A stretch of 64,000 bases of DNA. Source: Escherichia phage pinkbiff. Made by a program: the position numbers and the translations under genes. Each line of letters opens with the position of its first letter. Positions within the stretch are counted from its first letter, which is position 1. This document shows, one piece after another, positions 1 through 64,000 of this stretch. The stretch lies in the sequence record MN850603.1; one strand, written 5' to 3'. A model generated the notes under the pieces. That model was not told the DNA's origin and searched no databases. It saw nothing but the letters and a program-made list of their open reading frames with translations.

Positions 1-202
1 TTTAAGAGGGTCTTTTAACAAGGTATTGTATGGTGTAGTTTGGTTAGGTATGGTTAGGTGTGGTAAGGTAAGGTATGGAAGGATGGCAGTAGCCTTATAA
101 AAAATCTGCCAAATAAGCTATAAAATCTGTTGACAAGTCAGGTGTTATAGCTTATTTTTATACTCAATGTAATACAAAATTTAATATAACTTTGAGGTCA
201 TT

Positions 203-586
203 ATGAAAAAGATTTTATTAGCTGCTGCAATGGTTATGACAATGAGTTTACCAGTTCATTCAACAGAACTACCAAATGTGAACTTATCAGGCGTCCCAGA
301 GGATACTTGTCAGATTGTAAAGGGTGTTGCTCTAGCGAATGGTGAGCTACTTAAACCAATCTCTGAAGAGTCTTTAACAGAGATGACTGATAAGGTGACT
401 GACTACCAGTATCGTGTTCTTGCAGAGTATTTCCTGCAATCTGCAAACATTAAAGAGAAACACCGTGATGATATTGATGTACAGGCTATGCTCAACCACC
501 GTATCCAGTTTAAAGAAGATTTGATGCAAAAAGCTATGTATGGTGTTGAGTATTTCTTAGAAAACAGAAGCTGCACAGGTATCTAA
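203..586 (+). CDS. secreted hypothetical protein
   Basis: ORF track; N-terminal signal-peptide-like segment MKKILLAAAMVMTMSLPVHS; AT-rich promoter-like region with TTGACA at about 130 upstream. Confidence 0.5.
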   Translation: MKKILLAAAMVMTMSLPVHSTELPNVNLSGVPEDTCQIVKGVALANGELLKPISEESLTEMTDKVTDYQYRVLAEYFLQSANIKEKHRDDIDVQAMLNHRIQFKEDLMQKAMYGVEYFLENRSCTGI

Positions 587-587
587 T

Positions 588-800
588 ATGGCTCTTAAAA
601 AGTTACATCCCAGAAGCGGTTATGGTAAGATAATTGACGATACAGACGGCTTTACAGTCTTTACAGTTATCTGTCAAGATGATTCACAGATTGAAAAGGC
701 TCTTGATGATTATCTTAACGATGAACGTGAAAAGGTTAGGGCTACAAACATAGATTCATTGATTGACACTTCACGCAAACGGAAGAAGAAAGATGAATGA
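588..800 (+). CDS. hypothetical small protein
   Basis: ORF track; start immediately after stop of upstream ORF (coupled arrangement); no recognisable motif. Confidence 0.35.
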   Translation: MALKKLHPRSGYGKIIDDTDGFTVFTVICQDDSQIEKALDDYLNDEREKVRATNIDSLIDTSRKRKKKDE

Positions 801-1092
801 GGTTTTTGACCCTTATGCTCCACAAGATGATTGGGAGGCTGATAGAGAGGCTGAAATGGAGAGTTATATTTGTCCAATGGATGTAGACGAAATGAGAGAC
901 TTCGTTGCACATCGTTTTAAGAGAGAGATTAAATCCAGAGGTCTTTCTCAAGAGCAAGTCGCTAAAATTTGTGGTATCTCTCAGGCTCGTGTATCCAACA
1001 TAATCCACCTCACTGGTAACGTCTCCCTTGAGTATATGTTGGAAGTATGCGAAAAATTTGGTGTTAATTTTAATTTAAGGTTGGCAGATTAA
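793..1092 (+). CDS. helix-turn-helix DNA-binding protein (XRE-like)
   Basis: HTH-like segment LSQEQVAKICGISQARVSNI; ORF opens at 763 but ATG at 793 (MNEVF) has purine-rich RBS; start uncertain. Confidence 0.45.
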   Translation: MNEVFDPYAPQDDWEADREAEMESYICPMDVDEMRDFVAHRFKREIKSRGLSQEQVAKICGISQARVSNIIHLTGNVSLEYMLEVCEKFGVNFNLRLAD

Positions 1093-1093
1093 T

Positions 1094-1453
1094 ATGAAAC
1101 GTGAAAACATTATCCACTCTGAAAACTTCGCATTAGGGTTTTATGGTGTACCTACTCACCTTGAAAAGTATTATGGTGTAAAGATTCTTTCCAATCTCAT
1201 TATGGCTTACAAAGATGGTAAGATTAAGCATACTGAGAAGAAACGTGTCATGGGTTATATGGCTGTAGGTTCAGCAATCTCGAACATTAAGTTGGAAACA
1301 ACTAGCAGTCAGATTGTAAAAGACCACTTCATCAAAGAGCTTTACCAGAATCTTGATGGTGTAGATGTTCAAGCTGTTTGGTTGGATGTTGATGGTCATA
1401 ACTACACAAGTTTTGTTTTCAAAAACGATGACATTAAGTGCTTGTTCCCATAA
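1094..1453 (+). CDS. hypothetical protein
   Basis: ORF track; tightly packed with neighbours on same strand. Confidence 0.45.
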   Translation: MKRENIIHSENFALGFYGVPTHLEKYYGVKILSNLIMAYKDGKIKHTEKKRVMGYMAVGSAISNIKLETTSSQIVKDHFIKELYQNLDGVDVQAVWLDVDGHNYTSFVFKNDDIKCLFP

Positions 1454-1466
1454 TAGGTGATTAACT

Positions 1467-1982
1467 ATGATTGATATCTTCTTACAAGATGCTCATGCAG
1501 ATTTCCTTAAAGAGATGCTTAAAAAGTTTATGGCTTCACAGTATGAGAATGAAGCATCTTTTAAAATAGTTACATGTGGCGATGAAGCTGGTTTTGTTGA
1601 GATTGAGCATGAAGGTACTGGAAAGACTGTTTGTAAGTTACCTGATAGTATGTTCTCTAAAACGTTCTTAACAAAGACTAGTATAAATGTTAAGCTTGTA
1701 CCACAGATTGAAACATACTCTGGTACAGATTATCCTAAAGGTTTCAAGTCACTGATGAAGTACTTCTTAGATGACTTTGTGAGTAATCTTCTGAGGGAGG
1801 TAAAAGAAAGTCGTACAGTGTTAACTGTAGAGAACATAGGAGGAACTATCAGGGTCACTTCTGACTGTTTTGTTATGAGCCTCTTCGACTTCGTTCCTAA
1901 GAATTTTGATGGTATTCTGGATGAAGAAGATGACTGTGTAGACTTTATATTGGTTCTTGAGCCAGTTTTTGAGGTTAAATAG
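1467..1982 (+). CDS. hypothetical protein
   Basis: ORF track; stop adjacent to next start (1983). Confidence 0.45.
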   Translation: MIDIFLQDAHADFLKEMLKKFMASQYENEASFKIVTCGDEAGFVEIEHEGTGKTVCKLPDSMFSKTFLTKTSINVKLVPQIETYSGTDYPKGFKSLMKYFLDDFVSNLLREVKESRTVLTVENIGGTIRVTSDCFVMSLFDFVPKNFDGILDEEDDCVDFILVLEPVFEVK

Positions 1983-2243
1983 ATGAAAATTGAACACTGC
2001 TATGAGTCTGATGGAACACCTATCCGATGTCCACATTGTGGATGTACAGACTTACAAGGTGAGGTAAGTGAAATAGTCAACGGTCATATTGCTGAAGAGA
2101 GTACAAGGTGTACAGGATGTAATGAAATCATTGCTTTCTGGGCTTATGGTTTATACCAACCTACACCACACTTAATCTACCATAGCAATAAAGCTGTGAA
2201 GAATGTTATCAACTGGTTTATTAAGAAAGGGTTTACAAAATGA
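1983..2243 (+). CDS. zinc-ribbon small protein
   Basis: CPHCGC ... CTGC cysteine pairs; overlaps start of DHFR by 4 nt (ATGA coupling). Confidence 0.45.
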   Translation: MKIEHCYESDGTPIRCPHCGCTDLQGEVSEIVNGHIAEESTRCTGCNEIIAFWAYGLYQPTPHLIYHSNKAVKNVINWFIKKGFTK

Positions 2244-2785
2244 TTAAATTAATCTTTGCAAGTGGTGAAAATGGGGAGTTTGGTACTCCAACTGGTATGC
2301 CGTGGCCTCGACATAAGCAAGATATGCAAGAGTTTAAGAGACTCACTAAAAACAACTTAGTAGTTATGGGCAATGAGACTTTTAAGACTCTGGGTAGTAA
2401 GCCTTTACCTGAACGTGAAAACCTTATCTTAACAAACTCTGTACCTTATTATGGTATAGATTTTGGTAAAGAAGATGTAATGTATGCTAAGGCCAGCAAA
2501 GAGTCCTTTGGAGCATTTTTGAAGTATCTTGATAGCTCTATTGATGAAGATGTCTTTGTAATTGGTGGTGCAGGTGTTCTTGTCGATGCTTTACCATATG
2601 CTGGTGTAGTTTTCCATACAGTTTTCCATAAAGTTACTGAAGAGACCACTGTGTATTTACCTTTTGAAAACTTCTTTGATAAGCTGTATGATAACCGTGT
2701 ATTTGCAAAGGTGCAGTCGAGACCTTCAGATGATGGTAAAGCAACCTTTGAAATCTATGTTCCACAAGTAAAAGGACACTTTTGA
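2240..2785 (+). CDS. frd: dihydrofolate reductase
   Basis: 181 aa; N-terminal LIFASGENGEFG..MPW and VVMGNETF motifs typical of DHFR; directly upstream of thymidylate synthase as in T4-type phages. Confidence 0.75.
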   Translation: MIKLIFASGENGEFGTPTGMPWPRHKQDMQEFKRLTKNNLVVMGNETFKTLGSKPLPERENLILTNSVPYYGIDFGKEDVMYAKASKESFGAFLKYLDSSIDEDVFVIGGAGVLVDALPYAGVVFHTVFHKVTEETTVYLPFENFFDKLYDNRVFAKVQSRPSDDGKATFEIYVPQVKGHF

Positions 2786-2786
2786 T

Positions 2787-3686
2787 ATGTCACAAGCTGA
2801 TTTGAGTTACAAAAATATCCTGAACCATGTTTTATCCGTTGGTGAACTGCGTACTACACGAACTGGAGATGTTATCTCTGCATTTGCTCCACCAAAATTT
2901 CGTTTTGATATGCGTACTGGTTTCCCACTCTTAACATCTAAACAGGTGTTTACACGGCAAGTTATTGGGGAAGCTTTATGGTTCCTGAATGGTGAGAATA
3001 AACTTGGTGAACTCCGTTACCGTACTTGGGGTGAAAATGATGGGGAACGTTGGACTATCTGGTCAGATGATTTTAAACGCTGGTTAAGCTCTAACTATTC
3101 TTCTGAGCAAGACTGGTTAGAAGATGCAGGTGGAAGAATCTACGGGGTTCAGTGGAGAAACTTTGAAGGTCATAATGGTTGTGTTGTAGACCAGTTAGAG
3201 ACCTTAGTAACGAAGATGAAAGGTGATATCACAGACCGCTACATGCTTGTTAATGCTTGGAATGCAGCAGATATTGCAGCTAACTCAATGGCTTTAGCAC
3301 CTTGTCATGTTCTGTTTCAGATTTATATCACTAACGAGGGTGAAGTTGACTTGCAATGGTATCAGCGTTCAGTAGACACCTTTTTAGGACTTCCGTTTAA
3401 TATTGCATCTTATGGTTTTATTCTGGAAGTTCTTTGCAAGATGACTGGATATACTCCACGGTACTTGATAGGTGTCTTTGGGGATACTCAGATTTATCAG
3501 AACCATATGAAGCAGGCTTATGAACTGATGAACAATAAAGAGTTCCATGCACCCACTTTTGAGATTGGTATGCATCTTAACACCCTAAGTGACTTAAAAC
3601 ACCTTACTGCAAGTGATTTTATTGGTGGTATTAGCAACTACCAACATGCAGGAAAGATTGAAGCACCTCTGTCAGTAGGTAAGTAA
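2787..3686 (+). CDS. thyA: thymidylate synthase
   Basis: 299 aa; catalytic-cysteine region ALAPCHVLFQIY and DTQIYQNHM match the ThyA family. Confidence 0.9.
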   Translation: MSQADLSYKNILNHVLSVGELRTTRTGDVISAFAPPKFRFDMRTGFPLLTSKQVFTRQVIGEALWFLNGENKLGELRYRTWGENDGERWTIWSDDFKRWLSSNYSSEQDWLEDAGGRIYGVQWRNFEGHNGCVVDQLETLVTKMKGDITDRYMLVNAWNAADIAANSMALAPCHVLFQIYITNEGEVDLQWYQRSVDTFLGLPFNIASYGFILEVLCKMTGYTPRYLIGVFGDTQIYQNHMKQAYELMNNKEFHAPTFEIGMHLNTLSDLKHLTASDFIGGISNYQHAGKIEAPLSVGK

Positions 3687-3735
3687 AAAAAAAAAAAAAA
3701 AAAAAAGGCTCCCGTAAAAAGGAGCCTTAAATTTT
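3687..3735. terminator. bidirectional rho-independent terminator preceded by an A21 homopolymer
   Basis: A21 run 3687-3707, then hairpin GGCTCCcgtaaaaaGGAGCC, then T-rich tract; lies between convergent thyA (+) and 3734..4105 (-). Confidence 0.6.
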
Positions 3736-4105
3736 ATTTTTCAGTATTCTTTGTGTTCTTTTCAGTAATAGCTTGGAGGGCTGATACTGATTGAGCCAGA
3801 TTATTCACACTGTCAGAGAATTTATCAAGAGTTTTGGTAAGTTTTGCGTTTTCACCCTTAACGTTCTCTAACTGAACTTTCTGGTTTTCCATCCCTAGCT
3901 GAATCAGCCTCATGTCAGACTGTAAATCACGAATAGCTGAGTAATTAGATTTGCTATAATTATCTAGCTGCTGTAATTTTGTTGTGACAGACACCTCTTG
4001 CTTACCACTTGAAACTTGCATCGTGGTATACATCCCAATAACACTAAAAATACCAACAACAATTGCACCAATATTATTTTTAAAAGCTTCCTCTATCCAC
4101 TTCAT
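3734..4105 (-). CDS. membrane-anchored coiled-coil protein
   Basis: N-terminal hydrophobic segment IGAIVVGIFSVIGMYTTM followed by heptad-like Q/L/N-rich region. Confidence 0.45.
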   Translation of the reverse strand: MKWIEEAFKNNIGAIVVGIFSVIGMYTTMQVSSGKQEVSVTTKLQQLDNYSKSNYSAIRDLQSDMRLIQLGMENQKVQLENVKGENAKLTKTLDKFSDSVNNLAQSVSALQAITEKNTKNTEK

Positions 4106-4300
4106 TTATTTCTCCCCCTTAAAAGCTTTTTCTAAGTTATCTACGAATTCATCATCAATAGGCGTGTCTGTCTTACCCGCAAGGTATCTTGCAAGCTTAA
4201 AGAACACTTTCTCAATCATGTATTCACTTAGAAGGGATAAAATGAGTTTCCAGAAGAAACTACCTAGATTTTTTAGGAGAATTGCTAGGATTGTAGGCAT
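4106..4300 (-). CDS. hypothetical small protein
   Basis: ORF track; contiguous with downstream gene start. Confidence 0.35.
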   Translation of the reverse strand: MPTILAILLKNLGSFFWKLILSLLSEYMIEKVFFKLARYLAGKTDTPIDDEFVDNLEKAFKGEK

Positions 4301-4379
4301 TTAATCACCTCATCAGCCAAGATGGTGAGAATACCTATAAAGAATATTAACACCATCTTAACAATCAGTCAATAAGGGA

Positions 4380-6713
4380 TTAAGCAGTCCTCACCCAAGC
4401 CATTAACTTATAGAACTGGTTAGTAACACTAAATGCTGAACCAGAACCTGTACCACCAGTGTTACCACTAACTGTATGACTGTGAGCACCAATACCAACA
4501 CTGTGAGCATGGTTACCAGCAGAAGCGGCAGTACCACTTACAGAGTGGGTGTGAGCACCGTTAGCATCGGTGTAACCCGGCCCTGTACCAATGTAACCAC
4601 CACCACCACCGGAATAGTGCTGTGAGTTCTGACCAATCCACGAAATAGAGTGGCTGTGGTTACCAGCAGATGAAGTAGAACCACTTACAGAGTGAGTGTG
4701 AGCACCAGTCGTGTTAGTGTTTTTTGTTCCGTAGTCAAACGATGAGGTAGTCGCAGAAAAACTGTGCGTGTGTGAAGGTAAGTTACCAACAGATAACGTT
4801 ACAGAATCTGAACCACCAGTTGTAGCAACATCTGAACCATTTGCTGCTGCAATTCTAATAGTCCTACCAACACCATTATTCAGATACGTCCAAGTTAGAC
4901 CAGGCAGTGCTGTATTAGGGTTAACATTACTGTTAAACCACGTCACAATACCTACTGGATAGATTTTGTTAAGGTCTGTAGAGTCACTTACTGCCTGTGC
5001 AATCTTCTGGTCAGTCTCTGCTTTAGTGTATGCACCAATAGCTGAAGGAGTTGGCTTCTGTGCAGTTGTGTACACCATAGCCCAACTTTTCTCAAAGCCA
5101 TCACCATCTCTTGATGTCCTATACCACATACCACCATTCGCCCATTTAAATCTTAGCTGCGCAGACGGTGTAGATGACTCAGACCCCTGATATAACTGAA
5201 GTAAAAGATTTGATGATGTAGCTCCAGTCTTGACATTATACAGCCCTGTCTTAGCATCCCAAGCAATAGCAGCATCATTATCACCTTCACCAGTTTTTCC
5301 TGCATACATGTATCTGGCGTTTGATGCTGAACCGGTATAGTACCTTTTATCTAGGTTAGTCCAGTCGGATGGTTGAACCTGCCCAGTGATTGTTACATTC
5401 TTATTAAACTGGATATAGTTCTCTCTAAGAGACAGTTCAGTACCTAACACCATCTCCCTGATAGTAAAGTTTCCTGAAGCATTAGTACCCATAAACCACT
5501 TTTTAGCACCATCAGAAGTATAACCTTGCAAGAACAAACCACCAGTATCATTTACCCCTTGAAGCCTAATACCCTCTCCATCAGCCTTAATAATCTGACC
5601 TTGAGAAAAAGTATTCTTAGCATTAATTTTTGCAAGAGTGCTTAATGTTGCTGCCGGAATATATCTAGAGTCAATGTTAGTCCAATCTGAAGGTTGAACT
5701 TGACCAGTTACAGTTAGTGTTTTATTGATATTAACACTTGTCCCTACAGTAATCTTGCCACTAGTTTTGTAGTTTTCTAGAGCTACGTTATCACCTTCGT
5801 TACTATTACCAATGTACCATCTGTTGACACCTGTGCTATCAATTGCTTTAATGTACAATGGTTGTGCAGCATTGGCATTCTGTAGCCTAATTGCTTCACC
5901 ATCTTTTTTGAAAACACTCAGTTGTTTGAATGTATTAGTGCCGTTAAAAGTGTTATTACCAGCCAACTGTGCAAATCTTTGATTAGCCAATGTTTGGGTA
6001 AAGTATCTATCATCTAGGTTAGACCAGTCTGAAGGTTTAACCTGACCAGTGATATTTAAATTCTTATTAGAATTAATACCTGCTGAATCCAATGTCAATG
6101 TCGTGCCAGAGGCTTCATTTGATAATCCAAGAACATTTGAAGTATTAAATCCAACATACCATTTATTAGTTCCAGATGGGTCTTGACCTCTAACATAGAG
6201 AGAAGGGCTATCAGTTGCACTTCTTAACAACAGTGCTTGACCATCTGCTACAATTGTCTGCCTAGACTTAAAAGTATTTAGTACTTCTAATCTAGCATAT
6301 CTAGCATCATTCTCAGCATTAGTTCTCATCCCAAGTTCATTAGGGCTTGGCTTATTAAGAGTATGATAAACAGTTGCAGACCTTGAAGCATCTGCAATAG
6401 TTAGTTTAAGACCATTTGCATTAATTTTAAAAGTCTTTAAAACATCCCCCATAGTAATCTCAGAAGAGCCTGTAGGGTCAAAGACTGCCTTACCACCATA
6501 AAGTAACTTAACAATCCCTAAGTCACCCGTCATAGTGCTACCAGCAATCTGGACAAACCTTTCTAGTTTAAAAGATGCTAAGAAGTCTTGATAGGTCATT
6601 CGACGGTCTTCATCACCCAGCATTTCAGGTCTCTTTTTAACCCTGACATGGAGGAGGTCATCTGAACGAATTGTATCAATTGAGTTTAATTCACTCAACT
6701 TGTAATCTGCCAT
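4380..6713 (-). CDS. tail fibre protein (long, repeat-containing)
   Basis: 777 aa; repeated internal modules (TGQVxPSDWxNLDxRY x3); C-terminal His-rich H-x-H-S repeats and ...WVRTA end shared with adjacent fibre gene; position distal to baseplate genes. Confidence 0.7.
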
Positions 6714-6759
6714 TATAAATTTTCCTCTTAAAAGGGGCTATACAGCCCCTGTAAAGAAA

Positions 6760-7908
6760 TTAAGCTGTTCTCTGCCATACATACAATACGAAGGATGGCT
6801 GTTCAACGCTAAACGCTTGACCAGAACCAGTTGTGCCAGTTGTGCCAGAGTGCGAATGCTCACCTGCTCCGGTTACTGTTACTGTTGCTGAGTGGTTGTG
6901 GGAACCAATTGCAACAGAATGGCTGTGAGCACCAATCCCCACTGTGTGATTATGCGCACCAATTGCTACAGAGTGAGTGTGGTTGTTAGCTGTTGTCAGC
7001 GTAGCTCTTGGGTCATAGCTTGCCCCCTCAACTGATAAACCTCTCCAACCACCATCAGCATAACCACGATTAATGAATGTTGTTTGTGTTAAACCAGCAG
7101 CACTGGTTGTTCTGTTACCATAGTCATAAGTAGATACAGTCTTTGTTCCATAGTCAAACGTTGTAGTCCCTTTAGTACCGTAGTCAAAAGCACTGATAGA
7201 GGCCGTTGCACCGTGTGTGTGACCACCACCAGTGACGTATACTGAGTGAGTATGTGCAGGAATGTTGTTAACTGTCAGTGCAGTAGTCTGCGAACCAAAC
7301 GTTGAACCAACTGGCCTAGAAGCACTATCATAACCTACAAGTGCTCTTCCTTTTGAAACTAACTCCCAAGTACCTCCACAAATTAAATATGTAGAAGGGT
7401 TTGCAGGATTCATAGAGAGATGGATAGTACCTACTGGATAAGAAGCCTGAACAGCCTTGTACAAGTTATTTACTGCTCTTGCTGTAGCATACTTATCTGC
7501 ATCCTCATTATAAAGGTTAGATGTCACCCAGTTCTGAACATTGCTTAACCCAACCTGTGCCTTAGTAGTATTGTGTGGGTTGCTCTTATCATCAATATGC
7601 TGTTGAATAAGATTATTAACCTCTTCTGAAGACATAATCTGTAGATTTGCTCTTGCCTCAGCTACATTAACAATATCTGATAAGTTATTTTCAGCAACTA
7701 ACTGGAGAGCATTAATAACGTTATCTAAACCAATTTGTGTCTTAGTAACACCATGAGGGTTATTTCTTAGGCTTGAGTGTGGAGCAAGTAATTGCTCAAG
7801 AGTACATCTCTTATCCTCGATACCCTGTTTAAGATGGAAGATATCACTAAGGTCAATTGGCAAGGCTGCTTGAGGCAAGGCACTAATTTGAATTTCACCT
7901 ACTGCCAT
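6760..7908 (-). CDS. tail fibre protein (second)
   Basis: 382 aa; C-terminus with HTHS/HNHT/HSHS repeats and ...WQRTA end paralogous to the 4380..6713 C-terminus. Confidence 0.65.
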   Translation of the reverse strand: MAVGEIQISALPQAALPIDLSDIFHLKQGIEDKRCTLEQLLAPHSSLRNNPHGVTKTQIGLDNVINALQLVAENNLSDIVNVAEARANLQIMSSEEVNNLIQQHIDDKSNPHNTTKAQVGLSNVQNWVTSNLYNEDADKYATARAVNNLYKAVQASYPVGTIHLSMNPANPSTYLICGGTWELVSKGRALVGYDSASRPVGSTFGSQTTALTVNNIPAHTHSVYVTGGGHTHGATASISAFDYGTKGTTTFDYGTKTVSTYDYGNRTTSAAGLTQTTFINRGYADGGWRGLSVEGASYDPRATLTTANNHTHSVAIGAHNHTVGIGAHSHSVAIGSHNHSATVTVTGAGEHSHSGTTGTTGSGQAFSVEQPSFVLYVWQRTA

Positions 7909-7910
7909 TA

Positions 7911-15908
<7,998 letters not shown>

Positions 15909-15909
<1 letters not shown>

Positions 15910-16148
15910 TACATTTTTCCTGCTCTTCTAAGTTCGTTGTAAGCAATTTCCTCTTTATACGACCTCTGAATCTCAAGAAATTGTCTCAATGATAATAAAT
16001 CAGAGAATGTCATAGCAAAGAGTTGGTCAAGTGTTTCTTTACACCCTTCCATACCATAAATAGCAAGCACAAATTTCATCTCGTCTGCTTCTTCATAGGT
16101 TTCCTCTACAGCAGCATCAGTTAGTGGTGTCTGTAGAGTGTTACCCAT
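15909..16148 (-). CDS. tail assembly chaperone (small)
   Basis: 79 aa acidic protein directly upstream of tape measure. Confidence 0.4.
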
Positions 16149-16150
16149 GT

Positions 16151-16549
16151 TTACTGAGAAGTTAGGCTTTTGAAAATGCTTGCTTCGAAAAAACTTCCGA
16201 AGTTTGCCTCCAGCGCAAATGCTAAGTAATCAATGAACTCACCGTAGTTTGCTTGGAAGTACGTATCAATATTAAGTGGGAAGTCGTCAACAGTTGCCCC
16301 TTGAAATAATAAGGTAGCCATCTCTTCAAGGTTAATTTCTTCAATTCTGTCAAAACAAGCTTCAACAAGTTCTTTAAATGGAACCATCGGAGCTTCCTTC
16401 TTACCCTTGTCAGTCAGACTTGATAGCATCTGTGCAAAGGTTGGAACAACAATTTTACCCAACTTCATAGACATCTTAATACCATCTCTTGCCCCAAGCA
16501 GAACGATATTTACTTTCTTACCATTAATTACTCTAGATTCTGTTTTCAT
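16151..16549 (-). CDS. tail assembly chaperone
   Basis: 132 aa; position between tube and tape measure. Confidence 0.45.
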   Translation of the reverse strand: MKTESRVINGKKVNIVLLGARDGIKMSMKLGKIVVPTFAQMLSSLTDKGKKEAPMVPFKELVEACFDRIEEINLEEMATLLFQGATVDDFPLNIDTYFQANYGEFIDYLAFALEANFGSFFEASIFKSLTSQ

Positions 16550-16569
16550 TGTGATTCCTTAATACTTTT

Positions 16570-16612
16570 AAAAGAAACAAAAAAGGGGAAGACCTTTTAA
16601 AGTCTCCCCCTT
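16570..16612 (-). terminator. rho-independent terminator/attenuator after tail tube gene
   Basis: minus-strand hairpin GGGGGAGAC/GTCTTCCCC followed by U-run. Confidence 0.5.
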
Positions 16613-16622
16613 ATAGGATTTA

Positions 16623-17069
16623 TTAAACACTTGACGCTGGAATTGTAGAAGTGTAGTCTAGCTTCTCACAACCAAAAATCCAAGTTTTAGAGTTCTGGTC
16701 ACGACCAAGTTCAATCTGTGGTAACTCCTGCAACCAAGCGTTAATACCAGTTGCCAGAACAGAGCCTGATGGGTCGTAGATTACGAAGTTAGAAGAGATA
16801 TCTTCTTCAAGTTCCATATTGTCTTGTTTAGCTTGAATTGCAGAAAGCATCTGGTTAGAGAGAGAAGTCTGCATTAACTCAATCTCAATAGTACCTGTCT
16901 TGTCTGCATTTCGTGTCAGAGCAACCTGACCACCTGCACCAACAACTGGTGTCACAAGTGGTGATGTTCTCTGTAGACGCAAGAATGAGTCTGGAGCAAA
17001 GCCTTCAATAGCAATGCCGTTCCAGCTACATACAACGTCTTTAGGGGAATATTGCTGATACATAGCCAT
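16623..17069 (-). CDS. tail tube protein
   Basis: 148 aa directly downstream of the sheath gene; followed by terminator. Confidence 0.55.
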   Translation of the reverse strand: MAMYQQYSPKDVVCSWNGIAIEGFAPDSFLRLQRTSPLVTPVVGAGGQVALTRNADKTGTIEIELMQTSLSNQMLSAIQAKQDNMELEEDISSNFVIYDPSGSVLATGINAWLQELPQIELGRDQNSKTWIFGCEKLDYTSTIPASSV

Positions 17070-17084
17070 TCCAATTTACCTCTA

Positions 17085-18437
17085 TTATTCGTAAGCCACT
17101 GTACCTTTCAAGTCAACATCCAAGATAGCCCCTGCTAAGATACCTGCGAAGGTAACGTCTTTCAGGATACGCGCTTTCTTGTCTGCTAAAGCAACTTGAG
17201 AGGCTTTAGGAACATTAACTGTGTAAGATGACAGGAAGTTTCTGTTGACTGCTCTTTGCAGAGAGGTTTCAATGACTTGACGAATACGGGTAATACCAGT
17301 ATCATCATAAGTAATCTTACCACCCTTCTGGTTAATTAGCAAGTCTCTCAGAGAAGTTTTCAGGTCTGATTCTAACCAGTCAACACCACGGACGATATCA
17401 ATCCATTCCCCACCAGAAGTAATCCCTCTACGAACCACTGGAACACCGCCATCAAGGTCAATAAAGTTACAGTGACGTACATCTAAAGCAGACTTCTGAA
17501 TACTTGTCAGAGGTCTCTGATTAGATGGTTGTAGAGAAGCTGCTACACCAGTTAACTGAGCATTACCCCAAGCAATTGAACCTGCATCATATGGAGCACC
17601 ATAAGCAATGTATGCCATCTCTGGGTAATCTTCTGCTGCTGCGTGATGCCACAAGCAAACTGTACGAGTATACATACTCTTAGCAAGCTGTGCTGGAACA
17701 TCATTTGCACTGTTTAATTCTGTACCTTGTAGTGCTGATACATCAGAGTTGGCTGTAAAGAAGATTTTCTTACGAGCCTGAATCTCAGAAGCCATTGCTA
17801 AGACAAACTGTTGAGTTCTGTCTTCTGCTGCAATGAAATACCAGTCAGTAGAATAAGCTTCAATGGCTGCCAGAGCAGTTGCTGCTGTATCGGCAGTTGT
17901 ACCTGCAATATATACAGTCTGTGCTGTGGTTGTTACTTTCACAAAGTCATTATCGCCAGCTTTGGTAATAATCATTGTGGCAGAACCAGCACTACCAGTT
18001 ACGTTCACAGAAACCTTATCTTTGATTGTTTGGTCAGCTTCAATCTGTGTTTTAAACTGTTGCAACACTGTCTCAGCAGTGTCTGAGTTTTGTGCTGTAT
18101 ACTGGAATGGTTGAGAGATTCCACCACCAACAGCTACAGTAATTGAGTAGTCTGTGGTTTCAGAAACTTCATCAGGAATTGATACAGTGTACTGCATAGC
18201 ACGTCTACCAATATAAAGCTGAGTTACTTTAGGAGTCTGACTCCAAAGTTGTTTAGCAGCCTTATATGCAGCAGACCTCTCATCGAAATCTTCAGCAACT
18301 TCAGTTAAGGAAGTGTAACCACGTACTCTTTCTTCAAAGTTATCTGTTGAAGCTAAGAATAGTGGTAAACCAAAACCTTCTCTTGTAGTTCCTGCGGTGT
18401 TCAATGTAATATCTACATTAACAATTGGATTCCACAT
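17085..18437 (-). CDS. tail sheath protein
   Basis: 450 aa; precedes tube gene as in contractile-tail modules. Confidence 0.65.
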   Translation of the reverse strand: MWNPIVNVDITLNTAGTTREGFGLPLFLASTDNFEERVRGYTSLTEVAEDFDERSAAYKAAKQLWSQTPKVTQLYIGRRAMQYTVSIPDEVSETTDYSITVAVGGGISQPFQYTAQNSDTAETVLQQFKTQIEADQTIKDKVSVNVTGSAGSATMIITKAGDNDFVKVTTTAQTVYIAGTTADTAATALAAIEAYSTDWYFIAAEDRTQQFVLAMASEIQARKKIFFTANSDVSALQGTELNSANDVPAQLAKSMYTRTVCLWHHAAAEDYPEMAYIAYGAPYDAGSIAWGNAQLTGVAASLQPSNQRPLTSIQKSALDVRHCNFIDLDGGVPVVRRGITSGGEWIDIVRGVDWLESDLKTSLRDLLINQKGGKITYDDTGITRIRQVIETSLQRAVNRNFLSSYTVNVPKASQVALADKKARILKDVTFAGILAGAILDVDLKGTVAYE

Positions 18438-19037
18438 TTATTTTACCCCTTTGGAGTCTACATCTAGATGGATAGTATATTCTGGTGGCTCTTGTCCTTC
18501 TTCATAAACCAACTCACCATCAACAATGACACGCTCAATAATACTTCCACGTTCATCCTTCAGGACTGAGTTTTTTACAAGAGTTACAACAAGAGGCGCA
18601 GAATTTTCGAAATCTGTATTGAGATAAGTATAGTCATTCGGGATAGCTCCAGTGTCTAGTACTGTAGCCCCTGTTTCTTCAAGGATTAAATCTCTGACTG
18701 AACTCATCTCTAATCGTTGTTTAAGCTCAAGCATAATACTGTGAGCACCTTTACCATTTACCGTAATCAATACAGGAATCTGAAAAGCAATTCTGTAGCA
18801 AACTACATCATCCTCAACAAACTTATCAAGAACCCAACCATAAGGTGTTGCAGCATCTTGACAATATACGGTAATAAATGGCTGGTCAGGTTTTAAACCT
18901 TTGTCATTTGAGTTATCAGAAGGGTAAGCTCTAATTACGTTTGGTCTATTATTTTTATCACGAGCTAGTCTGTGGCCAATAACATCCACTAAGGTTCTAA
19001 CTAGACCTTTTTCAAGTTCTGCTGTTTCTAACTGCAT
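18438..19037 (-). CDS. tail completion/neck protein (hypothetical)
   Basis: 199 aa; between head and tail genes. Confidence 0.4.
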   Translation of the reverse strand: MQLETAELEKGLVRTLVDVIGHRLARDKNNRPNVIRAYPSDNSNDKGLKPDQPFITVYCQDAATPYGWVLDKFVEDDVVCYRIAFQIPVLITVNGKGAHSIMLELKQRLEMSSVRDLILEETGATVLDTGAIPNDYTYLNTDFENSAPLVVTLVKNSVLKDERGSIIERVIVDGELVYEEGQEPPEYTIHLDVDSKGVK

Positions 19038-19413
19038 TCATTTTATCCCTTCTAATAATGATATATTCATAATGGGACGTATGGGCTAATTGCTGTGACC
19101 AATCCATAGTCATAAATACTTCATACTCATGACCATCAATCATAATAATATCAGACTCATTCCACTCTACATCATCTGAAGTTCTAAGTTTATATGCGGT
19201 ATACAGGATTCTTGTATCGGTAAGCCTGATACCTTCCGGTAAAGCAATCTGTGTACCATTCTTTACAGAACCTTTGATATATGGCTGGATATTACCTTTG
19301 CAGTTAACCTCTACAATATCTTGTGAAGCTACCCAATCACCATCATCATTATAATAACCGTCTTCAGAGACTTTACGCTTTACTACAAAGCTGTGTCTGT
19401 TTAAGAGTCTCAT
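19012..19413 (-). CDS. hypothetical head-tail joining protein
   Basis: 133 aa; ORF track. Confidence 0.4.
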   Translation of the reverse strand: MRLLNRHSFVVKRKVSEDGYYNDDGDWVASQDIVEVNCKGNIQPYIKGSVKNGTQIALPEGIRLTDTRILYTAYKLRTSDDVEWNESDIIMIDGHEYEVFMTMDWSQQLAHTSHYEYIIIRRDKMNAVRNSRT

Positions 19414-19892
19414 TTCTTAATACCCTTCTTAGTAGAAATTTTATAAGCAAGGTTATCTCTTAAGTCACCTGTCTCAACAAGAGGTGCGTTAAAGCCTTTT
19501 TTCTTGACTGTGGAAGGTGCGTTAGGAGGGAGGATAGCAGAATTACCAAAACCTCTTTTAATTGCCTTTTGAGCATTCTTTGCAAATGCTTCTAAGGTAT
19601 TTGAAGGGTCTGTGTTGAGACTGCTAAGTTGCTTATATAGATTCTTCTTAGTCTGCTCTAACAAGGTCTGTTTGTTTAGCATCATAGTGATTTCAAACAA
19701 CCTACGATATACTTTACCAGAAGCTGAAGGAACACCAATAACTTCTTGTAAATACATTAAAGCAGGATAAGAAAAACCAGAGCTATGTTGACCTTGTTCT
19801 TGAAAATACCCAACTTGAGCATTAGCCGTTTGCAAGTTCTTCATAGCCCCGACTAATTTTGCTCTAGCGGGGTGAATAACCCTTTTAACCAT
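19410..19892 (-). CDS. hypothetical head-tail connector protein
   Basis: 160 aa; ORF track; ATGA overlap with downstream gene. Confidence 0.4.
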   Translation of the reverse strand: MVKRVIHPARAKLVGAMKNLQTANAQVGYFQEQGQHSSGFSYPALMYLQEVIGVPSASGKVYRRLFEITMMLNKQTLLEQTKKNLYKQLSSLNTDPSNTLEAFAKNAQKAIKRGFGNSAILPPNAPSTVKKKGFNAPLVETGDLRDNLAYKISTKKGIKK

Positions 19893-19964
19893 TATTCATC
19901 TCGCTCGATAATAAATACGCCATTAACACGGTTGCAGTAATCTCTGCCTTCGTATCTGGCAGCA

Positions 19965-20339
19965 TCACCATACTGTGTATTTCTTGACAGAGCAAGGATT
20001 CTGACGACGCATGTCAATATCACACTGATTAATACCACCTGCATAGGGTAGTCCTGAAACAGAGCTTTTAACAAGGTCGTCATAAACAGCTTTCAGAGAC
20101 TTGAATCTGGAAGAGTTACGTAAGTAAACACCACCAACCTTCTCATCTCCCATCTTGGCTACTTGAAAGAGTAAATATTTAAGAGCTTTGATGGCTGCTT
20201 TCTTTTCATCCTTTCCAGATTCTAGATAGAACCACTCTAGCACAGACTGCTCAATAAGAATTTCATCATTATTAGTGTCTGTGCAGAGGATTCTTACTCT
20301 ATCAAGAGGGTTATTGGCTGGGTCGCCTGTATAACACAT
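19965..20339 (-). CDS. hypothetical head completion protein
   Basis: 124 aa; directly downstream of capsid gene. Confidence 0.4.
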   Translation of the reverse strand: MCYTGDPANNPLDRVRILCTDTNNDEILIEQSVLEWFYLESGKDEKKAAIKALKYLLFQVAKMGDEKVGGVYLRNSSRFKSLKAVYDDLVKSSVSGLPYAGGINQCDIDMRRQNPCSVKKYTVW

Positions 20340-20361
20340 TCATAACCCTCCTTACCTATCA

Positions 20362-21468
20362 TTACTCAGAGTCTGAGCGAACGTCAACCAGCAGTTGAGG
20401 ACGTGTGCAGTATGGCAGCATGTAAGAGTGAGCTTCGAAGTCAATACCTTCATCACGGTCTTTTTCGTATTCAAATACGTACAACTCCTGACCCAGAGTA
20501 TTTGCGTAGCCCATCTTCGGACATGGAGCGTAAGCTACTTCAAAGATGTTGTTTGCTTCACCAAGCATAGAAACGTTAGGGAAAGCGTGCCCTACACCTA
20601 CAGTTCCATCCTGAGTAACACCATCGATGCTAACCAGAGTATGGGTCTTTCCGCGCTTGTCTTTGAACTTACCGTTGTACTGGACAAACTTAACACCACC
20701 GTAGTAGAACGTGTTCATATGAGCCTGAACACCATCAGAACCACCAGTTCTCAGAGAGCCAGTAATCTGTTGCCATGCCAGCGGAGTCTGCTGTGCAAGG
20801 TATGCGTCACGAATCTTCGGATGCTTGGTAAGTTTACTGAAGAAAGTTCTGTCAACAACTACGTGAATCTCTTCACCGTTGATTACAGTACCAGTCTTAG
20901 CTTCGTCTTCCATGTGCATACGTAGGTCTTCGATGTGAGCATCAATATCAGAGTTCGGATTGTCAAGGTCGAAGTAGATAGTCTTCTTAGTTACATCGAA
21001 CTGTTTGTACAGGTCTGCGTACAGAACACCATTAGCGTCGATAACTTTACCCTTCAGAGCTTGCATGAACAAGAACTCACGAGTAATATCGAACTTGGTG
21101 CGAATCTTCATCAGCTTCTTAGCACGAACGATAGCTTCAGTGGTTAGTTCATTTGCAGTACCTGGCTGACGTACACCCTGAATCTCATCAGGAGTAATGC
21201 TTTCAACTTCCTTGAAGTACATCATTGGGAAGCTGATTTGACGAACACGCTCAGGAGCACTTGTTTCAGCTTTACGGCTAGTGCGGTCTACAGCATCAAG
21301 CAAGCTGATATCCCAATCTGTCAAGTCCATCAGGAAGGTTGTCTGAGTTTGTGGTGCTGAACGGAACAGACCTAAGTTGGAAATATACCCATAAGTGTTT
21401 GGGATAGACTGGACTTCACGAGTCAGGTCAGAAAGTAAAAATCTGCTTTTTTCAGAATTAGTCAACAT
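20362..21468 (-). CDS. major capsid protein
   Basis: 368 aa; downstream of protease/scaffold and small head protein; typical size. Confidence 0.6.
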   Translation of the reverse strand: MLTNSEKSRFLLSDLTREVQSIPNTYGYISNLGLFRSAPQTQTTFLMDLTDWDISLLDAVDRTSRKAETSAPERVRQISFPMMYFKEVESITPDEIQGVRQPGTANELTTEAIVRAKKLMKIRTKFDITREFLFMQALKGKVIDANGVLYADLYKQFDVTKKTIYFDLDNPNSDIDAHIEDLRMHMEDEAKTGTVINGEEIHVVVDRTFFSKLTKHPKIRDAYLAQQTPLAWQQITGSLRTGGSDGVQAHMNTFYYGGVKFVQYNGKFKDKRGKTHTLVSIDGVTQDGTVGVGHAFPNVSMLGEANNIFEVAYAPCPKMGYANTLGQELYVFEYEKDRDEGIDFEAHSYMLPYCTRPQLLVDVRSDSE

Positions 21469-21501
21469 TGTAAAATTCTCCAGAATGTCTTATTATTGTT
21501 A

Positions 21502-21879
21502 TTACAGGCCAGTTGGTACGAAATCAATACCTTTAGCAGCCAGAGCTTTCTTGACTTCAGCAGCATTAACTCTTTCTTCAAGAGTAAGCATGTCTTTCAG
21601 TTCTGCGTCGCGGTAAATACCAACAACTTTCAACTGGCCGTGGTAAGACAGTTGCAGGTCTGCATAAAAGTTAACGATACATACAGAATCAGCCTGAGCT
21701 TCTTCTCCTGCTGCAACTTTAGAACCATCTGCTTTCAGTACTTCACCTACACGGTATTCTGTAGAAGCTTTTGGAGTATACTCTTTACGAGAGTGGCCTG
21801 TTGGGGTAACCTGTTCCCAAAGAATGATATCATTCAGAGGTTCTCTTTTACCTAACTTAGTAAAACCTTGATATGCCAT
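21502..21879 (-). CDS. head decoration/auxiliary protein (hypothetical)
   Basis: 125 aa between protease/scaffold and capsid genes. Confidence 0.4.
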   Translation of the reverse strand: MAYQGFTKLGKREPLNDIILWEQVTPTGHSRKEYTPKASTEYRVGEVLKADGSKVAAGEEAQADSVCIVNFYADLQLSYHGQLKVVGIYRDAELKDMLTLEERVNAAEVKKALAAKGIDFVPTGL

Positions 21880-21890
21880 TATTGTGTTCC

Positions 21891-23237
21891 TTATTTGATA
21901 AGAGATTTTAGAGCATTCTGGAGAGCCAGTTTGCGTTGTTCAGCGGTGTCTTCGGAAGCATTCTTAGCTGGTTCTTTTTCTTCTTCAACTAAATCAGCTT
22001 CGCCGTCATTACCCACTTCTTCCATAGCGTTGGAATGTTCAAGAACAGCACCAGCAGTTTCTTTCAGCTTGGTAATTTCTGATTCTTTTTCTTCCATTGC
22101 AGAAGCATGGGACGCGACAGTTTCATTAAGTTTCTGGTTAGCACCTTCCATAGCATTCATAAACAGAACACTTAGAGGGTTATCAAGACCAGCACCTAAA
22201 ATAGTCGTTGCAGCTTCTTTTGCATCAAACCCAAAAGCTTCAGCAGAAGCAGAAATCTTATTAGTCAAATCTGACAAAGCAGCTTCCTGTTCTTTAGCTT
22301 TCATTTGAGCAACCTGAAGACGCAAAGCTTCTAGTTCTTGCTTTTCTTGTTCAGTCATTTCTTCACCTGAATTGTTAACGTTTAAACTTACAGGAGCCTC
22401 TTCAGAACCTTGTAAGTAATTTAAGAAATCATCTTGAGACATGATTGAGTTAATTAAACCAAGTTCAAGAGCTTCCTGAGCAGAATAAACATTCGCCTCA
22501 GTATTCTTTACAGCTTCTTCAGAGAGATTACGAGATTCAGCTACAAAACCTGTAAAGGTTGCGTAGGTATCATTAATTCTCTTTTGAAGTCTTTCTTTGC
22601 TTTCTTCTGAAAGTGCTTGGAATGGTGAACCCATACCTTTAAACTCACCAGCCTTGATGACGTTAATTGTTACGCCATTCTTTTCAAATGCTTTAGTTAA
22701 TTCCTGATGAACCATAATTACACCAATAGAACCAACATCTGCATCTGGTGATGCAATAATTTCTTCAGCAGAAGATGCAAGAGCGTATGCAGCGGAACAA
22801 GCGAACTCATCTACATAAGCAATAATTTTCTTTTGGCCTCTTGAAGCCATGATGTGACGTGCTAATTCAAAGCAACCTGAAGCTTCACCGCCACCAGAAT
22901 CAATGTGCAGAACAATAGTCTTGATTGACTCATCTGCTAAAGCTTCGTCAAAGCCTCTACGCAAACCTTCATAAGAGCTTAATCCACCTGTACACATTGC
23001 ATCAATGAATGTCATACGATGGGTTAAACCACCCATAATAGGGATAATAGCAATGTCATCTTTTACTTTTAAAAGACTTCTTGCTTCACCTTTGGGTTTA
23101 TCAAAGTTTACTGCTGCTTGGACATCACCCAGTAATCTGTTATTTACATAAGTTGCTGCTGAGTGAGCTAATGATTCAGTGGCTAGTAAAGGTTGGTTGA
23201 ATAATCTATCAGCAAGTCTGAAGATATTCGAACTCAT
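21891..23237 (-). CDS. prohead protease (S49/ClpP-like) fused to scaffold-like C-terminal domain
   Basis: 448 aa; N-terminal region with serine-peptidase S49-like motifs (IVLHIDSGGGEASG, YVDEFACSAAYALAS); C-terminal half is E/A/K-rich helical. Confidence 0.7.
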   Translation of the reverse strand: MSSNIFRLADRLFNQPLLATESLAHSAATYVNNRLLGDVQAAVNFDKPKGEARSLLKVKDDIAIIPIMGGLTHRMTFIDAMCTGGLSSYEGLRRGFDEALADESIKTIVLHIDSGGGEASGCFELARHIMASRGQKKIIAYVDEFACSAAYALASSAEEIIASPDADVGSIGVIMVHQELTKAFEKNGVTINVIKAGEFKGMGSPFQALSEESKERLQKRINDTYATFTGFVAESRNLSEEAVKNTEANVYSAQEALELGLINSIMSQDDFLNYLQGSEEAPVSLNVNNSGEEMTEQEKQELEALRLQVAQMKAKEQEAALSDLTNKISASAEAFGFDAKEAATTILGAGLDNPLSVLFMNAMEGANQKLNETVASHASAMEEKESEITKLKETAGAVLEHSNAMEEVGNDGEADLVEEEKEPAKNASEDTAEQRKLALQNALKSLIK

Positions 23238-23248
23238 TTTTACTCACC

Positions 23249-23581
23249 CTATTTGTTTAAATCTACAGAGACTGAAGAGATAACATAGATACCTTCTTCA
23301 GCAAAGAATTGAGGTTTGCTAAGAGCACCAGTTGCCACGCATTTATCGTTAGCATCCCACAAGCTATAGTGTGAGACCGTTGCAGAAGCTGGGACAGTAA
23401 TGTTAACTGTGTCTTCTGAGGCAATTAAGCCATTATCCGGTTCAGAAAAATAAATAGCCACTGGCTGAGTAACCTTATTTGCTGTAGGGTCTGCCGTTGG
23501 GTCTACATTGTGTAAAATAATAGTCGTTGGGGTTAGCGTGGCGAGGATTTTATTCTTACCATCAATAGTTAATGTTCCCAT
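23249..23581 (-). CDS. hypothetical protein
   Basis: 110 aa; ORF track. Confidence 0.4.
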   Translation of the reverse strand: MGTLTIDGKNKILATLTPTTIILHNVDPTADPTANKVTQPVAIYFSEPDNGLIASEDTVNITVPASATVSHYSLWDANDKCVATGALSKPQFFAEEGIYVISSVSVDLNK

Positions 23582-24081
23582 TAATTAAACCTTACTTTTT
23601 GTTTAAGGACTGTTGAATGGTTACCAGATTCATCTACCACATTTACAATCATATCATATACTTTGCCTTTGACAAGTACTTTGTAATCATTTTGTGAAAA
23701 AATGTATTCAAGTCTGTTTGTTTCTTTATTAACTGTCATTGGAGATTGAAATGCAGTGTCAAGGGTAATGAAAGCGGCTTCAATGCTATTAACATTGATA
23801 CGTTTATTCTCGCAGTTATATAACTTTACACCCAAAAGGCATGAGCTGTCAAATGGAATTTTAACAATTTCACTACAATTTCCTGAAATAAACGGTTTTC
23901 CACTCATTGGAGCATCAAGTAACCTGCAAATAGTGAAAACGTCAGAGGCTCCACCATCACTTACATAACCTGAAAGGCTGACCCTTGAGCCAGCCTCTAC
24001 AGATAATTTGTCAGTGATAATAAGAACACCTCTATACGAATGCACTCGTGTAGCATTTGAAATAGAGATAACTTCAGCCAT
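23581..24081 (-). CDS. hypothetical head protein
   Basis: 166 aa; ORF track. Confidence 0.4.
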   Translation of the reverse strand: MAEVISISNATRVHSYRGVLIITDKLSVEAGSRVSLSGYVSDGGASDVFTICRLLDAPMSGKPFISGNCSEIVKIPFDSSCLLGVKLYNCENKRINVNSIEAAFITLDTAFQSPMTVNKETNRLEYIFSQNDYKVLVKGKVYDMIVNVVDESGNHSTVLKQKVRFN

Positions 24082-25556
24082 TATTTATTTGCCTTATTTG
24101 CTGTGCTTGGGTCTTTCGCTGAAGGTGTCTTTGCAGTACCTTCTCCAGCGGTCTTATAACCATCTCCTGAGCGGCTTTGGCTATTTGGAGAAAGCTTTTC
24201 AGATACTGGTTGAGACTCATCAGCAGGAGGAAGACCAATATGCTCTCTAAGCTTGTTAGATAGCTCTTTGTCAACTTCCAAAGCACCTACTGCAACAGTC
24301 TTTTGAATATAAGAACCAATTGCTTCAAGGTCTGGAGTTTCGATATCATCATATGTGATTTGCACATGTTCTTCATCGTCCCACATATTAAGAGCATAAG
24401 TCTGTGCAACTAAATCACGGTTAATTACGTTCTTAATTTGCTTCAGCAGGATATCTACTGACATTGCTAGTAAGCTCGTCTTAGAATCTGCAAGAGAGAA
24501 TGAACCGTATTTTGACTGACCCATAGCAAGAACATCTGACATAAATGCCATCATAATCTGCTTGGAATATCTGTCAATAATAGAACCTGTGTCATATGCT
24601 TTAGCACCCTGTCTAGAAACTAATGAGAACTCGAAAATATCCTCTTTAGTATCTGGGTCAATATATCTAGGCCAGATTAAACCTGCTCTGTCATTAGCAA
24701 TCATATCATTAACAACAGTTTTGCAGTATTGTACGAAAGCTTTCTTTTCAGGTTCTGCATTTTCATCCAGATAGTCCGGTGGTAAACCAATTTTTGGCAT
24801 ACCTACCAAGTCTCTTGAAACGCCAACTGCTTCATACTCTTCAATCTGTACTTTATATTTCCACGGTACATAAGCATTAAGTAATGGTGAACGACCTTCT
24901 GGGTTTCCATATTCATCATCATACTTAAACAGCATGAATTTAGCTCGTGGAAGTTTTCTTGTTAATGGTCTCTCTCCAAGATTAATTGCTCCAGCAATAT
25001 GTGAAACATTTCTCAGATTTTGTCTGACACCAGTAACTTTTCTAAAGTCTTCATCAAAATACCACTTATCCAGTGTTGATTGGTTTCTGATTGGTAATTT
25101 AGCCCATCCAATTAGACCATCATCAAATTTTGACTGGTACTTTCCTTTTTTACCCTGTCGCTTCTTATAAACTTTCTCGTTAACACAGAACCCATAAGTG
25201 CAGAATGACATTACAGAATTAATAAAATCTGCCCAATCATGCTCCATGTCATCCATTAAAGAATTAAAGAAGTCTGCTCTTTCAAGCATTTTAGGGTCTT
25301 GCTCTTTTCCCTTTGGAGGTACGAATCTCCAGTTGACTTTTCTGACAAACATCTTAATAATATTTACAGATGCTGCTACAGCAGGGTCACGCATCATTAA
25401 TTGGAAAGTTTTAATACTTTCAGGGAACCTTAGTGCCTGACGAGGTTCTTCATAGATTCTTCCATTCTTAACCTTCAGACCCAAAGAACCTACTTCACCC
25501 ATTCTAAATGGTGGTAAGCTTTCTTGTGTTTCTGTAATATCTGCCATTCTTCTCAC
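24081..25556 (-). CDS. portal protein
   Basis: 491 aa immediately downstream of large terminase. Confidence 0.65.
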   Translation of the reverse strand: MRRMADITETQESLPPFRMGEVGSLGLKVKNGRIYEEPRQALRFPESIKTFQLMMRDPAVAASVNIIKMFVRKVNWRFVPPKGKEQDPKMLERADFFNSLMDDMEHDWADFINSVMSFCTYGFCVNEKVYKKRQGKKGKYQSKFDDGLIGWAKLPIRNQSTLDKWYFDEDFRKVTGVRQNLRNVSHIAGAINLGERPLTRKLPRAKFMLFKYDDEYGNPEGRSPLLNAYVPWKYKVQIEEYEAVGVSRDLVGMPKIGLPPDYLDENAEPEKKAFVQYCKTVVNDMIANDRAGLIWPRYIDPDTKEDIFEFSLVSRQGAKAYDTGSIIDRYSKQIMMAFMSDVLAMGQSKYGSFSLADSKTSLLAMSVDILLKQIKNVINRDLVAQTYALNMWDDEEHVQITYDDIETPDLEAIGSYIQKTVAVGALEVDKELSNKLREHIGLPPADESQPVSEKLSPNSQSRSGDGYKTAGEGTAKTPSAKDPSTANKANK

Positions 25557-25563
25557 CTAGCTA

Positions 25564-27180
25564 TCAACGTCTAAGCCCCTCATATGGATTTCCTCTCACT
25601 AAGTCTGTGTGAGCACCCATTGATGGTGGCTTGAATAATTTAACTTCGTTAAGACTGTTGAAAGCATCACTGGTAGCATCCACTTGGTCATCTTTAGTTT
25701 TGCCATCACCACAAAAGCCTTCAAGCTCTTGAAAGTAAGCTTCATTCCAACTACCTCTCAAGACTTTTACAAGTCCAGCTTCAGAAGCAGCAGAAAATCC
25801 CGCAAAGCGGGTAACTTTATCTTTATTTGTTGGTTTAGCTCTTGCACGATAGCCTTTCTCGGAAAGTTTCCTGATGAGTGATGTTGCGTAGGATTTACCA
25901 GCAGCGCCTGGGTCTTGAGGGATAAAAATACCAGTTCGCTTACCGTCACTTTCAGCAGTCAAATTAATTTGTGTTTCGACTCCAGAGGGTCTATCTCTAA
26001 ATCTTACTACATCAATGATATAATAGCAACCGTCTTTTTTAGATTTACCCATCTTAACACCTGCTGTCCAGTCTGGATTAGGGTTAACCTCAGATGGTAA
26101 AGTTGCTGCTAAGTCCCATGCTCTAACATCAAATACATCTTCTGGGAGTGAATCAACAATCTCACACCATTGTCTTTGCCAATAGTTTGAACCTTCTGCA
26201 CGAGCCTTCCAGTTACCGAAACGAAGTCTTGCAACGTTTACAGGTGTGTTGTTTTCAAGCTTACCGCGATACTTTGGCTCTAAGAAGTCAAGAATTGGGT
26301 TATCATCAATCGTACCAGAGATGAAGGTGTATGTTTGAGGAATCTCAAGAGGGAACATTTCAAGAATCTTGTCTCTCTCCCAATCAGAAACCATCACACC
26401 ATCATTCATTACATACCAACGAATACGACCACACTTTTCAGGGTCTGGGTAACCTTCTTCATCTAAGAATGGTTCTACCCAATCGTAAATAAAGTGGTCT
26501 CTATCTGGGTTCATGGAAATCTTCATGTATGAATCACCTTCAGCACCAGAACGTAGACGAGTTTGTAGGTATGAAATCTGTGAAGCAGAGAAGTGTGTAC
26601 CTTCGTCAAAGTAAATAGCTGAGTATTCAATACCCTGATGACCTTCAGCGTGCTTTTCAAGTTCTAGGTAGGTAAACTTGATAGTTGCCCCAGAAGGGAA
26701 TGTGATAGTCATTTTCTGCTCGTGAGGAATCCCACCAAACTTACCAAATAGTTTCTTTGCAGCAGGCCATAAACCACCTTGTAACTGTGTTGTATTTCGA
26801 CGGAAATATACAGCATTATAGTTAGGGTCTTCAATAAATCTTAAAGAGTCCATTAACAATGCGGCAGTTTTACCAGCACCAGCAGCACCACCATAGAGAA
26901 CCAAGTCAGCATTAGTATTTAAAAAGACCTCTTGAGAACCCGGCTGAGGGGCTACATAGTTCTTATCAGTCATCAATTTGAAGATAAGTCTAACTTGGTC
27001 TGGTGTGTATCTTAATAAAGTCAGAATTTGAGTTGGAAGGAATTTAGAGGGGTCTTTACCGAATGATTTGATAATTTCTTTTACTTCATCAGAAAGCCCC
27101 AACTCTCCAGCTAGGACTTTCCTAACATCTTCCACTCGCTTCTGCTTAACAGCATTTAAGTCCATTAAGCACCTCCGCAA
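25564..27180 (-). CDS. terminase large subunit
   Basis: 538 aa; Walker A-like LYGGAAGAGKTAAL near N-terminus, acidic nuclease-type C-terminal region. Confidence 0.85.
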   Translation of the reverse strand: MRRCLMDLNAVKQKRVEDVRKVLAGELGLSDEVKEIIKSFGKDPSKFLPTQILTLLRYTPDQVRLIFKLMTDKNYVAPQPGSQEVFLNTNADLVLYGGAAGAGKTAALLMDSLRFIEDPNYNAVYFRRNTTQLQGGLWPAAKKLFGKFGGIPHEQKMTITFPSGATIKFTYLELEKHAEGHQGIEYSAIYFDEGTHFSASQISYLQTRLRSGAEGDSYMKISMNPDRDHFIYDWVEPFLDEEGYPDPEKCGRIRWYVMNDGVMVSDWERDKILEMFPLEIPQTYTFISGTIDDNPILDFLEPKYRGKLENNTPVNVARLRFGNWKARAEGSNYWQRQWCEIVDSLPEDVFDVRAWDLAATLPSEVNPNPDWTAGVKMGKSKKDGCYYIIDVVRFRDRPSGVETQINLTAESDGKRTGIFIPQDPGAAGKSYATSLIRKLSEKGYRARAKPTNKDKVTRFAGFSAASEAGLVKVLRGSWNEAYFQELEGFCGDGKTKDDQVDATSDAFNSLNEVKLFKPPSMGAHTDLVRGNPYEGLRR

Positions 27181-27186
27181 ATAGAA

Positions 27187-27462
27187 TTATTCAGAGTCTG
27201 TAGCAGTCTCTTCTTTCTTAACTTCGAACTTTGCATCAACAGCATCAAGAAGTGCATCCATAGATGCTTCTTTAATATCAATACCTGTTGCTACAGACAG
27301 TCTATCTGCAATTGCCATGATAGTATTCTGCATAAACTCTAACTTCTTGTTAGCTTCATAAAGTTCTTTATAAACGTTCTCGCTCATTATGTTTTCTCCA
27401 AATAATAAATCTCGTTTCCCCTTAAAAAAGACGGCACGGAGACCGTCAAGGAGAAACCACAA
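27187..27462 (-). CDS. hypothetical small protein
   Basis: 91 aa upstream of terminase. Confidence 0.4.
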   Translation of the reverse strand: MWFLLDGLRAVFFKGKRDLLFGENIMSENVYKELYEANKKLEFMQNTIMAIADRLSVATGIDIKEASMDALLDAVDAKFEVKKEETATDSE

Positions 27463-27612
27463 TGTACGTCAGAGACATACTGTATAAGTCTTCCTATAAA
27501 GTATAACTCTGTAAAAAAGCCCTGTCTAAAAATACTCTTCGGTAGCGAAAGGAAGAATACTTATAGCAGGGCATTATTATTATTTTAATTGAGAGAGAGT
27601 AAAATAACTTGG

Positions 27613-27685
27613 AGAATCCGAAGGGACTTGAACCCTTATAAACCTGTTTTGCAGACAGGCACATAGCCATTTCTGTCACGGATTC
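27613..27685 (-). tRNA. tRNA-Cys (GCA)
   Basis: hand-fold: acceptor gaatccg/cggattc, T-arm aaggg-acttgaa-ccctt, anticodon stem cctgt/acagg with loop reading GCA, discriminator U73. Confidence 0.7.
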
Positions 27686-27692
27686 AAATTGG

Positions 27693-27782
27693 AGGAAGAT
27701 ACCAGACTTGAACTGGTACACCGATTTCTCAGCTACTGGCAGTTTAGCAAACTGCTCCCTTACCTTTTAGGGTTAATCTTCC
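27693..27782 (-). tRNA. tRNA-Ser (GCU), long variable arm
   Basis: acceptor ggaagat/atcttcc, T-arm accag-acttgaa-ctggt, anticodon stem gcagt/actgc, about 90 nt. Confidence 0.65.
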
Positions 27783-27783
27783 A

Positions 27784-28509
27784 TTATTTCTGCAATGCGT
27801 TCTTCATTTCTGGTGTTGCAATAGAATCGATTACACCAGTTTTACAAGCATCATCAAACCAGTCTGGTAAGATACCTGCTAAGAACCCATTGATATTCGT
27901 TTTAAGGTACTCTGCAATAAGGGCAGCTTCTTCTTCAATCATCTGCACAACTTCATCTGCATAAGCTGTAATCTTTGAAATACCTTCATTAATCTTACTA
28001 ACAGCTTGGTTAGCTAAATCAGAAATAGTATCAAGACCTTTATCAATAGCATCCTGTAAGTCACTTAACACATCATTAACACCATCTAGTGTACTGTTAA
28101 TCGTATCCATAGCTTTTTGACCATACTCTGTAGCAACACCCATAATACCACTAAACGGTGTACAGCCAACTTGCTCTCCTGCTGCACCCATAACATTGGA
28201 ATAACCTTTTGCTACCTGCATACGTGATGAGAACTCATCAATGGACTTTTGACCGTAATCTGTCAGCGTCTTAGTAGTTGATGTAGTGCTTGTCAGACTC
28301 GTTGTAAAGCCATTAAGCAGAACTGTTGTAAGTCCAGCAGCAACAAGCTTATCCTTTACTGTAGGGTCTGATACAGAGCTAATAGAGTTTACAAGTGATG
28401 TAGAGGCAGCTACGGTTCCACCGAGAACTGCTGCACCAGTAATAAGGGGATTAGAAAACCCTCTACCGGTTTTTAAGAGATTGAAAATCTCCTTACCTTG
28501 TTCTGTCAT
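27784..28509 (-). CDS. hypothetical protein embedded in tRNA island
   Basis: ORF fits exactly between tRNA-Ser (ends 27782) and tRNA-Phe (starts 28538); ORF track extends to 28581 through the tRNA, so the internal ATG at 28509 (MTEQGKE) is preferred; S/T/G-rich. Confidence 0.35.
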   Translation of the reverse strand: MTEQGKEIFNLLKTGRGFSNPLITGAAVLGGTVAASTSLVNSISSVSDPTVKDKLVAAGLTTVLLNGFTTSLTSTTSTTKTLTDYGQKSIDEFSSRMQVAKGYSNVMGAAGEQVGCTPFSGIMGVATEYGQKAMDTINSTLDGVNDVLSDLQDAIDKGLDTISDLANQAVSKINEGISKITAYADEVVQMIEEEAALIAEYLKTNINGFLAGILPDWFDDACKTGVIDSIATPEMKNALQK

Positions 28510-28537
28510 CTCTTTCATTAAGCACCTTTGAAATTGG

Positions 28538-28611
28538 TAGTCCAGTGGGATTTGAACCCTATTCTCATGTTTTTCAGACACGCGCTTTAACCATATAAGC
28601 TACTTGGACTA
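28538..28611 (-). tRNA. tRNA-Phe (GAA), fold imperfect
   Basis: anticodon stem with loop CUGAAAA, D-arm GCUU/AAGC, T-loop motif present but T-stem and acceptor pairing ambiguous by hand. Confidence 0.45.
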
Positions 28612-28620
28612 TAAATTGGG

Positions 28621-28692
28621 GTGACCTACGGGATTTGAACCCGTATAGACCATGTTCACAGCATGGGTCATTACCATTTATGATAAGGCCAC
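28621..28692 (-). tRNA. tRNA-His (GUG)
   Basis: acceptor gtgacct/aggccac (one G-U), T-arm acggg-atttgaa-cccgt, anticodon stem ccatg/catgg, C73. Confidence 0.7.
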
Positions 28693-28726
28693 ATTTAAGG
28701 CCTCTCGTAAGAACCCTTAGAAGTGG

Positions 28727-28799
28727 CAGCGGCATAAGGATTTGAACCTTAATAGGACAGCTTCAGAGACTGCTGCATTGCCAGTTATGCTATACCGCT
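28727..28799 (-). tRNA. tRNA-Gln (CUG)
   Basis: encoded CCA, T-arm taagg-atttgaa-cctta, anticodon loop CUCUGAA, G73. Confidence 0.65.
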
Positions 28800-28807
28800 A
28801 AATTTGG

Positions 28808-35206: not shown

Positions 35207-35440
35207 ATGTGTAGTTCCCAATTAGAAATCGCAGATATTATAGACTTATATCAAACTGCAAAGAGTCATGGCTATATAACCTCAATTGGAAAGAATAGTC
35301 ACTATGATGCTTTGACTGGAATGTATTTCAGGGCAATGGCTCAATCTAGTGAACAACACTTAGTGGTTTCTTCCAGTGAGTTTACTTCGTTTCTCTATTG
35401 CAGCAAAATTATAAATCGCAGGAGAACTGAAAAATGTTAA
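35207..35440 (+). CDS. hypothetical small protein
   Basis: ORF track; first gene of plus-strand block after divergent intergenic region. Confidence 0.3.
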   Translation: MCSSQLEIADIIDLYQTAKSHGYITSIGKNSHYDALTGMYFRAMAQSSEQHLVVSSSEFTSFLYCSKIINRRRTEKC

Positions 35441-36024
35441 CAGTAAGTTTTAATTACAATAGTGATGGCTCTGTATCAATTAACTCACCATATGCAAATG
35501 ACCTACTTAAAGAGCTAGTCAGTCAGTGTGAGCGGGGTCTTCACTATGTTCAAAATTCTTTTAAACAGAAGACTATTGCTAATAACTTGATGCGTGTAAC
35601 AGTGACGGCATCGAATCCAAACTATGACTTTGATAGTGAAAGTCCATACTCATTAGTTGCGCTTGGAGAGTCCAGCCAATTCAAACTTGTTTGCCACGAC
35701 TCAGAAACATTCCTTAAGGTATTTTCCAACCTTACCCATAATAATAAGTACAGCTACGTTGATGGTAGTGTAAACTTCTATCCAGCAAACTATACATGTT
35801 TGTTGACTGATAATATGAGAAAAAGTAAGCAAGAACCTACAGAAATTTCATTTGATGTGAACTCTAGTCCAGACGCAGAAACAAGTAAGAACTTTGATAT
35901 GAGTTACGCATTGTCACTTAGTAAGAAATCCGAGTTCATTGATTATGTCAATGGATTTGGTTTTAAGTTTGATGAGAGTATGAATCTTAAAAAACTTAAG
36001 AACCTACTTAAGACTAAAGCTTAA
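35434..36024 (+). CDS. hypothetical protein
   Basis: 196 aa; ORF track. Confidence 0.45.
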   Translation: MLTVSFNYNSDGSVSINSPYANDLLKELVSQCERGLHYVQNSFKQKTIANNLMRVTVTASNPNYDFDSESPYSLVALGESSQFKLVCHDSETFLKVFSNLTHNNKYSYVDGSVNFYPANYTCLLTDNMRKSKQEPTEISFDVNSSPDAETSKNFDMSYALSLSKKSEFIDYVNGFGFKFDESMNLKKLKNLLKTKA

Positions 36025-36071
36025 GTGTGAATAGGGGCTGATGCCCCTTTAACTATTTATAAGGATATTTA

Positions 36072-36443
36072 ATGAAAGCTAAGAGTGCAAAAGACTTTTA
36101 TTGCTTCCTACAATCCTATATCAATTCCGTGCAAAATGGTGAAAGGTACAACCTTAATGATGTTATCCCAACACCTTTGACATGGAGACTCAGCAAATGG
36201 CCTGAAGAAGATATTACACCAACAAGCGAACAACGCACCTACAAACCTGAAATCAATATTCCAGACTCTGAGAATCTACTATATCCAATGTTCCATATTG
36301 TTGGTCTTGGAAGATTCCTTATGGATATCCAGTATGTAATTGGTAAGGGTTATAAGGTTAAAGGTATTGTTGTTGGTGATGTATCTCCACATCACAAAGG
36401 TTATTTTAGACTAAACGCACATTTAGAGGCTAAAAAGAAATGA
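36072..36443 (+). CDS. hypothetical protein (paralog of N-terminal domain of 36440..37825)
   Basis: 123 aa; aligns by eye with first about 120 aa of next ORF (KDFYCFLQSYINSVQNGERY vs YPDFKEFVKGFIANVKAGKRY; FLMDIQYVIGKG vs FFMDLQYAIINGK). Confidence 0.5.
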   Translation: MKAKSAKDFYCFLQSYINSVQNGERYNLNDVIPTPLTWRLSKWPEEDITPTSEQRTYKPEINIPDSENLLYPMFHIVGLGRFLMDIQYVIGKGYKVKGIVVGDVSPHHKGYFRLNAHLEAKKK

Positions 36444-37825
36444 TTAAAGCAAAGACTTACCCAGACTTCAAAGAGTTTGTGAAGGGCTTCATTGCAAACG
36501 TAAAAGCTGGTAAGAGATATGATTTTAGAGCATATCAAGAGGCTATTTTACCGCTTACCTATAGTTCGTATTGGCCTGAAGCTGATATTGCAGAAGTTGA
36601 GGAGTTTGACTACAAACCAGACTACAAAGTTCCATTTAGTGATGAGTTGCTTTACAGCATTGGTGCTCAAATGAGAACTTCTGACTTCTTCATGGACTTA
36701 CAATATGCAATTATCAATGGTAAAGACGTTGACACAATTTATTGTGAATGGCTGGCAAGAGTTAAACCATTCTCAATGTTGAATGCTAAGTTGAAGGATG
36801 CTATCAAGCCACCAGCAATCACTCAGCAACCAACCAATCAAACAGTAAATGAAGGTGACACACTTACCCTAAGTGTTATTGCAACTAATGCCACTGGATA
36901 TCAATGGAAAAAGGGTGGTGAGGATATCACTAGCGCCACATCTGCAACCTACACAAAACAGTCTGTAGCACCTTCTGATGCAGGTTCATACACTTGTGTT
37001 GTATCTGGAGAGGCTGGAACAAGTGTTACCTCAGATGCGGCAACAGTTACTGTCAACGCACTGCCTGTGATTACACAGCAACCTTCTAGCCAGACCATCA
37101 ATGAGGGTGGGAACATTAACTTGGAAGTGACTGCAACAGGTGCAACAGGTTATCAGTGGAAGAAAGATGGCTCTGACATCCCTTCAGCTACAGAGGCTAC
37201 CTATAGCAAGTCTGGTGCGCTGCCAGCAGATGCAGGTTCATACACTTGCGTTGTAACAGGTGCAGGTGGTTCTGTTACTTCTAGCCCTGCAACTGTCACG
37301 GTAAATGCTTTGCCAGTTATTACCAAGCAGCCAACCAATCAGGTAGTTAATGAGGGTAGCTCTTTGACACTGAGTGTTGAGGCGACAGGTGCGGAAGGTT
37401 ATCAGTGGAAAAAGGACGATGTGAACATCCCTAGTGCAACTGGTGCGACTTACACGAAAGCTAACGCAGTTCCTGACGATGCTGGTTCATATACCTGTGT
37501 AGTTACTGGTGCTGGTGGTACAACAGTCACATCTAATGCTGCAACAGTTACTGTGAATGCACTTCCGGTAATCACTCAACAGCCAACCAATCAAGAAACC
37601 AATGAAGGTGAGACCTTAACGCTGAATGTTGTAGCAACAGGTGCAACAGGTTACCAGTGGAAGAAAGGTGAGGAAGACATCCTCGATGCAACTACTGCAA
37701 CTTACACCAAAGAAGGTGCAACCGCTGCTGATTCAGGAAGCTACACCTGTGTAGTTACTGGTGCAGGTGGCTCTGTAACATCTAATGCAGCAACAGTTAC
37801 TGTTAACCCAGCAGGGGAGGCATAA
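36440..37825 (+). CDS. Ig-like repeat protein
   Basis: 461 aa; four tandem ~90-aa repeats (ITQQPTNQxVNEG..L.L.V.ATGATGYQWKK....I..AT.ATY.K......DAGSYTCVVTGAGG) resembling Ig-like/Big-type domains; stop overlaps start of endolysin. Confidence 0.6.
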   Translation: MIKAKTYPDFKEFVKGFIANVKAGKRYDFRAYQEAILPLTYSSYWPEADIAEVEEFDYKPDYKVPFSDELLYSIGAQMRTSDFFMDLQYAIINGKDVDTIYCEWLARVKPFSMLNAKLKDAIKPPAITQQPTNQTVNEGDTLTLSVIATNATGYQWKKGGEDITSATSATYTKQSVAPSDAGSYTCVVSGEAGTSVTSDAATVTVNALPVITQQPSSQTINEGGNINLEVTATGATGYQWKKDGSDIPSATEATYSKSGALPADAGSYTCVVTGAGGSVTSSPATVTVNALPVITKQPTNQVVNEGSSLTLSVEATGAEGYQWKKDDVNIPSATGATYTKANAVPDDAGSYTCVVTGAGGTTVTSNAATVTVNALPVITQQPTNQETNEGETLTLNVVATGATGYQWKKGEEDILDATTATYTKEGATAADSGSYTCVVTGAGGSVTSNAATVTVNPAGEA

Positions 37826-38289
37826 TGCAACTCTCAAGAAAAGGCTTAGATGCTATTAAGTTCTTTGAAGGTCTGAAGTTAGAGGCTTACGAAGACTCTG
37901 CCGGAATCCCAACAATCGGGTATGGTACAATCCGTATTGACGGAAAACCTGTTAAGATGGGTATGAAAATTACTGCTGAACAAGCTGAACAGTATCTTCT
38001 CGCAGATGTTGAAAAGTTCGTTGCAGCAGTGAACAAATCCATCAAGGTTCCAACTTCCCAGAATGAGTTTGACGCACTTGTAAGTGAAACATACAACATT
38101 GGCATCACAGCTATGCAGGACTCTACATTTATTAAGCGCCACAACGATGGCAATAAGGTAGGTTGTGCAGAAGCTATGCAATGGTGGAACAAGGTTACAG
38201 TCAAAGGTAAGAAGGTCACTTCAAACGGTCTTAAAAACAGACGTAGAATGGAAGCTGACATTTATCTTGACAGTGTATATCCAAAGTAA
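37825..38289 (+). CDS. endolysin, phage lysozyme (GH24-like)
   Basis: 154 aa; N-terminal FFEGLKLEAYEDSAGIPTIGYGT matches catalytic-Glu region of T4-lysozyme-type muramidases. Confidence 0.7.
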   Translation: MQLSRKGLDAIKFFEGLKLEAYEDSAGIPTIGYGTIRIDGKPVKMGMKITAEQAEQYLLADVEKFVAAVNKSIKVPTSQNEFDALVSETYNIGITAMQDSTFIKRHNDGNKVGCAEAMQWWNKVTVKGKKVTSNGLKNRRRMEADIYLDSVYPK

Positions 38290-38322
38290 TATCTTCATAG
38301 GCTCCTTCGGGAGCCTTTTTTA
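38290..38322 (+). terminator. rho-independent terminator after endolysin
   Basis: hairpin GGCTCCttcgGGAGCC followed by TTTTTTATTTT. Confidence 0.6.
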
Positions 38323-38340
38323 TTTTCTAAGGAGAAAACT

Positions 38341-38739
38341 ATGAAACTTTGGGCTAGTGACTTTGGGACTTTTAAGTACACTCGTGATGGTTCAATGGTG
38401 AGAATTATTGGCAGCCAGATTGTAGTAAGGGGTGATGAGGTCTGTACAAAGTTCACTGTAGAGTTAGCTGAGCTATCACCTATTACCCGTGCTAAGAATG
38501 GGTTTTTCAGGTTCGAGATTTACAAAGTAGATGAGTACGGTCGGTTCAACCCTCTTGGAGAAAGTGGATTAGATATTATTTCTGAACACCCATTGACAGC
38601 AGAGCAATTGTCAGGTTATTATAAAACTCTACTTGAAAGAGAGTTAGCAACCCACGAGTGTGAAGCAAAATATCACATAGAGCGTTGTGAAACACTCAAA
38701 GAAAAGATAAAACTAGCAGAGAGAGGTTTTTATGAATAA
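38341..38739 (+). CDS. hypothetical protein
   Basis: 132 aa; GGAG RBS upstream; ORF track. Confidence 0.45.
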   Translation: MKLWASDFGTFKYTRDGSMVRIIGSQIVVRGDEVCTKFTVELAELSPITRAKNGFFRFEIYKVDEYGRFNPLGESGLDIISEHPLTAEQLSGYYKTLLERELATHECEAKYHIERCETLKEKIKLAERGFYE

Positions 38740-39127
38740 TAACAGTCATATTCACGTTAAAGTTGATGTCAGCCGTTACAGCGAAAATGAGGAACTAGAC
38801 CTGCAAGATGCTATTCTCTTTGAGAAGAATGGTAATCTCCATCTGCATTTCGAAGGTACAAACACATATCTCCACAGATGTCGAGATGATGCAGATGGTT
38901 GCCCTGTTTTTGCTTGGTATAATTTAGAGTTCCCTCTTTACGCAATCCACTACCCAGATGGTGGAGAAGACTGGACAACTCAGTCAATTTTTGATGAGCT
39001 TAACGGTGTTCCGGTTGAGCAAGAAGAGCAAGAGCCTGTTGAACTGACCTTCACCTTCGTCAAAGAAGAAACGGTTGGTGATTTGTCAGTAACTGAAGCT
39101 ATTCAGGTAACACAGGTCATTCGCTAA
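38732..39127 (+). CDS. hypothetical protein
   Basis: 131 aa; overlapping start with upstream stop. Confidence 0.45.
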   Translation: MNNNSHIHVKVDVSRYSENEELDLQDAILFEKNGNLHLHFEGTNTYLHRCRDDADGCPVFAWYNLEFPLYAIHYPDGGEDWTTQSIFDELNGVPVEQEEQEPVELTFTFVKEETVGDLSVTEAIQVTQVIR

Positions 39128-39420
39128 TGAGTAAAGTACAGGTTATTTTCCCTATTTGTGACTTCTCACTAGAGCGTGAACTTGACCTGTACGAAGAAAT
39201 TACTGACGAAATTATCTGGTCTGTTGTAGAAGAGGCTATCAAGAAACTATATGGTGGCCTCTTAAACCCATCAAGCAAAAAGCTCAATACTAAACAAGTA
39301 GCTGACCCATATGTTTCATATGATGCCTACAACAAACCTTTTGAAAATACCTGCTTTGACCTTATGGTAGGCAATAACAAAGTCAACTATTTCTTCGTCA
39401 GAGAGTTTAACGATGAGTAA
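39127..39420 (+). CDS. hypothetical protein
   Basis: 97 aa; ORF track. Confidence 0.4.
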   Translation: MSKVQVIFPICDFSLERELDLYEEITDEIIWSVVEEAIKKLYGGLLNPSSKKLNTKQVADPYVSYDAYNKPFENTCFDLMVGNNKVNYFFVREFNDE

Positions 39421-39757
39421 GCTCCATGTCACAGTTTACAAAAACTTCTCAGATATCAAAGAGTCTTTAACAAATAAGCTTGACTTACAACGTAAAAGGC
39501 TCTTTTTAATGTATGACATAGACAACTACAACCATCCTAAAGAGTTCAACTACAAAGATGGTACAAAGGTTGTCGAATTTGAAGATTCTGTGACGGTGTA
39601 TGTCAAATATGACTTACCAGCAAAGTACATAGGGATGTTAGAGTATTACATATTCAAACATACAGGTATGCGTGGTGAAGCTGTCAAGATATCTTCTATA
39701 GAAGTTTTTGAGAAACCTAACACACAACTTAAAAAGTATTTAATGAGGAAACTGTAA
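39413..39757 (+). CDS. hypothetical protein
   Basis: 114 aa; ORF track. Confidence 0.4.
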   Translation: MSKLHVTVYKNFSDIKESLTNKLDLQRKRLFLMYDIDNYNHPKEFNYKDGTKVVEFEDSVTVYVKYDLPAKYIGMLEYYIFKHTGMRGEAVKISSIEVFEKPNTQLKKYLMRKL

Positions 39758-40338
39758 TGTCCGAAGAGCAACAGGATATCATTCCACAAGTAACGCTTGT
39801 ACAACACTTTGGAAATATTGAAGGGTGTGTTGCACTTTTTCAACCAAGCATCAACTCTCCTGCAAAAGTTTGCAAACTAACTATGAATGTTAACAACATC
39901 AGTGTTTGCCTTGTTGATGAAGTTCAATATTTCAAGTTTAATGACAGAGAGGTTGATGCTGCACTATTGAAGTACCGAGCAAGCCTAGAAAAAGACATCG
40001 ACCACAAAGAACTTGTAACACTGTTTGGTGACCTTCACAAGCTTCTTGAAAAGGTTATTAAGCGCACATATTACATGAACAATGGTTCAATCATCACCAC
40101 TTTGATTTCACCATGTATTTCAGAGCCGATTTTAACTGATGACGGTGGATACTACGTGGTAGCATCAGCAGATTCTGATTGGTGGATGAAGAACACAGCA
40201 CTTAAAACAGTGATTGAGGCTATCCGTGAGCACATCCCCTCATTTAGCCCGTGGAAAGGTAAAAGTGATGATTTTATCGCACTATTGAGTGAAGAGAGCA
40301 ACAAGCGCAGTGCATTACTGCCTAAAAAATACTCTTGA
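39757..40338 (+). CDS. hypothetical protein
   Basis: 193 aa; ORF track. Confidence 0.45.
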   Translation: MSEEQQDIIPQVTLVQHFGNIEGCVALFQPSINSPAKVCKLTMNVNNISVCLVDEVQYFKFNDREVDAALLKYRASLEKDIDHKELVTLFGDLHKLLEKVIKRTYYMNNGSIITTLISPCISEPILTDDGGYYVVASADSDWWMKNTALKTVIEAIREHIPSFSPWKGKSDDFIALLSEESNKRSALLPKKYS

Positions 40339-40421
40339 CCGAATATACAAAACTGATTATGATGGGAGCTATCGAGAGGTAGTTCCCTTTTTAGTTTCTA
40401 GAGAAGAGACATGGTAAAAGA

Positions 40422-40640
40422 ATGAAAAAGTTAACTACAGTTGAAGATTACTACAAACTTTCCCTGTTAGAACAGTATCGCAGAAACCAGAATATCAGAA
40501 AATGCTATGGTAAACACGCTGAGGGTGATTTTTACCATTGCTATGATGCAGATTTAAAAGGCGTAACACCTAGAGGGAAAGTCCTGCAAAGACTTGTTAA
40601 CCTTGAGTGGAACAAACGATTGAGAGGGGTTGGAAAATGA
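40422..40640 (+). CDS. hypothetical small protein
   Basis: 72 aa; ORF track. Confidence 0.35.
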   Translation: MKKLTTVEDYYKLSLLEQYRRNQNIRKCYGKHAEGDFYHCYDADLKGVTPRGKVLQRLVNLEWNKRLRGVGK

Positions 40641-41140
40641 TTTACGAAGAAAGATATAAGATAGATTACCAGAAGACTGGTCATCATGTCTCCCTAAGAG
40701 TAACCAAACCAAATGGAGACACCGGTATCATAGCACATTTTGGTGGTGATTATTGGTATGGTACTGGTTGCTTTGAAGGCTACAGTCAAGAATACTTGAA
40801 AGCTTTCTACAGAGACTTTACAAACGACTACAATAGGGTTGTTGACGAAAAGAATAAGTGCATTAAGCATGAACACCATGCCAGAGGCTGCCTGAGTATT
40901 ATTATGGTACTGGCATTCTTCTTAGCAACGTTACTGGCAGTATCAGCAATCAGCTACATAGCTCAAGATTTAACCATTACACAGATTACTGCAAAGCTAC
41001 ATGATATCTGGTACTTGTATGCTGTCCCTTTAGCTGGTATCATCATCTCACTAATAAGATTCAGAGTTCATAAGAAACGACTTAAGGATTCTGAGGTTAA
41101 ACTTGAAGAGGTAAGTAAAGAATGCAACCTACAATTATAG
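40607..41140 (+). CDS. membrane protein
   Basis: 177 aa; two hydrophobic segments (LSIIMVLAFFLATLLAVSAISYI and LYAVPLAGIIISLI). Confidence 0.45.
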   Translation: MEQTIERGWKMIYEERYKIDYQKTGHHVSLRVTKPNGDTGIIAHFGGDYWYGTGCFEGYSQEYLKAFYRDFTNDYNRVVDEKNKCIKHEHHARGCLSIIMVLAFFLATLLAVSAISYIAQDLTITQITAKLHDIWYLYAVPLAGIIISLIRFRVHKKRLKDSEVKLEEVSKECNLQL

Positions 41141-41216
41141 CTGTATGTGTTCGTTTTGCAATCGCTGAAATGATTAACAAGGCAATCTTAAAAGATGCCT
41201 ATGGAGAGACTAAGTA

Positions 41217-41441
41217 ATGATTAAGACACCTGTACCAATTTTTGGATTTCCTTCTATTGAAGAGTTCAAAGTCTATCTTGACAAAAACTTCTACAACGAG
41301 CAGCCTGTTACTTTGCTGAAGAGTGACTTATCAGAGCTTCTTGATATGGTTATCAAGGCAACTCCTGAGAAGGAACCTGAGCAGAAAGCTGAGAAGAAGA
41401 CTAGTAAGAAATCCGATAAGAAGACTGAAAAGTCTGAGTAA
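41217..41441 (+). CDS. hypothetical small protein with Lys/Glu-rich tail
   Basis: 74 aa; ORF track. Confidence 0.4.
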   Translation: MIKTPVPIFGFPSIEEFKVYLDKNFYNEQPVTLLKSDLSELLDMVIKATPEKEPEQKAEKKTSKKSDKKTEKSE

Positions 41442-41493
41442 TAACTTAGGGGTTACTTGATAGCCCCTTTGTAGAAACTTAGAAGGTAGCGAA

Positions 41494-41958
41494 ATGAAAA
41501 TTAAAGTAGTAGTTCAAAAAGCAATGCTTAACAATTCAACTAAAGACGAAATGTACAAAGAGATTTGTGATAAGTTGAATTGTTCAAGACATGCTGCTAA
41601 GGTTCTTGTACATTGTTTTATCTGGGAATGCTCAGAGGCTTATATGCAATATGTAGCGTTTGAAAGTTCTCACTTACTAGGTGATGTAGAAGCTGGTGAG
41701 AAGCTAAAAGAACCTGAGATGAAAACAGTTCCTAAAGTTGGTAATGTATACCCTCTTAAAGATTTCAAGACCGGAAAGATTGTTGCAAAAGGTGTAGTAG
41801 AATCTGTTTATCACGATGGTAAATACTTACTTAAAATATTTGAGTATGATAGCCACTACACACACTTATGTGGGATTACATTCTTAGTAACAGAAGAAGA
41901 CCTCATTAAGAACAATGGCAACAAGTTTGCAGTCCCAGCTTACCAAGTTTTACGATAA
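41494..41958 (+). CDS. hypothetical protein
   Basis: 154 aa; ORF track. Confidence 0.45.
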   Translation: MKIKVVVQKAMLNNSTKDEMYKEICDKLNCSRHAAKVLVHCFIWECSEAYMQYVAFESSHLLGDVEAGEKLKEPEMKTVPKVGNVYPLKDFKTGKIVAKGVVESVYHDGKYLLKIFEYDSHYTHLCGITFLVTEEDLIKNNGNKFAVPAYQVLR

Positions 41959-41971
41959 TGGTGTGATAGAT

Positions 41972-42520
41972 ATGGAAAAAGATAACTTAAAAGGTGTTGA
42001 AGATAACTACCTAGTACTTGATTGGAATGATATTCGGGAAGCACTATCTGAAGAAAGCCTTGACCTGCTAGAGCAACTTATCTTCTCAGTACGCCATACC
42101 AGAGGTATTGTAAACGGTAAAGAGCCACTTGAAGGAATCTTTGTAGAGAAGTCTTATCCGTTCTATGAAGATACTTTGCAGAAAGTTAAAATGTACTTTA
42201 AACAGAAGAACCGTAAAGTGGTCACTATGGTATCTCTTGGTGGACAGAGTATGTCTATTATGGAAGATATCAACCCTAAGAGACCAAGTAAGGGTGTATG
42301 TATAAAAATCACAGGTCATGAAGAGTATGTCTCAGCAAGTGATTTTAGTGTGTTCTGTAATGGTTCTGCTGTCTTTAAGGGGTTTCACTATGAAATCCGA
42401 GTGTACCCAATCAAGGGAGATGATATCATGATGCAGATATTTGATAACAACAATGGATTCACTCATTTTTATCAGACAACCAAGTCATCATTAAAAACAG
42501 TTTTAGAAAACCTGATTTAA
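41972..42520 (+). CDS. hypothetical protein
   Basis: ORF opens at 41915 overlapping upstream gene; ATG at 41972 (MEKDNLK) preferred; start uncertain. Confidence 0.4.
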   Translation: MEKDNLKGVEDNYLVLDWNDIREALSEESLDLLEQLIFSVRHTRGIVNGKEPLEGIFVEKSYPFYEDTLQKVKMYFKQKNRKVVTMVSLGGQSMSIMEDINPKRPSKGVCIKITGHEEYVSASDFSVFCNGSAVFKGFHYEIRVYPIKGDDIMMQIFDNNNGFTHFYQTTKSSLKTVLENLI

Positions 42521-42528
42521 AATATCTT

Positions 42529-42558
42529 AAGAGCCTCCTTAATTGGGGGCTTTTTATT
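42529..42558 (+). terminator. rho-independent terminator closing plus-strand block
   Basis: hairpin AGCCTCC/GGGGGCT followed by TTTTTATT. Confidence 0.5.
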
Positions 42559-42559
42559 G

Positions 42560-44140
42560 AGTAAAATTTACGAAATTTATATTTTTATAAAATTTTATCG
42601 GTTGTCCCAACCTCTGGGTCACCATCATATGTGAATAAAATATCTATCCTTCTTAACAGCCTTCTTAATCTTACTCTCTATGTAGTTATATAGTACTATA
42701 TAGTATCTTAGTAACTATCTAGTGGTCTTAATAGCCCTCTGTATAACCCTTCTAACAAGCCCTCTAACAAGCCTTCTAAACACTCTTCTAACAAGCCTTC
42801 TTAACAACCTATACAATCACCTTAATCATCCATCTACACCCTCTTAGAAGCTCCTATACACCTCTTAATCTCTAGGTTACCTATGTTACCCTCTATAGGT
42901 GTTCACTAGGTATTACTAAGCCTCTATATAGACTGTTTTAACAAACTTAACAGGAATATCTTTACAGACCTTATCTCACAAGGTCTAACACGGTACTAAC
43001 AAGGTATCTTATAAGCCTGTTTCTACCTGTATTTTTAAAATACTGTCTAGGTAATTATTCAGAATTTTAAAATTTTTATAAAATAGAGCTATCAAGTCAT
43101 TTTTTAGGGTCTTTGAAGGAACTGAAAAATATCTGTCTAGGATGTATATCTGCTTGGTAGCCCTTAACAGCTCCCTTACAAGTACTTTGCAGAATTTTAA
43201 AATATCATTAACAGTTTCTTAACAGTTCTCACATCTTCTTAACAACTCTTCAAAGGTCTTAACAGATTCTTAACAGAACTAACAAGGGCTTAACAGTTTT
43301 CTAGGGATTGGTAACAATACCAATTAACAAGTACTGAATAGGCTTTACAGAATCTTAACAGATGACTAACAAGAGCTAACAAGTTAATTTTAAAGAGTTA
43401 TTTTGTTAAGATAATTAACAAGTTCCTAACAAGTGTTTAATCTTTTTAACAAGCTATTAACATGGTCACTACTCTTTTCTTATCGTTCCCTTTCCTTTCT
43501 TAGTGACTTCTTAAACATACCTCTTAAAAGCTCTTAAAAGCTCTTTATAGGCTCTTTTAAGTCCCTCCCTAGTATTTACCCCTCAACTGTATGGATAGCT
43601 CTTTATAGGGCTTTACAGGAGCTTTTAAGGCTATGCCAAAGGTTCTTACAAGGTTTTTACGTGGTCTTAACAGAGATTTAACAAGGTGCTAACAAGAATA
43701 ACTATGTAGGGTTTGTTAAGAAAATGTTAAAAAAATGTTAAGGGGGCTAGCATTTACGTAACTTTTAAGCTACTTCAAAGTAACTTTATAACCCCTATAA
43801 CATGCTTTTTAATAGCTATCAAGGGGTTTGTTTAATCATTCACAAGATACTAGCCAGCCTATAAGCTTTCACCCTTATAAGATTCTTTTAAGGCTCTGGG
43901 AAGCTTTATAAAGGGCTTTTAAGGGTGAGGTAATGCAATCCCTTAAGTTAGGTTAATAAGGCCGTTATAGGGCTTTATAGAGCGTTTAAATGGTTGCCCT
44001 TCCCTTTCGGGTTATGGGCTTATATTTAAGTTGATTTGATAAGAGGTTATAGAGTAGACTATAGAGTTATTGCTTTTTAAGGTCTAGTAAGATTCTGGAA
44101 AGGAAAGGGAAAGGGTTTGTATAAGGATTCGATAGACGTA
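42560..44140. repeat. noncoding region with dense short repeats (TTAACAG / TAACAAG and CTTTATAG / CTTTTAAG families)
   Basis: no ORF of 60 aa or more in any frame across about 1.6 kb; more than 25 copies of (C)TTAACAG or (C)TAACAAG, many spaced 10-20 bp apart in 43200-43460; flanked by convergent terminators. Confidence 0.6.
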
Positions 44141-44142
44141 AA

Positions 44143-44215
44143 AAAGCCCCTATGAGATAGATTCTATCGAATCCATTTTGAGTAGGGGCTGTTCAGGTAT
44201 CTGGGGCTATTTAGC
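44143..44215 (-). terminator. rho-independent terminator closing minus-strand small-gene array
   Basis: minus-strand hairpin AGCCCCTA..TAGGGGCT followed by U6. Confidence 0.5.
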
Positions 44216-44228
44216 CCCGTTGCGTCGA

Positions 44229-44477
44229 TTAGTTGTAACCTTGTTTGCTGTAGTACAGGGAGACAATCAAATCACCCCAGTAATGATAGTGATGCTCATC
44301 GTTTATGGCCTCTTTTACGGCATCTTTCCAGAAGTCATCAATAGGGTTATAGTCTGGGATAACTTGCTTGATAACTGTCTTCACTAAGGAAAAGCATTCA
44401 TCAGTTCCGCCGATATCAAATTTAACGTCCAGAGTATAACAGCCATAAGCATTTACAGTAGCGCGGATAGTTGCCAT
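44229..44477 (-). CDS. hypothetical small protein (cassette-array gene)
   Basis: 82 aa; ATG follows conserved leader with AGGAGA Shine-Dalgarno. Confidence 0.5.
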   Translation of the reverse strand: MATIRATVNAYGCYTLDVKFDIGGTDECFSLVKTVIKQVIPDYNPIDDFWKDAVKEAINDEHHYHYWGDLIVSLYYSKQGYN

Positions 44478-44560
44478 TTTTGAATCTCCTAGTTTAAGGG
44501 TTTTATTTTAGTGGGGAAGTTCATTCCCTCCCCGTTGATTGACAATTTACAGATTTTTGA
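44478..44560 (-). repeat. intergenic cassette, variant A
   Basis: minus-strand order: TTGTCAATCAACG, hairpin GGGGAGGGAA..CTCCCC, then CTAAAATAAAACCCTTAAACTAGGAGATTCAAAA before the ATG. Confidence 0.6.
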
Positions 44561-45077
44561 TTGTCTCGTCAATATCTTTTTCAATATCTTTTAAAGTTTT
44601 TTCTAAGTTCTTGATATTGAACGTTAAACCTTCACCGATGGTTTTAGCGTAACCGTTAGGTCGATGGTCGTAAAGCTCGATATCTTCCACATCGGATAAG
44701 TTTACTCTTTCACCGTTTGAAGCGTAAGCCATTGAAACAGTATTTACAGGGGCTTTATAAAACTTGTTTAAGGTCTTGATTGAACGCTCATAAGCCATTT
44801 TATAGCTATTTAAAAGGTTTTTAACGTGGCTATGAACGTTTTTGCACTCATCCAAGTAAATCCCTAAGAATAGCGGTAATAATTCTGCTACAGCTTGCAT
44901 AAAGTGAGAGACTACAACGGTTGCAGCATTGCGACGATGAACGTAATAAGCCCCGTTTTCTGATTTGGTGATGGTTGCGAAGTGTACACCATTGCAGCGA
45001 AATTCGTAGGTATCTTTGACAGGCTTTGACATTACAGCATTTGAACGAATATAGTTGATGGCTTTGAACTTGTTCAT
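44547..45077 (-). CDS. hypothetical protein (cassette-array gene)
   Basis: ORF track extends into cassette (MTSPLNKTLKLGDSK is translated leader); start reassigned to ATG at 45077 (MNKFKAINY). Confidence 0.5.
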   Translation of the reverse strand: MNKFKAINYIRSNAVMSKPVKDTYEFRCNGVHFATITKSENGAYYVHRRNAATVVVSHFMQAVAELLPLFLGIYLDECKNVHSHVKNLLNSYKMAYERSIKTLNKFYKAPVNTVSMAYASNGERVNLSDVEDIELYDHRPNGYAKTIGEGLTFNIKNLEKTLKDIEKDIDETIKNL

Positions 45078-45160
45078 TTTTGAATCTCCTAGTTTAAGGG
45101 TTTTATTTAGTGGGGAGGTCATCCATCCCGTTGATTAGTAATTTACTTGTTTTGATAGCT
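45078..45160 (-). repeat. intergenic cassette, variant A
   Basis: near-identical to 44478-44560 (hairpin arm variant GGGGAGGTCATCCATCCC). Confidence 0.6.
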
Positions 45161-45298
45161 GATTGCAAGCAATTTTTTAAGCTTATCTATAAAGAACCTT
45201 TTAAGTGAATCCCTTTTAGAATAAACCCCCTCGAACAACATTACCAATGTCAATAGGTATTGTCAACACTTTTTTAAAAGTTTTTTATAAGTTATTGA

Positions 45299-45640
45299 TT
45301 AACTGATGGATATTTTTTCAGGTTTTACATAGTTGGCACGTTGGATTTTTAGCAGGTCATCCCAGATTAGTGCGGCAATATGAGCATAACCGGATTCACG
45401 TAGAAGCTTCATTGCTTTACTTCTCGTTTCAAATCGGTTTGCATAGTACTCACTATTCAGAGTTGTTTTCTTCCCTTCATTGTCTACATGAATAATCTGC
45501 ATTACTTTGAAGGGGCTTACATCCTCGCCTTTATTCCATTGCTCAAAGTATTTTAGGCACTGCATAGGTGTCATCTTATCACTTACTTGAGTTGACCAAG
45601 ATGAATCCGGTTTATTGGTAATTACAGTTACGTGAGCCAT
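45299..45640 (-). CDS. hypothetical protein (cassette-array gene)
   Basis: start reassigned from 45706 to ATG at 45640 (MAHVTVIT) immediately after conserved SD. Confidence 0.5.
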   Translation of the reverse strand: MAHVTVITNKPDSSWSTQVSDKMTPMQCLKYFEQWNKGEDVSPFKVMQIIHVDNEGKKTTLNSEYYANRFETRSKAMKLLRESGYAHIAALIWDDLLKIQRANYVKPEKISIS

Positions 45641-45725
45641 TTTTGAATCTCCTAGTTTAAGGGTTTTATTTAGTGGGGAGGTCATTCCCTCCCCGTTGAT
45701 TGACAATTTACAGACTTTTATCAGG
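45641..45725 (-). repeat. intergenic cassette, variant A
   Basis: CATTTTTGAATCTCCTAGTTTAAGGGTTTTATTTAGTGGGGAGGTCATTCCCTCCCCGTTGATTGACAATTTACAG on plus strand. Confidence 0.65.
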
Positions 45726-45730
45726 CTTGT

Positions 45731-45964
45731 CTAGTCTTTTTCAATGATAATTTCATATTGACCATCAACACTATCAAAATAAATGCCGTCGTCGTCTTCT
45801 GTCTTAAAGTAGCATTGAATATCATCACTTGCGGGGTAGTCTTGCCTTGCTATCTGGCAAACTTGAATAGCATTTTCTTTACTTCCTGTAAACTCCTCAA
45901 GCCCTTTAAAATCGCATGAATGACCATTACAGATGGAAAGGATGAGATAAATGGTTGTAAGCAT
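45731..45964 (-). CDS. hypothetical small secreted/membrane protein
   Basis: 77 aa; N-terminal hydrophobic MLTTIYLILSICNG; no cassette directly upstream. Confidence 0.4.
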   Translation of the reverse strand: MLTTIYLILSICNGHSCDFKGLEEFTGSKENAIQVCQIARQDYPASDDIQCYFKTEDDDGIYFDSVDGQYEIIIEKD

Positions 45965-46029
45965 GACTTAAGCCCTCTAAAAGCCCCTACAAGGGGCTAA
46001 TTAGTGTTTATAAGGTGATTATATAGGTT

Positions 46030-46572
46030 TTAGAAAAAGCTCTTTAAATCTCTCTCTGTGATGTTTCCTGTCAGTGTGTCCATGATGTCACAAAAAACCT
46101 GAATACTGTCCGACTGTTGAACGCTTTTAGCAAGAAGTTCCAGAGACTCATCAAGATAGTTTAAATTTGGGTTATCCAGTGAAGGAAGACAAAAAGGCGA
46201 AAACATCGCATTAAACTCGGTTACGTAAACCTTTTTAATCCAACTTGCATCAAAGTACTCTGTAAAACTTGCCACGCCAGACATATTATCACAAGAATAA
46301 TCATCATTCAGCTCATCCTCTGGAATATCAAGTTCCAAGATAACAATATTTTGAGTTTTCATCTGGAAAGCTGCGGTGATAGCGGCATTGCCTAATGCTT
46401 GCTGGATACCTTCAGATGCTATCTCTTCCGCATCGTCGCCATAGATTTTATTTTCTGGATATACGTAAAAATTCCCATCCATATCCGAACAATTCCATGC
46501 GCCTGATGGTTTATCGCCGTTATTAATCAGGTTGAGGAAGTTTTCTTGAGTAGTACCGTGAAAGCATTTCAT
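46030..46572 (-). CDS. hypothetical acidic protein (cassette-array gene)
   Basis: 180 aa; ATG follows variant-B cassette. Confidence 0.5.
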   Translation of the reverse strand: MKCFHGTTQENFLNLINNGDKPSGAWNCSDMDGNFYVYPENKIYGDDAEEIASEGIQQALGNAAITAAFQMKTQNIVILELDIPEDELNDDYSCDNMSGVASFTEYFDASWIKKVYVTEFNAMFSPFCLPSLDNPNLNYLDESLELLAKSVQQSDSIQVFCDIMDTLTGNITERDLKSFF

Positions 46573-46655
46573 TTTTGAATCTCCTAGTTTAAGGATTGAG
46601 TGGTAAAGCTCTTTATCTGGGGCTTAAGATATCAACTTTTAAGCCCCCTGTAAAG
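46573..46655 (-). repeat. intergenic cassette, variant B
   Basis: same SD/leader but hairpin GGGGCTTAAGATATCAACTTTTAAGCCCC and CTGTAAAGTACTTTAT. Confidence 0.6.
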
Positions 46656-46659
46656 TACT

Positions 46660-46863
46660 TTATCGGTTATTTTTGACAACTTTTAAAACAGCACGGTAAC
46701 CTAAGCAATAGGAATCACCGAAGAGCGACCGACCCATGAAGGAGTCCTCTGTAATATCTTTCGCCGTGACGGTTTTTTCTACGCCGTGAAAAAGAACTAC
46801 ATCCCCGGCTTTAATGTCTTTGATGTGTGTGGTTTCAATGGTTAAGCCGTTAATAATAGCCAT
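46660..46863 (-). CDS. hypothetical small protein (cassette-array gene)
   Basis: start reassigned to ATG at 46863 (MAIINGLTIE). Confidence 0.45.
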   Translation of the reverse strand: MAIINGLTIETTHIKDIKAGDVVLFHGVEKTVTAKDITEDSFMGRSLFGDSYCLGYRAVLKVVKNNR

Positions 46864-46945
46864 TTTTGAATCTCCTAGTTTAAGGGTTTTATTTAGTGGG
46901 GGGCTGGTCATTCCCTCCCCGTTGATGTGTAACTTAATATATATA
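46864..46945 (-). repeat. intergenic cassette, variant A
   Basis: conserved leader plus GGGGGGCTGGTCATTCCCTCCCC hairpin. Confidence 0.6.
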
Positions 46946-46970
46946 TAAAAACCAGTGTCAACAAAAATTT

Positions 46971-47375
46971 TTAAAGTTCTGCATAAATTGCATCACAGAT
47001 ATTACGGAAGTCGTGATTTGACAAATTACGCTGCAACCAAGTGGCGAAAAAGTCAGCGATTGCATAATTAGCATCATACTCGACGGATAGCCATACTTTT
47101 ACGGCGAATCTGAACATTTTTAAATCAAGCTCTTTATTCATTACCTTAGATTTGCCCAACATGTCAGCCATTTCATATTGCGCACCGTCTAGCGTGATAC
47201 CTGCTGCAACGTCAGTTAATGAGTTTTTCACGTTTTCAACGTCTAAGATAACACTTTGAATCTTCCCAATAATGTTGTGCAATGTTTCATCAGGTGCTGA
47301 TGATGTCAGAACATTAATCCGGTTAACTGTCAAACGTGCTTTTAAGATTGATAACTCACGGTTATTAATAGCCAT
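46971..47375 (-). CDS. hypothetical protein (cassette-array gene)
   Basis: 134 aa; ATG follows variant-B cassette. Confidence 0.5.
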   Translation of the reverse strand: MAINNRELSILKARLTVNRINVLTSSAPDETLHNIIGKIQSVILDVENVKNSLTDVAAGITLDGAQYEMADMLGKSKVMNKELDLKMFRFAVKVWLSVEYDANYAIADFFATWLQRNLSNHDFRNICDAIYAEL

Positions 47376-47460
47376 TTTTGAATCTCCAATTTAGGATTTA
47401 GTGGTAAAGCTCTTTATCTGGGGCTTACTTTATCGAACTATAAGCCCCCTGTAAAGTACT
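47376..47460 (-). repeat. intergenic cassette, variant B
   Basis: GGGGCTTACTTTATCGAACTATAAGCCCC hairpin plus CTGTAAAGTACTTT. Confidence 0.6.
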
Positions 47461-47462
47461 TT

Positions 47463-47735
47463 TTATACTAAATGCAGTTTTTTACCTTTTACTATGATGT
47501 AACTTGATGCGCTATTACTTTGCACATCTTGATAAATTCTACGCAAACGGCCTTTATAGTATACTTTCCAACTGGTTGGAATCTTTTTCCCGTATCCTGT
47601 AGCAGTTTTTTGCAGTCCTGCAAGTTGCCAATCTAAGATATGTTGTTCGGCTTGTAAATCCTCGAAGTGCATTACACCGTTCACATAGTGACGAAGGGTT
47701 ACGTTTAAGGTGCGACCGTTGTTAGTAGTATACAT
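47463..47735 (-). CDS. hypothetical small protein (cassette-array gene)
   Basis: 90 aa; ATG follows variant-A cassette. Confidence 0.5.
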   Translation of the reverse strand: MYTTNNGRTLNVTLRHYVNGVMHFEDLQAEQHILDWQLAGLQKTATGYGKKIPTSWKVYYKGRLRRIYQDVQSNSASSYIIVKGKKLHLV

Positions 47736-47805
47736 TTTGAATCTCCTAGTTTAAGGACTTTGTTTAGTGGGGAGGTCATTACCTCCCGTTGATTAGTAAT
47801 TTACT
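47736..47805 (-). repeat. intergenic cassette, variant A
   Basis: conserved leader plus GGGGAGGTCATTACCTCCC hairpin. Confidence 0.6.
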
Positions 47806-47809
47806 TGTT

Positions 47810-48154
47810 TTAAAAACCAAAATCAAGAGAAATTTTTCGTTTGCTCAATTCTTGAACAATTACAGTGTAATAGTCTTTCAAATCACTGACATTTAAAGCA
47901 TTTATCAGAGAATTATAATCATCAACTAACTGAAAATTATCTTTGAAGATGTCACTTATCTGATAGGTTTTCGCTTTATATCTGAAGCTCATCTCTAGCC
48001 GCTTTATTTGCTCATCACTGAGGCGCCCTAGAAAGCTTTCTACAAGGCTATTACTAACCTGCTGTGTGATTGCCTTATTTGCTAGATTATAGGCTTTATA
48101 TGCCTTATATAGCGCGAAAATGGCAATGATTGCAGTGATACCAGTCATTAACAT
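47810..48154 (-). CDS. hypothetical membrane protein
   Basis: 114 aa; N-terminal hydrophobic MLMTGITAIIAIFALY; no cassette directly upstream. Confidence 0.45.
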   Translation of the reverse strand: MLMTGITAIIAIFALYKAYKAYNLANKAITQQVSNSLVESFLGRLSDEQIKRLEMSFRYKAKTYQISDIFKDNFQLVDDYNSLINALNVSDLKDYYTVIVQELSKRKISLDFGF

Positions 48155-48227
48155 GGTGTTTCCTCTTTACGTGATACTTTGCCATTTACAGTTATCTCAT
48201 AGGATTCTAATAAATCGCTTTTAGACT

Positions 48228-48443
48228 TTACAGGACTTTTAAAAGTATCATCATAGATATTAACTTGCAATACAGGTTTTTATACTCCCTGCAACTGTTC
48301 CATAAGCAAATCACTACACGACGGCCTTTTATTTTGCCGTGTAACCATTCCATAACATCATGATTATTCCTTGATGTTTCAATGAAATCAATTTTGTTGA
48401 GTAATTTGCTTAGATTTTCACGCACTTGATTTGATAATTTCAT
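48228..48443 (-). CDS. hypothetical small protein (cassette-array gene)
   Basis: 71 aa; ATG follows variant-B cassette. Confidence 0.45.
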   Translation of the reverse strand: MKLSNQVRENLSKLLNKIDFIETSRNNHDVMEWLHGKIKGRRVVICLWNSCREYKNLYCKLISMMILLKVL

Positions 48444-48535
48444 TTTAGAATCTCCTAGTTTAAGGGCTTTATTTGATAAATCTCTTTATCTGGGGCTATC
48501 CTACCAGCTTGATAACCCCGTGTAAAGAAATCTAT
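48444..48535 (-). repeat. intergenic cassette, variant B (divergent)
   Basis: conserved SD/leader plus GGGGCTATCCTACCAGCTTGATAACCCC hairpin. Confidence 0.55.
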
Positions 48536-49048
48536 TTAGTTCTTAAAGATATTCATCACTGAATCTTTTAGTGATTCCAAACGTTCTAATACTTCAGATT
48601 CTGCGTCTGAATTGTTCACCTCTTCTTTTAGTCTATCCTCTAAATCAACGCCGTCGCTATAGCACCAATCGAAAGCGTAACCAATAAAAAAGCTGTCTAA
48701 AACCGTTTTACCGTTTTCATCTACAACTTTTGCGGCTAGAAGGTATTCTGAAGCCTCTAAATCCCTTTCTAGTTCTCTTTGTAAGCTGATATAAGCCTCT
48801 TTTGAAGGGTTTTCCCGGCCTTGTTTTGCATAGTCGCTTGAAAGCTGTTTAAGGCTGTAATGTAAAGGGATTGCATATTTAAAAGCACCATAACGATAGT
48901 TGGGGTTTTTAATAGTCACACCGCCTTTATGGTCATCTGTAAACTTCCAATAATCAAGATTATAGCTTGATTCGTAGCAATTTACCGCTTCGTAGATGAT
49001 GGAAAATTTTTCTTTTACAACTTCAAAGGTAGCGTCTACAGTTTTCAT
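48536..49048 (-). CDS. hypothetical protein (cassette-array gene)
   Basis: 170 aa; ATG follows variant-B cassette. Confidence 0.5.
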   Translation of the reverse strand: MKTVDATFEVVKEKFSIIYEAVNCYESSYNLDYWKFTDDHKGGVTIKNPNYRYGAFKYAIPLHYSLKQLSSDYAKQGRENPSKEAYISLQRELERDLEASEYLLAAKVVDENGKTVLDSFFIGYAFDWCYSDGVDLEDRLKEEVNNSDAESEVLERLESLKDSVMNIFKN

Positions 49049-49130
49049 TTTTGAATCTCCAGTTTAGGATTAAGTGGTAAAGCTCTTTATCTGGGGCTTA
49101 AGATATCAACTTTTAAGCCCCCTGTAAAGT
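49049..49130 (-). repeat. intergenic cassette, variant B
   Basis: near-identical to copy at 46573-46655. Confidence 0.6.
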
Positions 49131-49133
49131 ACT

Positions 49134-49427
49134 TTATTTGTTAATTTTCAGCTTTGCATAACCTCTCATTGTACGAATGGGGGATGTTAATGCTACGCGT
49201 CTAATGTATGCCTTTTTCGTGTATACATTTGTCTTCCCGATAGTGTTTACACATGTAAAAAGGTTTATCGGTGAATTTTTTAACTTCAAATGTTTATCAA
49301 CCTTTACGCCCCATCTTACAGCGGATTGTTTTCCGTTGTCAACCACTTTCCCGCCTAACTTTTTCGCCATGATGCGAGCGTCATCACGAGTTTTTGCAGG
49401 AATTACAACGTTTTTGATAATAGCCAT
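49134..49427 (-). CDS. hypothetical basic protein (first gene of cassette array)
   Basis: 97 aa; ATG follows variant-A cassette. Confidence 0.5.
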   Translation of the reverse strand: MAIIKNVVIPAKTRDDARIMAKKLGGKVVDNGKQSAVRWGVKVDKHLKLKNSPINLFTCVNTIGKTNVYTKKAYIRRVALTSPIRTMRGYAKLKINK

Positions 49428-49500
49428 TTTTGAATCTCCTAGTTTAAGGGTTTTTATTTAGTGGGGAAGTCATTTCCTCCCCGTTGATGCAAATACTAGA
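49428..49500 (-). repeat. intergenic cassette, variant A
   Basis: conserved leader plus GGGGAAGTCATTTCCTCCCC hairpin. Confidence 0.6.
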
Positions 49501-49683
49501 TAACCCCGTTCGAATAGTCAAGAAAAATTTTAAAAATATTTTTGGCAAAATTGTAATGAAACGGGTGCGCGCGACTACCACAAAACAGAGCTACAATCAA
49601 GAATTATTTTTCAATCCGCTACAAATTTTTCTGTTGACTTTTCTTTTCGGATGTGGTAGCCTTGTGAGAAATGGCGACATCCC

Positions 49684-49880
49684 TACCTGCACCCACCTAC
49701 CTGCACAATTCTAAAATGATTTTTCTTGCCCGACCTGATTTTTCTCTGCACGTTTTGAAAATGAAAAAGCTCTTTGGAGATTACCTGCACAGTTTGAAAA
49801 TGAATTTTCTCTTTGGAGTTCAAAATTCTCTCTACAGATTTCTCTATAGAAATATACCTGCACAATTCTGAAATGAAAAA
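49684..49880. repeat. direct repeats (CCTGCACA-N-TT-N-TGAAAATGA, at least 4 copies) upstream of cassette array
   Basis: copies near 49699, 49746, 49783 and 49855, plus tandem CCTACCTGCAC x2 at 49684-49706 and CTCTTTGGAG x2. Confidence 0.55.
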
Positions 49881-49949
49881 GCCCTCCTTACCTGAAAAAT
49901 TTACCAGATAAGAAAGGCTTAGTCTATTGTGAGTATTTTACAGAGTTTC

Positions 49950-50735
49950 TTAGTTCTTTGCGTCTAAGAAGGTAAGCTCTGGTGAAGAGAAGATTAACTC
50001 GATATCCTCATCAGTTCTCGCATAGATATAAGTATCTGCATCACTGCCAAATGTTACTGCAATCCTGTGATTGCTCTTCGACAGGTGGGTAACTAGAGCG
50101 TTACTTAGAGACATCTTTTCAACCGGAGGGTTACTTTGATGTATCTTACCTTTTCTTCGTCTGAAAAGGGTAACTGCATTATCCGTGAACACTGCTACAC
50201 CTGCAAAGTATTCTGGTTCACAGTAGTTCTTCCAACCTGAGAGTAACTTGTGGTACATCTCTCCTTCATAGACATACAGATAAACATCTACACTCTTCAT
50301 GACCTGATTGATGATAACTGTGACAGCTTGAGGGTCGAGTCCACCGATACCTGCACCAATCATAGGTAGACCGACTTTCTTCAACTGGTTAACTTCACAG
50401 TATCTGTTAAGCTGTTTCAAAGATGACTCTAAAGCACTGTATCGTGCATCTTTACCAGTCTTAAGCTGAGTGTAAAGGTTAGCTATACGGCCTTGTTTTA
50501 AACGTGCTACAGAGGAATTACCCAGTAAATTTTCACAGGGTTTGTGTCCTATACCACCTGCATATAGATAAACTTCTGTATCGGTCTCATATGCTTTTGG
50601 GTAAAGTTTAGAAATCTTGTCAGCGATACCTGCACCCATTAAATTCATACAGTTGCAACCGTGACCGATGATGTCAAACTTACCTTTATCAAATGCGGAA
50701 AAGATATCACCGTTGATAATTTTTACAATACCCAT
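49950..50735 (-). CDS. macro-domain protein (TARG1/OARD1/DarG-like ADP-ribose hydrolase fold) with unknown C-terminal domain
   Basis: 261 aa; N-terminal GDIFSAFDKGKFDIIGHGCNCMNLMGAGIADKISKLYP matches the GDLF..HC....MGAGIA signature of TARG1/DarG-type macrodomains. Confidence 0.55.
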   Translation of the reverse strand: MGIVKIINGDIFSAFDKGKFDIIGHGCNCMNLMGAGIADKISKLYPKAYETDTEVYLYAGGIGHKPCENLLGNSSVARLKQGRIANLYTQLKTGKDARYSALESSLKQLNRYCEVNQLKKVGLPMIGAGIGGLDPQAVTVIINQVMKSVDVYLYVYEGEMYHKLLSGWKNYCEPEYFAGVAVFTDNAVTLFRRRKGKIHQSNPPVEKMSLSNALVTHLSKSNHRIAVTFGSDADTYIYARTDEDIELIFSSPELTFLDAKN

Positions 50736-50736
50736 A

Positions 50737-50937
50737 CTAATAATGCTCCCAACGTTGCATGTCTTCGGATGGTTTTACACGGTTACCCTCATGGTCTACA
50801 TAACCTGCACCACAACCTTCACAGATAACTGGCATAGCTGAACCAGCTTCAAACTCTTCTTTGGTGAAGAGACCTTTCAAGTCCCCTGTATCAACACCAA
50901 AATGTTCTATTGCACACTTCTTGCAGAAATCAGCCAT
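50737..50937 (-). CDS. small zinc-ribbon protein
   Basis: ORF opens at 51027; ATG at 50937 (MADFCKKCAIEHFG) has AAGAGG RBS; CKKC ... CEGC pairs. Confidence 0.45.
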   Translation of the reverse strand: MADFCKKCAIEHFGVDTGDLKGLFTKEEFEAGSAMPVICEGCGAGYVDHEGNRVKPSEDMQRWEHY

Positions 50938-51157
50938 GAATAATTGCCTCTTGAATGATGATACCTTTACCACAACGGCTTTTAAAGTCTTCCAATGGTT
51001 GGGAGATGAAGCCACGCAAGCAATCACTAAATACTAAGTTTTTCCTGTAGGCTATCACATCGTTTGCTGTAAACGGGATGACTTCATTTCTTCCAATGAA
51101 TACTGCTGACCGGATGAGTTTCCGTGTCTTTTTATCTCTGGCTAGAATTACTCTCAT
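50930..51157 (-). CDS. hypothetical small protein
   Basis: 75 aa; overlapping arrangement with neighbours. Confidence 0.35.
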   Translation of the reverse strand: MRVILARDKKTRKLIRSAVFIGRNEVIPFTANDVIAYRKNLVFSDCLRGFISQPLEDFKSRCGKGIIIQEAIIHG

Positions 51158-51458
51158 AATTTACCTTCTCAGTTAGCTCATATAAATCAACATGCTCAAT
51201 ACTATCAATGTTGATATCAATCTTTTTGAAGCGTTCTATCACTTCGTTGTCAGTCATCCATATCAGACACCAATGATTCTGAATGGATTCTTCAAGAAGG
51301 TCAACACAATCTTTAAAAGTTTTTGTATCACTTCTTGTGCCTACTACTGCGATTGTTCCATATAGCCACTTACCATTGCCATAAGTTACTTGTGCTACGC
51401 CAACTTCTTTATCTTTCTCGTAGTAAACGGCTACAAAGTCTCTTCCATTAATCTGCAT
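51132..51458 (-). CDS. hypothetical protein
   Basis: 108 aa; ORF track. Confidence 0.45.
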   Translation of the reverse strand: MQINGRDFVAVYYEKDKEVGVAQVTYGNGKWLYGTIAVVGTRSDTKTFKDCVDLLEESIQNHWCLIWMTDNEVIERFKKIDINIDSIEHVDLYELTEKVNYESNSSQR

Positions 51459-51460
51459 AG

Positions 51461-51730
51461 TTACTTCCTCGTTTTGAGAACTGCTAAGATTTCTTTAGAG
51501 TCTGGTAAGAACCATGTGTAGTGATTCTCTTTGATTTCTGGATGAGTGTCAACCTTTATTTTGCAGTCTTTACCGACATGCTTAAGCTGTGCTGTGACAC
51601 CTTGCATAAAGATATGACACATCACATTATCCATAATGGTTGGTATGAAGTCAATTCGCATATAAGTTTCTTTTGGTCGTGGTAACAGTAAGTAACCTTC
51701 TACATAGAAAGTATCTTCATTCTCTGTCAT
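51461..51730 (-). CDS. hypothetical protein
   Basis: 89 aa; ORF track. Confidence 0.45.
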   Translation of the reverse strand: MTENEDTFYVEGYLLLPRPKETYMRIDFIPTIMDNVMCHIFMQGVTAQLKHVGKDCKIKVDTHPEIKENHYTWFLPDSKEILAVLKTRK

Positions 51731-51996
51731 TGCTGCTTATTCCCTAATAAAATCATGTCAATAAGGTTGTTAGCTTTGATTGTGCACTGGTAAAAGCCGT
51801 CACGATAGAACTCAAGGGCTGCTGCTACATCACTGCCTGTGTTGCCTTTGATGATATACCGTGATTCTTCTTGAGTGTACTTATCACTCTCACTTACTTG
51901 GGAGTTTTTGAATGTACTGCTCACTTTGTTCGTTGAACACCCTGACATAGTTATCAGTAACACAAACATTATAAAACTCTGGCTTAGTTTTTTCAT
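51727..51996 (-). CDS. lipoprotein (o-spanin candidate)
   Basis: 89 aa; signal peptide ending in lipobox-like ITMSGC; gene begins inside 51890..52237 in another frame. Confidence 0.4.
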   Translation of the reverse strand: MKKLSQSFIMFVLLITMSGCSTNKVSSTFKNSQVSESDKYTQEESRYIIKGNTGSDVAAALEFYRDGFYQCTIKANNLIDMILLGNKQQ

Positions 51997-52237
51997 ATGT
52001 TAGTACCTCTTTTGTATGCTTATTCTTAGCAAGCACATCCTTCAAATCATTTTTGTAATTGGTGCTCAATGTTACTAATCCTTCCTGATAAGCATCTTTA
52101 GCAACACTTATGAGCTTTTGATTGTTTAGCTCAGTTTCAGCAACTTGATAGTCTCTGTAAGAGTATCCTCCCCAGACACCTGCCCCAACTAAGAAAACAA
52201 TTATGAAAGTAGCTTGACAGAACTCTTTAAATGTCAT
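51890..52237 (-). CDS. membrane protein with N-terminal TM segment (i-spanin candidate)
   Basis: 115 aa; N-terminal FIIVFLVGAGVWGGYSY then charged/helical periplasmic-type domain; overlapped by lipoprotein gene. Confidence 0.4.
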   Translation of the reverse strand: MTFKEFCQATFIIVFLVGAGVWGGYSYRDYQVAETELNNQKLISVAKDAYQEGLVTLSTNYKNDLKDVLAKNKHTKEVLTYEKTKPEFYNVCVTDNYVRVFNEQSEQYIQKLPSK

Positions 52238-52253
52238 TTAACAATCTCCTGAA

Positions 52254-52278
52254 ATGAAAAAGGCTCCCGAAGGAGCCT
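52254..52278 (-). terminator. rho-independent terminator
   Basis: minus-strand hairpin GGCTCCttcgGGAGCC followed by U5. Confidence 0.55.
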
Positions 52279-52289
52279 GTATCTTAACC

Positions 52290-52754
52290 TTAACCGAGGA
52301 CTTTAGCAAGGACATTTGCAGCCATCGAAGAAGCTTTTGCAGCAGCAGCTACCCCAGCTTTGATAGCGTTATCCTTGATAGCAGATACCGTTGCAGCATC
52401 AGTAAAGAGATAAGTAGTTGTTTTAGAACCACTTGTAAAGGAAAGCATGAGAGCAGTTTCCAGATTGAAAGAGCGATACGGAGCACCTTCTTTAACGATA
52501 CCTTCAGCACCTAACTCTGAGGCCATACCCATATCATAGATAGTCATCAGGTTTTCTTTGTGTGCTGTCGTTGAGCCAGAACCTTTTACGTGTTTCTTAA
52601 CATTCAAAAGAGCACGATACTCCCGGATGTTACCGTCTGCTTTTACATTGACAGCACGGAAGATTTTACCCTCAAAGTTGCTCTTGATAATGTTACGAAC
52701 TACTTCAGATTTGTTTGCTGTAACGTCCAGTGCTACCGTGATAATGTTGTTCAT
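52290..52754 (-). CDS. hypothetical protein
   Basis: 154 aa; ORF track; Ala-rich C-terminus. Confidence 0.45.
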   Translation of the reverse strand: MNNIITVALDVTANKSEVVRNIIKSNFEGKIFRAVNVKADGNIREYRALLNVKKHVKGSGSTTAHKENLMTIYDMGMASELGAEGIVKEGAPYRSFNLETALMLSFTSGSKTTTYLFTDAATVSAIKDNAIKAGVAAAAKASSMAANVLAKVLG

Positions 52755-52764
52755 AAGTTTTCTC

Positions 52765-53460
52765 TCAATGTTTAACTAACATGGTTTTGATGTGTGGAAG
52801 GATTCTATTCACTTTCTGCACATTCTTCTCTGTATCTTCTATAAAACATACTATATTAAAGTAAGGCAGAATGCAAGACTGAATCATCCTCACTTTCAAA
52901 CTTTCTGCACTTATAGAGTTAGTTCCAAAACCACGCATAAAAAGCATATAATCATGCTCTGTGTTATGCCTTAAAAACATCTCAGTAGGTATTCTCTGAG
53001 ATTCGCCTCTCGCTGTCAAGAGTCCAACGGCAGCATGATTAGCAATTGCATCAATGATATTGAAAACATACGTTGGTTTTGCTCTTACAGAGTCAAGAAG
53101 ATTAGTGTACTGTGAAAATGAACCATCAGTCAATTCCGTTGAACAATCTTCGTGATTAAAATTTGTAAGAACTCCATCAATATCTGCTAAGATAAGATTA
53201 CCTTTCTCTACAAGGTCTTTGTTGACTATGACTAAACTATCACGTTTTACACCTATGGATTGTCCAGTCTCTTTGTCCACAACGTTCACAATTGGTTCTG
53301 ATGTGTGGAACTCTTCAAGTGAACATACAACTTCTCTTGCGGTGTCTTCAAAATCCCTGCACTGTTCTGGAGTCCATACACAGGAATCAAGACCTAACTC
53401 ATGAGGGTGTAAGTCATAAGCATGGCACAATACTTCATCAAACTTTCTTAATTTTTTCAT
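52765..53460 (-). CDS. HAD-superfamily hydrolase-like protein (putative nucleotidase/phosphatase)
   Basis: 231 aa; motif-I-like LADIDGVLT (DxDGV). Confidence 0.45.
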   Translation of the reverse strand: MKKLRKFDEVLCHAYDLHPHELGLDSCVWTPEQCRDFEDTAREVVCSLEEFHTSEPIVNVVDKETGQSIGVKRDSLVIVNKDLVEKGNLILADIDGVLTNFNHEDCSTELTDGSFSQYTNLLDSVRAKPTYVFNIIDAIANHAAVGLLTARGESQRIPTEMFLRHNTEHDYMLFMRGFGTNSISAESLKVRMIQSCILPYFNIVCFIEDTEKNVQKVNRILPHIKTMLVKH

Positions 53461-53986
53461 GATTTACCTTAGAAATGTTTGTTGCAAATTCACATTGAGC
53501 GATGACTTTCATATTGTTATAGACATCTTGAGAGTATTTCTTAGCTTTAGGAATTTTGTATGAATACCCAGCATTGTATGATGCTAAAACTTTTTGTAAA
53601 GTCTTCTTTGACTTTGGTTGACCGTGTACCTTAGTCCAAAATTCAAGCTCTTTGTGTGTTTCCTTTGCAGCATAGTCAAAATCTTTTAAGAGTTTCTTTT
53701 TAGCCACATTAGGACTGATTTTGTTACGCTTTACAACAGTCTTCAAGTGATTCTGGAAGATACCATAATCATGTGTCTTTTTATTCTCTACCTTCAGACC
53801 TAACCCTGACTCTTGTAAGGCTATAGCAGCTAGAGTGATACCCCAACCTTTACCCATGTTATTCTCACCATACTGGTAAGCTTTTAACATGTTTACTTTT
53901 TGGCTAATTGATAGCTCTGGGCAGTCAACTGCATAAGATAAGTGTGCTGTAAACATTAAGCACAAACCTAGAATCAATTTCTTCAT
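53438..53986 (-). CDS. secreted lytic transglycosylase-like protein (SLT/lysozyme-like domain)
   Basis: 182 aa; signal peptide MKKLILGLCLMFTAHLSYA; AAIALQESGLG ... YGIFQ resembles the SLT catalytic-Glu region. Confidence 0.5.
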   Translation of the reverse strand: MKKLILGLCLMFTAHLSYAVDCPELSISQKVNMLKAYQYGENNMGKGWGITLAAIALQESGLGLKVENKKTHDYGIFQNHLKTVVKRNKISPNVAKKKLLKDFDYAAKETHKELEFWTKVHGQPKSKKTLQKVLASYNAGYSYKIPKAKKYSQDVYNNMKVIAQCEFATNISKVNHEKIKKV

Positions 53987-54045
53987 TGGTTCTCCTGTTT
54001 AGTTTATCGTGACAACAATTATACAGCACTCTGCACAAAATACAA

Positions 54046-54078
54046 ATAAAAAAGGCCGCCGAAGCAGCCTTTTAAGAA
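54046..54078 (-). terminator. rho-independent terminator after rIIB-like gene
   Basis: GC-rich hairpin (GGCTGC ttcg GCGGCC) followed by U-run on minus strand. Confidence 0.45.
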
Positions 54079-54086
54079 ATTACTTA

Positions 54087-55196
54087 TTAGATTTCACGTT
54101 TACGTTGGGAGATTAGTTCACCAGCAGTGCCAACGATGATATGCAAAGCTTCAGTCTTGCCATCCCATTCTTTCAGCACTTTACGTTGATTATCAACGAT
54201 TGCTGCAACTTCATAACGAGACGAACGCATCTTCATATCGTTGTAATCAGTTGGAACAGATACAACATCTCGTGGATGGACACGAACCTTCAGGATTGTA
54301 TCACCTGAGAAGCAACGAACATAATCCCAAGCACCAACGTGAAGACCCTGAGAGCAAGTCACGTTACGGTTATTATCAACCATCCAACGTGGCATTTCTA
54401 CAATGTTACCCAAATCATTAGGTACTCTGTAGGTGTGGGAGTCAACCAGCTTGCCTTCATGAGTAGAGACTTTCTTCCAACCAATGATGTAGCCTTCTTC
54501 ATCAATTTCAACATCAAGGTGAGATACGAATCCCCAAAGTTGTTCTACAGAATCTTTAGATGGGTTTTCCATCAGTTTTTCGAAGAACATCACAAGGCGT
54601 TCAAAACCCTTATCTCCAGTCTTCATCATGTGAAGAATACGGTCAACCAGAGTAGAACGCATCTCAACAGCACCGTAGAATAACTTGTCACCTTTGATGG
54701 TGATAGCACCCTGAGTGAAGTTTTCGATAGACTTACGAATGTTCATCAGTTCGAAAGCTTTCTTATACTCACCTGATACAACAGCCATCACGATTTCTTT
54801 GTAGTTCGGATGGGTAGATTCAACGATTTCAGAATCTGCACCGAAAGTCATGATAACAGAGTCGCCAGTAATCATGTACTCAATCTGGTTGCCATTCTGC
54901 ATAGCTTCATGCAGTTTATTTACCGGAGCTTTCTGTACAGGCTCTTTAACAACCTTTTCAACTGGTTTGTCAGCTTTCTTTTTAACTGATTTAGCAACTT
55001 GCTTCAAAGTCTTCGTAGCTGGTTTAGAAGCTACCTTTTTCTTACCTTTTAAGGTTGCTTCATGACGCTCTACAGCACGACCAACTGAACGGGTTGAAGT
55101 ATTGAACTTCTGTGCAATAGCTGTTTTAGTCAGCTTACCTTCTTTAACCAGTTCGTAAATTTCTGCGTCAATCTGTGCTTTAGTTTTAGTAGTCAT
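54087..55196 (-). CDS. rIIB: rIIB-like protein
   Basis: 369 aa immediately downstream of rIIA-like gene; call rests on gene order. Confidence 0.5.
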   Translation of the reverse strand: MTTKTKAQIDAEIYELVKEGKLTKTAIAQKFNTSTRSVGRAVERHEATLKGKKKVASKPATKTLKQVAKSVKKKADKPVEKVVKEPVQKAPVNKLHEAMQNGNQIEYMITGDSVIMTFGADSEIVESTHPNYKEIVMAVVSGEYKKAFELMNIRKSIENFTQGAITIKGDKLFYGAVEMRSTLVDRILHMMKTGDKGFERLVMFFEKLMENPSKDSVEQLWGFVSHLDVEIDEEGYIIGWKKVSTHEGKLVDSHTYRVPNDLGNIVEMPRWMVDNNRNVTCSQGLHVGAWDYVRCFSGDTILKVRVHPRDVVSVPTDYNDMKMRSSRYEVAAIVDNQRKVLKEWDGKTEALHIIVGTAGELISQRKREI

Positions 55197-55275
55197 CTTA
55201 TTACTCTCTCTTGTTAGTTAATAAATCATTTTGTAAGGCTATTCTAAGGGGCTTCGAAGCCCCTTGTCAAACACT

Positions 55276-57642
55276 TTAATCGTAAATTGTAGTTCCTTCT
55301 GGAACACACTTCACATCAAAACCTAAGAACTTACTCACTTCGATGGGTGACACTTTATTCCAATCTAAATGAGAAAGCAAGAAGTTTTCTTGTTTTCTTT
55401 TTGAAAGATAGTTTGTCAGTTTGATAACCATGCGGTCACCCGCTTTCTTAATCTTTTTGTACAGTTTTGTATCATTGTCAAGGCATGACTTCAAATCCTG
55501 AAGAACACTGATAGTGTAAGTGTATGCAAACGGTGCAGCAACGTATTGGATTTTACCAAACATTGCCTCTACAGCCTCTTCATTACCTTCTAGGAAGATA
55601 GTTTTGTTTGTGTCTCGTGAATAGCAATAACCACGAGAAATCTTCCTGTTATTGAACGTAAAGTTTCTGGCAATAATCCAACTGCTTGTCAGGTCTAGGA
55701 CACCATTCATATAGATACGTGTCATATACCTGTTGTGATTAATCCAGTGAACATCAGTTAAGCTGTCATTCAAGAGCTTCTCATCTACTTCAATCCAGTC
55801 TTCTGGTATCTTTTTCCAATTTGCTTTTCGGAAAACATAGACTGTCTTCCCTATAACATTAGCAACTGACTTAGCTACATCTTCTGGAGATGAGCAAAAA
55901 CATTTGCCATCAACTGTGTCGCCTACTGCCTTAATGTAAAGCTGAGGTTCCTCAATTGTGTCTAAGTCTTCTGACACCTCTGTGTATGAGGCTACAGACT
56001 CTGCTGGAACTGCTTTCCAGAGTTTTACAACACCCCTCACAGCTTCTTTACGCTGATAATGGTGTTCCTTATCAGACATCTTCACAATCTTTAACAAACT
56101 TTTATCAAGTTTATGTAGGTTGATTAAATCATCTAACTCTTTTTCAGTCGAGAATACAAACACAATACCATTGTATCTGTGGAACAGGCTTGACTCGTTA
56201 GCGTAGTCTCGACATGCACCACGCAGAATCTGATTGCGGCCTACAGTCTTCTCAGTGCCATTTTTATTACGACGGTCATTAATCACGAACAAAAACTGTT
56301 CAATTTGGCTTTTACGCATTGCACCAAAGATATTGAACATACTTGCCTCTTGAGTGTAGGAAAGTGCTGTTGCACGAATCTTACTCTCTAAAGAGTTGAA
56401 CTTGACATAAGCAACTGGATTATAAAGATAATCCACTTTAGGGATATTGTTCCCGTTCCTATCAACCTTGATATTACCTTTACCGTCACGTTCATAAATG
56501 ACTGAGCCGTCTTCTGCGTAGATAATCCCACGACGAATGTTTAGTAATTCTTCTTCCAGAGAATCAAGCTTAACACCTCCCCACTCTAGCTTTGGACACA
56601 CAGCATTAAACATCTCTCGTGAGTTCAAACGTAACTCAGCATAAGCCTGTGCAGCATCCATGAGTGTAGGTTGGCTATTAACTTTCTTGATAACATCCTT
56701 TGTAATTGCTTCAGTTATCTTTTTAGTAGCCTCAATGATAACATTTTTTGTCGTATCATTCATCTGCAATGCTTCACGAGAAGCTGCAATAGCAACTGAG
56801 CCAATAGGCATGTAGATGTTTACAAGGTCTACGCTCCTACGGAAAAATTCTGGCAAGACTTTGAAGAAATCATCACCAAGTAATGCTTCCATGTTAACAG
56901 GGTATGCAATGTTACCCATCACCACATTAAACTCTGTCCTGTTACCACTAGAACGCCAGCTTTGCTTATGAATCATGGCATCATAAACACCTTCTTCACG
57001 GGCAATGACGTTCATATCTGCTAATACATCGTCATACTCGATATTGCTTTCTGGTTTTACAGCAAAGTATGAGTATACGTGACCAGCTTCTTCAAAGAAT
57101 TTTGAGATACGATGGTCAGCAACTGCTACACGTACAGCTAAGCCATTAGGTTCCTTTGTTGGGTTGGTAGTCAGCTTAGTCACTTGAGGAATACCATTCT
57201 CAAGATAAACAGAGTACTTATTAACAACACCGTCAACATAGCTAGACACTGTGAATGACTGAGCAATTGCAAATGGAGATTTTGAGCCGATACCCATTGC
57301 ACCAATGTAATCATTAGAGTCATTCTTCGTAGAAGCCCCGTAGTTTAGGTACAAACTCATAACTTTATCATGAGTCAATCCAGTTCCAAAATCACGGACT
57401 TCAAAGTAAGGCTCAAAACGAGTAGGTAAATGCACATGGAACGGGATATTCTCTTTTCCAGCTTCTTTCTGAGCATCTACTGCGTTACATGACAGTTCAC
57501 GAATCACTGCCCTTTCTTTAAAGGTATATACACCAGAACTCAGAAGGCTGAACATTTCAGGTGTCATTGTAATCTGTGCTTGAGACGTCTCTAAAGAAGT
57601 TGAACTCTTAATCACTTCTGCGTGGTCGTTTACCATGCGCAT
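55276..57642 (-). CDS. rIIA: rIIA-like protein (GHKL ATPase-like N-terminus)
   Basis: 788 aa; N-terminal MTPEMFSLLSSGVYTFKERAVIRELSCNAVDAQ ... VRDFGTGL ... YIGAMGIGSKSPF parallels T4 rIIA. Confidence 0.75.
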   Translation of the reverse strand: MRMVNDHAEVIKSSTSLETSQAQITMTPEMFSLLSSGVYTFKERAVIRELSCNAVDAQKEAGKENIPFHVHLPTRFEPYFEVRDFGTGLTHDKVMSLYLNYGASTKNDSNDYIGAMGIGSKSPFAIAQSFTVSSYVDGVVNKYSVYLENGIPQVTKLTTNPTKEPNGLAVRVAVADHRISKFFEEAGHVYSYFAVKPESNIEYDDVLADMNVIAREEGVYDAMIHKQSWRSSGNRTEFNVVMGNIAYPVNMEALLGDDFFKVLPEFFRRSVDLVNIYMPIGSVAIAASREALQMNDTTKNVIIEATKKITEAITKDVIKKVNSQPTLMDAAQAYAELRLNSREMFNAVCPKLEWGGVKLDSLEEELLNIRRGIIYAEDGSVIYERDGKGNIKVDRNGNNIPKVDYLYNPVAYVKFNSLESKIRATALSYTQEASMFNIFGAMRKSQIEQFLFVINDRRNKNGTEKTVGRNQILRGACRDYANESSLFHRYNGIVFVFSTEKELDDLINLHKLDKSLLKIVKMSDKEHHYQRKEAVRGVVKLWKAVPAESVASYTEVSEDLDTIEEPQLYIKAVGDTVDGKCFCSSPEDVAKSVANVIGKTVYVFRKANWKKIPEDWIEVDEKLLNDSLTDVHWINHNRYMTRIYMNGVLDLTSSWIIARNFTFNNRKISRGYCYSRDTNKTIFLEGNEEAVEAMFGKIQYVAAPFAYTYTISVLQDLKSCLDNDTKLYKKIKKAGDRMVIKLTNYLSKRKQENFLLSHLDWNKVSPIEVSKFLGFDVKCVPEGTTIYD

Positions 57643-57670
57643 AATACTTTCCTCTCAGTTTACTGTTAAA

Positions 57671-57847
57671 TTACTTATTAAACATTTTACCAGAACCACC
57701 ACACATAGGGCAACATCCTGCCCTTGTGTACCCCTCTCCATTACAGTAGTCACATTTTTTGTGCTCTGCAAAGTACTTACAAAGGAGGTAAACAAATACT
57801 GCTACACTACCAAGTGACAGTAAAATTTCTATCCAATATGCTTGCAT
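57671..57847 (-). CDS. small membrane zinc-ribbon protein (below ORF-track cutoff)
   Basis: 58 codons read by hand: MQAYWIEILLSLGSVAVFVYLLCKYFAEHKKCDYCNGEGYTRAGCCPMCGGSGKMFNK; hydrophobic N-terminus plus CxxC..CxxC. Confidence 0.3.
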   Translation of the reverse strand: MQAYWIEILLSLGSVAVFVYLLCKYFAEHKKCDYCNGEGYTRAGCCPMCGGSGKMFNK

Positions 57848-58164
57848 GACTCACCTCTCATATTCTTGTAAAGGATAAAGCTTCTGTCATGGACAATACT
57901 TGTAGACACTGCAAAGTTACTTTCAAGCATCTGTTTGTTTGGATTGTAGAAGCTCTCTTTAAACTCGTCAAGTGCAAATTGGTGATGTTGCGGAAGACCT
58001 TTTACGCAGACCTTTATTGTGATTGCTGCTGCGACCTTGCCAGTCAGTTCTTCTTTAGCTGCTACCAAGATTTTGTTAAGGAACTTATGACCATCTTCAG
58101 GCTTCTTGATGTTCTCCCAACGTTCTTCTAAGACAATGTTGATGTTCATCTCTTTGATTTTCAT
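57829..58164 (-). CDS. hypothetical protein
   Basis: 111 aa; ORF track. Confidence 0.45.
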   Translation of the reverse strand: MKIKEMNINIVLEERWENIKKPEDGHKFLNKILVAAKEELTGKVAAAITIKVCVKGLPQHHQFALDEFKESFYNPNKQMLESNFAVSTSIVHDRSFILYKNMRGESCKHIG

Positions 58165-58169
58165 AGTTT

Positions 58170-58200
58170 TCTCCAGAAATTAAAAAGGCTCCCGTAGGAG
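58170..58200 (-). terminator. rho-independent terminator after NAMPT-like gene
   Basis: minus-strand hairpin GGCTCCtacgGGAGCC followed by U5. Confidence 0.55.
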
Positions 58201-58217
58201 CCTCTTATCATATACTT

Positions 58218-59999
58218 TTAAAGCTGCTTGTCAATATTATTTCGAATATCCCCAAGAGTTGTGTAACCGAACTGCTCAGAGTCACTAAAGACTAAACGTA
58301 AGGCACAAGCTGGGTGGTCAAGTGCATCTGCAAAACTCTGGAATCCATAGCCATCTACAGCTTTCAGCTTATCACCATCCCACATGGGTGCTACACCACC
58401 AAAAGCAGATTTCTTAACACCACTATCTGTTTTAGGGTCTTTTGCAAGCATAATCTCTTTACCACCAATGCTTGCAAGAGTTGCTTTGACAGCAAATGCA
58501 AAGGTGTCACGAGTCATGTACTGGTAAGTGTAAGAACCTACACCAAACACTACGTTAGAGCTTGCAAAACCCATTTCATACAGACGCTTCAGGATTTCGT
58601 TTGCACGTTCCAGCGTGATAGAGTCACCATAGATAAGTCCGATATGCTCATCCAGTACCTTAAACCCTTTAGAGTTAATAGTTCCCCCAAAGATGTTGTA
58701 CAGTGTCTTAATAGCTCCATCAATCTCAGCTACAGGACGTGTTACAACGTTTGCAGAACCAACCATATAAGTGTTTTTCAACAGCACTGTATCAGCAACT
58801 TCAAAGTCTTCTCTGTCAACAACCATTTCGTAGCCTTCTGACAGTAGCCATCCAGCAATACCATAATTGATGTTTTCAAGCTTCATGTTCAGAACAGCAT
58901 TCAACATTGTGTCGCTGGCTTCAAGCTTGCTTAAGTGTTCGTAATAAGCCTTTTTAGCACATTCTAAGTGGATTGCTTTATAACCTGTGACAATATGTAC
59001 AGGGTCTCCAGAGTCAGGACGAATTACCAGTTTGCCATCACGTTCCATAATTTCTTTACGAAGTGCTGGTAAAATTTCTGACACAGTTCTCCAGAAGTTA
59101 TAAGTGTCTGAAACAACACTTGCAATACCAGTTGGGTAAGTTTCTGTTAAGAAACGACGGAAGGTTTGTAACTCACCTTTAAAGCGTCTTTCTTCTTCAA
59201 TCAACTCATTACCACCTTCCCAAGCAATGTTTGCACACATTACAGAATGTTCCGTGGCTGGTACAGAACTGCCAATATCAGAGATTGGGTAAGACTGCCC
59301 ATAGATTCGTTTAGCCGTGTATACAGCAGGGAAGCTATCAGTTCCTTTAAAGCTGGTTAAGTGGCCTACAGCATTGAATGCGTCATCAGTAAAGCCTGAC
59401 ATACCACGCATAGCAAAGTCATGGCACTGATAAGGTAAATGCAAGTCATTGTCACAAGTAAGGTCAGCCCACTTCTTACAGATACGCTTGTAGTGCAATG
59501 CAATAGTAGCAATGGTGCAAGCTTTCCAAATCTCAGCAGAGAAAGCATCCTCCAGATACCCTGCTACCCAATGGAAACCTGAAACAGTGTTCTGGAAGAC
59601 AATCATTGGGACACGCATCGGGACAACTGTGCCTTCTTCTACAGCGTATACTTCAACTGGTAGATAACCTAAGTCGTGAAGTGCTTCCCAATGCTCTCGA
59701 CCGATAGCATCTTTACCCAGAACACCATTCATAACTTCTAAGATTTTGTCAATTGCTTCTTTTTTATCACGTTCAAAGAAAGTGGCGTTCCAGTGGTCTA
59801 TCAAGTAATCTTTAACAAAACGTTGAATACCAAAAGCCACTACACCATCAATTGCTAAGGGGCTGTTAAACCATTTATCACTACGTGGTGTCAGGTTCAA
59901 CATAAGATATTGCGTAGCATCTGGATACTGATATATATGTGATGCCTTGTAAGCATCTGCATTAAGACCTGCTGGTACTGCGTAAAGTGACTTACTCAT
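58218..59999 (-). CDS. nadV: nicotinamide phosphoribosyltransferase-family protein (NadV/NAMPT-like; possibly Namat-type)
   Basis: 593 aa; type II phosphoribosyltransferase features of the NAMPT family; near a Prs-family gene. Confidence 0.75.
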   Translation of the reverse strand: MSKSLYAVPAGLNADAYKASHIYQYPDATQYLMLNLTPRSDKWFNSPLAIDGVVAFGIQRFVKDYLIDHWNATFFERDKKEAIDKILEVMNGVLGKDAIGREHWEALHDLGYLPVEVYAVEEGTVVPMRVPMIVFQNTVSGFHWVAGYLEDAFSAEIWKACTIATIALHYKRICKKWADLTCDNDLHLPYQCHDFAMRGMSGFTDDAFNAVGHLTSFKGTDSFPAVYTAKRIYGQSYPISDIGSSVPATEHSVMCANIAWEGGNELIEEERRFKGELQTFRRFLTETYPTGIASVVSDTYNFWRTVSEILPALRKEIMERDGKLVIRPDSGDPVHIVTGYKAIHLECAKKAYYEHLSKLEASDTMLNAVLNMKLENINYGIAGWLLSEGYEMVVDREDFEVADTVLLKNTYMVGSANVVTRPVAEIDGAIKTLYNIFGGTINSKGFKVLDEHIGLIYGDSITLERANEILKRLYEMGFASSNVVFGVGSYTYQYMTRDTFAFAVKATLASIGGKEIMLAKDPKTDSGVKKSAFGGVAPMWDGDKLKAVDGYGFQSFADALDHPACALRLVFSDSEQFGYTTLGDIRNNIDKQL

Positions 60000-60013
60000 A
60001 TTTTATCTCTCTC

Positions 60014-60505
60014 TTAGTTATGTCTTGCAAACTCACCATGAAGTTCTATTCGCTTTTTAATTACAGCTTCTTTTGCTTCTTCTACCGTTTTAAATCTTCC
60101 ACAAAAGTATTCTTTATGGTAAAGCATGACTCTTGCTTTGTAAAGACCTGTTTGTTTACAAAAACTTACACCCTTCACACCAGTTTTATTATTCTTGTAT
60201 ATACCCCTATTCCTCTGATTTTGTGACTTTGTGCTAAGTCTTAAATTCTCCAACTTATTATTAGATTTATCAAGGTCTATGTGGTCTATCTCATATCCAC
60301 TTGGTATCTCACCTCCAGACATAATCCATGCAATATTATGTGCATAGTACCTCTTCTTATTTATCTGGACTTGGATATAACCCTTCTTAGACCTTGTGCC
60401 AGCAACATTACCAGCAATAGCGGTATTGCAAAGGGTTACTTTCCAAATTAGTAAACCTGTCTCCGGTTCGTATATTAGGTATTTTTCGAAGTAACCCTTA
60501 TCCAT
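60014..60505 (-). CDS. HNH homing endonuclease with AP2 DNA-binding domain
   Basis: 163 aa; HNH_3-type core (GYEIDHIDLDKSNNKLENLRLSTKSQN) followed by AP2-like segment (GVKGVSF..GLYKARV..GRFKTVEEA); inserted between nadV-like and prs-like genes. Confidence 0.7.
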   Translation of the reverse strand: MDKGYFEKYLIYEPETGLLIWKVTLCNTAIAGNVAGTRSKKGYIQVQINKKRYYAHNIAWIMSGGEIPSGYEIDHIDLDKSNNKLENLRLSTKSQNQRNRGIYKNNKTGVKGVSFCKQTGLYKARVMLYHKEYFCGRFKTVEEAKEAVIKKRIELHGEFARHN

Positions 60506-60513
60506 TTTAATAC

Positions 60514-61410
60514 CTAATCCAAATTTGCTACAGTAACTTGACCATAATGTGTTAAGCCACGGTCTTTAGCTTCGCCTAAAGAGTTTGTAGTGTAAATATG
60601 GTCGATACCATTGTCAAGAAGGTTTTCAACATCTTTAGAGAAGATACCATGTGTTACATAAAGTTCCACACGTTTTGCACCTGCTTCACGAAGATGCTTA
60701 GCTGCTTCTATGAAGGTTCGACCACCATCACAGATATCATCCAGAATCATGACGGTTTTATCTGTCAAATCAACATCATCAAGGATTCGCATACCAGTAA
60801 TTTCACCAGTCTTAAGGTTACGCACCTTAGACATTGTGATATATGGTTTATCCACCTCTTTAGCGGTCTCTGCAACCTTCTTAGCAGCACCTGCATCTGG
60901 GGCTACTAAGTAATCAACCAGTGGGTCATTTGCATAGTGGACTGCAATCTCCTTTTGAGGAATACTCTGGAAGCAGTTAAACAGGTTATCTGGTACATAG
61001 CTGTGAGGGTCAACTGCACAGACTGCACCAAACCCCATTGCATTAACCTGTTTAGCAAAAACCTTCAAAGCTGCTGCATCACCTTTAAACATGTGACGGT
61101 CATATCGTGCATTTGGTAAGTAGTAAAAGATGACAGTCTTTAAGGCATAATCATGAGGAATCAAATCATCAATTGCTTCTTTAGCAAGTGCCACAGCAAA
61201 CAATGTGTCCTTGTCGTAGCCTTTTACAATCATAACCACATTGTTAATGGAGGATGCTGCATAAGCAGTAAAATCAACTAGCTCTTGTGAAAAGTGTCCA
61301 CCAATCTCACCAGAAGGGAATTGAATGATGTTAAACTCTTCTTCATGAGTTCCTTTAGTTGGTGAATGAATTGTAACACGGATAGATGTTTTCATAGTTT
61401 TCTCTCTCAA
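60514..61410 (-). CDS. prs: ribose-phosphate pyrophosphokinase-family protein (Prs-like; possibly Adps-type)
   Basis: 298 aa; PRPP-binding loop VMILDDICDGGRTF and overall Prs-like layout. Confidence 0.75.
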   Translation of the reverse strand: MREKTMKTSIRVTIHSPTKGTHEEEFNIIQFPSGEIGGHFSQELVDFTAYAASSINNVVMIVKGYDKDTLFAVALAKEAIDDLIPHDYALKTVIFYYLPNARYDRHMFKGDAAALKVFAKQVNAMGFGAVCAVDPHSYVPDNLFNCFQSIPQKEIAVHYANDPLVDYLVAPDAGAAKKVAETAKEVDKPYITMSKVRNLKTGEITGMRILDDVDLTDKTVMILDDICDGGRTFIEAAKHLREAGAKRVELYVTHGIFSKDVENLLDNGIDHIYTTNSLGEAKDRGLTHYGQVTVANLD

Positions 61411-61685
61411 TCAAAAGTTACGTTTGTTACTGCCATTGCAGATTTGCATTTTACAGGGTCTACAACGTGATAAAGTACACTACAGTTACCTGTGCTGTCT
61501 GGCACAGGCTTTACCCATTGCTGCTTGACAGTTGGTTCTCCTAAGTCTTTGCAGGAACCATCTGTATAATTATTTACCATCTCAAGTGCAATTGGCTCTG
61601 GAATATGACCACGTATCATGTACATTTCACAACCATTGCCGCCTTCACTGAGTAATGGTAAAATCTCCCACTTTTCTTTAGCCAT
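61407..61685 (-). CDS. hypothetical protein
   Basis: 92 aa; ORF track. Confidence 0.4.
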   Translation of the reverse strand: MAKEKWEILPLLSEGGNGCEMYMIRGHIPEPIALEMVNNYTDGSCKDLGEPTVKQQWVKPVPDSTGNCSVLYHVVDPVKCKSAMAVTNVTFD

Positions 61686-62193
61686 TATAAGTTGCCCTAT
61701 AAACTGTCTCGAACTTCAACAGGAGAGATATTGCCAAATCTGTATAGTTGTTGTCAAGCACATCTGGCATATTATTTTTGATATATTTCTCTTGCTCTTC
61801 GTAGGTCATCTTAGGGGTAATTAAAAGACTATCCCCTTGCTTCTGGTTATCAAGTTTAGTCTGGATAAACCAGTTTGCACAGTGATGCTCACCACCCTTT
61901 GTAACAGGTTTGTGGTGTCCTAATGTGAAGGATTGACTACCTGTGTATCTGCAAAGTTTATTGAGTATTGTAATGGTGTTCTTCACAACAAAACATTCAT
62001 ACAGGTTATCTACGGTGTAGTGTGGGTAATACCGGAATAATGCTCTTTCACGGGAACTCTCACGATTCCAGAGAATCATGTGATTGGAGTTAGAAGGGTC
62101 GTATTGGTGGGAATCAATGAACTCTTGACGTTCCTCAAAGCTGAGTCTTAGAACTGACATTGCAGCCGAACGTTTTAGGTTTGATAGATACAT
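61678..62193 (-). CDS. hypothetical protein (possible His-Me finger/HNH-like nuclease)
   Basis: 171 aa; segment GHHKPVTKGGEHHCANW resembles an HNH core; weak. Confidence 0.35.
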   Translation of the reverse strand: MYLSNLKRSAAMSVLRLSFEERQEFIDSHQYDPSNSNHMILWNRESSRERALFRYYPHYTVDNLYECFVVKNTITILNKLCRYTGSQSFTLGHHKPVTKGGEHHCANWFIQTKLDNQKQGDSLLITPKMTYEEQEKYIKNNMPDVLDNNYTDLAISLLLKFETVYRATYNG

Positions 62194-62244
62194 ATCATCT
62201 CCAAAATAAAAAGGGAACCTTTACAGTTCCCTTATAGTATCTGT

Positions 62245-62565
62245 TTACTGAGCTACTTTCAAGATACTTGTGAATGAAATCTCACTCTCATCCATAAACT
62301 CTTTTGCTTCTCCTGTAACTTTTACAAAGTTATCTAGGCAGATAATCTTCTTATCTTTCTTGCTGTAGGTTAGCTTGACCTTTTCAATATCTTTCTTAGA
62401 GTTTTTCTCTTCATTAAAGAGCTTCACAGCCTCTTTAAATGGTAGGTATGAACCATCATCATCGCTAATAAAACCTGTGCCACAATAGTAGAAGTTGTAT
62501 TCTTTAGCCATAAACTGGCACAGTACGAAAATCTGTAATTTGCGAGTGTTATAAACTTTGCTCAT
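62245..62565 (-). CDS. hypothetical protein
   Basis: 106 aa; ORF track. Confidence 0.4.
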   Translation of the reverse strand: MSKVYNTRKLQIFVLCQFMAKEYNFYYCGTGFISDDDGSYLPFKEAVKLFNEEKNSKKDIEKVKLTYSKKDKKIICLDNFVKVTGEAKEFMDESEISFTSILKVAQ

Positions 62566-62567
62566 GA

Positions 62568-62825
62568 TTATTTAGCCTTCTTATTACGTTTACGGTTACG
62601 AGCTTTCTTAGCTGCTCGTTTAATAGCTGCTGCACCAGACGGACGGTGGGCTTGTTTCTTACCGCCTTTACCACGGCCTACATAGATACTTTTCATAATC
62701 TCATTAGCCAGCTTCTCATCCATCTTGAAGTTCTGCATAAGATGAGTCACATCAACCCCAGTGAGCATACCTAATGAGGCTAGTGCTGCTTTTACTTTTG
62801 ATTTAAAACTGTTCCAGATTCCCAT
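62568..62825 (-). CDS. hypothetical basic protein
   Basis: 85 aa; Lys/Arg-rich C-terminus. Confidence 0.4.
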   Translation of the reverse strand: MGIWNSFKSKVKAALASLGMLTGVDVTHLMQNFKMDEKLANEIMKSIYVGRGKGGKKQAHRPSGAAAIKRAAKKARNRKRNKKAK

Positions 62826-63094
62826 TTCGTATCTCTCTCAATCTTTTCACAAAATGTTTTAAGTTCTTCTTCAGTGACACCAACAAGACTGTCGCCAACG
62901 TTTAAATTTGTTTTGTAGAACATTGTGTAGTTACCTTTACCGACAACTTCAAATGTTCCAGCCTTCTCAATCTCTGCTAAGGCTTCCATTCCAACATTAC
63001 CGAAAAGTGAGTTTGTATACTTTCTCCATTCATCAAGGAGTTCGGTCTTAACTTTGTAAGTACCTAATAAAGCACTGTTAAAAGAAAGAACCAT
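62792..63094 (-). CDS. hypothetical protein
   Basis: ORF opens at 63250 overlapping NrdG by over 100 nt; ATG at 63094 (MVLSFNSALL) with AAGGTG RBS preferred; start uncertain. Confidence 0.4.
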   Translation of the reverse strand: MVLSFNSALLGTYKVKTELLDEWRKYTNSLFGNVGMEALAEIEKAGTFEVVGKGNYTMFYKTNLNVGDSLVGVTEEELKTFCEKIERDTKWESGTVLNQK

Positions 63095-63131
63095 TATTTC
63101 ACCTTTTCCGTAACCCACTTTACGACGAGAC

Positions 63132-63617
63132 TTACTCGGCTCTCCACTGACAATCACCTTGCCACCCATACTCTTTTCTCCATAGGTTTTGGTTATCAGA
63201 ACCACGATATGGCTTAACTGTTGGTTTAGATGAATCATACTTACCATCAATCACCACGTCAACATATTTCATCACATCTAGGTGAATTTTTTCGTGTAAC
63301 TGAAAACCTGTCCAGAGCCAGATAGACTTCTCTGGGTAAACAGTTTTAATACGTTTACATATATTGGTAACCTCTTGAATATTTCTATCATCCAGAGGTT
63401 CTCCACCAAGTATCGACAACCCACCGATGGCCTCATCATCCATTAACTTAATGATTCCGTATAGGTTTGCATAAGTGAACACTTTACCAGCATTAAACTT
63501 CCAAGACTCCCTGTTAAAACAGCCTTCACAGTGATGTTTACAGCCAGCTACGAAGAGGCTTACACGAACCCCTTCACCATTAGCTGTGTCAAATGGTCGA
63601 ATCTCCATGTAATTCAT
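63132..63617 (-). CDS. nrdG: anaerobic ribonucleotide reductase activating protein (radical SAM)
   Basis: 161 aa; N-terminal ANGEGVRVSLFVAGCKHHCEGCFN cysteine cluster and Gly-rich SAM motif typical of NrdG. Confidence 0.8.
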   Translation of the reverse strand: MNYMEIRPFDTANGEGVRVSLFVAGCKHHCEGCFNRESWKFNAGKVFTYANLYGIIKLMDDEAIGGLSILGGEPLDDRNIQEVTNICKRIKTVYPEKSIWLWTGFQLHEKIHLDVMKYVDVVIDGKYDSSKPTVKPYRGSDNQNLWRKEYGWQGDCQWRAE

Positions 63618-63626
63618 CTAGTTACC

Positions 63627-63926
63627 TCACCAATACATATAAGTGCTCTGAGCAGCTTTCTTTGGAGACTTGCTATCAATGTCAAAGTCTTCATCTAAGT
63701 AGGATGTCTTAGAAAGCTGCCTTATTTGTGTTCTTGTAAGACGTTTAGTAGCCTTCTTAATCTCTCTACAAGGCTGGCTTGTGAAGTCGTAAGAGCCACC
63801 TTTTCTAGACATCATATCAGAGTGGTAGTAGACCTCTGAAGCATTTTCTCTGTTACGTACCTCATTTCTCCACTCATAAAGTCCATGAACGTTCTTTAAA
63901 CCTTTTCTTCGAATTGTTTTACTCAT
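63627..63926 (-). CDS. hypothetical protein
   Basis: 99 aa; ORF track. Confidence 0.4.
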   Translation of the reverse strand: MSKTIRRKGLKNVHGLYEWRNEVRNRENASEVYYHSDMMSRKGGSYDFTSQPCREIKKATKRLTRTQIRQLSKTSYLDEDFDIDSKSPKKAAQSTYMYW

Positions 63927-64000
63927 TCAAATACCACCTGACAAGGAACCTGTTTAGTAATAAATTCTTCACAGTGCTCTTTAATGAAGTTTTGTAATGG

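Follow-up and report, generated by a model that had tools for sequence, protein, structure and literature searches.

The two adjacent tail fibre genes of Escherichia phage pinkbiff (sequence record MN850603.1) both end in histidine-rich repeats, and the locus raises the question of what structure these repeats build and whether the two genes have traded it. The stretch of DNA analyzed, here called the window, is 64,000 nucleotides long. A sequence-only reading of it had likened both fibre ends to the metal-coordinating tips of T4 gp37 and gp12, and had taken the shared module as a sign of recombinational exchange of receptor-binding tips. It is very probable (roughly 0.9) that the region encodes the short (STF) and long (LTF) tail fibres of a Felixounavirus, each presumably a homotrimer, and that both carry a collar-needle-head tip of the T4 gp37 type. 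Tips of this kind are already known for both fibres of phage Bas63 (Escherichia phage JohannRWettstein), where cryo-EM and AlphaFold display collar, needle and head with seven HxH motifs in the STF and six in the LTF, and where the LTF beta-helix repeats are also covered, as is the way tips and repeats vary in sequence (Sci Adv 2025, PMC12609058). For pinkbiff the assignment is correct but is an ordinary re-annotation of two well-known gene families, with a published virion structure from a close relative.

The locus and its genes

The phage belongs to the Felixounaviruses; its DNA is 99% identical to that of Escherichia phage Alf5, and its STF is 100% identical to the Alf5 protein. Both fibre ORFs have exactly the limits first given for them and lie on the minus strand, together with a small platform gene:

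4380..6713, minus strand: long tail fibre (LTF), 777 aa; ortholog of Bas63 gp27; PHROG 4277 (tail fibre), 1309.8 bits
6760..7908, minus strand: short tail fibre (STF), 382 aa; ortholog of Bas63 gp26; PHROG 2097, 428 bits
7911..8213, minus strand: LTF-platform protein (Bas63 gp25, T4 gp9-like), 100 aa; named by position and synteny; PHROG 4141, function unknown

The synteny that names the third gene is the agreement in order and lengths with Bas63 locus tags 0023-0027; i.e. the order wedge 2, wedge 1, LTF platform, STF, LTF and the gene lengths of 489, 285, 100 and 382 aa are identical in the two phages. The LTF-platform role itself is that described for Bas63 gp25 (PMC12609058). Relative to Bas63, a member of the same genus, the STF is 98% identical to gp26, with a head that is 100% identical, and the HxH counts are equal in both fibres. 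The LTF is 67% identical to gp27 overall and ~90% identical in the C-terminal module; its rod repeats are strongly divergent (39-73% DNA identity to relatives there), and its head differs in a few residues, among them NHSH in place of the Bas63 HHxH.

The pinkbiff long fibre is a single polypeptide, whereas the T4 long fibre is a four-protein assembly in which gp37 requires gp38 and gp57A. No gp38- or Tfa-type chaperone adjoins the fibre genes among the two downstream ORFs covered by the Pfam and PHROG comparison (4106-4300 and 3734-4105), which match only PHROGs of unknown function; one of the two is annotated as a holin in relatives. An adjacent chaperone gene is a trait of the T4 system and not of the fold. 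A scan of the locus for promoters and terminators gave a terminator at the operon end and otherwise nothing notable.

Architecture of the two fibres

The LTF is divided as follows:

6294..6713, minus strand: aa 1-140, N-terminal baseplate-binding region; 92-100% conserved in 119 homologs
5340..6353, minus strand: aa 121-458, rod repeats R1-R3 of ~107-114 aa each, each closing with the linker TGQVxPSDWxN(L/I)DxRY
6003-6050, 5661-5708 and 5340-5387, minus strand: the three linkers, at aa 222, 336 and 443
4977..5306, minus strand: aa 470-579, gp37_C-type domain (Pfam PF12604, E 1.4e-16), found also in phage Mu fibre S
4773..4961, minus strand: aa 585-647, collar (gp10_C-like), aligning to the T4 gp37 collar; 99% conserved in the family
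4650..4772, minus strand: aa 648-688, predicted ascending needle stem with HxH at 648, 672 and 686 and the FDYGTK motif
4554..4649, minus strand: aa 689-720, hypervariable head (tip), a predicted receptor-contacting hairpin aligning with T4 gp37 tip 932-959
4470..4553, minus strand: aa 721-748, predicted descending needle stem with HxH at 721, 735 and 744
4383..4469, minus strand: aa 749-777, final segment (terminus AWVRTA), with a predicted path back to the collar; 98-100% conserved

The shorter fibre carries the same module without the rod:

7255..7482, minus strand: STF aa 143-218, collar (gp10_C-like); Pfam PF21939 at 65.2 bits, above the 27-bit cut-off
7129..7254, minus strand: STF aa 219-260, predicted ascending stem with HxH at 219 and 230 and (F/Y)DYG(T/N)(K/R) copies at 241 and 251
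6982..7128, minus strand: STF aa 261-309, hypervariable head (tip), starting with a third repeat copy, YDYGNR, at 261-266
6844..6981, minus strand: STF aa 310-355, predicted descending stem with HxH at 310, 319, 328, 337 and 351
6763..6843, minus strand: STF aa 356-382, final segment (terminus VWQRTA)

The LTF N-terminal region corresponds to the domain that binds the baseplate in the Bas63 fibre (PMC12609058). The earlier claim that the N-terminal and central parts of the two fibres differ is mostly borne out, the exception being a short EDxRxT..L motif common to both N-termini (LTF 32-46, STF 28-42; z 3.2, a score reached by 23 of 2000 shuffles). The same EDxRxT motif is shared by the N-termini of gp52 and gp53 of Shigella phage Sf14 (PMC11821841), a Mooglevirus of the Ounavirinae and thus of another genus, with an STF 66% identical to that of pinkbiff. 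Sf14 has two retracted fibres of ~430 and 630 A, the shorter with a gp10-C-like domain; that study placed the gp10-like/C24-like domain in mid-fibre, and an HxH needle was not described (PMC11821841).

The three internal linkers that had been read from the longer fibre are thus present, with L or I at one position, and they close repeats that are ~40% identical pairwise (z 28-33). These repeats score 171.9 bits in three stretches against Pfam gp37_trimer (PF20744), a unit of ~95 aa with a gathering threshold of 21.7 bits; the rod also contains an 82-nt DNA repeat family, D1, and in the family alignment the linkers are conserved and the repeat bodies variable. The domain that follows the rod matches the Mu tail fibre S (PDB 8ju3, LTF 470-571, E 9.6e-20). 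The LTF collar reaches 23.5 bits against Pfam Gp10_C, which is under the 27-bit cut-off, and LTF homologs carry PF21939; in the monomer model its pLDDT is ~90. The STF collar matches T4 gp10 (PDB 2fkk, E 7e-6), with pLDDT 83-93 in its monomer model. A fold search likewise gave the T4 gp10 C-terminal domain as top matches, although weak ones.

The HxH module and the T4 gp37 tip

Repeated HxH motifs occur at both fibre ends, six in the LTF and seven in the STF, all within the last ~170 residues, and 13 of the 15 LTF histidines are likewise within the last 170 aa. Every peptide quoted for them by the sequence-only reading was found: AHTHSVSG at LTF 671 and 720, NHSHSI at LTF 685, AHSHTV at LTF 743 and GAHNHT at STF 317. 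The common W(V/Q)RTA terminus also stands (MAWVRTA and YVWQRTA).

That such repeats reflect only a biased composition, a low-complexity tail rich in Gly, Ser, Thr and His without a structural role of its own, might be argued from the richness of the region in G, S, T and H, from the tandem periodicity of the STF, in which the motifs from 310 to 337 are spaced 9 aa or 27 nt apart, and from the low confidence of monomer models in the region. However, none of 20000 whole-protein residue shuffles reached the observed HxH count in either fibre, and shuffles confined to the His-rich segment did so in only 7 of 20000 cases for the LTF and 0 of 20000 for the STF. In family alignments of 67 and 93 sequences, with a mean column identity of just 24-27%, His are the best-conserved residues (mean 0.74-0.78, vs 0.46-0.47 for other residues), so that the module cannot be regarded as low complexity. 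Identical in every row are STF H219/221 and H337/339 and LTF H672/674, H735 and H744/746, with LTF H737 conserved in 99%. Together with highly significant matches to the iron-binding T4 gp37 needle, and with the finding that change of T4 H929 or H931 to Ala abolishes plaque formation (PMC6957217), these results effectively refute low complexity, to which almost no credence can be given.

The matches to T4 are to the gp37 tip structure 2XGF, found in a phmmer search of the PDB with LTF 642-756 (E 5.4e-18) and with STF 146-352 (E 3.2e-14) and running from collar to descending stem; Pfam matches in the fibres are to Phage_fiber, Gp10_C, gp37_C and gp37_trimer. T4 gp37 resembles both fibres in having collar, FDYGTK, HxH, head, HxH and C-terminus in this order, and the HxH motifs align. 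Whole-module identity to T4 is 42% for the LTF and 32% for the STF, and the collar alone is identical at 13-15 of 71 positions for LTF and STF homologs. The T4 HxH motifs lie at 883, 915 and 929 on the ascending side and at 966, 980, 989 and 998 on the descending side. The LTF ascending motifs align to H883/885, H915/917 and H929/931 and the descending ones to H966/968, H980/982 and H989/991; six of the seven iron-binding motifs are therefore kept in the LTF, and only the equivalent of 998/1000 is missing. Spacings are 24/14 ascending and 14/9 descending in the LTF, compared to 32/14 and 14/9/9 in T4. The hypervariable segment sits between the two HxH runs just as the T4 tip subdomain does (932-959; PMC6957217), and the loop between the flanking motifs is 32 aa in the LTF and 34 aa in gp37.

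The STF departs further from the T4 pattern. Five of its HxH motifs align to T4 883, 966, 980, 989 and 998, the equivalents of 915 and 929 are missing, and the motifs at 230 (proximal) and 351 (descending side) are non-homologous to T4 motifs. As compared to gp37 its ascending side thus has just two HxH, both proximal (219 and 230), its (F/Y)DYG repeat is present three times, and the HxH on the descending side number five; most STF homologs have nine HxH motifs, vs seven in the pinkbiff type. The two distal ascending motifs that T4 and the majority of STF homologs possess are absent from the STF, so that the T4 needle cannot simply be repeated in this fibre.

The likeness to gp12 proposed from the repeats fared less well. 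T4 gp12 is a trimeric fibre with a C-terminal receptor-binding domain that has a gp10/gp11/gp12-fold collar and holds Zn through His. At E<=1 neither fibre matched a gp12 chain in the PDB, only the gp10-type collar. T4 gp12 is without a repeated HxH needle, and the gp12 analogy is limited to the collar fold family.

Nor does the fibre end appear to be the receptor-binding tip, as had been supposed: the conserved C-terminus is predicted to lie back at the collar, and the variable hairpin lies between the HxH clusters. The LTF C-terminal segment aligns to the T4 gp37 C-terminus, which belongs to the collar domain D10 (PMC6957217), with R and A invariant. Stem and tip of gp37 together make up domain D11. 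By analogy with T4, then, each chain would begin with the gp10-like collar, ascend in a strand bearing HxH and FDYGTK motifs, form a small hypervariable head that may contact the receptor, and descend in a strand with HxH every 9-14 residues, after which the W(V/Q)RTA segment would pack back onto the collar. Once trimerized, the three chains could at each HxH surround an on-axis metal (Fe2+ in T4) octahedrally, with two His from each of them, and the metal sites would pin a six-stranded needle that presents the head. To this the LTF would add, upstream, the three gp37_trimer-type rod repeats and the Mu-S-like domain. According to the literature the receptor of pinkbiff-type phages is presumably the LPS core only, and not OmpC as in T4.

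Heads, cassettes and hosts

The shared and conserved part of the two fibres is a scaffold of collar, HxH stem and a C-terminus predicted to return to the collar; the heads are what vary. Conservation of the LTF head (0.30-0.63) is the lowest in the C-terminal module, vs 99-100% at H735-H746, and 55 distinct variants occur among 120 LTFs. In the STF, head conservation is 0.13-0.38 and pLDDT falls below 50 at 272-307.

Exchange of tips was proposed on the strength of the shared module, and a recent duplication or gene conversion, with tips actively swapped within pinkbiff, might be expected from the adjacency of the genes, their common strand and common motifs. The sequences of the two genes argue strongly against it. 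LTF 585-777 and STF 157-382 are 34% identical by BLASTP (E 1e-17), their DNA is 50-63% identical in every segment of the module, and the genes share DNA tracts no longer than 22 nt (at 91% identity) or 49 nt (at 76%). The heads are unrelated, with 6 of 19 residues identical in the best local alignment, and genomes of E. coli phages have each head a single time. In addition, the LTF module is nearer to prophage fibres of Erwinia, Serratia, Providencia and Photorhabdus, among the hundreds of enterobacterial prophage fibres to which it is 45-60% identical, than it is to the STF. Recent exchange between the two pinkbiff genes is accordingly very improbable and was rejected; the part of the proposal that holds is exchange across the family. 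The presence of different heads on the two fibres suggests, from sequence, that they may confer two receptor specificities.

Exchange across the Felixounavirus family is well supported. The conserved motifs flank a portable unit of distal needle plus head, which LTF and STF scaffolds of the wider family have exchanged with each other and with other phage families. Comparison of the DNA with four relatives shows a mosaic of 95-100% identity blocks beside 40-70% blocks. One head is found on LTFs and on one STF with 29 of 30 residues identical and collars identical at merely 22-23 of 64. In Felix O1 and NBSal004, as a further point in favor of swapping between the two fibre genes, a 65-codon cassette is common to both fibres of one genome (protein 91-92%, DNA 84-89%, collars 39-40%; between the two fibres of Felix O1, 92% aa vs 40% for the collar). 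Identical residues of Felix O1 use an identical codon at a rate of 0.77 inside the cassette and 0.61 outside, a modest excess, so that any exchange there was not recent; the codon result supports common ancestry of the cassette instead. A T4-type cassette also occurs on Felixounavirus scaffolds, with a tip identical to T4 at 24 of 28 positions and a collar at 13 of 71. More generally T-even gp37-type heads are found on Felixounavirus LTF or STF scaffolds, and the Salmonella head also turns up in a 29-kb phage and in another that is T-even-like.

Heads track host. When relatives of different host are compared, as the sequence-only reading had advised, the TVGGRY head belongs to a Salmonella phage in 80 of 86 records, and the two pinkbiff heads belong to Escherichia phages in 34 of 36 and 41 of 43 records, the latter figure being that of the STF tip type, which is almost confined to E. 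coli Felixounaviruses. The same head is carried by STF and LTF in Felix O1 and in most Salmonella Felixounaviruses. On balance these patterns favor, with moderate assurance, a portable receptor-binding cassette of ~65-95 residues, i.e. the distal needle plus head bracketed by FDYGTK and the GxHxH "His boxes", that moves between fibre positions within a virion and between unrelated phage families; the E. coli K-12-type Felixounaviruses, pinkbiff among them, would have diversified to two heads, giving dual specificity, and the Salmonella ones would show one head on 12 fibres. This same-head/different-head dichotomy between Salmonella and E. coli Felixounaviruses was not found in the literature searched, and may be known to specialists.

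The conserved motifs might alternatively act mainly as DNA homology patches for cassette swapping, with metal binding secondary or absent, as in the His-box recombination model for T-even adhesins reportedly advanced by Tetart, Desplats and Krisch (J Mol Biol 1998). FDYGTK and a second, twelve-residue stretch do mark where the cassettes of P0216, Felix O1 and others are joined, and 50-nt direct repeats, 88% identical, lie on both sides of the LTF head-coding segment. Against a primary role in DNA pairing, it is as amino acids that the motifs are conserved, in proteins very distant from one another, identical residues have the identical codon at a rate of only 0.53-0.77, and the same His bind iron and are essential in T4 (PMC6957217). 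Such a role is even less probable than recent swapping within pinkbiff; the two functions are compatible, and a DNA-level role is best taken as an added consequence of motifs that probably serve metal binding.

The practical value of the analysis is that the scaffold (collar, HxH stem and C-terminus) is told from the exchangeable head (LTF 689-720, STF ~261-309), a map needed to engineer the host range of the Felix O1-type phages with which Salmonella and E. coli are controlled. Family-wide cassette sharing, both the single head on the two Felix O1 fibres and the T4-type heads on Felixounavirus scaffolds, suggests places at which heads can naturally be grafted. Outside the family, matches to STF residues 242-343 are found in lambda Stf and in peduovirus and 9g fibres. 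Side tail fibres of prophages and of the P2/Mu/lambda type with PF03335 (Phage_fiber) and PF21939/PF07484 collars differ in their N-terminal attachment domains, and many then have a Tfa-type chaperone (PF03406), fused or adjacent.

Two fibres with a histidine-rich module

The two tail-fibre genes lie next to each other and are read from the same strand:

6760-7908, minus strand: short tail fibre (STF) ORF, 382 aa, neighbour of the LTF ORF
4380-6713, minus strand: long tail fibre (LTF) ORF, 777 aa, neighbour of the STF ORF

The DNA is 99% identical to that of Escherichia phages vB_EcoM_Alf5, Tribble and LinBro, and matches 242 phage records, almost all Felixounavirus; the STF and the Alf5 fibre have the same sequence (100%), as do the LTF and the phage pinkbiff fibre. 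5' of the fibres, on the same strand, are genes of three proteins, one of 100 aa, a baseplate protein of 285 aa and a Baseplate_J protein of 489 aa, and the order and lengths of these genes are the same at locus tags 0023-0027 of the Felixounavirus Bas63 (Escherichia phage JohannRWettstein), assigned by cryo-EM to wedge 2, wedge 1, LTF platform, STF (gp26) and LTF (gp27) (PMC12609058). The STF is 98% identical to gp26 and the LTF 67% to gp27; gene identities are demonstrated.

The sequence-only reading, of two fibres that share a C-terminal HxH module, is confirmed and its interpretation was largely correct. The peptides that it quoted are all found in the fibres, with HxH at LTF residues 648, 672, 686, 721, 735 and 744 and at STF residues 219, 230, 310, 319, 328, 337 and 351, and the conserved W(V/Q)RTA terminus is AWVRTA in the LTF and VWQRTA in the STF. 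LTF 585-777 and STF 157-382 align as one module (BLASTP, 34% identity, E 1e-17). The three internal LTF copies are also present, as TGQVxPSDWxN(L/I)DxRY at 222, 336 and 443; the motif closes each of three complete repeats of ~107-114 aa (pairwise about 40% identity, z 28-33) that are recognized by Pfam as gp37_trimer in three stretches (171.9 bits) and appear in the DNA as an 82-nt repeat family. The N-termini, said to differ, generally do so, except for a common short EDxRxT motif (z 3.2) that has been noted for phage Sf14 too (PMC11821841).

The HxH counts of the whole proteins were reached in 0 of 20000 residue shuffles, and those within the His-rich segments in 7/20000 (LTF) and 0/20000 (STF). 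Low complexity is excluded as the explanation of the His-rich repeats because the histidines are the best-conserved positions, several invariant, of diverged family alignments with a mean column identity of only 24-27%. The fibres are not new, since they have been described already for a near-identical phage and are covered by existing Pfam families; their interest is correspondingly low.

Relation to T4 gp37 and location of the tip

The expected alignment with the T4 gp37 tip is borne out: its crystal structure (2XGF; collar, stem and tip) is matched by the LTF (E 5.4e-18) and the STF (E 3.2e-14), demonstrating homology. A further match of the STF is to the T4 gp10 C-terminal domain (E 7e-6; Pfam Gp10_C, 65 bits), and LTF residues 470-571 have matches in the Mu tail fibre S (8ju3) and Pfam gp37_C. 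The HxH register was established from a three-way alignment and motif positions, using the published gp37 limits of collar (811-881 + 1010-1026), stem (882-931 + 960-1009) and tip (932-959) (PMC6957217). T4 H883, H915, H929 / H966, H980 and H989 pair one-to-one with the LTF motifs, the spacing being 24/14 | 14/9 in the LTF and 32/14 | 14/9/9 in gp37, whose seventh HxH has no LTF counterpart. The STF keeps the first gp37 HxH, has an extra one at 230, and carries additional (F/Y)DYG(T/N)(K/R) repeats in place of the two distal ascending HxH of gp37; four of its five descending HxH follow a strict 9-residue (27-nt) period. Among 52 aligned STFs (the window's own and 51 homolog cluster representatives), 46 have 9 HxH, with two extra on the ascending strand. 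In the STF type of the window and Bas63 there are 7 HxH, along with three (F/Y)DYG repeats (region of STF aa 233-309), so that the distal half of its needle must be built differently.

Conservation profiles of 51 STF and 119 LTF homologs show that the collar, HxH stems and W(V/Q)RTA C-terminus are strongly conserved (0.9-1.0 in the LTF), and that the segments between the HxH runs are hypervariable, i.e. LTF 689-720 (0.30-0.63) and STF 261-310 (0.13-0.38); in the LTF rod the repeat bodies are variable and the TGQVxPSDW linkers conserved. The module had been taken for a shared receptor-binding tip. It is indeed shared, but the common part is scaffold: the true tip would be a hairpin in the middle of the module, because the hypervariable segment (the head) sits where the gp37 tip subdomain does, and the conserved C-terminus would be part of the collar. 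The conservation pattern and tip architecture agree with those of Bas63, where collar, needle and head are described on both fibres, di-histidine motifs number 7 and 6, and variability lies in the tips and in the beta-helix repeats (PMC12609058).

Monomer models (mean pLDDT 64 and 68) are poor outside the collar, and fold searches with them gave weak matches, with the T4 gp10 C-terminal domain on top and 2XGF not among them. From homology and the published Bas63 models we infer trimerisation, chain reversal and metal binding. By analogy with the T4 structure and with Bas63, each fibre would be a homotrimer, each HxH would supply a pair of histidines from every chain to an octahedral metal site on the axis, these sites would staple a six-stranded needle, and the head may bind the LPS core; LPS binding is known for Felixounaviruses. 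A gp38- or Tfa-type chaperone gene was looked for next to the fibres and not found.

Exchange of head cassettes

Recombinational exchange of tips had been proposed from the shared module. Between the two fibres of this window it is not supported: the module has 34% protein identity and 50-63% DNA identity in every segment, the DNA tracts in common run to at most 22 nt at 91% and 49 nt at 76%, the heads bear no relation to each other (6/19), and the LTF module is nearer to fibres from prophages in other Enterobacterales (45-60%) than to the neighbouring STF. The window's heads are nearly confined to E. coli phages, with one copy of each per genome. Two 50-nt direct repeats (4510-4559 and 4657-4706, 88% identity), encoding GAHTHSVSG...SAGNH segments, flank the LTF head-coding segment 4554-4649 and could be a substrate for head deletion, duplication or swapping.

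Across the family, exchange is well supported when related phages are compared, by DNA mosaics and shared heads. Mosaicism is plain in the DNA identity to four relatives, which switches abruptly in blocks between 95-100% and 40-70%; in DE7 the low-identity blocks coincide with the two head-coding segments, and Andreotti and C600M2 have 98-99% identity in the STF and 68% in the LTF. The same heads turn up on the LTF of one phage and the STF of another, e.g. TVGGRYGGDSIGGKQRVQVSGT (29/30 identical), on proteins whose collars match in only 22-23/64. Two Salmonella phages carry one 65-codon cassette of distal needle plus head on both fibres, unlike the window:

1217-2383 and 2434-4782: fibre pair of Felix O1 (L006), cassette shared
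3676-4842 and 4893-7238: fibre pair of NBSal004 (L007), cassette shared

Between STF and LTF their cassettes have 91-92% protein and 84-89% DNA identity, vs 39-40% and 48-50% for the collars. The Felix O1 sharing is not recent, as shown by the synonymous-codon check (0.77 vs 0.61). The head of this cassette, TVGGRYGGDS..., was counted at 145 places in 86 records, with Salmonella phages making up 80 of the 86, and is present also in the T-even-like Lv5cm and the 29-kb phage STYP1. A more novel reading, at roughly 60%, is a portable head cassette that is common to both fibres in Salmonella Felixounaviruses and represented by two different heads in those of E. coli, including the window; it would extend the known modularity of tail fibres modestly.

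Homologous Felixounavirus LTFs P0216 and P0146 and STF P0026 combine a Felixounavirus collar with a T4-gp37-type cassette of distal needle and head, nearly identical to gp37 residues ~898-993: T4 is matched in 22-24/28 tip and 35-39/50 ascending-stem residues and in only 13-15/71 of the collar, with junctions at FDYGTK and ...GIGAHxHTV. This implies that T-even phages and Felixounaviruses have exchanged cassettes, and OmpC/LPS-type specificity is possible for these three. In the classic T-even model of Tetart, Desplats and Krisch (1998), conserved His boxes are said to be recombination linkers for adhesin swapping.

Neighboring genes and related records

Other features of the window are:

10961-11584, minus strand: baseplate central spike protein, 207 aa, Pfam PF18352 N-terminal domain
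3734-4105, minus strand: small ORF 3' of the LTF, 123 aa
4106-4300, minus strand: small ORF directly 3' of the LTF, 64 aa

The 123-aa protein, annotated as holin in relatives, carries a hydrophobic segment at its N-terminus and a coiled-coil-like tail, and the 64-aa protein is hydrophobic; neither has tail-fibre chaperone likeness. The annotated length of the second small ORF differs among relatives (117-198 nt). Dihydrofolate reductase and thymidylate synthase genes (2240-3686, plus strand) adjoin the fibre genes convergently, as in all relatives looked at, and a strong bidirectional hairpin terminator (3705-3728; 8-9 bp stem, T-run) separates the thymidylate synthase gene (2787-3686, plus strand) from position 3734, where the minus-strand fibre operon ends.

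The source labels of Felixounavirus fibres P0154 and P0252 and record GU169904 (H109), which are Methanobrevibacter gottschalkii, Pseudomonas aeruginosa and Staphylococcus phage SA1, are implausible; contaminated assemblies or chimeric records are the probable cause. The spike protein ends in ...NEHTHHYYW, placing an HxH at H188/H190, and the same di-histidine, putatively iron-binding motif is reported for the Bas63 spike (PMC12609058); it is a candidate for a third metal site in the window.

Follow-up and report, generated by a model that had tools for sequence, protein, structure and literature searches.

The closest described counterparts of the locus considered here are the hexamer-centre decoration proteins of phages Bas63 (Hex-Dec; PDB 9NCF, chain S) and Sf14 (gp20; 9C2D and 9C3A, chain S). 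Cryo-EM of both virions showed a T=9 head in which the N-terminal ~120 aa of the protein, its capsid-binding domain (CapBD), plug the centres of the 60 edge hexamers (PMC12609058, PMC11821841). A single Hex-Dec monomer is bound per pentamer-proximal (edge) hexamer with its Ig domains pointing outward, and no density was observed on the facet-centre hexamers (PMC12609058, PMC11821841). For Sf14, Arg79 and Arg107 of the CapBD are reported to form salt bridges with the major capsid protein at its Asp221 (PMC11821841).

T4 Hoc offers a functional likeness, being a dispensable monomer at the hexamer centre that displays an outward string of acidic Ig-like domains. The two systems differ in that the CapBD is C-terminal in Hoc and N-terminal in Hex-Dec, and in that Hex-Dec fills only 60 of the 80 hexamers. 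The CapBD fold of Hex-Dec is also larger than and topologically distinct from that of Hoc (PMC12609058). T5 pb10 possesses one Ig domain, as against four in Hex-Dec, that is detectably homologous to the Hex-Dec Ig domains (5lxk, E 2.8e-12; 8zvi, E 6.7e-12), while the capsid-binding domains of the two proteins showed no detectable similarity. Distant Ounavirinae-like phages, exemplified by Erwinia phage phiEa104 and its BIG2-domain protein, encode single-copy fusions of the same CapBD, located in the same place before the endolysin wherever the contig reaches far enough. In these proteins the display module has been swapped for Big_2, a single Ig domain, or a Lys-rich tail, and the phages are without a free-standing second CapBD.

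Gene Organization and Identity of the Decoration Protein

The window analysed here comprises 64,000 nucleotides of Escherichia phage pinkbiff (MN850603.1), a Felix O1-like myophage of the genus Felixounavirus. Three open reading frames, encoding proteins of 123, 461, and 154 aa, were confirmed at the locations given in the original prediction (Table 1). Together they form one compact plus-strand unit (36072..38289) that encodes a bare CapBD protein, Hex-Dec, and an endolysin. The small gene and the Hex-Dec gene are joined by ATGA (36440–36443), and the predicted overlap of the Hex-Dec stop with the endolysin start, TAATG, is present at 37823–37827. The unit resides outside the structural module, which occupies 4380..27180 on the minus strand. 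The gene for the major capsid protein lies on the opposite strand, ~15 kb from the decoration unit.

The 3′ boundary of the three-gene unit is marked by an intrinsic-terminator-like hairpin. A second hairpin, also kept in REP5 and Z31, could serve at the 5′ edge as a weak terminator or a site of processing; it was missed by the terminator scan because its T-run is short. A sigma-70 promoter scan yielded 20 sites versus 19.1 expected from shuffles and thus no excess. Likewise, the motif CTATTTATAAGG located 5′ of the small gene gave nine matches versus 8.7 expected, and given this lack of enrichment the sequence does not set the timing class of the unit. The gene preceding the unit encodes a 196-aa protein, and genes of like size (183–205 aa) occupy the same place 5′ of the CapBD gene at four loci of distant relatives, a correspondence in size and position. 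This protein was considered as a virion component and rejected, having no PDB match and no Pfam match above cut-off. PADLOC returned no defence-family match for the three upstream proteins.

Table 1. Coordinates of features in and around the three-gene unit, numbered from the first nucleotide of the window
Feature	Position	Strand	Basis or remark
Major capsid protein, CapBD binding partner	20362..21468	-	PHROG 29 major head protein, E 1.3e-72
196-aa protein	35434..36024	+	PHROG 4034 match
Hairpin GGGGC-TGAT-GCCCC, then TTT	36034..36047	+	Read from sequence; lies in the 47-nt spacer that precedes the small gene
Free-standing CapBD paralog, 123 aa, 14.3 kDa, pI 9.1	36072..36443	+	PHROG 4463; BLASTP, phmmer, AlphaFold2/Foldseek
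Hex-Dec, Hoc-like hexamer-centre capsid decoration protein, 461 aa, pI 4.5	36440..37825	+	phmmer, PHROG
CapBD of Hex-Dec, aa 1-124, with Arg79 and Arg107	36440..36811	+	Aligns with modelled parts of 9ncf_S and 9c2d_S
Ig-like (I-set/Ig_3) array	36812..37822	+	Pfam, repeat boundaries
Ig repeat 1, aa 125-208	36812-37063	+	
Ig repeat 2, aa 209-291	37064-37312	+	
Ig repeat 3, aa 292-375	37313-37564	+	
Ig repeat 4, aa 376-461	37565-37822	+	
GH24 T4-type endolysin, 154 aa	37825..38289	+	PF00959 Phage_lysozyme, E 2.5e-40; PHROG 7 endolysin, E 1.1e-56
Intrinsic-terminator-like hairpin AGGCTCC-TTCG-GGAGCCT, then TTTTTATTTT	38299..38326	+	Terminator scan

Using phmmer, residues 1–459 of the 461-aa protein were aligned with residues 1–458 of Bas63 Hex-Dec (9NCF chain S, E 1.5e-269), and Sf14 gp20 was also retrieved (9C2D chain S, E 1.1e-161); PHROG 3995 was matched with an E value of 2e-241. 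The pinkbiff orthologue shares with both proteins an N-terminal CapBD followed by a C-terminal I-set Ig array, as well as a gene location that adjoins the endolysin outside the structural module. The residues that form the salt bridges in Sf14 are likewise shared, with Arg79 and Arg107 found in the Hex-Dec translation and Asp221 in that of the major capsid protein. Bas63 Hex-Dec also has four Ig domains and differs from the pinkbiff protein by a few dozen substitutions, mostly in the third Ig domain.

The domain architecture first proposed from the sequence, an N-domain preceding four Ig-like repeats, was confirmed, with the N-domain spanning ~124 aa. Pfam models for Ig_3 (E 3.1e-44), Ig_2 (E 4.5e-35), and I-set (E 3.3e-34) each matched four stretches. 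The repeats are 67–71% identical to one another in protein and 62–68% identical in DNA, and Tandem Repeats Finder reported no DNA-level array. Three PHROG families of Hoc-like head decoration proteins (2973, 4069, and 3945) were also matched through the Ig part.

Orthology with proteins sited by cryo-EM at capsid hexamer centres thus bears out one of the two roles initially suggested for the Ig-repeat protein, that of virion decoration. By the same orthology, the pinkbiff protein would occupy, one monomer each, the centres of the 60 edge hexamers on a T=9 capsid. Its acidic Ig array would stick out from the head as a flexible fibre. By analogy with T4 Hoc, this array may mediate weak adhesion or particle aggregation and may be dispensable in the laboratory; carbohydrate binding by the Ig domains is a proposal drawn from the same likeness. 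Because the structure of this decoration protein has already been solved, Hex-Dec itself is ordinary and already known. The locus as a whole is very probably explained by a Hex-Dec orthologue accompanied by a CapBD paralog and a co-transcribed endolysin.

Relation to the Endolysin and to Lysis

In the endolysin, E15, D24, and T30, read from the translation, fit the catalytic motif E-X8-D-X5-T, and the protein has no signal sequence, membrane anchor, or TM segment. The observation that no holin-like gene adjoins it holds, as no TM ORF is present between 35000 and 40600; the absence of a holin beside the endolysin was already published for Felix O1 by Whichard et al. (PMC3185647). The two ORFs put forward as holin candidates, 40607..41140 (the nearest TM ORF) and the far 3734..4105, contain TM segments but match no lysis family. 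The ORFs scanned 3′ of the endolysin match only PHROG families without assigned function.

Co-expression of Hex-Dec and the endolysin had been deduced from the TAATG overlap. The adjacency of the two genes is deeply conserved across the subfamily, single-copy relatives included, but the stop/start overlap is not kept: the genes are separated by 8 nt in Sf14, 2 nt in SUSP1/2, and 50 nt in a distant relative. This arrangement indicates co-transcription rather than a shared function, and the endolysin link is read as co-transcription of presumably late accessory genes and not as a lysis function.

The other role initially suggested for the Ig-repeat protein, that of a lysis accessory, is hardly credible, whether translational coupling to the endolysin is taken to give it to that protein, to its small paralog, or to both. 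It draws on the overlap in pinkbiff and on the subfamily-wide position of the CapBD gene beside the endolysin. However, the orthologue is a capsid protein by both cryo-EM and mass spectrometry, the overlap is not conserved, and neither a membrane segment nor a lysis-family match was found. Another lysis-related gene, encoding an Rz-like spanin, lies 14 kb away.

Homology and Evolution of the Free-Standing CapBD

The predicted paralogy between the 123-aa protein and the Hex-Dec N-domain was corroborated by BLASTP (38% identity over 101 aa, E 3e-17). With the paralog as query, phmmer matched only 9ncf_S and 9c2d_S (E ~1e-11). An AlphaFold2 model of the paralog (pLDDT 70.6, pTM 0.73) contains two helices. 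In a Foldseek search of the PDB, its sole counterparts were the solved CapBDs of the two phages (TM 0.71 and 0.68); nothing else scored an E below 1, and no Hoc chain appeared. A BFVD search agrees with the PDB picture for the CapBD fold family. Free copies and Hex-Dec CapBDs share four invariant motifs in their loops (WPE-DI, Y-P, P-S, and LLY). By alignment, Arg79 and Arg107 are not kept in the free copy, with Gly78 and His/Gln107 found throughout the free-copy family; these positions vary in distant single-copy CapBDs too. The small ORF was also considered as a programmed-frameshift partner of Hex-Dec, a reading rejected because the ORFs encode two distinct paralogs and both have a start codon and a Shine–Dalgarno sequence of their own (AAGGA for the small gene).

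Counterparts of the paralog include Felix O1 ORF37, Sf14 gp21, VpaE1 ORF40, and SUSP1 agp126, and the three-gene set was found in Felix O1, VpaE1, Alf5, Sf14, SUSP1/2, and a metagenomic 87-kb contig. Four lineages have retained the small gene (Felixounavirus, Mooglevirus, Suspvirus, and a metagenomic relative), and in all lineages examined its stop runs into the start of Hex-Dec, with an overlap of 1, 4, or 8 nt. In a neighbour-joining (NJ) tree, the free copies constitute one clade that is sister to the Hex-Dec CapBD clade. The small gene is thus a tandem CapBD duplicate without a display module, and it arose by a single duplication before the split of Felixounavirus, Mooglevirus, and the metagenomic sister lineage; Suspvirus has the same gene. 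The free copy evolves faster than the Hex-Dec CapBD, with 77% versus 85% identity between pinkbiff (Felixounavirus) and Sf14 (Mooglevirus) and 45% versus 58% identity to the metagenomic lineage. In the clade of REP5 and Z31 the small gene is pseudogenised and only a remnant is left; the REP5 Hex-Dec (293 aa) is intact. Isolate Tf likewise lacks the paralog.

The CapBD family is very narrow, with 12 clusters among 1.84 billion representative proteins in an exhaustive profile search. This search was needed to reach the distant CapBDs, as a word-indexed homologue search returned close paralog copies only. Gene contexts of the distant homologues were taken from exact-protein look-ups, and two of these homologues, used as queries against IMG/VR, gave no match.

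The small gene is dispensable, and plaques form without it: in SUSP1, knocking down the orthologue (agp126) had no fitness effect and was scored 'Not Fit', and the gene is a pseudogene in REP5 and Z31. Both observations would suit a decaying, functionless remnant of the duplication. Such a remnant is nevertheless very improbable, considering that the ORF is complete in 232 of 252 records of related phages and is found in all four lineages, retains its own Shine–Dalgarno sequence, and is under purifying selection (dN/dS 0.10–0.16 against dS values of up to 1.1).

Possible Roles of the Paralog

Bas63 and Sf14 both encode the CapBD paralog, and neither virion model (9NCF, 9C2D) contains it. Mass spectrometry of Felix O1 virions found gp36 (Hex-Dec) and does not list gp37, the paralog (PMC3185647). 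The paralog is predicted to yield seven good tryptic peptides. The text on the VpaE1 proteome implies, by inference, that the paralog is absent there as well; these genes fall outside the scope of the paper on the wV8 proteome, and the Sf14 tRNA paper contains no expression data for gp19–21. The bare CapBD gene directly upstream of Hex-Dec is not mentioned in the two structural studies (PMC12609058, PMC11821841), and the paralog is unreported in the papers searched.

Our preferred, though tentative, reading is that the 123-aa protein acts as a 'blank plug' of hexamer centres. The free CapBD would still bind the centres of capsid-protein hexamers, in a sub-stoichiometric or transient manner. 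It might fill the 20 facet-centre hexamers left empty by Hex-Dec; alternatively, it might occupy capsids that are still immature or be a competitor of Hex-Dec. In each case it would tune the number of Ig fibres per head, which would then be set by a translationally coupled decoy. Several features speak for a plug, namely the basic character of the free copy (pI 9.1), the invariant loop motifs, the conserved overlap with Hex-Dec, and purifying selection. The capsomer centre of Sf14 is described as acidic (PMC11821841). Such a plug may be hidden in the solved structures, since a monomer placed exactly on a 3-fold axis would be blurred when icosahedral symmetry is averaged. Against it stand the absence of the protein from the solved virion models and the reported proteomes, the loss of the bridging Arg residues, the lack of a knock-down effect, and the remnant in REP5 and Z31. 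That the protein is an overlooked third head-associated component of Felix O1-like phages, plugging the 20 facet-centre hexamers or competing with Hex-Dec on the edge hexamers, is rather doubtful.

Absence from the virion models and reported proteomes would be expected if the free CapBD were a non-virion assembly factor that is gone before the virion is complete. It could escort Hex-Dec in the cytoplasm via CapBD pairing or mask procapsid hexamer centres until head expansion. Co-expression with Hex-Dec, seen as a start overlap in every lineage examined, and retention of the CapBD fold and loop motifs are consistent with such a factor. We consider it unlikely, however, as REP5 has an intact Hex-Dec without the small gene, so that Hex-Dec does not obviously need the paralog, and one CapBD gene suffices in distant relatives.

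Another alternative would be a new function away from capsid hexamers, with another phage or host partner. The loss of both capsid-bridging Arg residues, the flip in charge from acidic to basic, and the faster evolution of the free copy relative to the Hex-Dec CapBD all point in this direction. One possible candidate site is the tip of the Bas63 puncture apparatus, where a threefold (C3) two-helix density is without an assigned protein; the paralog model has two helices. The Bas63 authors, though, expect the protein behind that density to come from a baseplate-module gene. Furthermore, distant single-copy CapBDs, which presumably still bind capsids, do not conserve these Arg residues either, and such close coupling to Hex-Dec speaks for a related role. 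A new function is distinctly improbable.

For the annotation of these phages, the analysis shows that the 'tail protein' labels carried by both genes in >200 GenBank records are wrong. Two recent virion structures left 20 of 80 hexamers bare without comment on the conserved, overlapping CapBD gene upstream. If the paralog binds capsids, the partial occupancy of Hex-Dec would be explained, and the pair would represent a natural decoy control of display-protein copy number, which, if true, would bear on the use of Hex-Dec as a scaffold for phage display or adhesion. Without such binding, the paralog would be a case of a capsid-binding fold recruited to another task.

Layout of the locus

The original prediction had read an N-domain paralog, an Ig-repeat gene and an endolysin gene in succession, and the three ORFs sit exactly at its coordinates. 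The first two genes join at ATGA and the last two at TAATG, and each of the three is preceded by its own Shine–Dalgarno sequence. A GC-rich hairpin lies directly 5′ of the paralog gene, and a terminator scan found a terminator-like hairpin with a T-run 3′ of the endolysin gene; with hairpins at both edges, the three genes look like one unit. DNA matches to the region were obtained in 215 phage records (80–95% identity), nearly all of them Felix O1-like myophages of Escherichia, Salmonella and Shigella. The locus, with 99% protein identity, is also present in the Staphylococcus phage SA1 record (GU169904), suggestive of contamination or a chimeric assembly.

Features of the locus and its surroundings (CapBD, capsid-binding domain; TM, transmembrane)
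Feature	Position	Strand	Remarks
Holin candidate	3734..4105		one TM segment, coiled coil
Tail fibre gene	4380..6713	-	
Major capsid protein	20362..21468	-	
Large terminase	25564..27180	-	
26 tRNA genes	27610-32782	-	between large terminase and DUF2828/DUF7788 genes
RNA-binding gene, DUF2828/DUF7788 domains	32948..34363	-	
Small DUF5681 protein	34443..34814	-	Pfam E 7e-14
196-aa protein	35434..36024	+	PHROG 4034; upstream of paralog gene
GC-rich hairpin	36034-36047		
Bare CapBD paralog, 123 aa	36072..36443	+	
Ig-repeat protein Hex-Dec, 461 aa	36440..37825	+	
Third Ig repeat	37313..37564	+	
Endolysin, 154 aa	37825..38289	+	
Terminator-like hairpin	38299-38326		
Holin candidate	40607..41140		two TM segments
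Rz-like spanin	51890..52237	-	PHROG 1152, E 3.8e-41; 14 kb from endolysin
Secreted protein, weak SLT transglycosylase match	53438..53986	-	E 6e-4, below Pfam cut-off
rIIA	55276..57642	-	

The structural module, which includes tape measure, sheath, portal and major capsid protein, lies on the opposite strand, with the tail fibre gene at one end and the large terminase gene at the other, and is separated from the locus by the tRNA genes and two minus-strand genes. A tRNA cluster of this kind is typical of Felix O1-like phages. In a CRISPRi-ART screen of SUSP1, agp130, the orthologue of the DUF5681 protein, was scored 'Fit' (important), and the four Hex-Dec-unit genes next to it were each 'Not Fit' (PMC11879866). 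The 196-aa protein matched nothing in the PDB and, above the cut-off, nothing in Pfam. Genes of similar size (183–205 aa) stand at the equivalent place before the CapBD gene in three distant single-copy relatives (L008, L011 and L014), a match of size and position, and in L008 the stop of this gene overlaps the CapBD start; the 196-aa protein could have a functional tie to the decoration gene.

The Ig-repeat protein as a capsid decoration protein

The 461-aa protein comprises an N-domain of ~124 residues followed by four repeats of 83–86 residues each, with pairwise identities of 67–71% in protein and 62–68% in DNA. Tandem Repeats Finder detected no array in the repeat DNA because it is too diverged. 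The Ig-like fold anticipated from the sequence was confirmed by HMM search, with Pfam Ig_3 (E 3.1e-44), Ig_2 and I-set each matching four stretches. A phmmer search of the PDB retrieved the Bas63 (JohannRWettstein) 'Immunoglobulin-like domain protein' (9ncf_S, E 1.5e-269, residues 1–459) and Sf14 gp20 (9c2d_S, E 1.1e-161). This orthology bears out the suggestion of a virion decoration protein: the protein belongs to the Hex-Dec/gp20 family, all of whose testable features it displays, and is thus already known, with its structure solved.

Hex-Dec was named in the Bas63 study, where it occupies, as a monomer, the centres of facet-edge hexamers only in a T=9 capsid, the remaining hexamers showing no density; its gene lies >10 kb outside the structural module (PMC12609058). 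In Sf14 gp20, which was found in virions by mass spectrometry, the CapBD spans the first 118 residues, and Arg79 and Arg107 form salt bridges to Asp221 of three capsid subunits (PMC11821841). Translations of the window carry R79 and R107 in Hex-Dec and D221 in the capsid protein. The Felix O1 orthologue, gp36 (31.6 kDa, two Ig domains), was likewise detected in virions with 44% coverage (PMC3185647). T4 Hoc works alike, but Hex-Dec lies outside the Hoc family, with reversed domain order and a different capsid-binding fold; T5 pb10 shares architecture and Ig homology (5lxk, E 2.8e-12) but not the binding domain. The Hoc-like role in adhesion or aggregation proposed in both structural papers (PMC12609058, PMC11821841) remains an analogy. 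Knock-down of the SUSP1 orthologue with dCas13d had no fitness effect (PMC11879866, supplementary data). In GenBank, Hex-Dec and its small paralog are widely annotated as 'tail protein' or 'major tail protein'.

Other Felixounavirus species carry one to three Ig domains (PMC12609058), and locus lengths among relatives differ in one-repeat steps (about 1000, 1250, 1500 and 1754 nt). Of the four repeats in the window, the third is by far the most diverged from Bas63 Hex-Dec, which suggests mosaic exchange or independent repeat gain.

The endolysin and lysis genes

The third ORF matches Phage_lysozyme (PF00959, E 2.5e-40), it has E15, D24 and T30 in agreement with the E-X8-D-X5-T motif, and no membrane segment is predicted in it. 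In every relative examined whose contig extends far enough, the decoration gene adjoins a GH24 endolysin gene. The TAATG overlap with the endolysin had been taken to imply co-expression, but it is not conserved (gaps of 8 nt in Sf14, 2 nt in SUSP1/2 and 50 nt in a distant relative) and each gene has its own ribosome-binding sequence. The adjacency supports co-transcription, nothing more. The proposal of a lysis accessory is not supported, given this unconserved overlap and decoration proteins with neither a membrane segment nor a lysis-family match in Pfam or PHROG. No holin gene adjoins the endolysin in the window, as originally noted and as the Felix O1 genome paper had reported, likening the arrangement to T4 (PMC3185647). 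The two holin candidates put forward matched only PHROG families of unknown function. Other lysis-related genes (spanin, SLT-like protein, rIIA) are scattered, none near the endolysin.

The free capsid-binding domain

That the 123-aa protein is a paralog of the Hex-Dec N-domain was verified by BLASTP (38% identity over 101 residues, E 3e-17). The free copy itself has no counterpart among PDB chains; only the CapBDs of 9ncf_S and 9c2d_S match (E ~1e-11). Its AlphaFold2 model (pLDDT 70.6, pTM 0.73) retrieved the same two chains with Foldseek (TM 0.68–0.71) and no further PDB chain at E < 1, and a viral structure library gave the same picture; the protein has the CapBD fold.

Of 252 related phage records, 232 have a full-length free copy, in each case together with a Hex-Dec CapBD; carriers include Felix O1 (ORF37), VpaE1 (ORF40), Alf5, Bas63, Sf14 (gp21), SUSP1 and SUSP2, as well as an 87-kb contig from a metagenome, where identity drops to 45%. 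Across all lineages examined, the free-copy gene ends 1, 4 or 8 nt inside the Hex-Dec gene. A neighbor-joining tree places the free copies in a single clade whose sister is that of the Hex-Dec CapBDs; they descend from one old duplication, both copies being retained since. The family is very narrow (only 12 clusters when 1.84 billion representative proteins were searched exhaustively with a profile), and its distant clusters are single-copy genes, with CapBD fused to Big_2, one Ig domain or a Lys-rich tail, directly before a lysozyme gene where the contig extends far enough. It follows that the ancestor had a single CapBD-display gene, located upstream of the endolysin gene, and that the bare copy arose from it later by duplication and lost its display module. 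Judged by dN/dS (0.10–0.16 in comparisons with unsaturated dS), the free copy is under purifying selection, evolving somewhat faster than the Hex-Dec CapBD.

The free copy is dispensable. Its SUSP1 orthologue was 'Not Fit' (PMC11879866), and REP5 (L003, 2378-2571) and Z31 (L002, 2805-2998), aligned to window positions 36000-36470, retain no more than a remnant, in which ATG has become ATA and ~230 internal nt are missing; to judge by a shared alignment break point, REP8, fKMPT1 and Tf belong to this clade too. That the gene is simply decaying is nonetheless very improbable. Z31 Hex-Dec is itself reduced to a 134-aa bare CapBD and a 55-aa fragment, indicating that bare capsid-binding domains arise by truncation too.

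Several observations argue for a capsid-related role: the CapBD fold is kept, the loop motifs WPE-DI, Y-P, P-S and LLY are invariant in both families, and the free copy is obligatorily co-expressed with Hex-Dec. It is also basic (pI 9.1 versus 5.2 for the Hex-Dec CapBD), a charge that would suit the capsomer centre, described as acidic (PMC11821841). Other observations speak against a virion protein in stoichiometric amounts: both solved virions lack it, though Bas63 and Sf14 both encode it, and facet-centre hexamers are reported to be empty (PMC12609058, PMC11821841); the Felix O1 copy, gp37, is not listed in virion mass spectrometry that detected smaller proteins (PMC3185647), although seven good tryptic peptides are predicted for the free copy; the VpaE1 text implies its absence from virion proteins; and Gly and His/Gln stand in place of the two arginines that bridge to the capsid, positions likewise not conserved in the distant single-copy CapBDs. 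We tentatively suggest a low-copy or transient blank plug of hexamer centres, modulating Hex-Dec occupancy. A non-virion assembly factor is rather unlikely. Less likely still is a new function, including a speculative link to an unassigned density with threefold symmetry, two helices in each 120 degrees, at the tip of the Bas63 puncture apparatus (PMC12609058).

Full-text searches of the literature for Hex-Dec, for Ig-like capsid proteins of Ounavirinae and for cryo-EM of Felix O1 yielded only the two structural papers. Neither these nor the Sf14 supplement mentions the free copy ('paralog', and 'gp21' in the Sf14 sense, are absent), making it the sole part of the finding without a match in the literature searched. 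The novelty that remains is a conserved, co-expressed and dispensable bare-CapBD gene, undiscussed in either structural study (PMC12609058, PMC11821841).

Follow-up and report, generated by a model that had tools for sequence, protein, structure and literature searches.

A phased array of short motifs at the predicted concatemer junction of a Felix O1-like phage

Packaging sites and chromosome ends in described phages

Short phased elements lie beside the terminase cut site in lambda (the R sites of cosB), in SPP1 (the pacL and pacR boxes) and in P1 (the pac hexamers), and they are the recognition elements that the small terminase binds, building a bent or wrapped complex. In these cos and headful systems there are 3–7 elements over 100–200 bp, whereas the locus described here has more than 30 motif elements across 1.2 kb, together with fixed ends and an exact repeat. 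Helically phased direct repeats next to AT-rich DNA are also a feature shared with the iteron origins (lambda ori, plasmid oriV), although the unit found here is far shorter and far more numerous, and its position coincides with chromosome ends.

The closest analogue seems to be the concatemer junction of T7, with its arrays of CTAAAG. This junction contains the cis-acting packaging signals pacB and pacC of T7, the first of which is recognised by the small terminase (PMC9860248). In the T7 record we counted 11 copies of CTAAAG in the first 340 nt (0 on the other strand), located 13 or 26 bp apart in or next to the 160-bp repeat. The likeness consists in a short exact terminal repeat and in a motif of 6–8 bp repeated many times on one strand, within or beside that repeat, and the 13-bp spacing resembles that of the 12–13-bp flank arrays found here and in Erwinia phage M7. 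On the other hand, the T7 motif (CCTAAAG) is unrelated in sequence, and here most copies, phased at 10.5 bp, fall within a repeat nearly four times as long. The flanking genes run towards the ends, in contrast to T7, where transcription proceeds inward from the early promoters of the left end, and the small terminase is known in T7 while none was recognised here. Single insertions are tolerated in most end-proximal loci of T7 (PMC11482910), so that even this closest parallel, in which the role of the short repeats is itself putative, falls short of showing that arrays of this kind are essential.

Among Felix O1-like phages, a terminal repeat of 608 bp was measured in UAB_Phi87 by Bal31 digestion and run-off sequencing; the heat test was negative, i.e., there are no cohesive ends, and the large terminase groups in the Felix O1-like terminal-repeat cluster (PMC4837284). 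The terminal repeat of Pr103Blw was determined as 581 bp by PhageTerm. Studies of these direct terminal repeats (DTRs) give their existence and length alone, and in the searchable literature we found no prior description of motif arrays, phasing, inverted boundary copies or conserved flanks, and nothing specific on a Felix O1 transcriptome or on insertions in this region of Bas63. The terminal repeat is already known in relatives, and it is the motif array that appears to be undescribed.

The gene-free region and its terminal repeat

The window (the whole stretch of DNA analysed, 64 kb) can be assigned by its sequence to a Felix O1-like myophage of the genus Felixounavirus. Felix O1-like phages make up nearly all of the 256 phage records that match the region under study (73–95% identity), and the cluster of 26 tRNAs, rIIA, NAMPT and the myophage structural genes are consistent with Felixounavirus. 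The large terminase gene is located at 25564–27180 (PHROG 979). The phage is virulent and its genome is linear.

Between the stop of a plus-strand gene at 42520 and that of a minus-strand gene at 44229 (42521–44228, ca. 1.7 kb) ORFs have at most 41 aa. A previous inspection of the letters alone, hereafter the sequence-only reading, had considered about 1.6 kb without ORFs of at least 60 aa exceptional and bracketed by convergent terminators. Both observations are borne out, since 42521–44177 (1657 bp) is the longest such stretch in the window, followed by the tRNA cluster (1610 bp), and there is a terminator on either side. The region is organised as follows:

42521–43155: left unique non-coding flank, with no ORF of more than 41 aa and alignable end to end across three genera
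42527–42555 (+ strand): intrinsic terminator, a hairpin (42535–42549) and then a T-run, closing the rightward gene block that ends at 42520
43141–43155: near-invariant block GATGTATATCTGCTT, directly outside the left repeat boundary
43156–43747: DTR homologue of 592 bp, in single copy in the source record
43748–44228: right unique non-coding flank, with more CTTWWWAG copies at 43762–43973
44141–44217 (− strand): intrinsic terminator, two hairpins and then U6, closing the leftward gene block that ends at 44229

The minus-strand terminator folds with −36.2 kcal/mol (z = −5.9). It is annotated at the same place in the records of Tribble and Moogle, and the plus-strand terminator is also annotated in that of Moogle. 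Both neighbouring gene blocks terminate into unique gene-free DNA that flanks the repeat.

The repeat is single in this record because the source assembly was permuted and the two copies collapsed. The records of Ro111lw and NBEco005 carry identical repeats at both ends (613 and 651 bp, respectively), and in both cases the ends map to 43156 and 43747 of the window. In SeKF_63 the homologous segment is found at record positions 1–613 and in one second place, and the records of pEP20 and EcSzw_1 open at 43156. These ends are fixed, i.e., independent records from different laboratories (SeKF_63, GE_vB_7A, pEP20, EcSzw_1 and others) begin or finish at identical mapped nucleotides. The DTRs of UAB_Phi87, Pr103Blw, Ro111lw, NBEco005 and SeKF_63 are homologous in sequence and comparable in length, and repeat lengths among relatives range from 569 to 651 bp. 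The record of Erwinia phage M7 also has ends that are 100% identical, over 444 bp. Taken from these relatives, the coordinates 43156–43747 almost certainly delimit a direct terminal repeat present at both ends of the packaged chromosome. The cuts can be placed only to within a few nucleotides, since the repeat measured in UAB_Phi87 is 6 bp shorter than its segment homologous to 43156–43747 (614 bp); the inverted boundary elements are offset by ca. 4 nt from the mapped ends.

By this comparison the region reads as a concatemer junction, a 592-bp DTR with unique non-coding flanks. In the virion each flank would adjoin the inner side of the repeat copy at the opposite end, the left flank that of the right-hand copy and the right flank that of the left-hand copy. 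Packaging or terminal-repeat recognition had been one of the options of the sequence-only reading for its whole 1.6 kb. The central 592 bp are indeed homologous end to end to the DTR of relatives, but the repeat proper is confined to this middle third, between two flanks of unique sequence. A headful pac site, which gives permuted chromosomes from one start site, was also considered and rejected, because in the relatives the ends are fixed and the repeat is exact.

Read inward, each virion end gives G..GCCC(CC)TTAACA, with inward-pointing motif copies that start at a distance of 8 bp on one side and 6 bp on the other. These boundary words were the same in the nine further relatives checked (three genera), with the exception of one substitution in Sf19. 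The GATGTATATCTGCTT block is invariant in nine of the 11 aligned genomes (SUSP2 and ESh22 each differ at one base), and in Erwinia phage M7 the 9-mer TGTATATCT is found at the equivalent boundary, 2 nt to the outside. We consider this block a candidate determinant of the cleavage site.

The motif array and its conservation

The region is crowded with a motif of consensus TCTTAACA(A/G)G (8–9 bp), repeated one or two helical turns apart. There were 23 exact copies of TTAACAG/TAACAAG between 42560 and 44140, all of them on the plus strand and 0 on the minus strand, while the remaining 62.4 kb had 15 (+) and 20 (−). In first-order Markov simulations the number expected for the region was 0.52 ± 0.71 (maximum 4), so that the enrichment over simulated sequence, a check named in the sequence-only reading, was ca. 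44-fold. The TAACA core appears 30 times on the plus strand and five on the minus strand; the earlier count of more than 25 copies thus holds for the degenerate motif but is a little too high for the exact 7-mers. No comparable cluster of the motif was found elsewhere in the 64 kb. The repeated elements are:

42746–42810 (+ strand): five tandem 12-bp units CC(C/T)TCTAACAAG, with spacings of 12, 12, 12 and 12
43164–43464 (+ strand): main array, with 17 members of the TCTTAACA(A/G)G family on the same strand and in 10.5-bp phase
43304–43326: 23-bp unit GGGATTGGTAACAATACCAATT with 7-bp inverted arms, present or absent in relatives and at differing array positions
43521–43632: CTTWWWAG family (1–2 bases off CTTAACAG), in runs at 10–11-bp spacing inside the repeat
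43666–43696 (+ strand): another three motif copies in forward orientation, 11 bp apart
43713–43747 (− strand): three motif copies in inverted orientation, 11 bp apart, that adjoin the right boundary of the repeat

The successive spacings between 43165 and 43458 are 44, 11, 20, 20, 11, 9, 11, 21, 13, 31, 11, 10, 39, 11, 20 and 11 bp. The periodicity peaks at exactly 10.5 bp, with R = 0.48 versus 0.19 ± 0.08 for random placement, a value reached in 0.4% of 1000 trials. The copies share one orientation through most of the repeat and are flipped at its right edge, where the last of them, TGTTAAGGGGGC, corresponds in inverted form to GGTAGCCCTTAACA at the left boundary. The left flank contains 10 further TAACA cores (9 on the plus strand and 1 on the minus strand), and in the same flank of Erwinia phage M7 copies of TCTTAACA are spaced 12–13 bp. 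The additional families CTCTTAAAAGCTC and CTTTATAGGGCTTT of the sequence-only reading were also found to be real; generalised to CTTWWWAG they amount to 13 copies versus 1.6 expected, with runs at 10–11-bp spacing at 43523–43554 and 43601–43622.

Over 11 genomes of three genera the motif cores are 95.0% conserved, versus 82.5% for the other columns of the repeat, a difference that was not equalled when the mask was shifted circularly (591 shifts). Insertions and deletions of at least 5 nt cluster at 10–13 and 21–26 nt, i.e., one or two helical turns, and the number of copies at 43666–43696 changes among relatives by units of 11 or 22 bp. Across genera the whole 1.7 kb can be aligned over its full length, the neighbouring genes only in part; one neighbouring protein of 82 aa matched close relatives alone in IMG/VR (82–98% identity). 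The most distant example is that of Erwinia phage M7, which belongs to another genus (Kolesnikvirus) and has just an 85-bp BLAST match to the region. Its 444-bp repeat nevertheless contains 20 TAACA cores with the same TCTTAACA consensus and the same 11-20-20-...-9-11 run of spacings, and the orientation layout is also the same, with the left-hand copies forward and the right-hand ones inverted. These data show a motif that is non-random, phased and conserved, and the pattern of conservation indicates that it is under selection. We dropped the idea that a low G+C content was kept here inside the high-G+C genome of a Suspvirus, as the flanks in SUSP2 also have ca. 37–38% G+C.

Proposed packaging recognition and its rivals

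The sequence-only reading had taken the phased repeats for protein-binding arrays, and the 10.5-bp phasing, the strand bias, the conservation of the motif and the phase-preserving indels all speak for it; we regard binding by a protein as likely. That the array serves packaging recognition specifically is a plausible proposal, to which we would give slightly less than an even chance. As an explanation of the whole, a concatemer junction with phased sites for packaging recognition is the best that we can offer, and we hold it with somewhat more confidence than doubt. A phage-encoded DNA-binding protein, most likely a small-terminase-like recognition component, would bind the phased sites cooperatively and build a nucleoprotein complex on the junction, which would position the large terminase to cut at the two boundary copies. 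With the boundary copies inverted, a single complex might nick one strand at the first and the opposite strand 592 bp away, as would be required to duplicate the repeat by strand-displacement synthesis. We infer all three of these elements, the protein binding, the role of terminase and the staggered nicks. In its boldest form, which we judge unlikely, the proposal would make the TCTTAACA(A/G)G arrays a telomere-like platform for a core protein, conserved throughout the Ounavirinae, with the inverted boundary copies and the TGTATATCT word outside directing two opposite-strand nicks ca. 590 bp apart. If true, this would be a concrete and so far undescribed route of DTR generation, in a myophage without a recognisable small terminase. 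Scans of the ten flanking proteins and of the ORFs beside the large terminase against PHROG and Pfam gave no candidate for a small terminase or DNA-binding protein, only unknown functions, and the ORF upstream of the large terminase codes for a protein of 66–91 aa with no function assigned by either. A homology search for satellites or plasmids that might have captured the packaging site yielded no match among E. coli genomes (5,426) or plasmids (72,556).

The location of the arrays within the repeat, hence at both ends of every virion chromosome, would also suit some other end-specific function, such as a cap protecting from host exonucleases after injection, the pairing or recombination of repeats into concatemers, or the organisation at the portal of the DNA that is packaged last and ejected first. 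The inward-pointing copies that begin so near both ends fit this alternative, and no recognisable RecBCD inhibitor was present among the flanking proteins scanned; the relative Bas63 has likewise been reported to lack one (PMC11482910), which we counted in favour of such a function. The arrays also reach into the unique flank (42654–42997), 160–500 bp from the end, which fits recognition of the junction better than capping, so that we consider an end-specific function of this sort rather improbable. Decidedly improbable, in our opinion, is that the arrays are iterons of a replication origin, whose initiator would melt an adjacent AT-rich patch, the overlap with the terminal repeat being secondary. 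There are many direct repeats on one helical face, patches of 85–90% A+T are found at 42551–42600, 43051–43090 and 43381–43420, and the gene strand and GC skew switch here. However, typical iterons have 17–22 bp in 3–8 copies, versus more than 20 copies of a unit of 8–9 bp, and the region has one weak (relaxed) DnaA-like box, no IHF consensus and no GATC. No initiator-like gene adjoins it, the ten flanking proteins being without known family or domain, and the inverted copies placed exactly at the repeat edge track the chromosome ends. The skew switch is uninformative, because skew follows the direction of transcription throughout the window. The origin, which the sequence-only reading had listed among its options, gained no support in this way, and its partition-like site fared no better, as ParA/ParB-type domains were absent from the ten flanking proteins.

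A long non-coding transcript, also suggested at the outset, small peptides, or a control region in which TTAACA acts as a −35-like element are very improbable. TTAACA matches TTGACA in five of six positions, several promoter-like sites of 9/12 are built on it, and tiny ORFs are annotated here in some records. Against this, promoter-like sites numbered 15 versus 9.7 ± 2.8 in shuffles, none better than 9/12, and upstream of genes elsewhere in the window the motif occurs at background frequency. The adjacent gene blocks both have their terminators within the region, no Rfam family was matched (a scan at permissive threshold gave sub-threshold hits over the left terminator alone), and folding of the repeat was no better than that of shuffles on the two strands (z of −1.3 and −1.0). 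As for peptides, the longest ORFs vary in position and strand from genome to genome, and of 70 indels only 12 have a length divisible by three. Finally, replication slippage in non-coding DNA might leave repeats without function as by-products, and the changes of copy number by 11- and 22-bp units between relatives are what slippage would produce. It would not account for cores selectively conserved over spacers, nor for a motif, spacing and orientation that persist in M7 with almost no remaining similarity, nor for 1.7 kb that remain alignable across genera when neighbouring genes do not in full, and we find it scarcely credible.

Packaging recognition at a concatemer junction, the reading that we prefer, extends the T7-type junction and is not a new principle. 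Felix O1-like phages are widely used for typing, biocontrol and therapy of Salmonella and E. coli. For annotators, the junction indicates where to open Felix O1-like genomes, at a point where assemblies collapse the repeat of ca. 600 bp. The motif array and the boundary elements would provide a concrete cis-element to be tried in plasmid packaging, synthetic genome rebooting, transducing particles and T7-style containment designs, and the array may serve as bait for finding the missing DNA-recognition protein of these phages.

The gene-free region and the genome ends of relatives

The window belongs to a Felix O1-like myophage (26 tRNAs, rIIA, NAMPT and myophage structural genes). Its gene-free region, where no ORF exceeds 41 aa between 42520 and 44229, is delimited as follows:

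42520, + strand, end of the + strand gene block
42535-42555, + strand, intrinsic terminator (hairpin, then T-run)
~44141-44217, - strand, intrinsic terminator (double hairpin, then U6; z = -5.9)
44229, - strand, end of the - strand gene block

The sequence-only reading had described about 1.6 kb without ORFs of 60 aa or more, bracketed by convergent terminators, and both claims hold: 42521-44177 is the longest such stretch of the window, only the tRNA cluster being comparable, and terminators are annotated at both edges in related records as well. Felix O1 has the same gap at 12305-13928.

The region is matched by 256 phage records at 73-95% identity (one of the ~260 matching records is labelled Staphylococcus phage, implausible for this enterobacterial group and probably a mislabelling or contamination). 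Most decisively, a number of GenBank records begin or end inside it, invariably at one of two points. Ro111lw and NBEco005 have 613 and 651 identical bases, respectively, at both record ends, mapping to 43156 and 43747. SeKF_63 contains this segment twice, at record positions 1-613 and elsewhere, pEP20 and EcSzw_1 start at 43156, and GE_vB_7A, MET-P1-301 and ECP2307 end near 43747. A direct terminal repeat of 608 bp has been measured in UAB_Phi87 by Bal31 digestion and run-off sequencing, with a heat test indicating that cohesive ends are absent (PMC4837284), and one of 581 bp in Pr103Blw with PhageTerm (PMC8303462); short terminal repeats had been inferred earlier for Felix O1 from genome size (PMC3185647). 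The UAB_Phi87 homologue of 43156-43747 is 614 bp long, 6 bp longer than the measured repeat. The shared record ends and the published repeats together indicate that 43156-43747 (592 bp) is the direct terminal repeat, as placed through the ends of relatives, which bears out one of the options of the sequence-only reading. Only one copy remains here, since the assembly is permuted and has collapsed the repeat. In a replication concatemer, two successive genome units are separated by the full 1.7 kb, whose flanks on either side of the repeat (42521-43155 and 43748-44228) are non-coding and unique in sequence. Felix O1-like phages were already known to have this terminal repeat, which is published and deposited; in the searchable literature, the coverage of which is incomplete, we found no description of the arrays and their phasing, of the inverted termini or of the conserved flanks.

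GATC is missing from the whole 64-kb window, compared with 177 +/- 11.5 sites in dinucleotide-preserving shuffles, an avoidance so complete that it points to strong selective pressure from Dam- or GATC-targeting host systems. The gene directly upstream of the tRNA cluster encodes a 471-aa "RNA-binding protein" (PHROG 850; 32948-34363, - strand); its Bas63 counterpart is described as Ro60-like in a study which also suggests that some annotated "tRNAs" may be Y-RNA-like (PMC11482910).

Phased motif arrays and repeat boundaries

We found 23 exact copies of TTAACAG and TAACAAG in 42560-44140, all on the + strand, whereas first-order Markov simulations gave 0.5 (maximum of 4 in 1000); the other 62.4 kb holds 15 and 20 on the two strands, approximately background. 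The enrichment proposed from sequence alone is thus confirmed, while its figure of more than 25 copies is slightly too high for the exact 7-mers; the 35 cores align to the consensus TCTTAACA(A/G)G. TAACA cores reach 20-21 per 600 bp of one strand here, against 5 at most in any other stretch of the window. The main cluster has 17 cores (43165-43458), spaced mostly by 9-11, 20-21 or 31 bp, and its periodicity is strongest at exactly 10.5 bp (a peak attained by 0.4% of random placements), in agreement with the helical spacing claimed beforehand. A second family, CTTWWWAG, one or two bases off CTTAACAG, has 13 copies (1.6 expected), with runs spaced 10-11 bp.

Two longer repeats were also detected. 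The exact 14-nt direct repeat CAGAATTTTAAAAT (43060-43073 and 43190-43203) has one copy 96 nt outside the left repeat boundary and the other 34 nt inside it. A perfect 12-nt inverted repeat, CCCTTTCCTTTC / GAAAGGAAAGGG (43488-43499 and 44098-44109), marginal by chance, has arms ~600 bp apart, a pyrimidine-rich tract in the terminal repeat and a purine-rich one in the right flank.

The boundary words GGTAGCCCTTAA... and ...TGTTAAGGGGGC/TAGC (the slash marks the boundary) are identical in 9/9 further relatives, except for one substitution in Sf19. In the inward 5' to 3' direction, one end of the virion DNA begins GGTAGCCCTTAACAG and the other GCCCCCTTAACATTT, so that the chromosome has short, imperfectly inverted termini based on the motif. 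Directly outside the left boundary, the block GATGTATATCTGCTT (43141-43155) is invariant in 9/11 genomes, SUSP2 and ESh22 differing by one base. Its core TGTATATCT, located 4 nt outside this boundary and 2 nt outside the equivalent one in Erwinia phage M7 (445-456), where the surrounding DNA is otherwise unalignable with the window, could contribute to the cleavage signal.

Conservation within the Ounavirinae

Eleven genomes, drawn from the genera Felixounavirus, Suspvirus and Mooglevirus, were compared over the region. Between genera it can be aligned end to end at 73-78% identity, the neighbouring genes over only ~1/3 of their length. Conservation within the repeat is 95.0% for TAACA core columns and 82.5% for the others, a difference matched by 0/591 circular shifts of the mask; in the main array, invariant columns make up 83% of the core columns and 46% of the rest. 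The 33 indels of at least 5 nt group at 10-13 and 21-26 nt, lengths that correspond to a single or double repeat unit or helical turn. This conservation and indel pattern is evidence that the arrays are probably functional, and the conservation contradicts the view of the repeats as slippage debris. That the region encodes RNA or peptides, including the long noncoding transcript once suggested, is disfavored: no ORF is kept in position or strand along the alignment, and 12/70 indels are multiples of three.

The 23-bp unit GGGATTGGTAACAATACCAATT (43304-43326; 7-bp inverted arms flanking ACAA) is present in some relatives (L008, 1381-1398; L006, 363-380; L017, 1376-1393) and missing from others. 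It occurs at three array positions, after ~43303, 43381 or 43408 on the window's numbering, as if it moved by recombination between repeats.

The strongest test is M7, from the fourth genus of the subfamily, whose sole BLAST match to the region is 85 bp at 75% identity. Its record has a 444-bp terminal repeat at both ends with 20 TAACA cores, the same TCTTAACA consensus and a spacing run of 11, 20, 20, 20, 9, 11, 11 (11, 20, 20, 11, 9, 11 in the window). Copies are oriented as in the window, forward at the left boundary and inverted at the right, and the unique flank that has additional copies here also has them in M7, spaced 12-13 bp. The motif, its phasing and the plan of orientations are thus conserved throughout the subfamily Ounavirinae.

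Likeness to T7 and a possible role in packaging

The region is a concatemer junction of a known kind, with a short terminal repeat and short-repeat arrays. In the T7 record, a 160-bp terminal repeat is accompanied by 11 CTAAAG copies within the first 340 nt (0 on the other strand), 13 or 26 bp apart in a block just inside the repeat; both phages therefore share a short exact repeat with a one-strand array. However, motif sequence and repeat length differ, and 10.5-bp phasing inside the repeat and transcription towards both ends are features of the window. At the T7 junction lie the packaging signals pacB and pacC, the former recognized by the small terminase (PMC9860248). The comparison calls for caution, as T7 tolerates single insertions at most end-proximal loci, with the exception of those close to the left repeat's inner edge (PMC11482910).

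An iteron replication origin, also considered in the sequence-only reading, would fit the AT-rich patches of the region, but neither unit size nor host-factor sites nor neighboring genes support it, and the GC-skew switch merely tracks gene direction. End protection, repeat pairing or portal interaction are possible, since each would also put sites at the ends. By analogy with T7, the most likely role of the arrays is binding by a candidate recognition protein that would target the terminase.

No typical small terminase was recognizable upstream of the large terminase gene (25564-27180), and a scan of ten proteins on either side of the region gave no function. At the expected place there is only a small ORF (27187-27462, - strand; PHROG 4397, unknown function), of 66 aa from an internal ATG or 91 aa from a TTG. 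On the T7 model, such a protein would occupy the phased sites along one face of the DNA, and the complex assembled there would steer the large terminase to the boundary copies. The inversion of these copies could allow a single type of complex to nick opposite strands at the two boundaries, top at one and bottom at the other, which would be exactly what repeat duplication by strand displacement requires.

Follow-up and report, generated by a model that had tools for sequence, protein, structure and literature searches.

Probable PeSL-type composite cassettes in the putative early-gene region of a Felix O1-like phage, Escherichia phage pinkbiff

We analyzed a 64,000-nucleotide stretch of DNA (the window) from Escherichia phage pinkbiff (MN850603.1), a Felix O1-like phage (Felixounavirus). 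A block of 12 small ORFan genes on the minus strand matches Felix O1 genes 14-23 (Table 1). A Pfam search of the array genes gave no match and their PHROGs matches were to families of unknown function only, which bears out the description of the products as uncharacterized in the first-pass annotation, made from the sequence alone. Host-takeover or anti-defense functions, which that annotation proposed for such blocks, are no more than a guess here. By RT-PCR, Felix O1 ORFs 16, 20, 21, and 22 of this block belong to the 5-minute class, but ORFs 14, 17, 19, and 23 peak at 25 minutes, not 5; block expression is thus not uniformly immediate-early. Ten of the 12 genes follow a cassette, and the two without a cassette leader had been correctly named as exceptions: the ATG of gene 4 overlaps the end of an upstream reading frame, and in relatives the gene overlaps its predecessor, and gene 9 is preceded by a separate hairpin, AGCCCCTTGTAGGGGCTTTTAG.

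Table 1. Genes, cassettes, and terminators of the array (positions in the window; cassette elements are predicted)
Feature	Position	Strand	Details
Block of 12 small ORFan genes	44229..49427	-	match Felix O1 genes 14-23
Gene 1	49427-49134	-	
Gene 2	49048-48536	-	
Gene 3	48443-48228	-	truncated
Gene 4	48154-47810	-	no cassette leader
Gene 5	47735-47463	-	
Gene 6	47375-46971	-	
Gene 7	46863-46660	-	
Gene 8	46572-46030	-	
Gene 9	45964-45731	-	no cassette leader
Gene 10	45640-45299	-	
Gene 11	45077-44547	-	
Gene 12	44477-44229	-	
Cassette A1	49425..49521	-	-35 TTGACT 49521-49516; 17-nt spacer; -10 TAGTAT 49498-49493; hairpin 49482-49463; SD GGAG 49439-49436; ATG 49427
Cassette B1	49046..49136	-	two-part hairpin 49136-49078 around -35 TTTACA 49128-49123 and -10 TATCTT 49105-49100 (TG at -15/-14); SD 49060-49057; ATG 49048
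Cassette B2	48441..48534	-	variant upper stem GGGGTTATC/GATAGCCCC; hairpin 48534-48477; -35 TTTACA 48526-48521; -10 TAGGAT 48503-48498; SD 48455-48452; ATG 48443
Cassette A2	47733..47826	-	-35 TTGATT 47826-47821; -10 TAAATT 47803-47798; hairpin 47787-47769; SD 47746-47743; ATG 47735
Cassette B3	47373..47463	-	hairpin 47463-47405; -35 TTTACA 47455-47450; -10 TAAAGT 47432-47427; SD 47387-47384; ATG 47375
Cassette A3 (degenerate)	46861..46961	-	-35 TTGACA 46961-46956; (TA)n run giving 19-nt spacer; -10 TAAGTT 46936-46931; weak hairpin 46920-46898 (z -0.97); SD 46875-46872; ATG 46863
Cassette B4	46570..46662	-	hairpin 46662-46604; -35 TTTACA 46654-46649; -10 TATCTT 46631-46626; SD 46584-46581; ATG 46572
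Cassette A4	45638..45733	-	-35 TAGACA 45733-45728; -10 TAAATT 45710-45705; hairpin 45694-45675; SD 45652-45649; ATG 45640
Cassette A5	45075..45168	-	-35 TTGCAA 45168-45163; -10 TAAATT 45145-45140; weak hairpin 45129-45112 (z -1.07); SD 45089-45086; ATG 45077
Cassette A6	44475..44572	-	-35 TTGACG 44572-44567; -10 TAAATT 44549-44544; hairpin 44533-44513; SD 44489-44486; ATG 44477
Canonical U-tract terminator (Felix O1 't13')	49879..49920	-	closes the upstream operon, before the cassette array
Array end	44133..44216	-	hybrid hairpin CAACGGGGCTAAATAGCCCCAGATA (about 44216-44192) without promoter or leader, then canonical U-tract terminator (about 44186-44133)

The near-identical leader and the hairpin A or B that had been noticed ahead of ten small genes were both recovered: ten minus-strand cassettes, six of type A and four of type B, lie at 44475-49521, neighboring one another and all in the same orientation. 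Each has three parts, a predicted host-type promoter, an RNA hairpin, and a near-identical ribosome-binding leader; the repeated unit, counted to the ATG from its -35 element or the start of its hairpin, spans 91-101 bp rather than the ~80 bp first estimated. The leader CTTAAACTAGGAGATTCAAAAATG has 8 matches at no more than 3 mismatches (6 of them exact), all on the minus strand at 44475-49448, and none is expected by chance; the remaining two copies, in B1 and B3, carry the variant CCTAAA(C/T)TGGAGATTCAAAAATG, and the SD sequence GGAG stands 7-8 nt before the ATG in 10/10 window cassettes. Hairpin A (CAAC-GGGGAGGG..CCTCCCC) is found at all six type A cassettes, hairpin B (GGGGCTTAA..TTAAGCCCC) at B1, B3, and B4, and the hairpin B variant GGGGTTATC..GATAGCCCC at B2. 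Searches with nhmmer profiles found no further full copy of A or B in the 64-kb window, nor any in the Felix O1 genome outside 8330-12059.

Every cassette contains a predicted sigma-70-type promoter. All 10 window cassettes have -35 and -10 hexamers (with a 19-nt spacer in A3), and conservation was assessed over 109 unique type A and 113 unique type B copies across relatives. The type A layout is an A/T tract, TTGACx, 17 nt, TAAATT, about 7 nt, and then the hairpin: i) the -10 is TAnnnT in 109/109 unique copies; ii) the near-consensus -35 occurs as six different hexamers, spaced at exactly 17 nt in 105/109; iii) the spacer is unconserved; and iv) there is a conserved A-tract upstream, A+T amounting to 78% in the 11 nt upstream of the -35. 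Type B is preceded by AATAAAGTA, and its TTTACA, 17 nt, and TAnnnT lie inside the long two-part hairpin. The invariance of TTTACA over the 113 unique copies is not independent promoter evidence, because TTTACA is also in the lower stem; at 17-18 nt, practically all 113 copies have TAnnnT, in the form of at least 11 different hexamers whose information is high at positions 1, 2, and 6 but close to zero at positions 3-5 although the hexamer lies in the hairpin loop, and 51% of copies have TG before it. Type A and B hexamers are in register in a MAFFT alignment, and the -10 hexamers match consensus at 4/6 only. The Felix O1 paper states that it found no promoters in this region (Whichard et al. 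2010, PMC3185647).

The type B hairpin, of which a 29-nt core had been recognized in the first-pass annotation, is a 58-59-nt two-part structure in which a 3x3 internal loop separates 12 pairs in the lower stem from 9 bp in the upper (about 21 bp together); it covers the promoter spacer and -10 and has a folding energy of -24 to -27.5 kcal/mol (z -3.4 to -4). Paired cells make up 98%, a share that never exceeds 59% once the partners are slid; none of 500 shuffles reaches the observed covariation score or number of double changes; and covariation is seen in both stems, with compensatory pairs G-C/U-A (82:12), T-A/A-T (90:22), and A-T/T-A (88:18), and a compensatory stem pair GGTG..CACC in Erwinia phages. 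The alignment holds about 190 G·U cells versus about 4 A·C cells, an excess that assigns the structure to the sense strand. Hairpin A, with a stem of 7-8 bp, lies just after the -10, at predicted positions +3..+24 of the cassette's own mRNA; it has at least 6 bp in 107/109 copies (mean -13.9 versus -3.5 kcal/mol for shuffles), two of the six copies in the window are degenerate, with weak hairpins (A3 and A5, z about -1), and it shows little covariation. Conservation as a site for protein binding would be equally possible. No Rfam family matches.

The first-pass annotation had named absence of the repeats from all related genomes as one refutation, and they are present in all of them. The cassettes persist in four Ounavirinae genera, but there is turnover of the ORFs that they separate: 27 related loci have 26 different gene architectures, and the flanked ORFs are mutually unrelated, falling into 33 families. 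Cassettes hold both ends of insertions, deletions, and allele replacements, and also the limits of the stretches in which identity drops to 35-65%. The upstream gene predicts cassette type with a residual of 0.037 bit and is a better guide to it than the downstream gene (0.249 bit); this places the crossovers in the shared leader. Chimeric junctions map between hairpin and ATG, one gene family is found in two different slots, and ORF-less cassettes occur which we read as deletion scars. Conservation is position-specific, limited to promoter hexamers, stems, and SD.

A likeness to the mobile PeSL-type cassettes had been proposed, and it agrees feature by feature with the published definition. 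PeSLs are promoter-early stem-loop cassettes of the T4-like phages RB49/phi1, PST, and nt-1, for which promoter activity, attenuator activity, and mini-circles have been shown experimentally (Arbiol et al. 2010, PMC2839356; Comeau et al. 2014, PMC4122927), whereas the promoters of the cassettes described here are predicted from sequence. Both i) combine an AT-rich stretch, a sigma-70-type promoter, and a G-run/C-run stem-loop followed by SD and ATG; ii) have the stem-loop either between or over the -35 and -10 (type B here) or directly behind the -10 (type A here); iii) are concentrated in a hyperplastic region before ORFans; and iv) coincide with indel and replacement breakpoints. They differ in lineage (Ounavirinae here, T4-like phages for PeSLs); in that the cassettes here are of just two discrete types with a near-identical leader in common, all in one 5-kb array rather than scattered over several regions; in the crossovers, which lie in the leader, past the hairpin, and not in the AT-rich upstream part suggested in the PeSL paper; and in the long covarying two-part hairpin of type B. 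PeSL is a functional class and not a homology family, and we claim no sequence relationship; in this sense the cassettes, by their predicted elements, are PeSL-type promoter/stem-loop/leader elements across Ounavirinae, PeSLs having previously been described only in T4-like phages.

Parts of the cassettes have been seen before. The Felix O1 paper lists a 57-bp repeat, CTTTACATGGGGCTTAAAAGTCTGTAAAGTAAGCCCCAGATAAAGAGCTTTACCACT, which is the type B core, and a 39-bp repeat, TTGACACTGG...CATCAAC, which is a predicted type A promoter, but reports two copies of each, as repeats only, with promoter, hairpin, leader, and recombination uninterpreted (Whichard et al. 2010, PMC3185647). Early promoters of T4 have 'UP/-35/TGn/-10' elements (Hinton 2010, PMC2988021), and those predicted here from the DNA sequence are likewise multi-element and host sigma-70-type, with A/T-rich upstream tracts and frequent TGn. 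The -10 hexamers here (TAAATT, TATCTT) are weaker than those of T4 early promoters. We know of no Alt/Mod-type modification in Felix O1. Hairpins of the ompA 5′ UTR type are 5′-terminal stabilizers; hairpin A, which has no sequence relationship to them, would resemble them in lying 2-3 nt from the predicted mRNA 5′ end, before an unstructured leader, provided that the predicted start of transcription, about 7 nt past the -10, is right.

From the observed anatomy, conservation pattern, covariation, and breakpoints at cassettes we infer promoter activity, transcription start positions, hairpin roles, and a recombination mechanism, and we favor, with a probability of roughly three in four, the view that this Felix O1-like phage carries here a hyperplastic region of early genes built of PeSL-type composite cassettes with the following proposed roles. 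The first part would be a host sigma-70 promoter, the A/T tract of type A being UP-like ahead of TTGACx, 17 nt, and TAAATT, and the TGn of type B making an extended -10 in about half of the copies of TTTACA, 17 nt, and TAnnnT. The second would be an RNA stem-loop with a G4/C4 clamp: in type A, 2-3 nt past the predicted start, it would cap the 5′ end of its own mRNA and also form the 3′ end of any RNA reading through from the upstream gene; in type B the hairpin wraps the promoter and hence would be present only in RNA read through from upstream, as a 3′-end element of the upstream gene, whether attenuator, processing site, or exonuclease barrier. The third would be the near-identical unstructured leader, with GGAG about 8 nt before the ATG. 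Each ORFan would then be a separate early unit with strong and uniform expression, and the leader common to both types could serve as portable homology for crossovers which insert, delete, replace, and move units of an ORF with its downstream promoter and hairpin.

The first-pass annotation had instead read each cassette as a terminator plus an RBS leader. Part of this stands: the hairpin half of the cassette does travel with the preceding gene and a promoter-less hairpin does follow the last array gene; moreover, the hairpins sit directly after stop codons, and one such hairpin is labeled 'terminator' by some annotators. Yet no U-tract follows any of the 10 hairpins (the tails are ACUAAAUAAAA for type A and AGAUAAAGAG for type B) and a terminator scan flags 0/10, whereas true terminators in the same genome, like all the accepted Felix O1 terminators, carry U-tracts; thus neither type is a canonical terminator, termination or attenuation by either would have to be non-canonical, and hairpin A, downstream of its own gene's predicted transcription start, would for that gene be a 5′-UTR element and not a terminator. 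What had been missed was the predicted sigma-70-type promoter: if the hairpins were intrinsic terminators of the preceding genes, the conserved part a translation leader only, and all transcription from upstream with no internal promoters, then neither the six different -35 hexamers before hairpin A nor the conservation of the -35 and of TAnnnT (at positions 1, 2, and 6 only) at a fixed 17-nt spacing would be explained, and we regard this reading as quite unlikely. Alternatively, the inverted repeats could be DNA operators through which a phage-encoded regulator shuts off all these early promoters together, since they overlap the -35 and -10 in type B and +1 in type A, the classic operator positions, and include the long invariant stretches CCCCAGATAAAGAG and ATCAACGGGGAGGG; a transcriptional regulator, ORF85, is annotated in Felix O1, and some block genes peak after 5 minutes. 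We nonetheless think operators improbable, as stem changes keep pairing and not sequence, covariation connects the two arms and is not inside each half-palindrome, and the G·U excess points to a single-stranded, sense-strand structure. The side-by-side arrangement of copies in one orientation might also suggest that they are mere intergenic DNA copied along in tandem gene duplications, with no regulatory or recombinational role, but the unrelatedness of the flanked ORFs, the retention of cassettes across genera despite ORF turnover, and the position-specific conservation make this hardly credible.

RNase III processing deserves more weight, for type B only. The RNase III sites of T7 lack promoters, the T7 early genes sharing three upstream promoters; their overall design is matched by type B, both being intergenic two-part hairpins with an internal loop in an early region transcribed by the host polymerase. 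Type B would on this account be mainly a processing site in a read-through early transcript, the promoter-like hexamers being secondary, and with cleavage in the 3x3 internal loop the upstream mRNA would keep a stabilizing 3′ hairpin and the downstream one would gain a defined 5′ end. The 12 + 9 pairs of the two-part helix, the covariation in both stems, and the sense-strand-specific G·U pairs all fit, and the predicted +1 of the promoter is close to where the 3′ side of the loop would be cut; conversely, conservation of TA...T in the loop is left unexplained, hairpin A is too short as a substrate, and Rfam offers no matching family. We consider this account possible though not probable; it is compatible with the composite-cassette reading that we prefer.

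We wish to raise, more speculatively, a joint reading in which type B has a dual use, as promoter in DNA and as processing hairpin in read-through RNA, and the array is an integron-like system without an integrase. RNase III or a phage factor would then cut the internal loop on its 3′ side, so that primary and processed transcripts of each gene would start at almost the same nucleotide; and units of an ORF plus hairpin would leave as mini-circles and re-enter at any leader, by which ORFans would move between Ounavirinae genomes.

Matches to the region 44200-49700, at 89-96% identity, come from 254 phage records, nearly all of them Felix O1-like myoviruses infecting Escherichia, Salmonella, Shigella, and Citrobacter; the closest relative is Alf5, classified in the Ounavirinae (Felixounavirus), and the block of 12 small genes is the counterpart of Felix O1 genes 14-23. 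The first-pass annotation had described a near-identical leader before ten of these genes, preceded by one of two hairpin variants, and this inventory holds: the 24-mer leader CTTAAACTAGGAGATTCAAAAATG has 8 matches at no more than 3 mismatches (6 exact; 0 expected by chance), all on the minus strand and within the block; a variant leader, CCTAAA(C/T)TGGAGATTCAAAAATG, stands ahead of two further genes; hairpin A occurs in six cassettes and hairpin B in four; and the two genes it had named as exceptions are indeed the exceptions. The repeated unit is 91-101 bp long, however, rather than about 80 bp. GGAG lies 7-8 nt upstream of the ATG in all ten copies, within an A/U-rich leader predicted to be essentially unpaired. 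Searches with nhmmer profiles built from the copies found no full cassette elsewhere in the 64-kb window, and in the complete Felix O1 genome found copies within 8330-12059 only.

Features of the array and of other regions mentioned in the text (window positions)
Feature	Position	Strand	Remark
Macro-domain 'phosphatase' gene	49950-50735	-	261-aa product; directly upstream of the array
U-tract terminator t13	49920-49879	-	between macro-domain gene and block
CATTTTCAnAAnTGTGCAGGTA copies	49540-49880	-	four to five approximate copies, spacing 73-84 nt; non-coding stretch between macro-gene terminator and first cassette
Twelve small genes	49427 to 44229	-	
ATGGCTATTAT gene starts	49416-49427, 47364-47375, 46852-46863	-	encode M-A-I-I/N
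phrog_4401-like gene	48443-48228	-	whole region 48148-48443
Continuation of phrog_4401-like frame	48270-48148	-	in another frame
A3 spacer expansion and degenerate hairpin	46898-46961	-	
Spacer before cassette A5	45078-45298	-	220 nt, intergenic, unusually long
Extra promoter-like site	45266-45238		TTGACA-17-TAATGT, inside the spacer ahead of A5
A/B hybrid hairpin, then terminator	44133-44216	-	array end
Non-coding zone	42560-44100		about 1.5 kb; two transcription units converge (Felix O1 12305-13928)
Cluster of 26 tRNA genes	27610-32782	-	as expected in Felix O1-like phages
rIIA/rIIB intergenic promoter	55235-55270	-	TTGACA, 18 nt, TAGAAT

Several cassette genes begin with ATGGCTATTAT, so that the repeat covers the first few codons of unrelated ORFs; this extension may be a crossover footprint or may reflect selection on the initiation region. 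The products are, as had been noted, uncharacterised: ten of them have no match in Pfam, and PHROGs places array products in unknown-function families only. With two of the ORFs, tblastn found homologues mostly in Ounavirinae and distant ones in Pseudomonas and Vibrio myoviruses, with no clear sign of cassette-borne transfer beyond Ounavirinae. One product matches only residues 1-56 of phrog_4401 (98 residues), the remainder continuing in another frame, and the gene is either a frameshifted pseudogene or the site of a sequencing error; in relatives the intact gene runs into the beginning of its downstream neighbour, suggesting that the two are translationally coupled.

Every cassette carries a promoter signature. 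Type A cassettes run in the order A/T tract, TTGACx, 17 nt, TAAATT (or TAGTAT), about 7 nt ending in CA, ACGGGGAGGG..CCTCCCC, and leader. Among 109 unique copies from 30 related loci, i) the -10 hexamer is TAnnnT in all 109 and TAAATT in 81; ii) a near-consensus -35, found in six forms (TTGCAA, TTGACA, TAGACA, TTGACG, TTGATT, and TTGACT), lies exactly 17 nt upstream in 105; and iii) the spacer is unconserved while an A-tract further upstream is conserved. This is the pattern expected of working sigma-70 promoters and not of a wholesale-copied repeat, and we therefore take type A cassettes to carry predicted sigma-70 promoters. Type B cassettes have TTTACA, 17 nt, and TAnnnT. TTTACA is invariant in 113 unique copies, and practically every copy has a TAnnnT hexamer 17-18 nt further on, in at least 11 different versions, with high information at positions 1, 2, and 6 and almost none at 3-5; these bases sit in the hairpin loop and 3′ arm, yet keep the 1/2/6 pattern. 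TG precedes the type B -10 in 51%, the A and B hexamers fall in register in a MAFFT alignment, and a generic promoter scan independently picks up 7 of the 10 cassettes. In Felix O1, RT-PCR found ORFs 16, 20, 21, and 22 of the block, and ORF13 just upstream, to be maximal at 5 minutes, and ORFs 14, 17, 19, and 23 to peak at 25 minutes.

Hairpin A is a G/C-clamped stem of 7-8 bp. Of the six copies in this window, those at 46863 and 45077 are degenerate, and the other four have folding energies of -14.6 to -18.7 kcal/mol (z from -2.3 to -3.5); in relatives the stem is at least 6 bp in 107 of 109 copies, with a mean of -13.9 kcal/mol as against -3.5 in shuffles. Given a transcription start some 7 nt past the -10, this stem would begin 2-3 nt from the mRNA 5′ end; 5′-terminal stem-loops shield E. 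coli mRNAs from 5′-end-dependent decay. Hairpin B extends further than had first been drawn: a 12-position lower stem (TAAAGTACTTTA with TAAAGAGCTTTA), a 3x3 internal loop, a 9-bp upper stem, and a loop of 10-11 nt, folding at -24 to -27.5 kcal/mol (z -3.4 to -4). Across 104 distinct copies, 98% of cells are paired, compared with at most 59% with slid partners; double-sided changes occur in 19 cells where 3.3 are expected, and neither their number nor the covariation score was reached in any of 500 shuffles. The lower stem has a compensatory G-C/U-A pair (82:12), further compensatory pairs are T-A/A-T (90:22) and A-T/T-A (88:18), the top of the upper stem has four pair types (its top three pairs were scored with an anchor-based script, gap placement having defeated the alignment tool), and in Erwinia phages GGTG..CACC replaces GGGG..CCCC. 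With about 190 G·U cells and only about 4 A·C, hairpin B is evidently under selection as a sense-strand (RNA) structure. The predicted type B start lies just 3′ of the upper stem, at about the A of CCCC-AGAUAAAG, and hairpin B RNA would thus be made only in read-through from the upstream gene. An Rfam search of 42400-50000 in E-value mode gave two sub-threshold chance matches only and no known RNA family.

What the hairpins do is where the explanations diverge. The first-pass annotation had read the unit as a terminator joined to a ribosome-binding leader. The leader with its GGAG stands, but the terminator does not: a U-tract follows none of the cassette hairpins and a terminator scan flags none, while real terminators of the same genome do carry U-tracts, so that we reject canonical termination; and since a pure terminator-plus-leader unit also leaves the promoter signature unaccounted for, it is the less likely account. 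At the array end, an A/B hybrid hairpin, CAACGGGGCTAAATAGCCCCAGATA, directly follows the last stop codon with neither promoter nor leader, is succeeded by a canonical U-tract terminator, and is conserved exactly in at least six relatives, which links the hairpin with the 3′ end of the preceding gene's message. Candidate roles in RNA are a non-canonical attenuator, a 3′ exonuclease barrier, for type A a 5′ stabiliser, or for type B an RNase III site, the last being less likely than not and compatible with individually promoted cassettes.

A role as DNA operators is also less likely, because wobble pairs and compensatory changes count against it, and we also disfavour a reading of type B as flanked by two separate palindromic sites for protein (TAAAGnnCTTTA), because covariation runs between the arms and not within each site. 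Tandem gene duplication is rejected as the source of the array because the ORFs are unrelated to one another.

Thirty related loci were collected, of which 27, anchored on the macro-domain gene, were usable, together with Mordin and an Erwinia phage. The comparison among relatives that had been proposed finds the repeats present, with 7-17 cassettes per locus in the same place and orientation. The ORFs cluster into 33 families and form 26 different architectures in the 27 loci; gene order is kept, single-gene modules being present or absent, and one family sits in either of two slots depending on the genome. Cassette type depends on the upstream gene and less on the gene itself: of 1.0 bit in total (n = 266), 0.037 bit remains given the upstream gene and 0.249 bit given the gene behind the cassette. 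Writing the cassette type before the gene number, i) this window has A-gene8 where others have A-gene7, B-gene8; ii) this window has A-gene12, B-gene5 where some loci have A-gene5; and iii) this window has A-gene2 where one locus has A-gene28, B-gene2. In nucleotide alignments the junction falls, in all three cases, between hairpin and ATG, in the shared leader. In pairwise identity profiles, insertions of 300-480 nt open inside cassettes, and ORFs drop to 35-65% identity between flanks of at least 90%, with the transitions at cassettes. Cassette pairs lacking an intervening ORF (related loci L029, 12115-12311; L024, 7338-7523; L034, 125-284) meet at short homologies, AAAATG/AAAGTG or GCTTTAC, and resemble scars left by the loss of an ORF. 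Matches to the type B core occur in 287 phage records, among them Felixounavirus, Mooglevirus, Suspvirus, and Erwinia Kolesnikvirus (all four Ounavirinae), and matches to type A in 242; Erwinia phages retain promoter and hairpin with a different leader.

The promoter-early stem-loop (PeSL) cassettes of T4-like phages are defined by an AT-rich region, a sigma-70 promoter, a stem-loop with G/C runs in one of five positions relative to the promoter, and a Shine-Dalgarno sequence with ATG; they concentrate in hyperplastic regions ahead of ORFans, with breakpoints at the elements (Arbiol et al. 2010, PMC2839356; Comeau et al. 2014, PMC4122927). The resemblance already suggested is borne out, all features of this definition that can be read from sequence being present in the window cassettes. 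They differ in belonging to another phage lineage, in having only two types with a common leader, in forming a single array, in crossing over in the leader, and in the two-part, covarying type B hairpin. We wish to stress that PeSL denotes a functional class, and we do not claim homology. On our reading, to which we give a probability of about 75%, each cassette's own promoter and leader would turn its ORFan into an early unit that is promoted individually and translated uniformly, and the leader common to the cassettes would mediate recombinational gain, loss, and exchange of ORFans. The Felix O1 genome paper (Whichard 2010, PMC3185647) listed two direct repeats without interpretation, one of 57 bp (the type B core) and one of 39 bp (a type A promoter), and found no promoters in this region. 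Apart from that bare repeat list, our literature search found no earlier PeSL-type description in Felix O1-like phages, nor any transcript maps for them; the other prior trace is a set of 14-nt 'repeat_region' features in the Mordin record.

Several further observations concern the array and its surroundings. In cassette A3 a (TA)n expansion stretches the promoter spacer to 19 nt; this and the degenerate hairpin recur in Alf5 and one IMG/VR relative, and A3 is probably a decaying cassette. The rIIA/rIIB intergenic promoter has a hairpin in its spacer around GGGGCTTCGAAGCCCC and weakly matches the type B profile, so the design principle is also present outside the array. 'Macro-domain' is a by-eye call from the sequence; relatives annotate the protein as 'phosphatase' or 'possible RNase III inhibitor, RNA processing', of interest if type B hairpins are RNase III substrates. 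In the convergent non-coding zone, [CT]TAACA[GA] is enriched 14-40-fold on the plus strand, in copies often 10-11 or about 20 nt apart; the whole resembles an array of phased binding sites and may be an origin or a packaging signal.

A region without reported promoters in the Felix O1 genome paper now has candidate ones, and each ORFan is predicted to be cleanly deletable or swappable at the leader, which would be useful in engineering Felix O1-type phages for biocontrol or therapy. The two cassettes would offer compact natural expression units for enterobacteria (promoter, 5′ hairpin, and RBS), and the more than 100 natural type B variants are a ready data set on promoter and RNA structure sharing the same bases. 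The PeSL principle, whereby a single short unit provides for the expression of an accessory gene and also for its exchange, now reaches beyond T4-like phages into an unrelated myovirus subfamily, suggesting a convergent and general way of managing ORFan 'gene nurseries' in virulent phages.

Follow-up and report, generated by a model that had tools for sequence, protein, structure and literature searches.

What are the direct repeats that lie between the macro-domain gene and the small-gene array of Felix O1-like phages? We addressed this question in a 64,000-nt stretch of the genome of Escherichia phage pinkbiff (MN850603.1; hereafter, the window). The window belongs to the genus Felixounavirus, and the 2.5 kb around the repeat array match 251 phage records at ~90–93% identity, almost all of them from Felix O1-like myoviruses infecting Escherichia, Salmonella, Shigella, and Citrobacter. 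Felix O1 and related phages are classics of phage typing and find wide use in biocontrol and therapy. We came across no account of the array in the searchable literature. The Felix O1 genome paper includes terminator t13 and repeats other than this array (24 bp or longer) and describes no replication origin, and its authors state that the temporal regulation of transcription is not known (PMC3185647).

Because every gene from ~44.5 kb to 63.6 kb is carried by the minus strand, we describe the array on that strand. It lies within a 522-bp gene-free gap (49428–49949) that separates the macro-domain gene—the invariable upstream neighbor of the array, as judged by synteny across relatives—from the first small-gene-array gene (Table 1). 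Read 5′ to 3′, the gap contains a terminator, the four repeat units R1, R2, R3, and R4, a poorly conserved stretch, an AT-rich block with the candidate promoter P1, the promoter P2, a leader hairpin, the ribosome-binding site, and the ATG. The array is thus located upstream of the minus-strand small genes, as an earlier note on this DNA had proposed.

Table 1 Coordinates of the repeat units and of the features that surround them (window numbering).
Feature	Position	Strand	Sequence or remark
Macro-domain (‘phosphatase’) gene	49950–50735	−	Pfam PF01661, 32.6 bits (cut-off 22); PHROG 335
Intrinsic terminator of the macro-domain gene	49869–49920	−	17-pair hairpin (49920→49879), then tail TTTCATTTCA; from a terminator scan
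Unit R1, core	49859–49881	−	CTTTT TCATTT CAGAATT GTGCA; matrix 39.5 bits
Unit R2, core	49786–49808	−	AAAAT TCATTT TCAAACT GTGCA; matrix 34.8 bits
Unit R3, core	49747–49769	−	CTTTT TCATTT TCAAAAC GTGCA; matrix 36.0 bits
Unit R4, core	49702–49724	−	AAAAA TCATTT TAGAATT GTGCA; matrix 37.6 bits
Spacer motif CTCCAAAGAG, present twice	49770–49818	−	Plus-strand CTCTTTGGAG at 49770–49779 and 49809–49818; GC-richer first block ahead of R3 and R2
Partial extra copy of the unit 3′ end	49682–49692	−	GTGCAGGTAGG; 14 bp after R4's own; accounts for the doubled CCTACCTGCAC
Candidate weak promoter P1	49572–49600	−	TTGATT-17-TAGTCG; read from the sequence
Sigma-70-type promoter P2, heading the small-gene array	49493–49521	−	TTGACT-17-TAGTAT
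5′-leader hairpin	49463–49482	−	GGGGAGGAAATGACTTCCCC; precedes ribosome-binding site and start codon (ATG, 49427) of the first array gene
First small-gene-array gene	49134–49427	−	ATG at 49427
Weak solitary look-alike of the unit	54032–54054	−	TTTTT TTATTT GTATTTT GTGCA; regex match; <12 bits with the matrix

Both borders of the gap carry recognizable transcription signals. The T-tract of the macro-domain terminator is at the same time the left half of R1. The terminator hairpin is retained in seven relatives, in which changes affect one side of a pair only, and its sequence is identical to that of terminator t13 in Table 2 of the Felix O1 paper (PMC3185647). On the small-gene side, the TTGAC and TA..AT elements of P2 are invariant over four genera in a nine-genome alignment, and the equivalent site carries a promoter annotation in phage ASO1A. 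The AT-rich block ahead of P1 is strongly conserved as well (25 distinct sequences); that P1 itself acts as a promoter we only infer from its sequence, its –10 box being poor.

The array consists of four head-to-tail copies of the pattern W5-TCATTT-N7-GTGCA (49702–49881). The earlier note had counted at least four copies and two doubled motifs in this region, and all of these are present: plus-strand CTGCAC starts at 49701, 49746, 49785, and 49858, CCTACCTGCAC at 49682 and 49696, and CTCTTTGGAG at 49770 and 49809. Three copies fit the 22-nt consensus TACCTGCACARTTYTRAAATGA with zero to one mismatch, and none of 100 dinucleotide-preserving shuffles gave any match to it. A search with the 19-nt CTGCACNNTTNNRAAATGA, allowing up to two mismatches, returned exactly the four array copies—all of them exact—compared to 0.6 matches expected, and no shuffle reached four. 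The copy at 49746 deviates from the earlier consensus at its GC end (TCTGCACG vs CCTGCACA). With start-to-start spacings of 45, 39, and 73 bp, the copies are interspersed rather than tandem, and Tandem Repeats Finder (minimum score 30) reported no contiguous satellite at the repeats.

Each unit has a 23-nt core composed of five A/T bases, TCATTT, a 7-nt linker (loose consensus YNRAWNY), and GTGCA, with the centers of the conserved blocks ~12 bp apart. In most units, a GC-richer block (CTCCAAAGAG or GGTCGGGCAAG) lies 5′ of this core and the true period is, therefore, ~38 bp. The partial GTGCAGGTAGG duplication behind R4 occurs only in the window among the aligned genomes and falls in a poorly conserved stretch that is C-rich in most relatives. 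There, a C-rich, G-poor tract (CCCCTCTCCCCCTCTTACTCCCCCTCTCCCC) is found 3′ of the array (at ~4640–4700 in ASO1A, and just downstream of unit 4 also in TP1, SUSP1/2, Mijalis, and Sf17); its complement, with at least four G-runs, could fold into a G-quadruplex, and an RNA copy of the tract would look like a Rho-loading site. In the window, this tract has been lost and the partial duplication takes its place. As a separate observation, the 9-mer GTGCAGGTA of the units also occurs twice in the macro-domain gene (minus strand, 50348–50356 and 50627–50635), where it encodes two Gly-Ala-Gly-Ile motifs. Its six copies in the 64-kb window all fall within 1 kb and on one strand; those inside the gene are probably a coincidence of codon choice.

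How widely is the array distributed, and how well is it kept? The intergenic region matches 288 phage records, 208 of which cover at least 80% of it, and Erwinia phages match its repeat part alone. We compared this region in nine genomes, drawn from four genera (Felixounavirus, Suspvirus, Mooglevirus, and Kolesnikvirus), and found the array directly 3′ of the macro-domain gene in nine of nine. The units are spaced by 73–75/39–41/45 bp in Felixounavirus, Suspvirus, and Mooglevirus, and by 37/37/39 bp in Kolesnikvirus, which has a decayed extra unit on the terminator tail. Invariant columns of the nine-genome alignment cluster in TTTTTCATTT, in TGTGCA, and in the –35 and –10 boxes of P2, and the same pattern recurs in 25 distinct sequences from the first three genera. 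These genera also conserve the CTCCAAAGAG spacer, in the place of which Kolesnikvirus has the related GGTCTGGCAAG/GGGACTGGCAAC. Between the window and the Kolesnikvirus-type Erwinia phage M7, core identity averages 75%, as compared to 27% for random 23-mers of both intergenic regions. The units can moreover be matched one to one—R2 to u1, R3 to u2 (both CGTGCA), and R4 to u3, with 34 of 41 positions identical over the whole period of the last pair—arguing that the array has been maintained rather than regenerated.

A scan of IMG/VR for two adjacent units returned ~30 Ounavirinae contigs plus one 88-kb metagenomic contig (L041); the other matches outside the subfamily all came from coding Ser/Ala repeats. 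By blastn, L041 shows no similarity to the window, yet it carries five units (AAAAWTCATTTYAAAAACGTGCATAGG) directly 3′ of a 148-residue macro-only gene. Its layout, shared by L062, comprises the macro gene, the units, and then small genes with repeated regulatory modules. Across lineages, the number of units varies from three to five, with three in the Felixounavirus lineage VpaE1_ev035. Thus, the array is old, each of its units has been maintained, and its copy number can change to some extent; it is among the most conserved non-coding sequences in the region examined.

This conservation bears on the suspicion that the units are functionless relics, that is, duplicated terminator-tail/promoter modules deposited as cassettes came and went at the border of the variable region. 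Terminator tails of the form TTTTT(C/T)ATTT do recur in this phage, a solitary look-alike of the unit follows terminator t2 (see below), the neighboring small-gene array is full of repeated regulatory modules, and the unit count is variable. However, neutral DNA would not be expected to hold the observed core identity, unit correspondence, and spacing where the identity of the surrounding non-coding DNA is at background, nor to survive in a phage that lacks detectable DNA similarity, such as L041. We regard an origin as mere debris as distinctly improbable.

We then asked whether the unit occurs elsewhere. A position-weight matrix built from 27 distinct units was used to scan the window and the complete genomes of Felixounavirus LNA6 (88 kb) and Kolesnikvirus Ep030 (83 kb). 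Each contained only the four array sites at 23–42 bits (35–40 in the window), the next best site over the window, LNA6, and Ep030 scoring 17.5 bits. The solitary look-alike (Table 1) sits on the tail of the terminator that corresponds to Felix O1 t2 (GGCTGCTTCGGCGGCC TTTTTTATTTGTATTTTGTGCAGAG), directly 5′ of a TGTATAAT promoter. A regex match of this kind lies 4.2–4.9 kb upstream of the array in most Felixounavirus-type loci, and ~0.1 match would be expected by chance in the window, as estimated from base composition. The look-alike probably stands outside the array and may be a chance match or a relic. With regard to the hosts, a motif scan of 185,579 species genomes found two adjacent units in no Enterobacterales chromosome, so the array is not obviously a host operator. 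Similarly, an informal comparison of the conserved unit positions with the consensus sites of CRP, IHF, Fis, Fur, PhoB, OmpR, NtrC, MarA/SoxS/Rob, sigma-54, sigma-E, sigma-32, Tus, and XerCD gave no fit.

Confinement to a single locus also speaks to the idea that the units are four tandem promoters, used weakly by host sigma-70 or by a phage-modified polymerase, that fire into the small-gene array. Its best case is unit 1: R1 is followed by TATATT, which creates a sigma-70-like site (TTTTCA-17-TATATT; 9/12), and relatives retain a –10-like hexamer at this unit despite sequence change (TAGAGT, TATAGT, TGCAAT, TGAAAT). In addition, by our own comparison, W5-TCATTTT-N-AAA agrees at 13 of 17 positions with the published UP-element consensus. 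Yet, units 2–4 have no –10-like hexamer at any fixed distance; when we required –35 and –10 hexamers separated by 16–18 bp, the –10 box having A as its second and T as its sixth base, unit 1 alone of the four passed, and unit 1 of Kolesnikvirus lacks a usable –10. The best-conserved bases—the C of TCATTT, and GTGCA—do not belong to a promoter consensus either. Nor did a search for extra copies near gene starts return any in the window and the two complete genomes; the motif does not precede many genes in the window, LNA6, or Ep030, as a phage-specific promoter would, and the lack of a further genomic copy counts against a genome-wide promoter class. Both the T7 early promoters A1–A3 and the promoter-in-hairpin modules of T4-like phages resemble the array in being repeated regulatory sequence that heads early variable genes, and the neighboring array genes do carry hairpin-embedded TTTACA-17-TAnnnT promoters. 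Unlike these, the four units have no –10 (unit 1 possibly excepted), form no hairpin, and are found nowhere else in the genome. Tandem promoters are, in our estimate, quite unlikely. Of the two interpretations offered in the earlier note, iterated sites for a regulator hold up—the array is single-locus, asymmetric, deeply conserved, and placed between terminator and promoter—while repeated phage-polymerase promoters do not.

The array might also act as RNA, in the form of a structured leader or small RNA, or be part of a plus-strand gene for a repeat peptide. Indeed, in every genome plus-strand ORFs of 51–130 codons span the array, some of them annotated by depositors; such open frames exist because two of the three unit frames lack stop codons. 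The units, however, are in different frames between genera and their spacing differs by 2 bp (39 vs 41, 73 vs 75), and since these shifts are not multiples of three, no conserved protein is encoded. As for RNA, none of the 39 pairs predicted in the consensus fold showed a compensatory change and only the terminator hairpin was supported, the plus strand folds no better than its shuffles (z = +0.69), and the best Rfam matches scored 18–23 bits against gathering scores of 47–211. Together, this makes an RNA or peptide function scarcely credible.

The genomes show directly that the repeats exist, that they occur at one place only, that they are conserved, and where they lie. From this we infer—tentatively, with a confidence that falls a little short of even—that the array is a single-locus set of iteron-like binding sites for a protein, probably phage-encoded, that would control transcription at this boundary. 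An asymmetric two-part core, head-to-tail copies, a single locus, and strong purifying selection on each copy are what is expected of a protein-binding array, and because the array follows the final terminator of a conserved operon and precedes the small-gene promoters, control of transcription at the boundary is the most economical reading. A direct-repeat array of this sort is a familiar kind of element, not a new one. The window copy would represent the Felixounavirus form of an ancient, subfamily-wide cis-acting DNA element: three to five head-to-tail periods of ~38 bp, each with a GC-richer block (CTCCAAAGAG or GGTCGGGCAAG) and a 23-nt core, occurring once per genome, placed on and after the macro-domain terminator and ~100–180 bp upstream of host-type promoters for the variable small early genes. 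Each asymmetric core would be bound by one copy of a sequence-specific DNA-binding protein—again, probably encoded by the phage—that may have two reading heads about one helical turn apart. Once loaded, the array may block or insulate against read-through from the upstream operon or, alternatively, turn the downstream early promoters on or off during infection.

Several observations argue against such boundary control. At 100–300 bp, the units are remote from the promoters by the standards of classical repression or activation; their spacing of 37–45 bp is out of helical phase; and the left half of the unit resembles the ordinary terminator tail of these phages, TTTTT(C/T)ATTT. Moreover, RT-PCR timing in Felix O1 was mixed on both sides of the array, without a clean temporal boundary (PMC3185647, Table 3). 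Operator- or centromere-like arrays of direct repeats to which small regulators bind cooperatively (e.g. the heptads of omega proteins, ParR/parC) likewise place multiple head-to-tail sites upstream of promoters and vary in copy number among relatives while the array persists. They differ in that the phage units are much longer, lie at the said distance from the promoters, and have no linked gene for a small regulator.

Which protein could recognize the units? The bases that follow GTGCA are GGTA in most Felix-group units, whereas Kolesnikvirus and L041 have TAGR or TAAG, and such a lineage-wide change is better explained by a binder that coevolves with the phage than by an invariant host factor. 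Pfam and PHROG searches revealed no DNA-binding domain in ten neighboring proteins. The only predicted regulator in the window is an XRE-type helix-turn-helix protein (…LSQEQVAKICGISQARVSNII…; 763–1092, plus strand). By position, it matches the sole protein that the annotation of the relative vB_EcoM_H12 calls a ‘transcriptional regulator’. LNA6 has an identical copy, and none is detectable in Ep030. We rejected this protein as the binder, as it is missing from Kolesnikvirus, which still has the array.

A protein-binding array could serve purposes other than transcription. In a wider formulation, the array would be a so far unmapped replication origin or another essential cis site (e.g. a DNA-entry pause) of all Ounavirinae, recognized by an uncharacterized phage protein that co-evolves with it; we hold this to be possible, if doubtful. 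Its most concrete version is a set of origin iterons, in which an initiator binds the four repeats and opens AT-rich DNA nearby, possibly helped by transcription from the adjacent promoters. Virulent phages can have iteron origins, as exemplified by T4 oriE and SPP1 oriL. An origin is the main rival. The form of the repeats fits it; the findings on spacing, initiator, DnaA boxes, and duplex stability do not. Concerning form, four to five asymmetric, two-part direct repeats of ~23 nt occur once per genome in one of the longest gene-free stretches, with AT-rich tracts and promoters within 200 bp, and the four 23-nt cores agree with the usual description of iterons as at least three direct repeats of ~17–23 bp at a single locus. 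The array thereby resembles the iterons of the RepE/RepA/pi type, lambda O, SPP1 G38P, and T4 oriE: several asymmetric ~20-bp direct repeats, two blocks about one helical turn apart, one non-coding locus per genome, and AT-rich DNA close by. In contrast to these systems, it has no adjacent or recognizable initiator gene, no clear unwinding element and, in this phage, no DnaA boxes, and its spacing is 37–75 bp instead of an in-phase ~22 bp.

Domain searches of the ten neighboring proteins found no Rep-type initiator beside the array, and none is annotated in vB_EcoM_H12, a Pharokka-annotated genome. The distances of 39, 45, and 73 bp (37/37/39 in Kolesnikvirus) contrast with the ~22-bp spacing of in-phase iterons and are not multiples of ~10.5–11 bp. 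DnaA boxes divide the genera: every Kolesnikvirus unit holds a box with one mismatch (CTATGCACA or TTATGCACG), and in Erwinia phage M7 four of four units match TTWTNCACA with at most one mismatch, but none of the four window units does (ACCTGCACA has three mismatches). We therefore dismissed a DnaA-box cluster in this phage, since it fits the Kolesnikvirus version alone. The intergenic region is also not among the least stable duplex stretches of the window, which are located at 42.5–43.4 kb; its best 40-bp stretch, the upstream AT-rich part of P2, ranks within the top 0.5% of least stable window positions. Finally, the array lies inside a long one-directional transcription unit rather than at a point of divergence. 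GC skew tracks gene direction and was not informative. In view of these findings, we consider a replication origin unlikely.

The remaining possibility connects the array to the genome ends. As a terminus or packaging site, the array was ruled out, given that the records of terminal-repeat phages begin ~6 kb away and it is not at the physical ends. Felix O1-like phages have short direct terminal repeats of ~0.6 kb, as established for UAB_Phi87 by Bal31 digestion and run-off sequencing (PMC4837284), and PhageTerm reported a 613-bp terminal repeat for Ro111lw (PMC6454146). The Ro111lw record starts at what corresponds to window position ~43747 and runs downward. The record of vB_EcoM_H12, for which direct terminal repeats were likewise reported by PhageTerm, starts with the same gene layout. 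These record starts place the inferred right end ~6–7 kb from the array and make ~43135–43747 the probable position of the ~0.6-kb direct terminal repeat. All genes between the array and this end point towards it.

Near the inferred end, the window contains a gene-free stretch of ~1.7 kb (42600–44250) with convergent transcription and the least stable duplex DNA of the window, featuring short repeats of the types CTTGTTAR/CTGTTAAG, TTAACA at an 11-bp period, and TATAGAG-like. The idea of a terminus arose from a few database records whose ends lie close to the array. The Andreotti record (MN850610; 83.4 kb, shorter than its relatives) starts inside the array, with a 22-bp ‘repeat_region’ at the start, and the records of the Erwinia phages BoyaciRG1 (OR125561) and phi63_307 each start or stop in its vicinity. 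The two ends of BoyaciRG1 are identical over 1232 bp and interrupt genes, and the phi63_307 record stops within the macro-domain gene, which makes both look arbitrary. The ends of the Andreotti and BoyaciRG1 records look like assembly artefacts, not true ends.

The location of the array has a parallel in T5, whose proposed injection stop signal is a conserved cluster of non-coding repeats with DnaA boxes beside poorly conserved small genes (Davison, bioRxiv 10.1101/866236). By analogy, the array might be a site at which DNA entry pauses or the DNA is anchored to the membrane, forming the inner border of the DNA that enters first. Consistent with this, the inferred right end is ~6–7 kb away, and the array sits immediately beyond the promoters from which small early genes are read in the direction of that end; as in T5, conserved non-coding repeats border poorly conserved small early genes near one end, and the Kolesnikvirus units are near-consensus DnaA boxes. 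On the other hand, there is no report of two-step DNA transfer in these phages, and the array seems to lie at no constant distance from the end, this distance being ~15.5 kb in Erwinia phage Fifi318 if the start of its record is the true end. The T5 signal itself is built of inverted repeats and palindromes, has paired DnaA boxes, and forms part of a terminal repeat of 10 kb, whereas the array has direct repeats only, lies outside the ~0.6-kb terminal repeat, and consists, in the window, of poor DnaA boxes. A role in DNA entry is, overall, very improbable.

High conservation and occurrence once per genome (in the two genomes scanned) make the array a concrete experimental handle: a well-defined, testable cis element of putative function in an important phage group. 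It is also the constant inner limit of the variable small-gene region, a point of relevance to the engineering of these phages.

This variable region harbors repeated modules of its own. Promoter-like TTTACA-17-TAnnnT sites inside a hairpin (GGGGCTTAA...TTAAGCCCC) precede several small array genes (minus strand; 49100–49128, 48498–48526, 47427–47455, and 46626–46654); they are the counterparts of the 57-bp repeats described in Felix O1 and look similar to the promoter stem-loops in variable regions of T4-like phages. A second module, CAACGGGGAGGnAATGAC..CCCCACTAAA (the leader hairpin) followed by CCTTAAACTAGGAGATTCAAAAATG, is found 5′ of several array genes (minus strand; 49463–49482, ~47760–47785, ~46905–46930, and ~44520–44545), and its recurrence means that unrelated small genes have regulatory and initiation sequence in common at their 5′ ends. 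Elsewhere in the window, the minus strand carries a cluster of 26 tRNA genes (27610–32782), typical of Felix O1-like phages.
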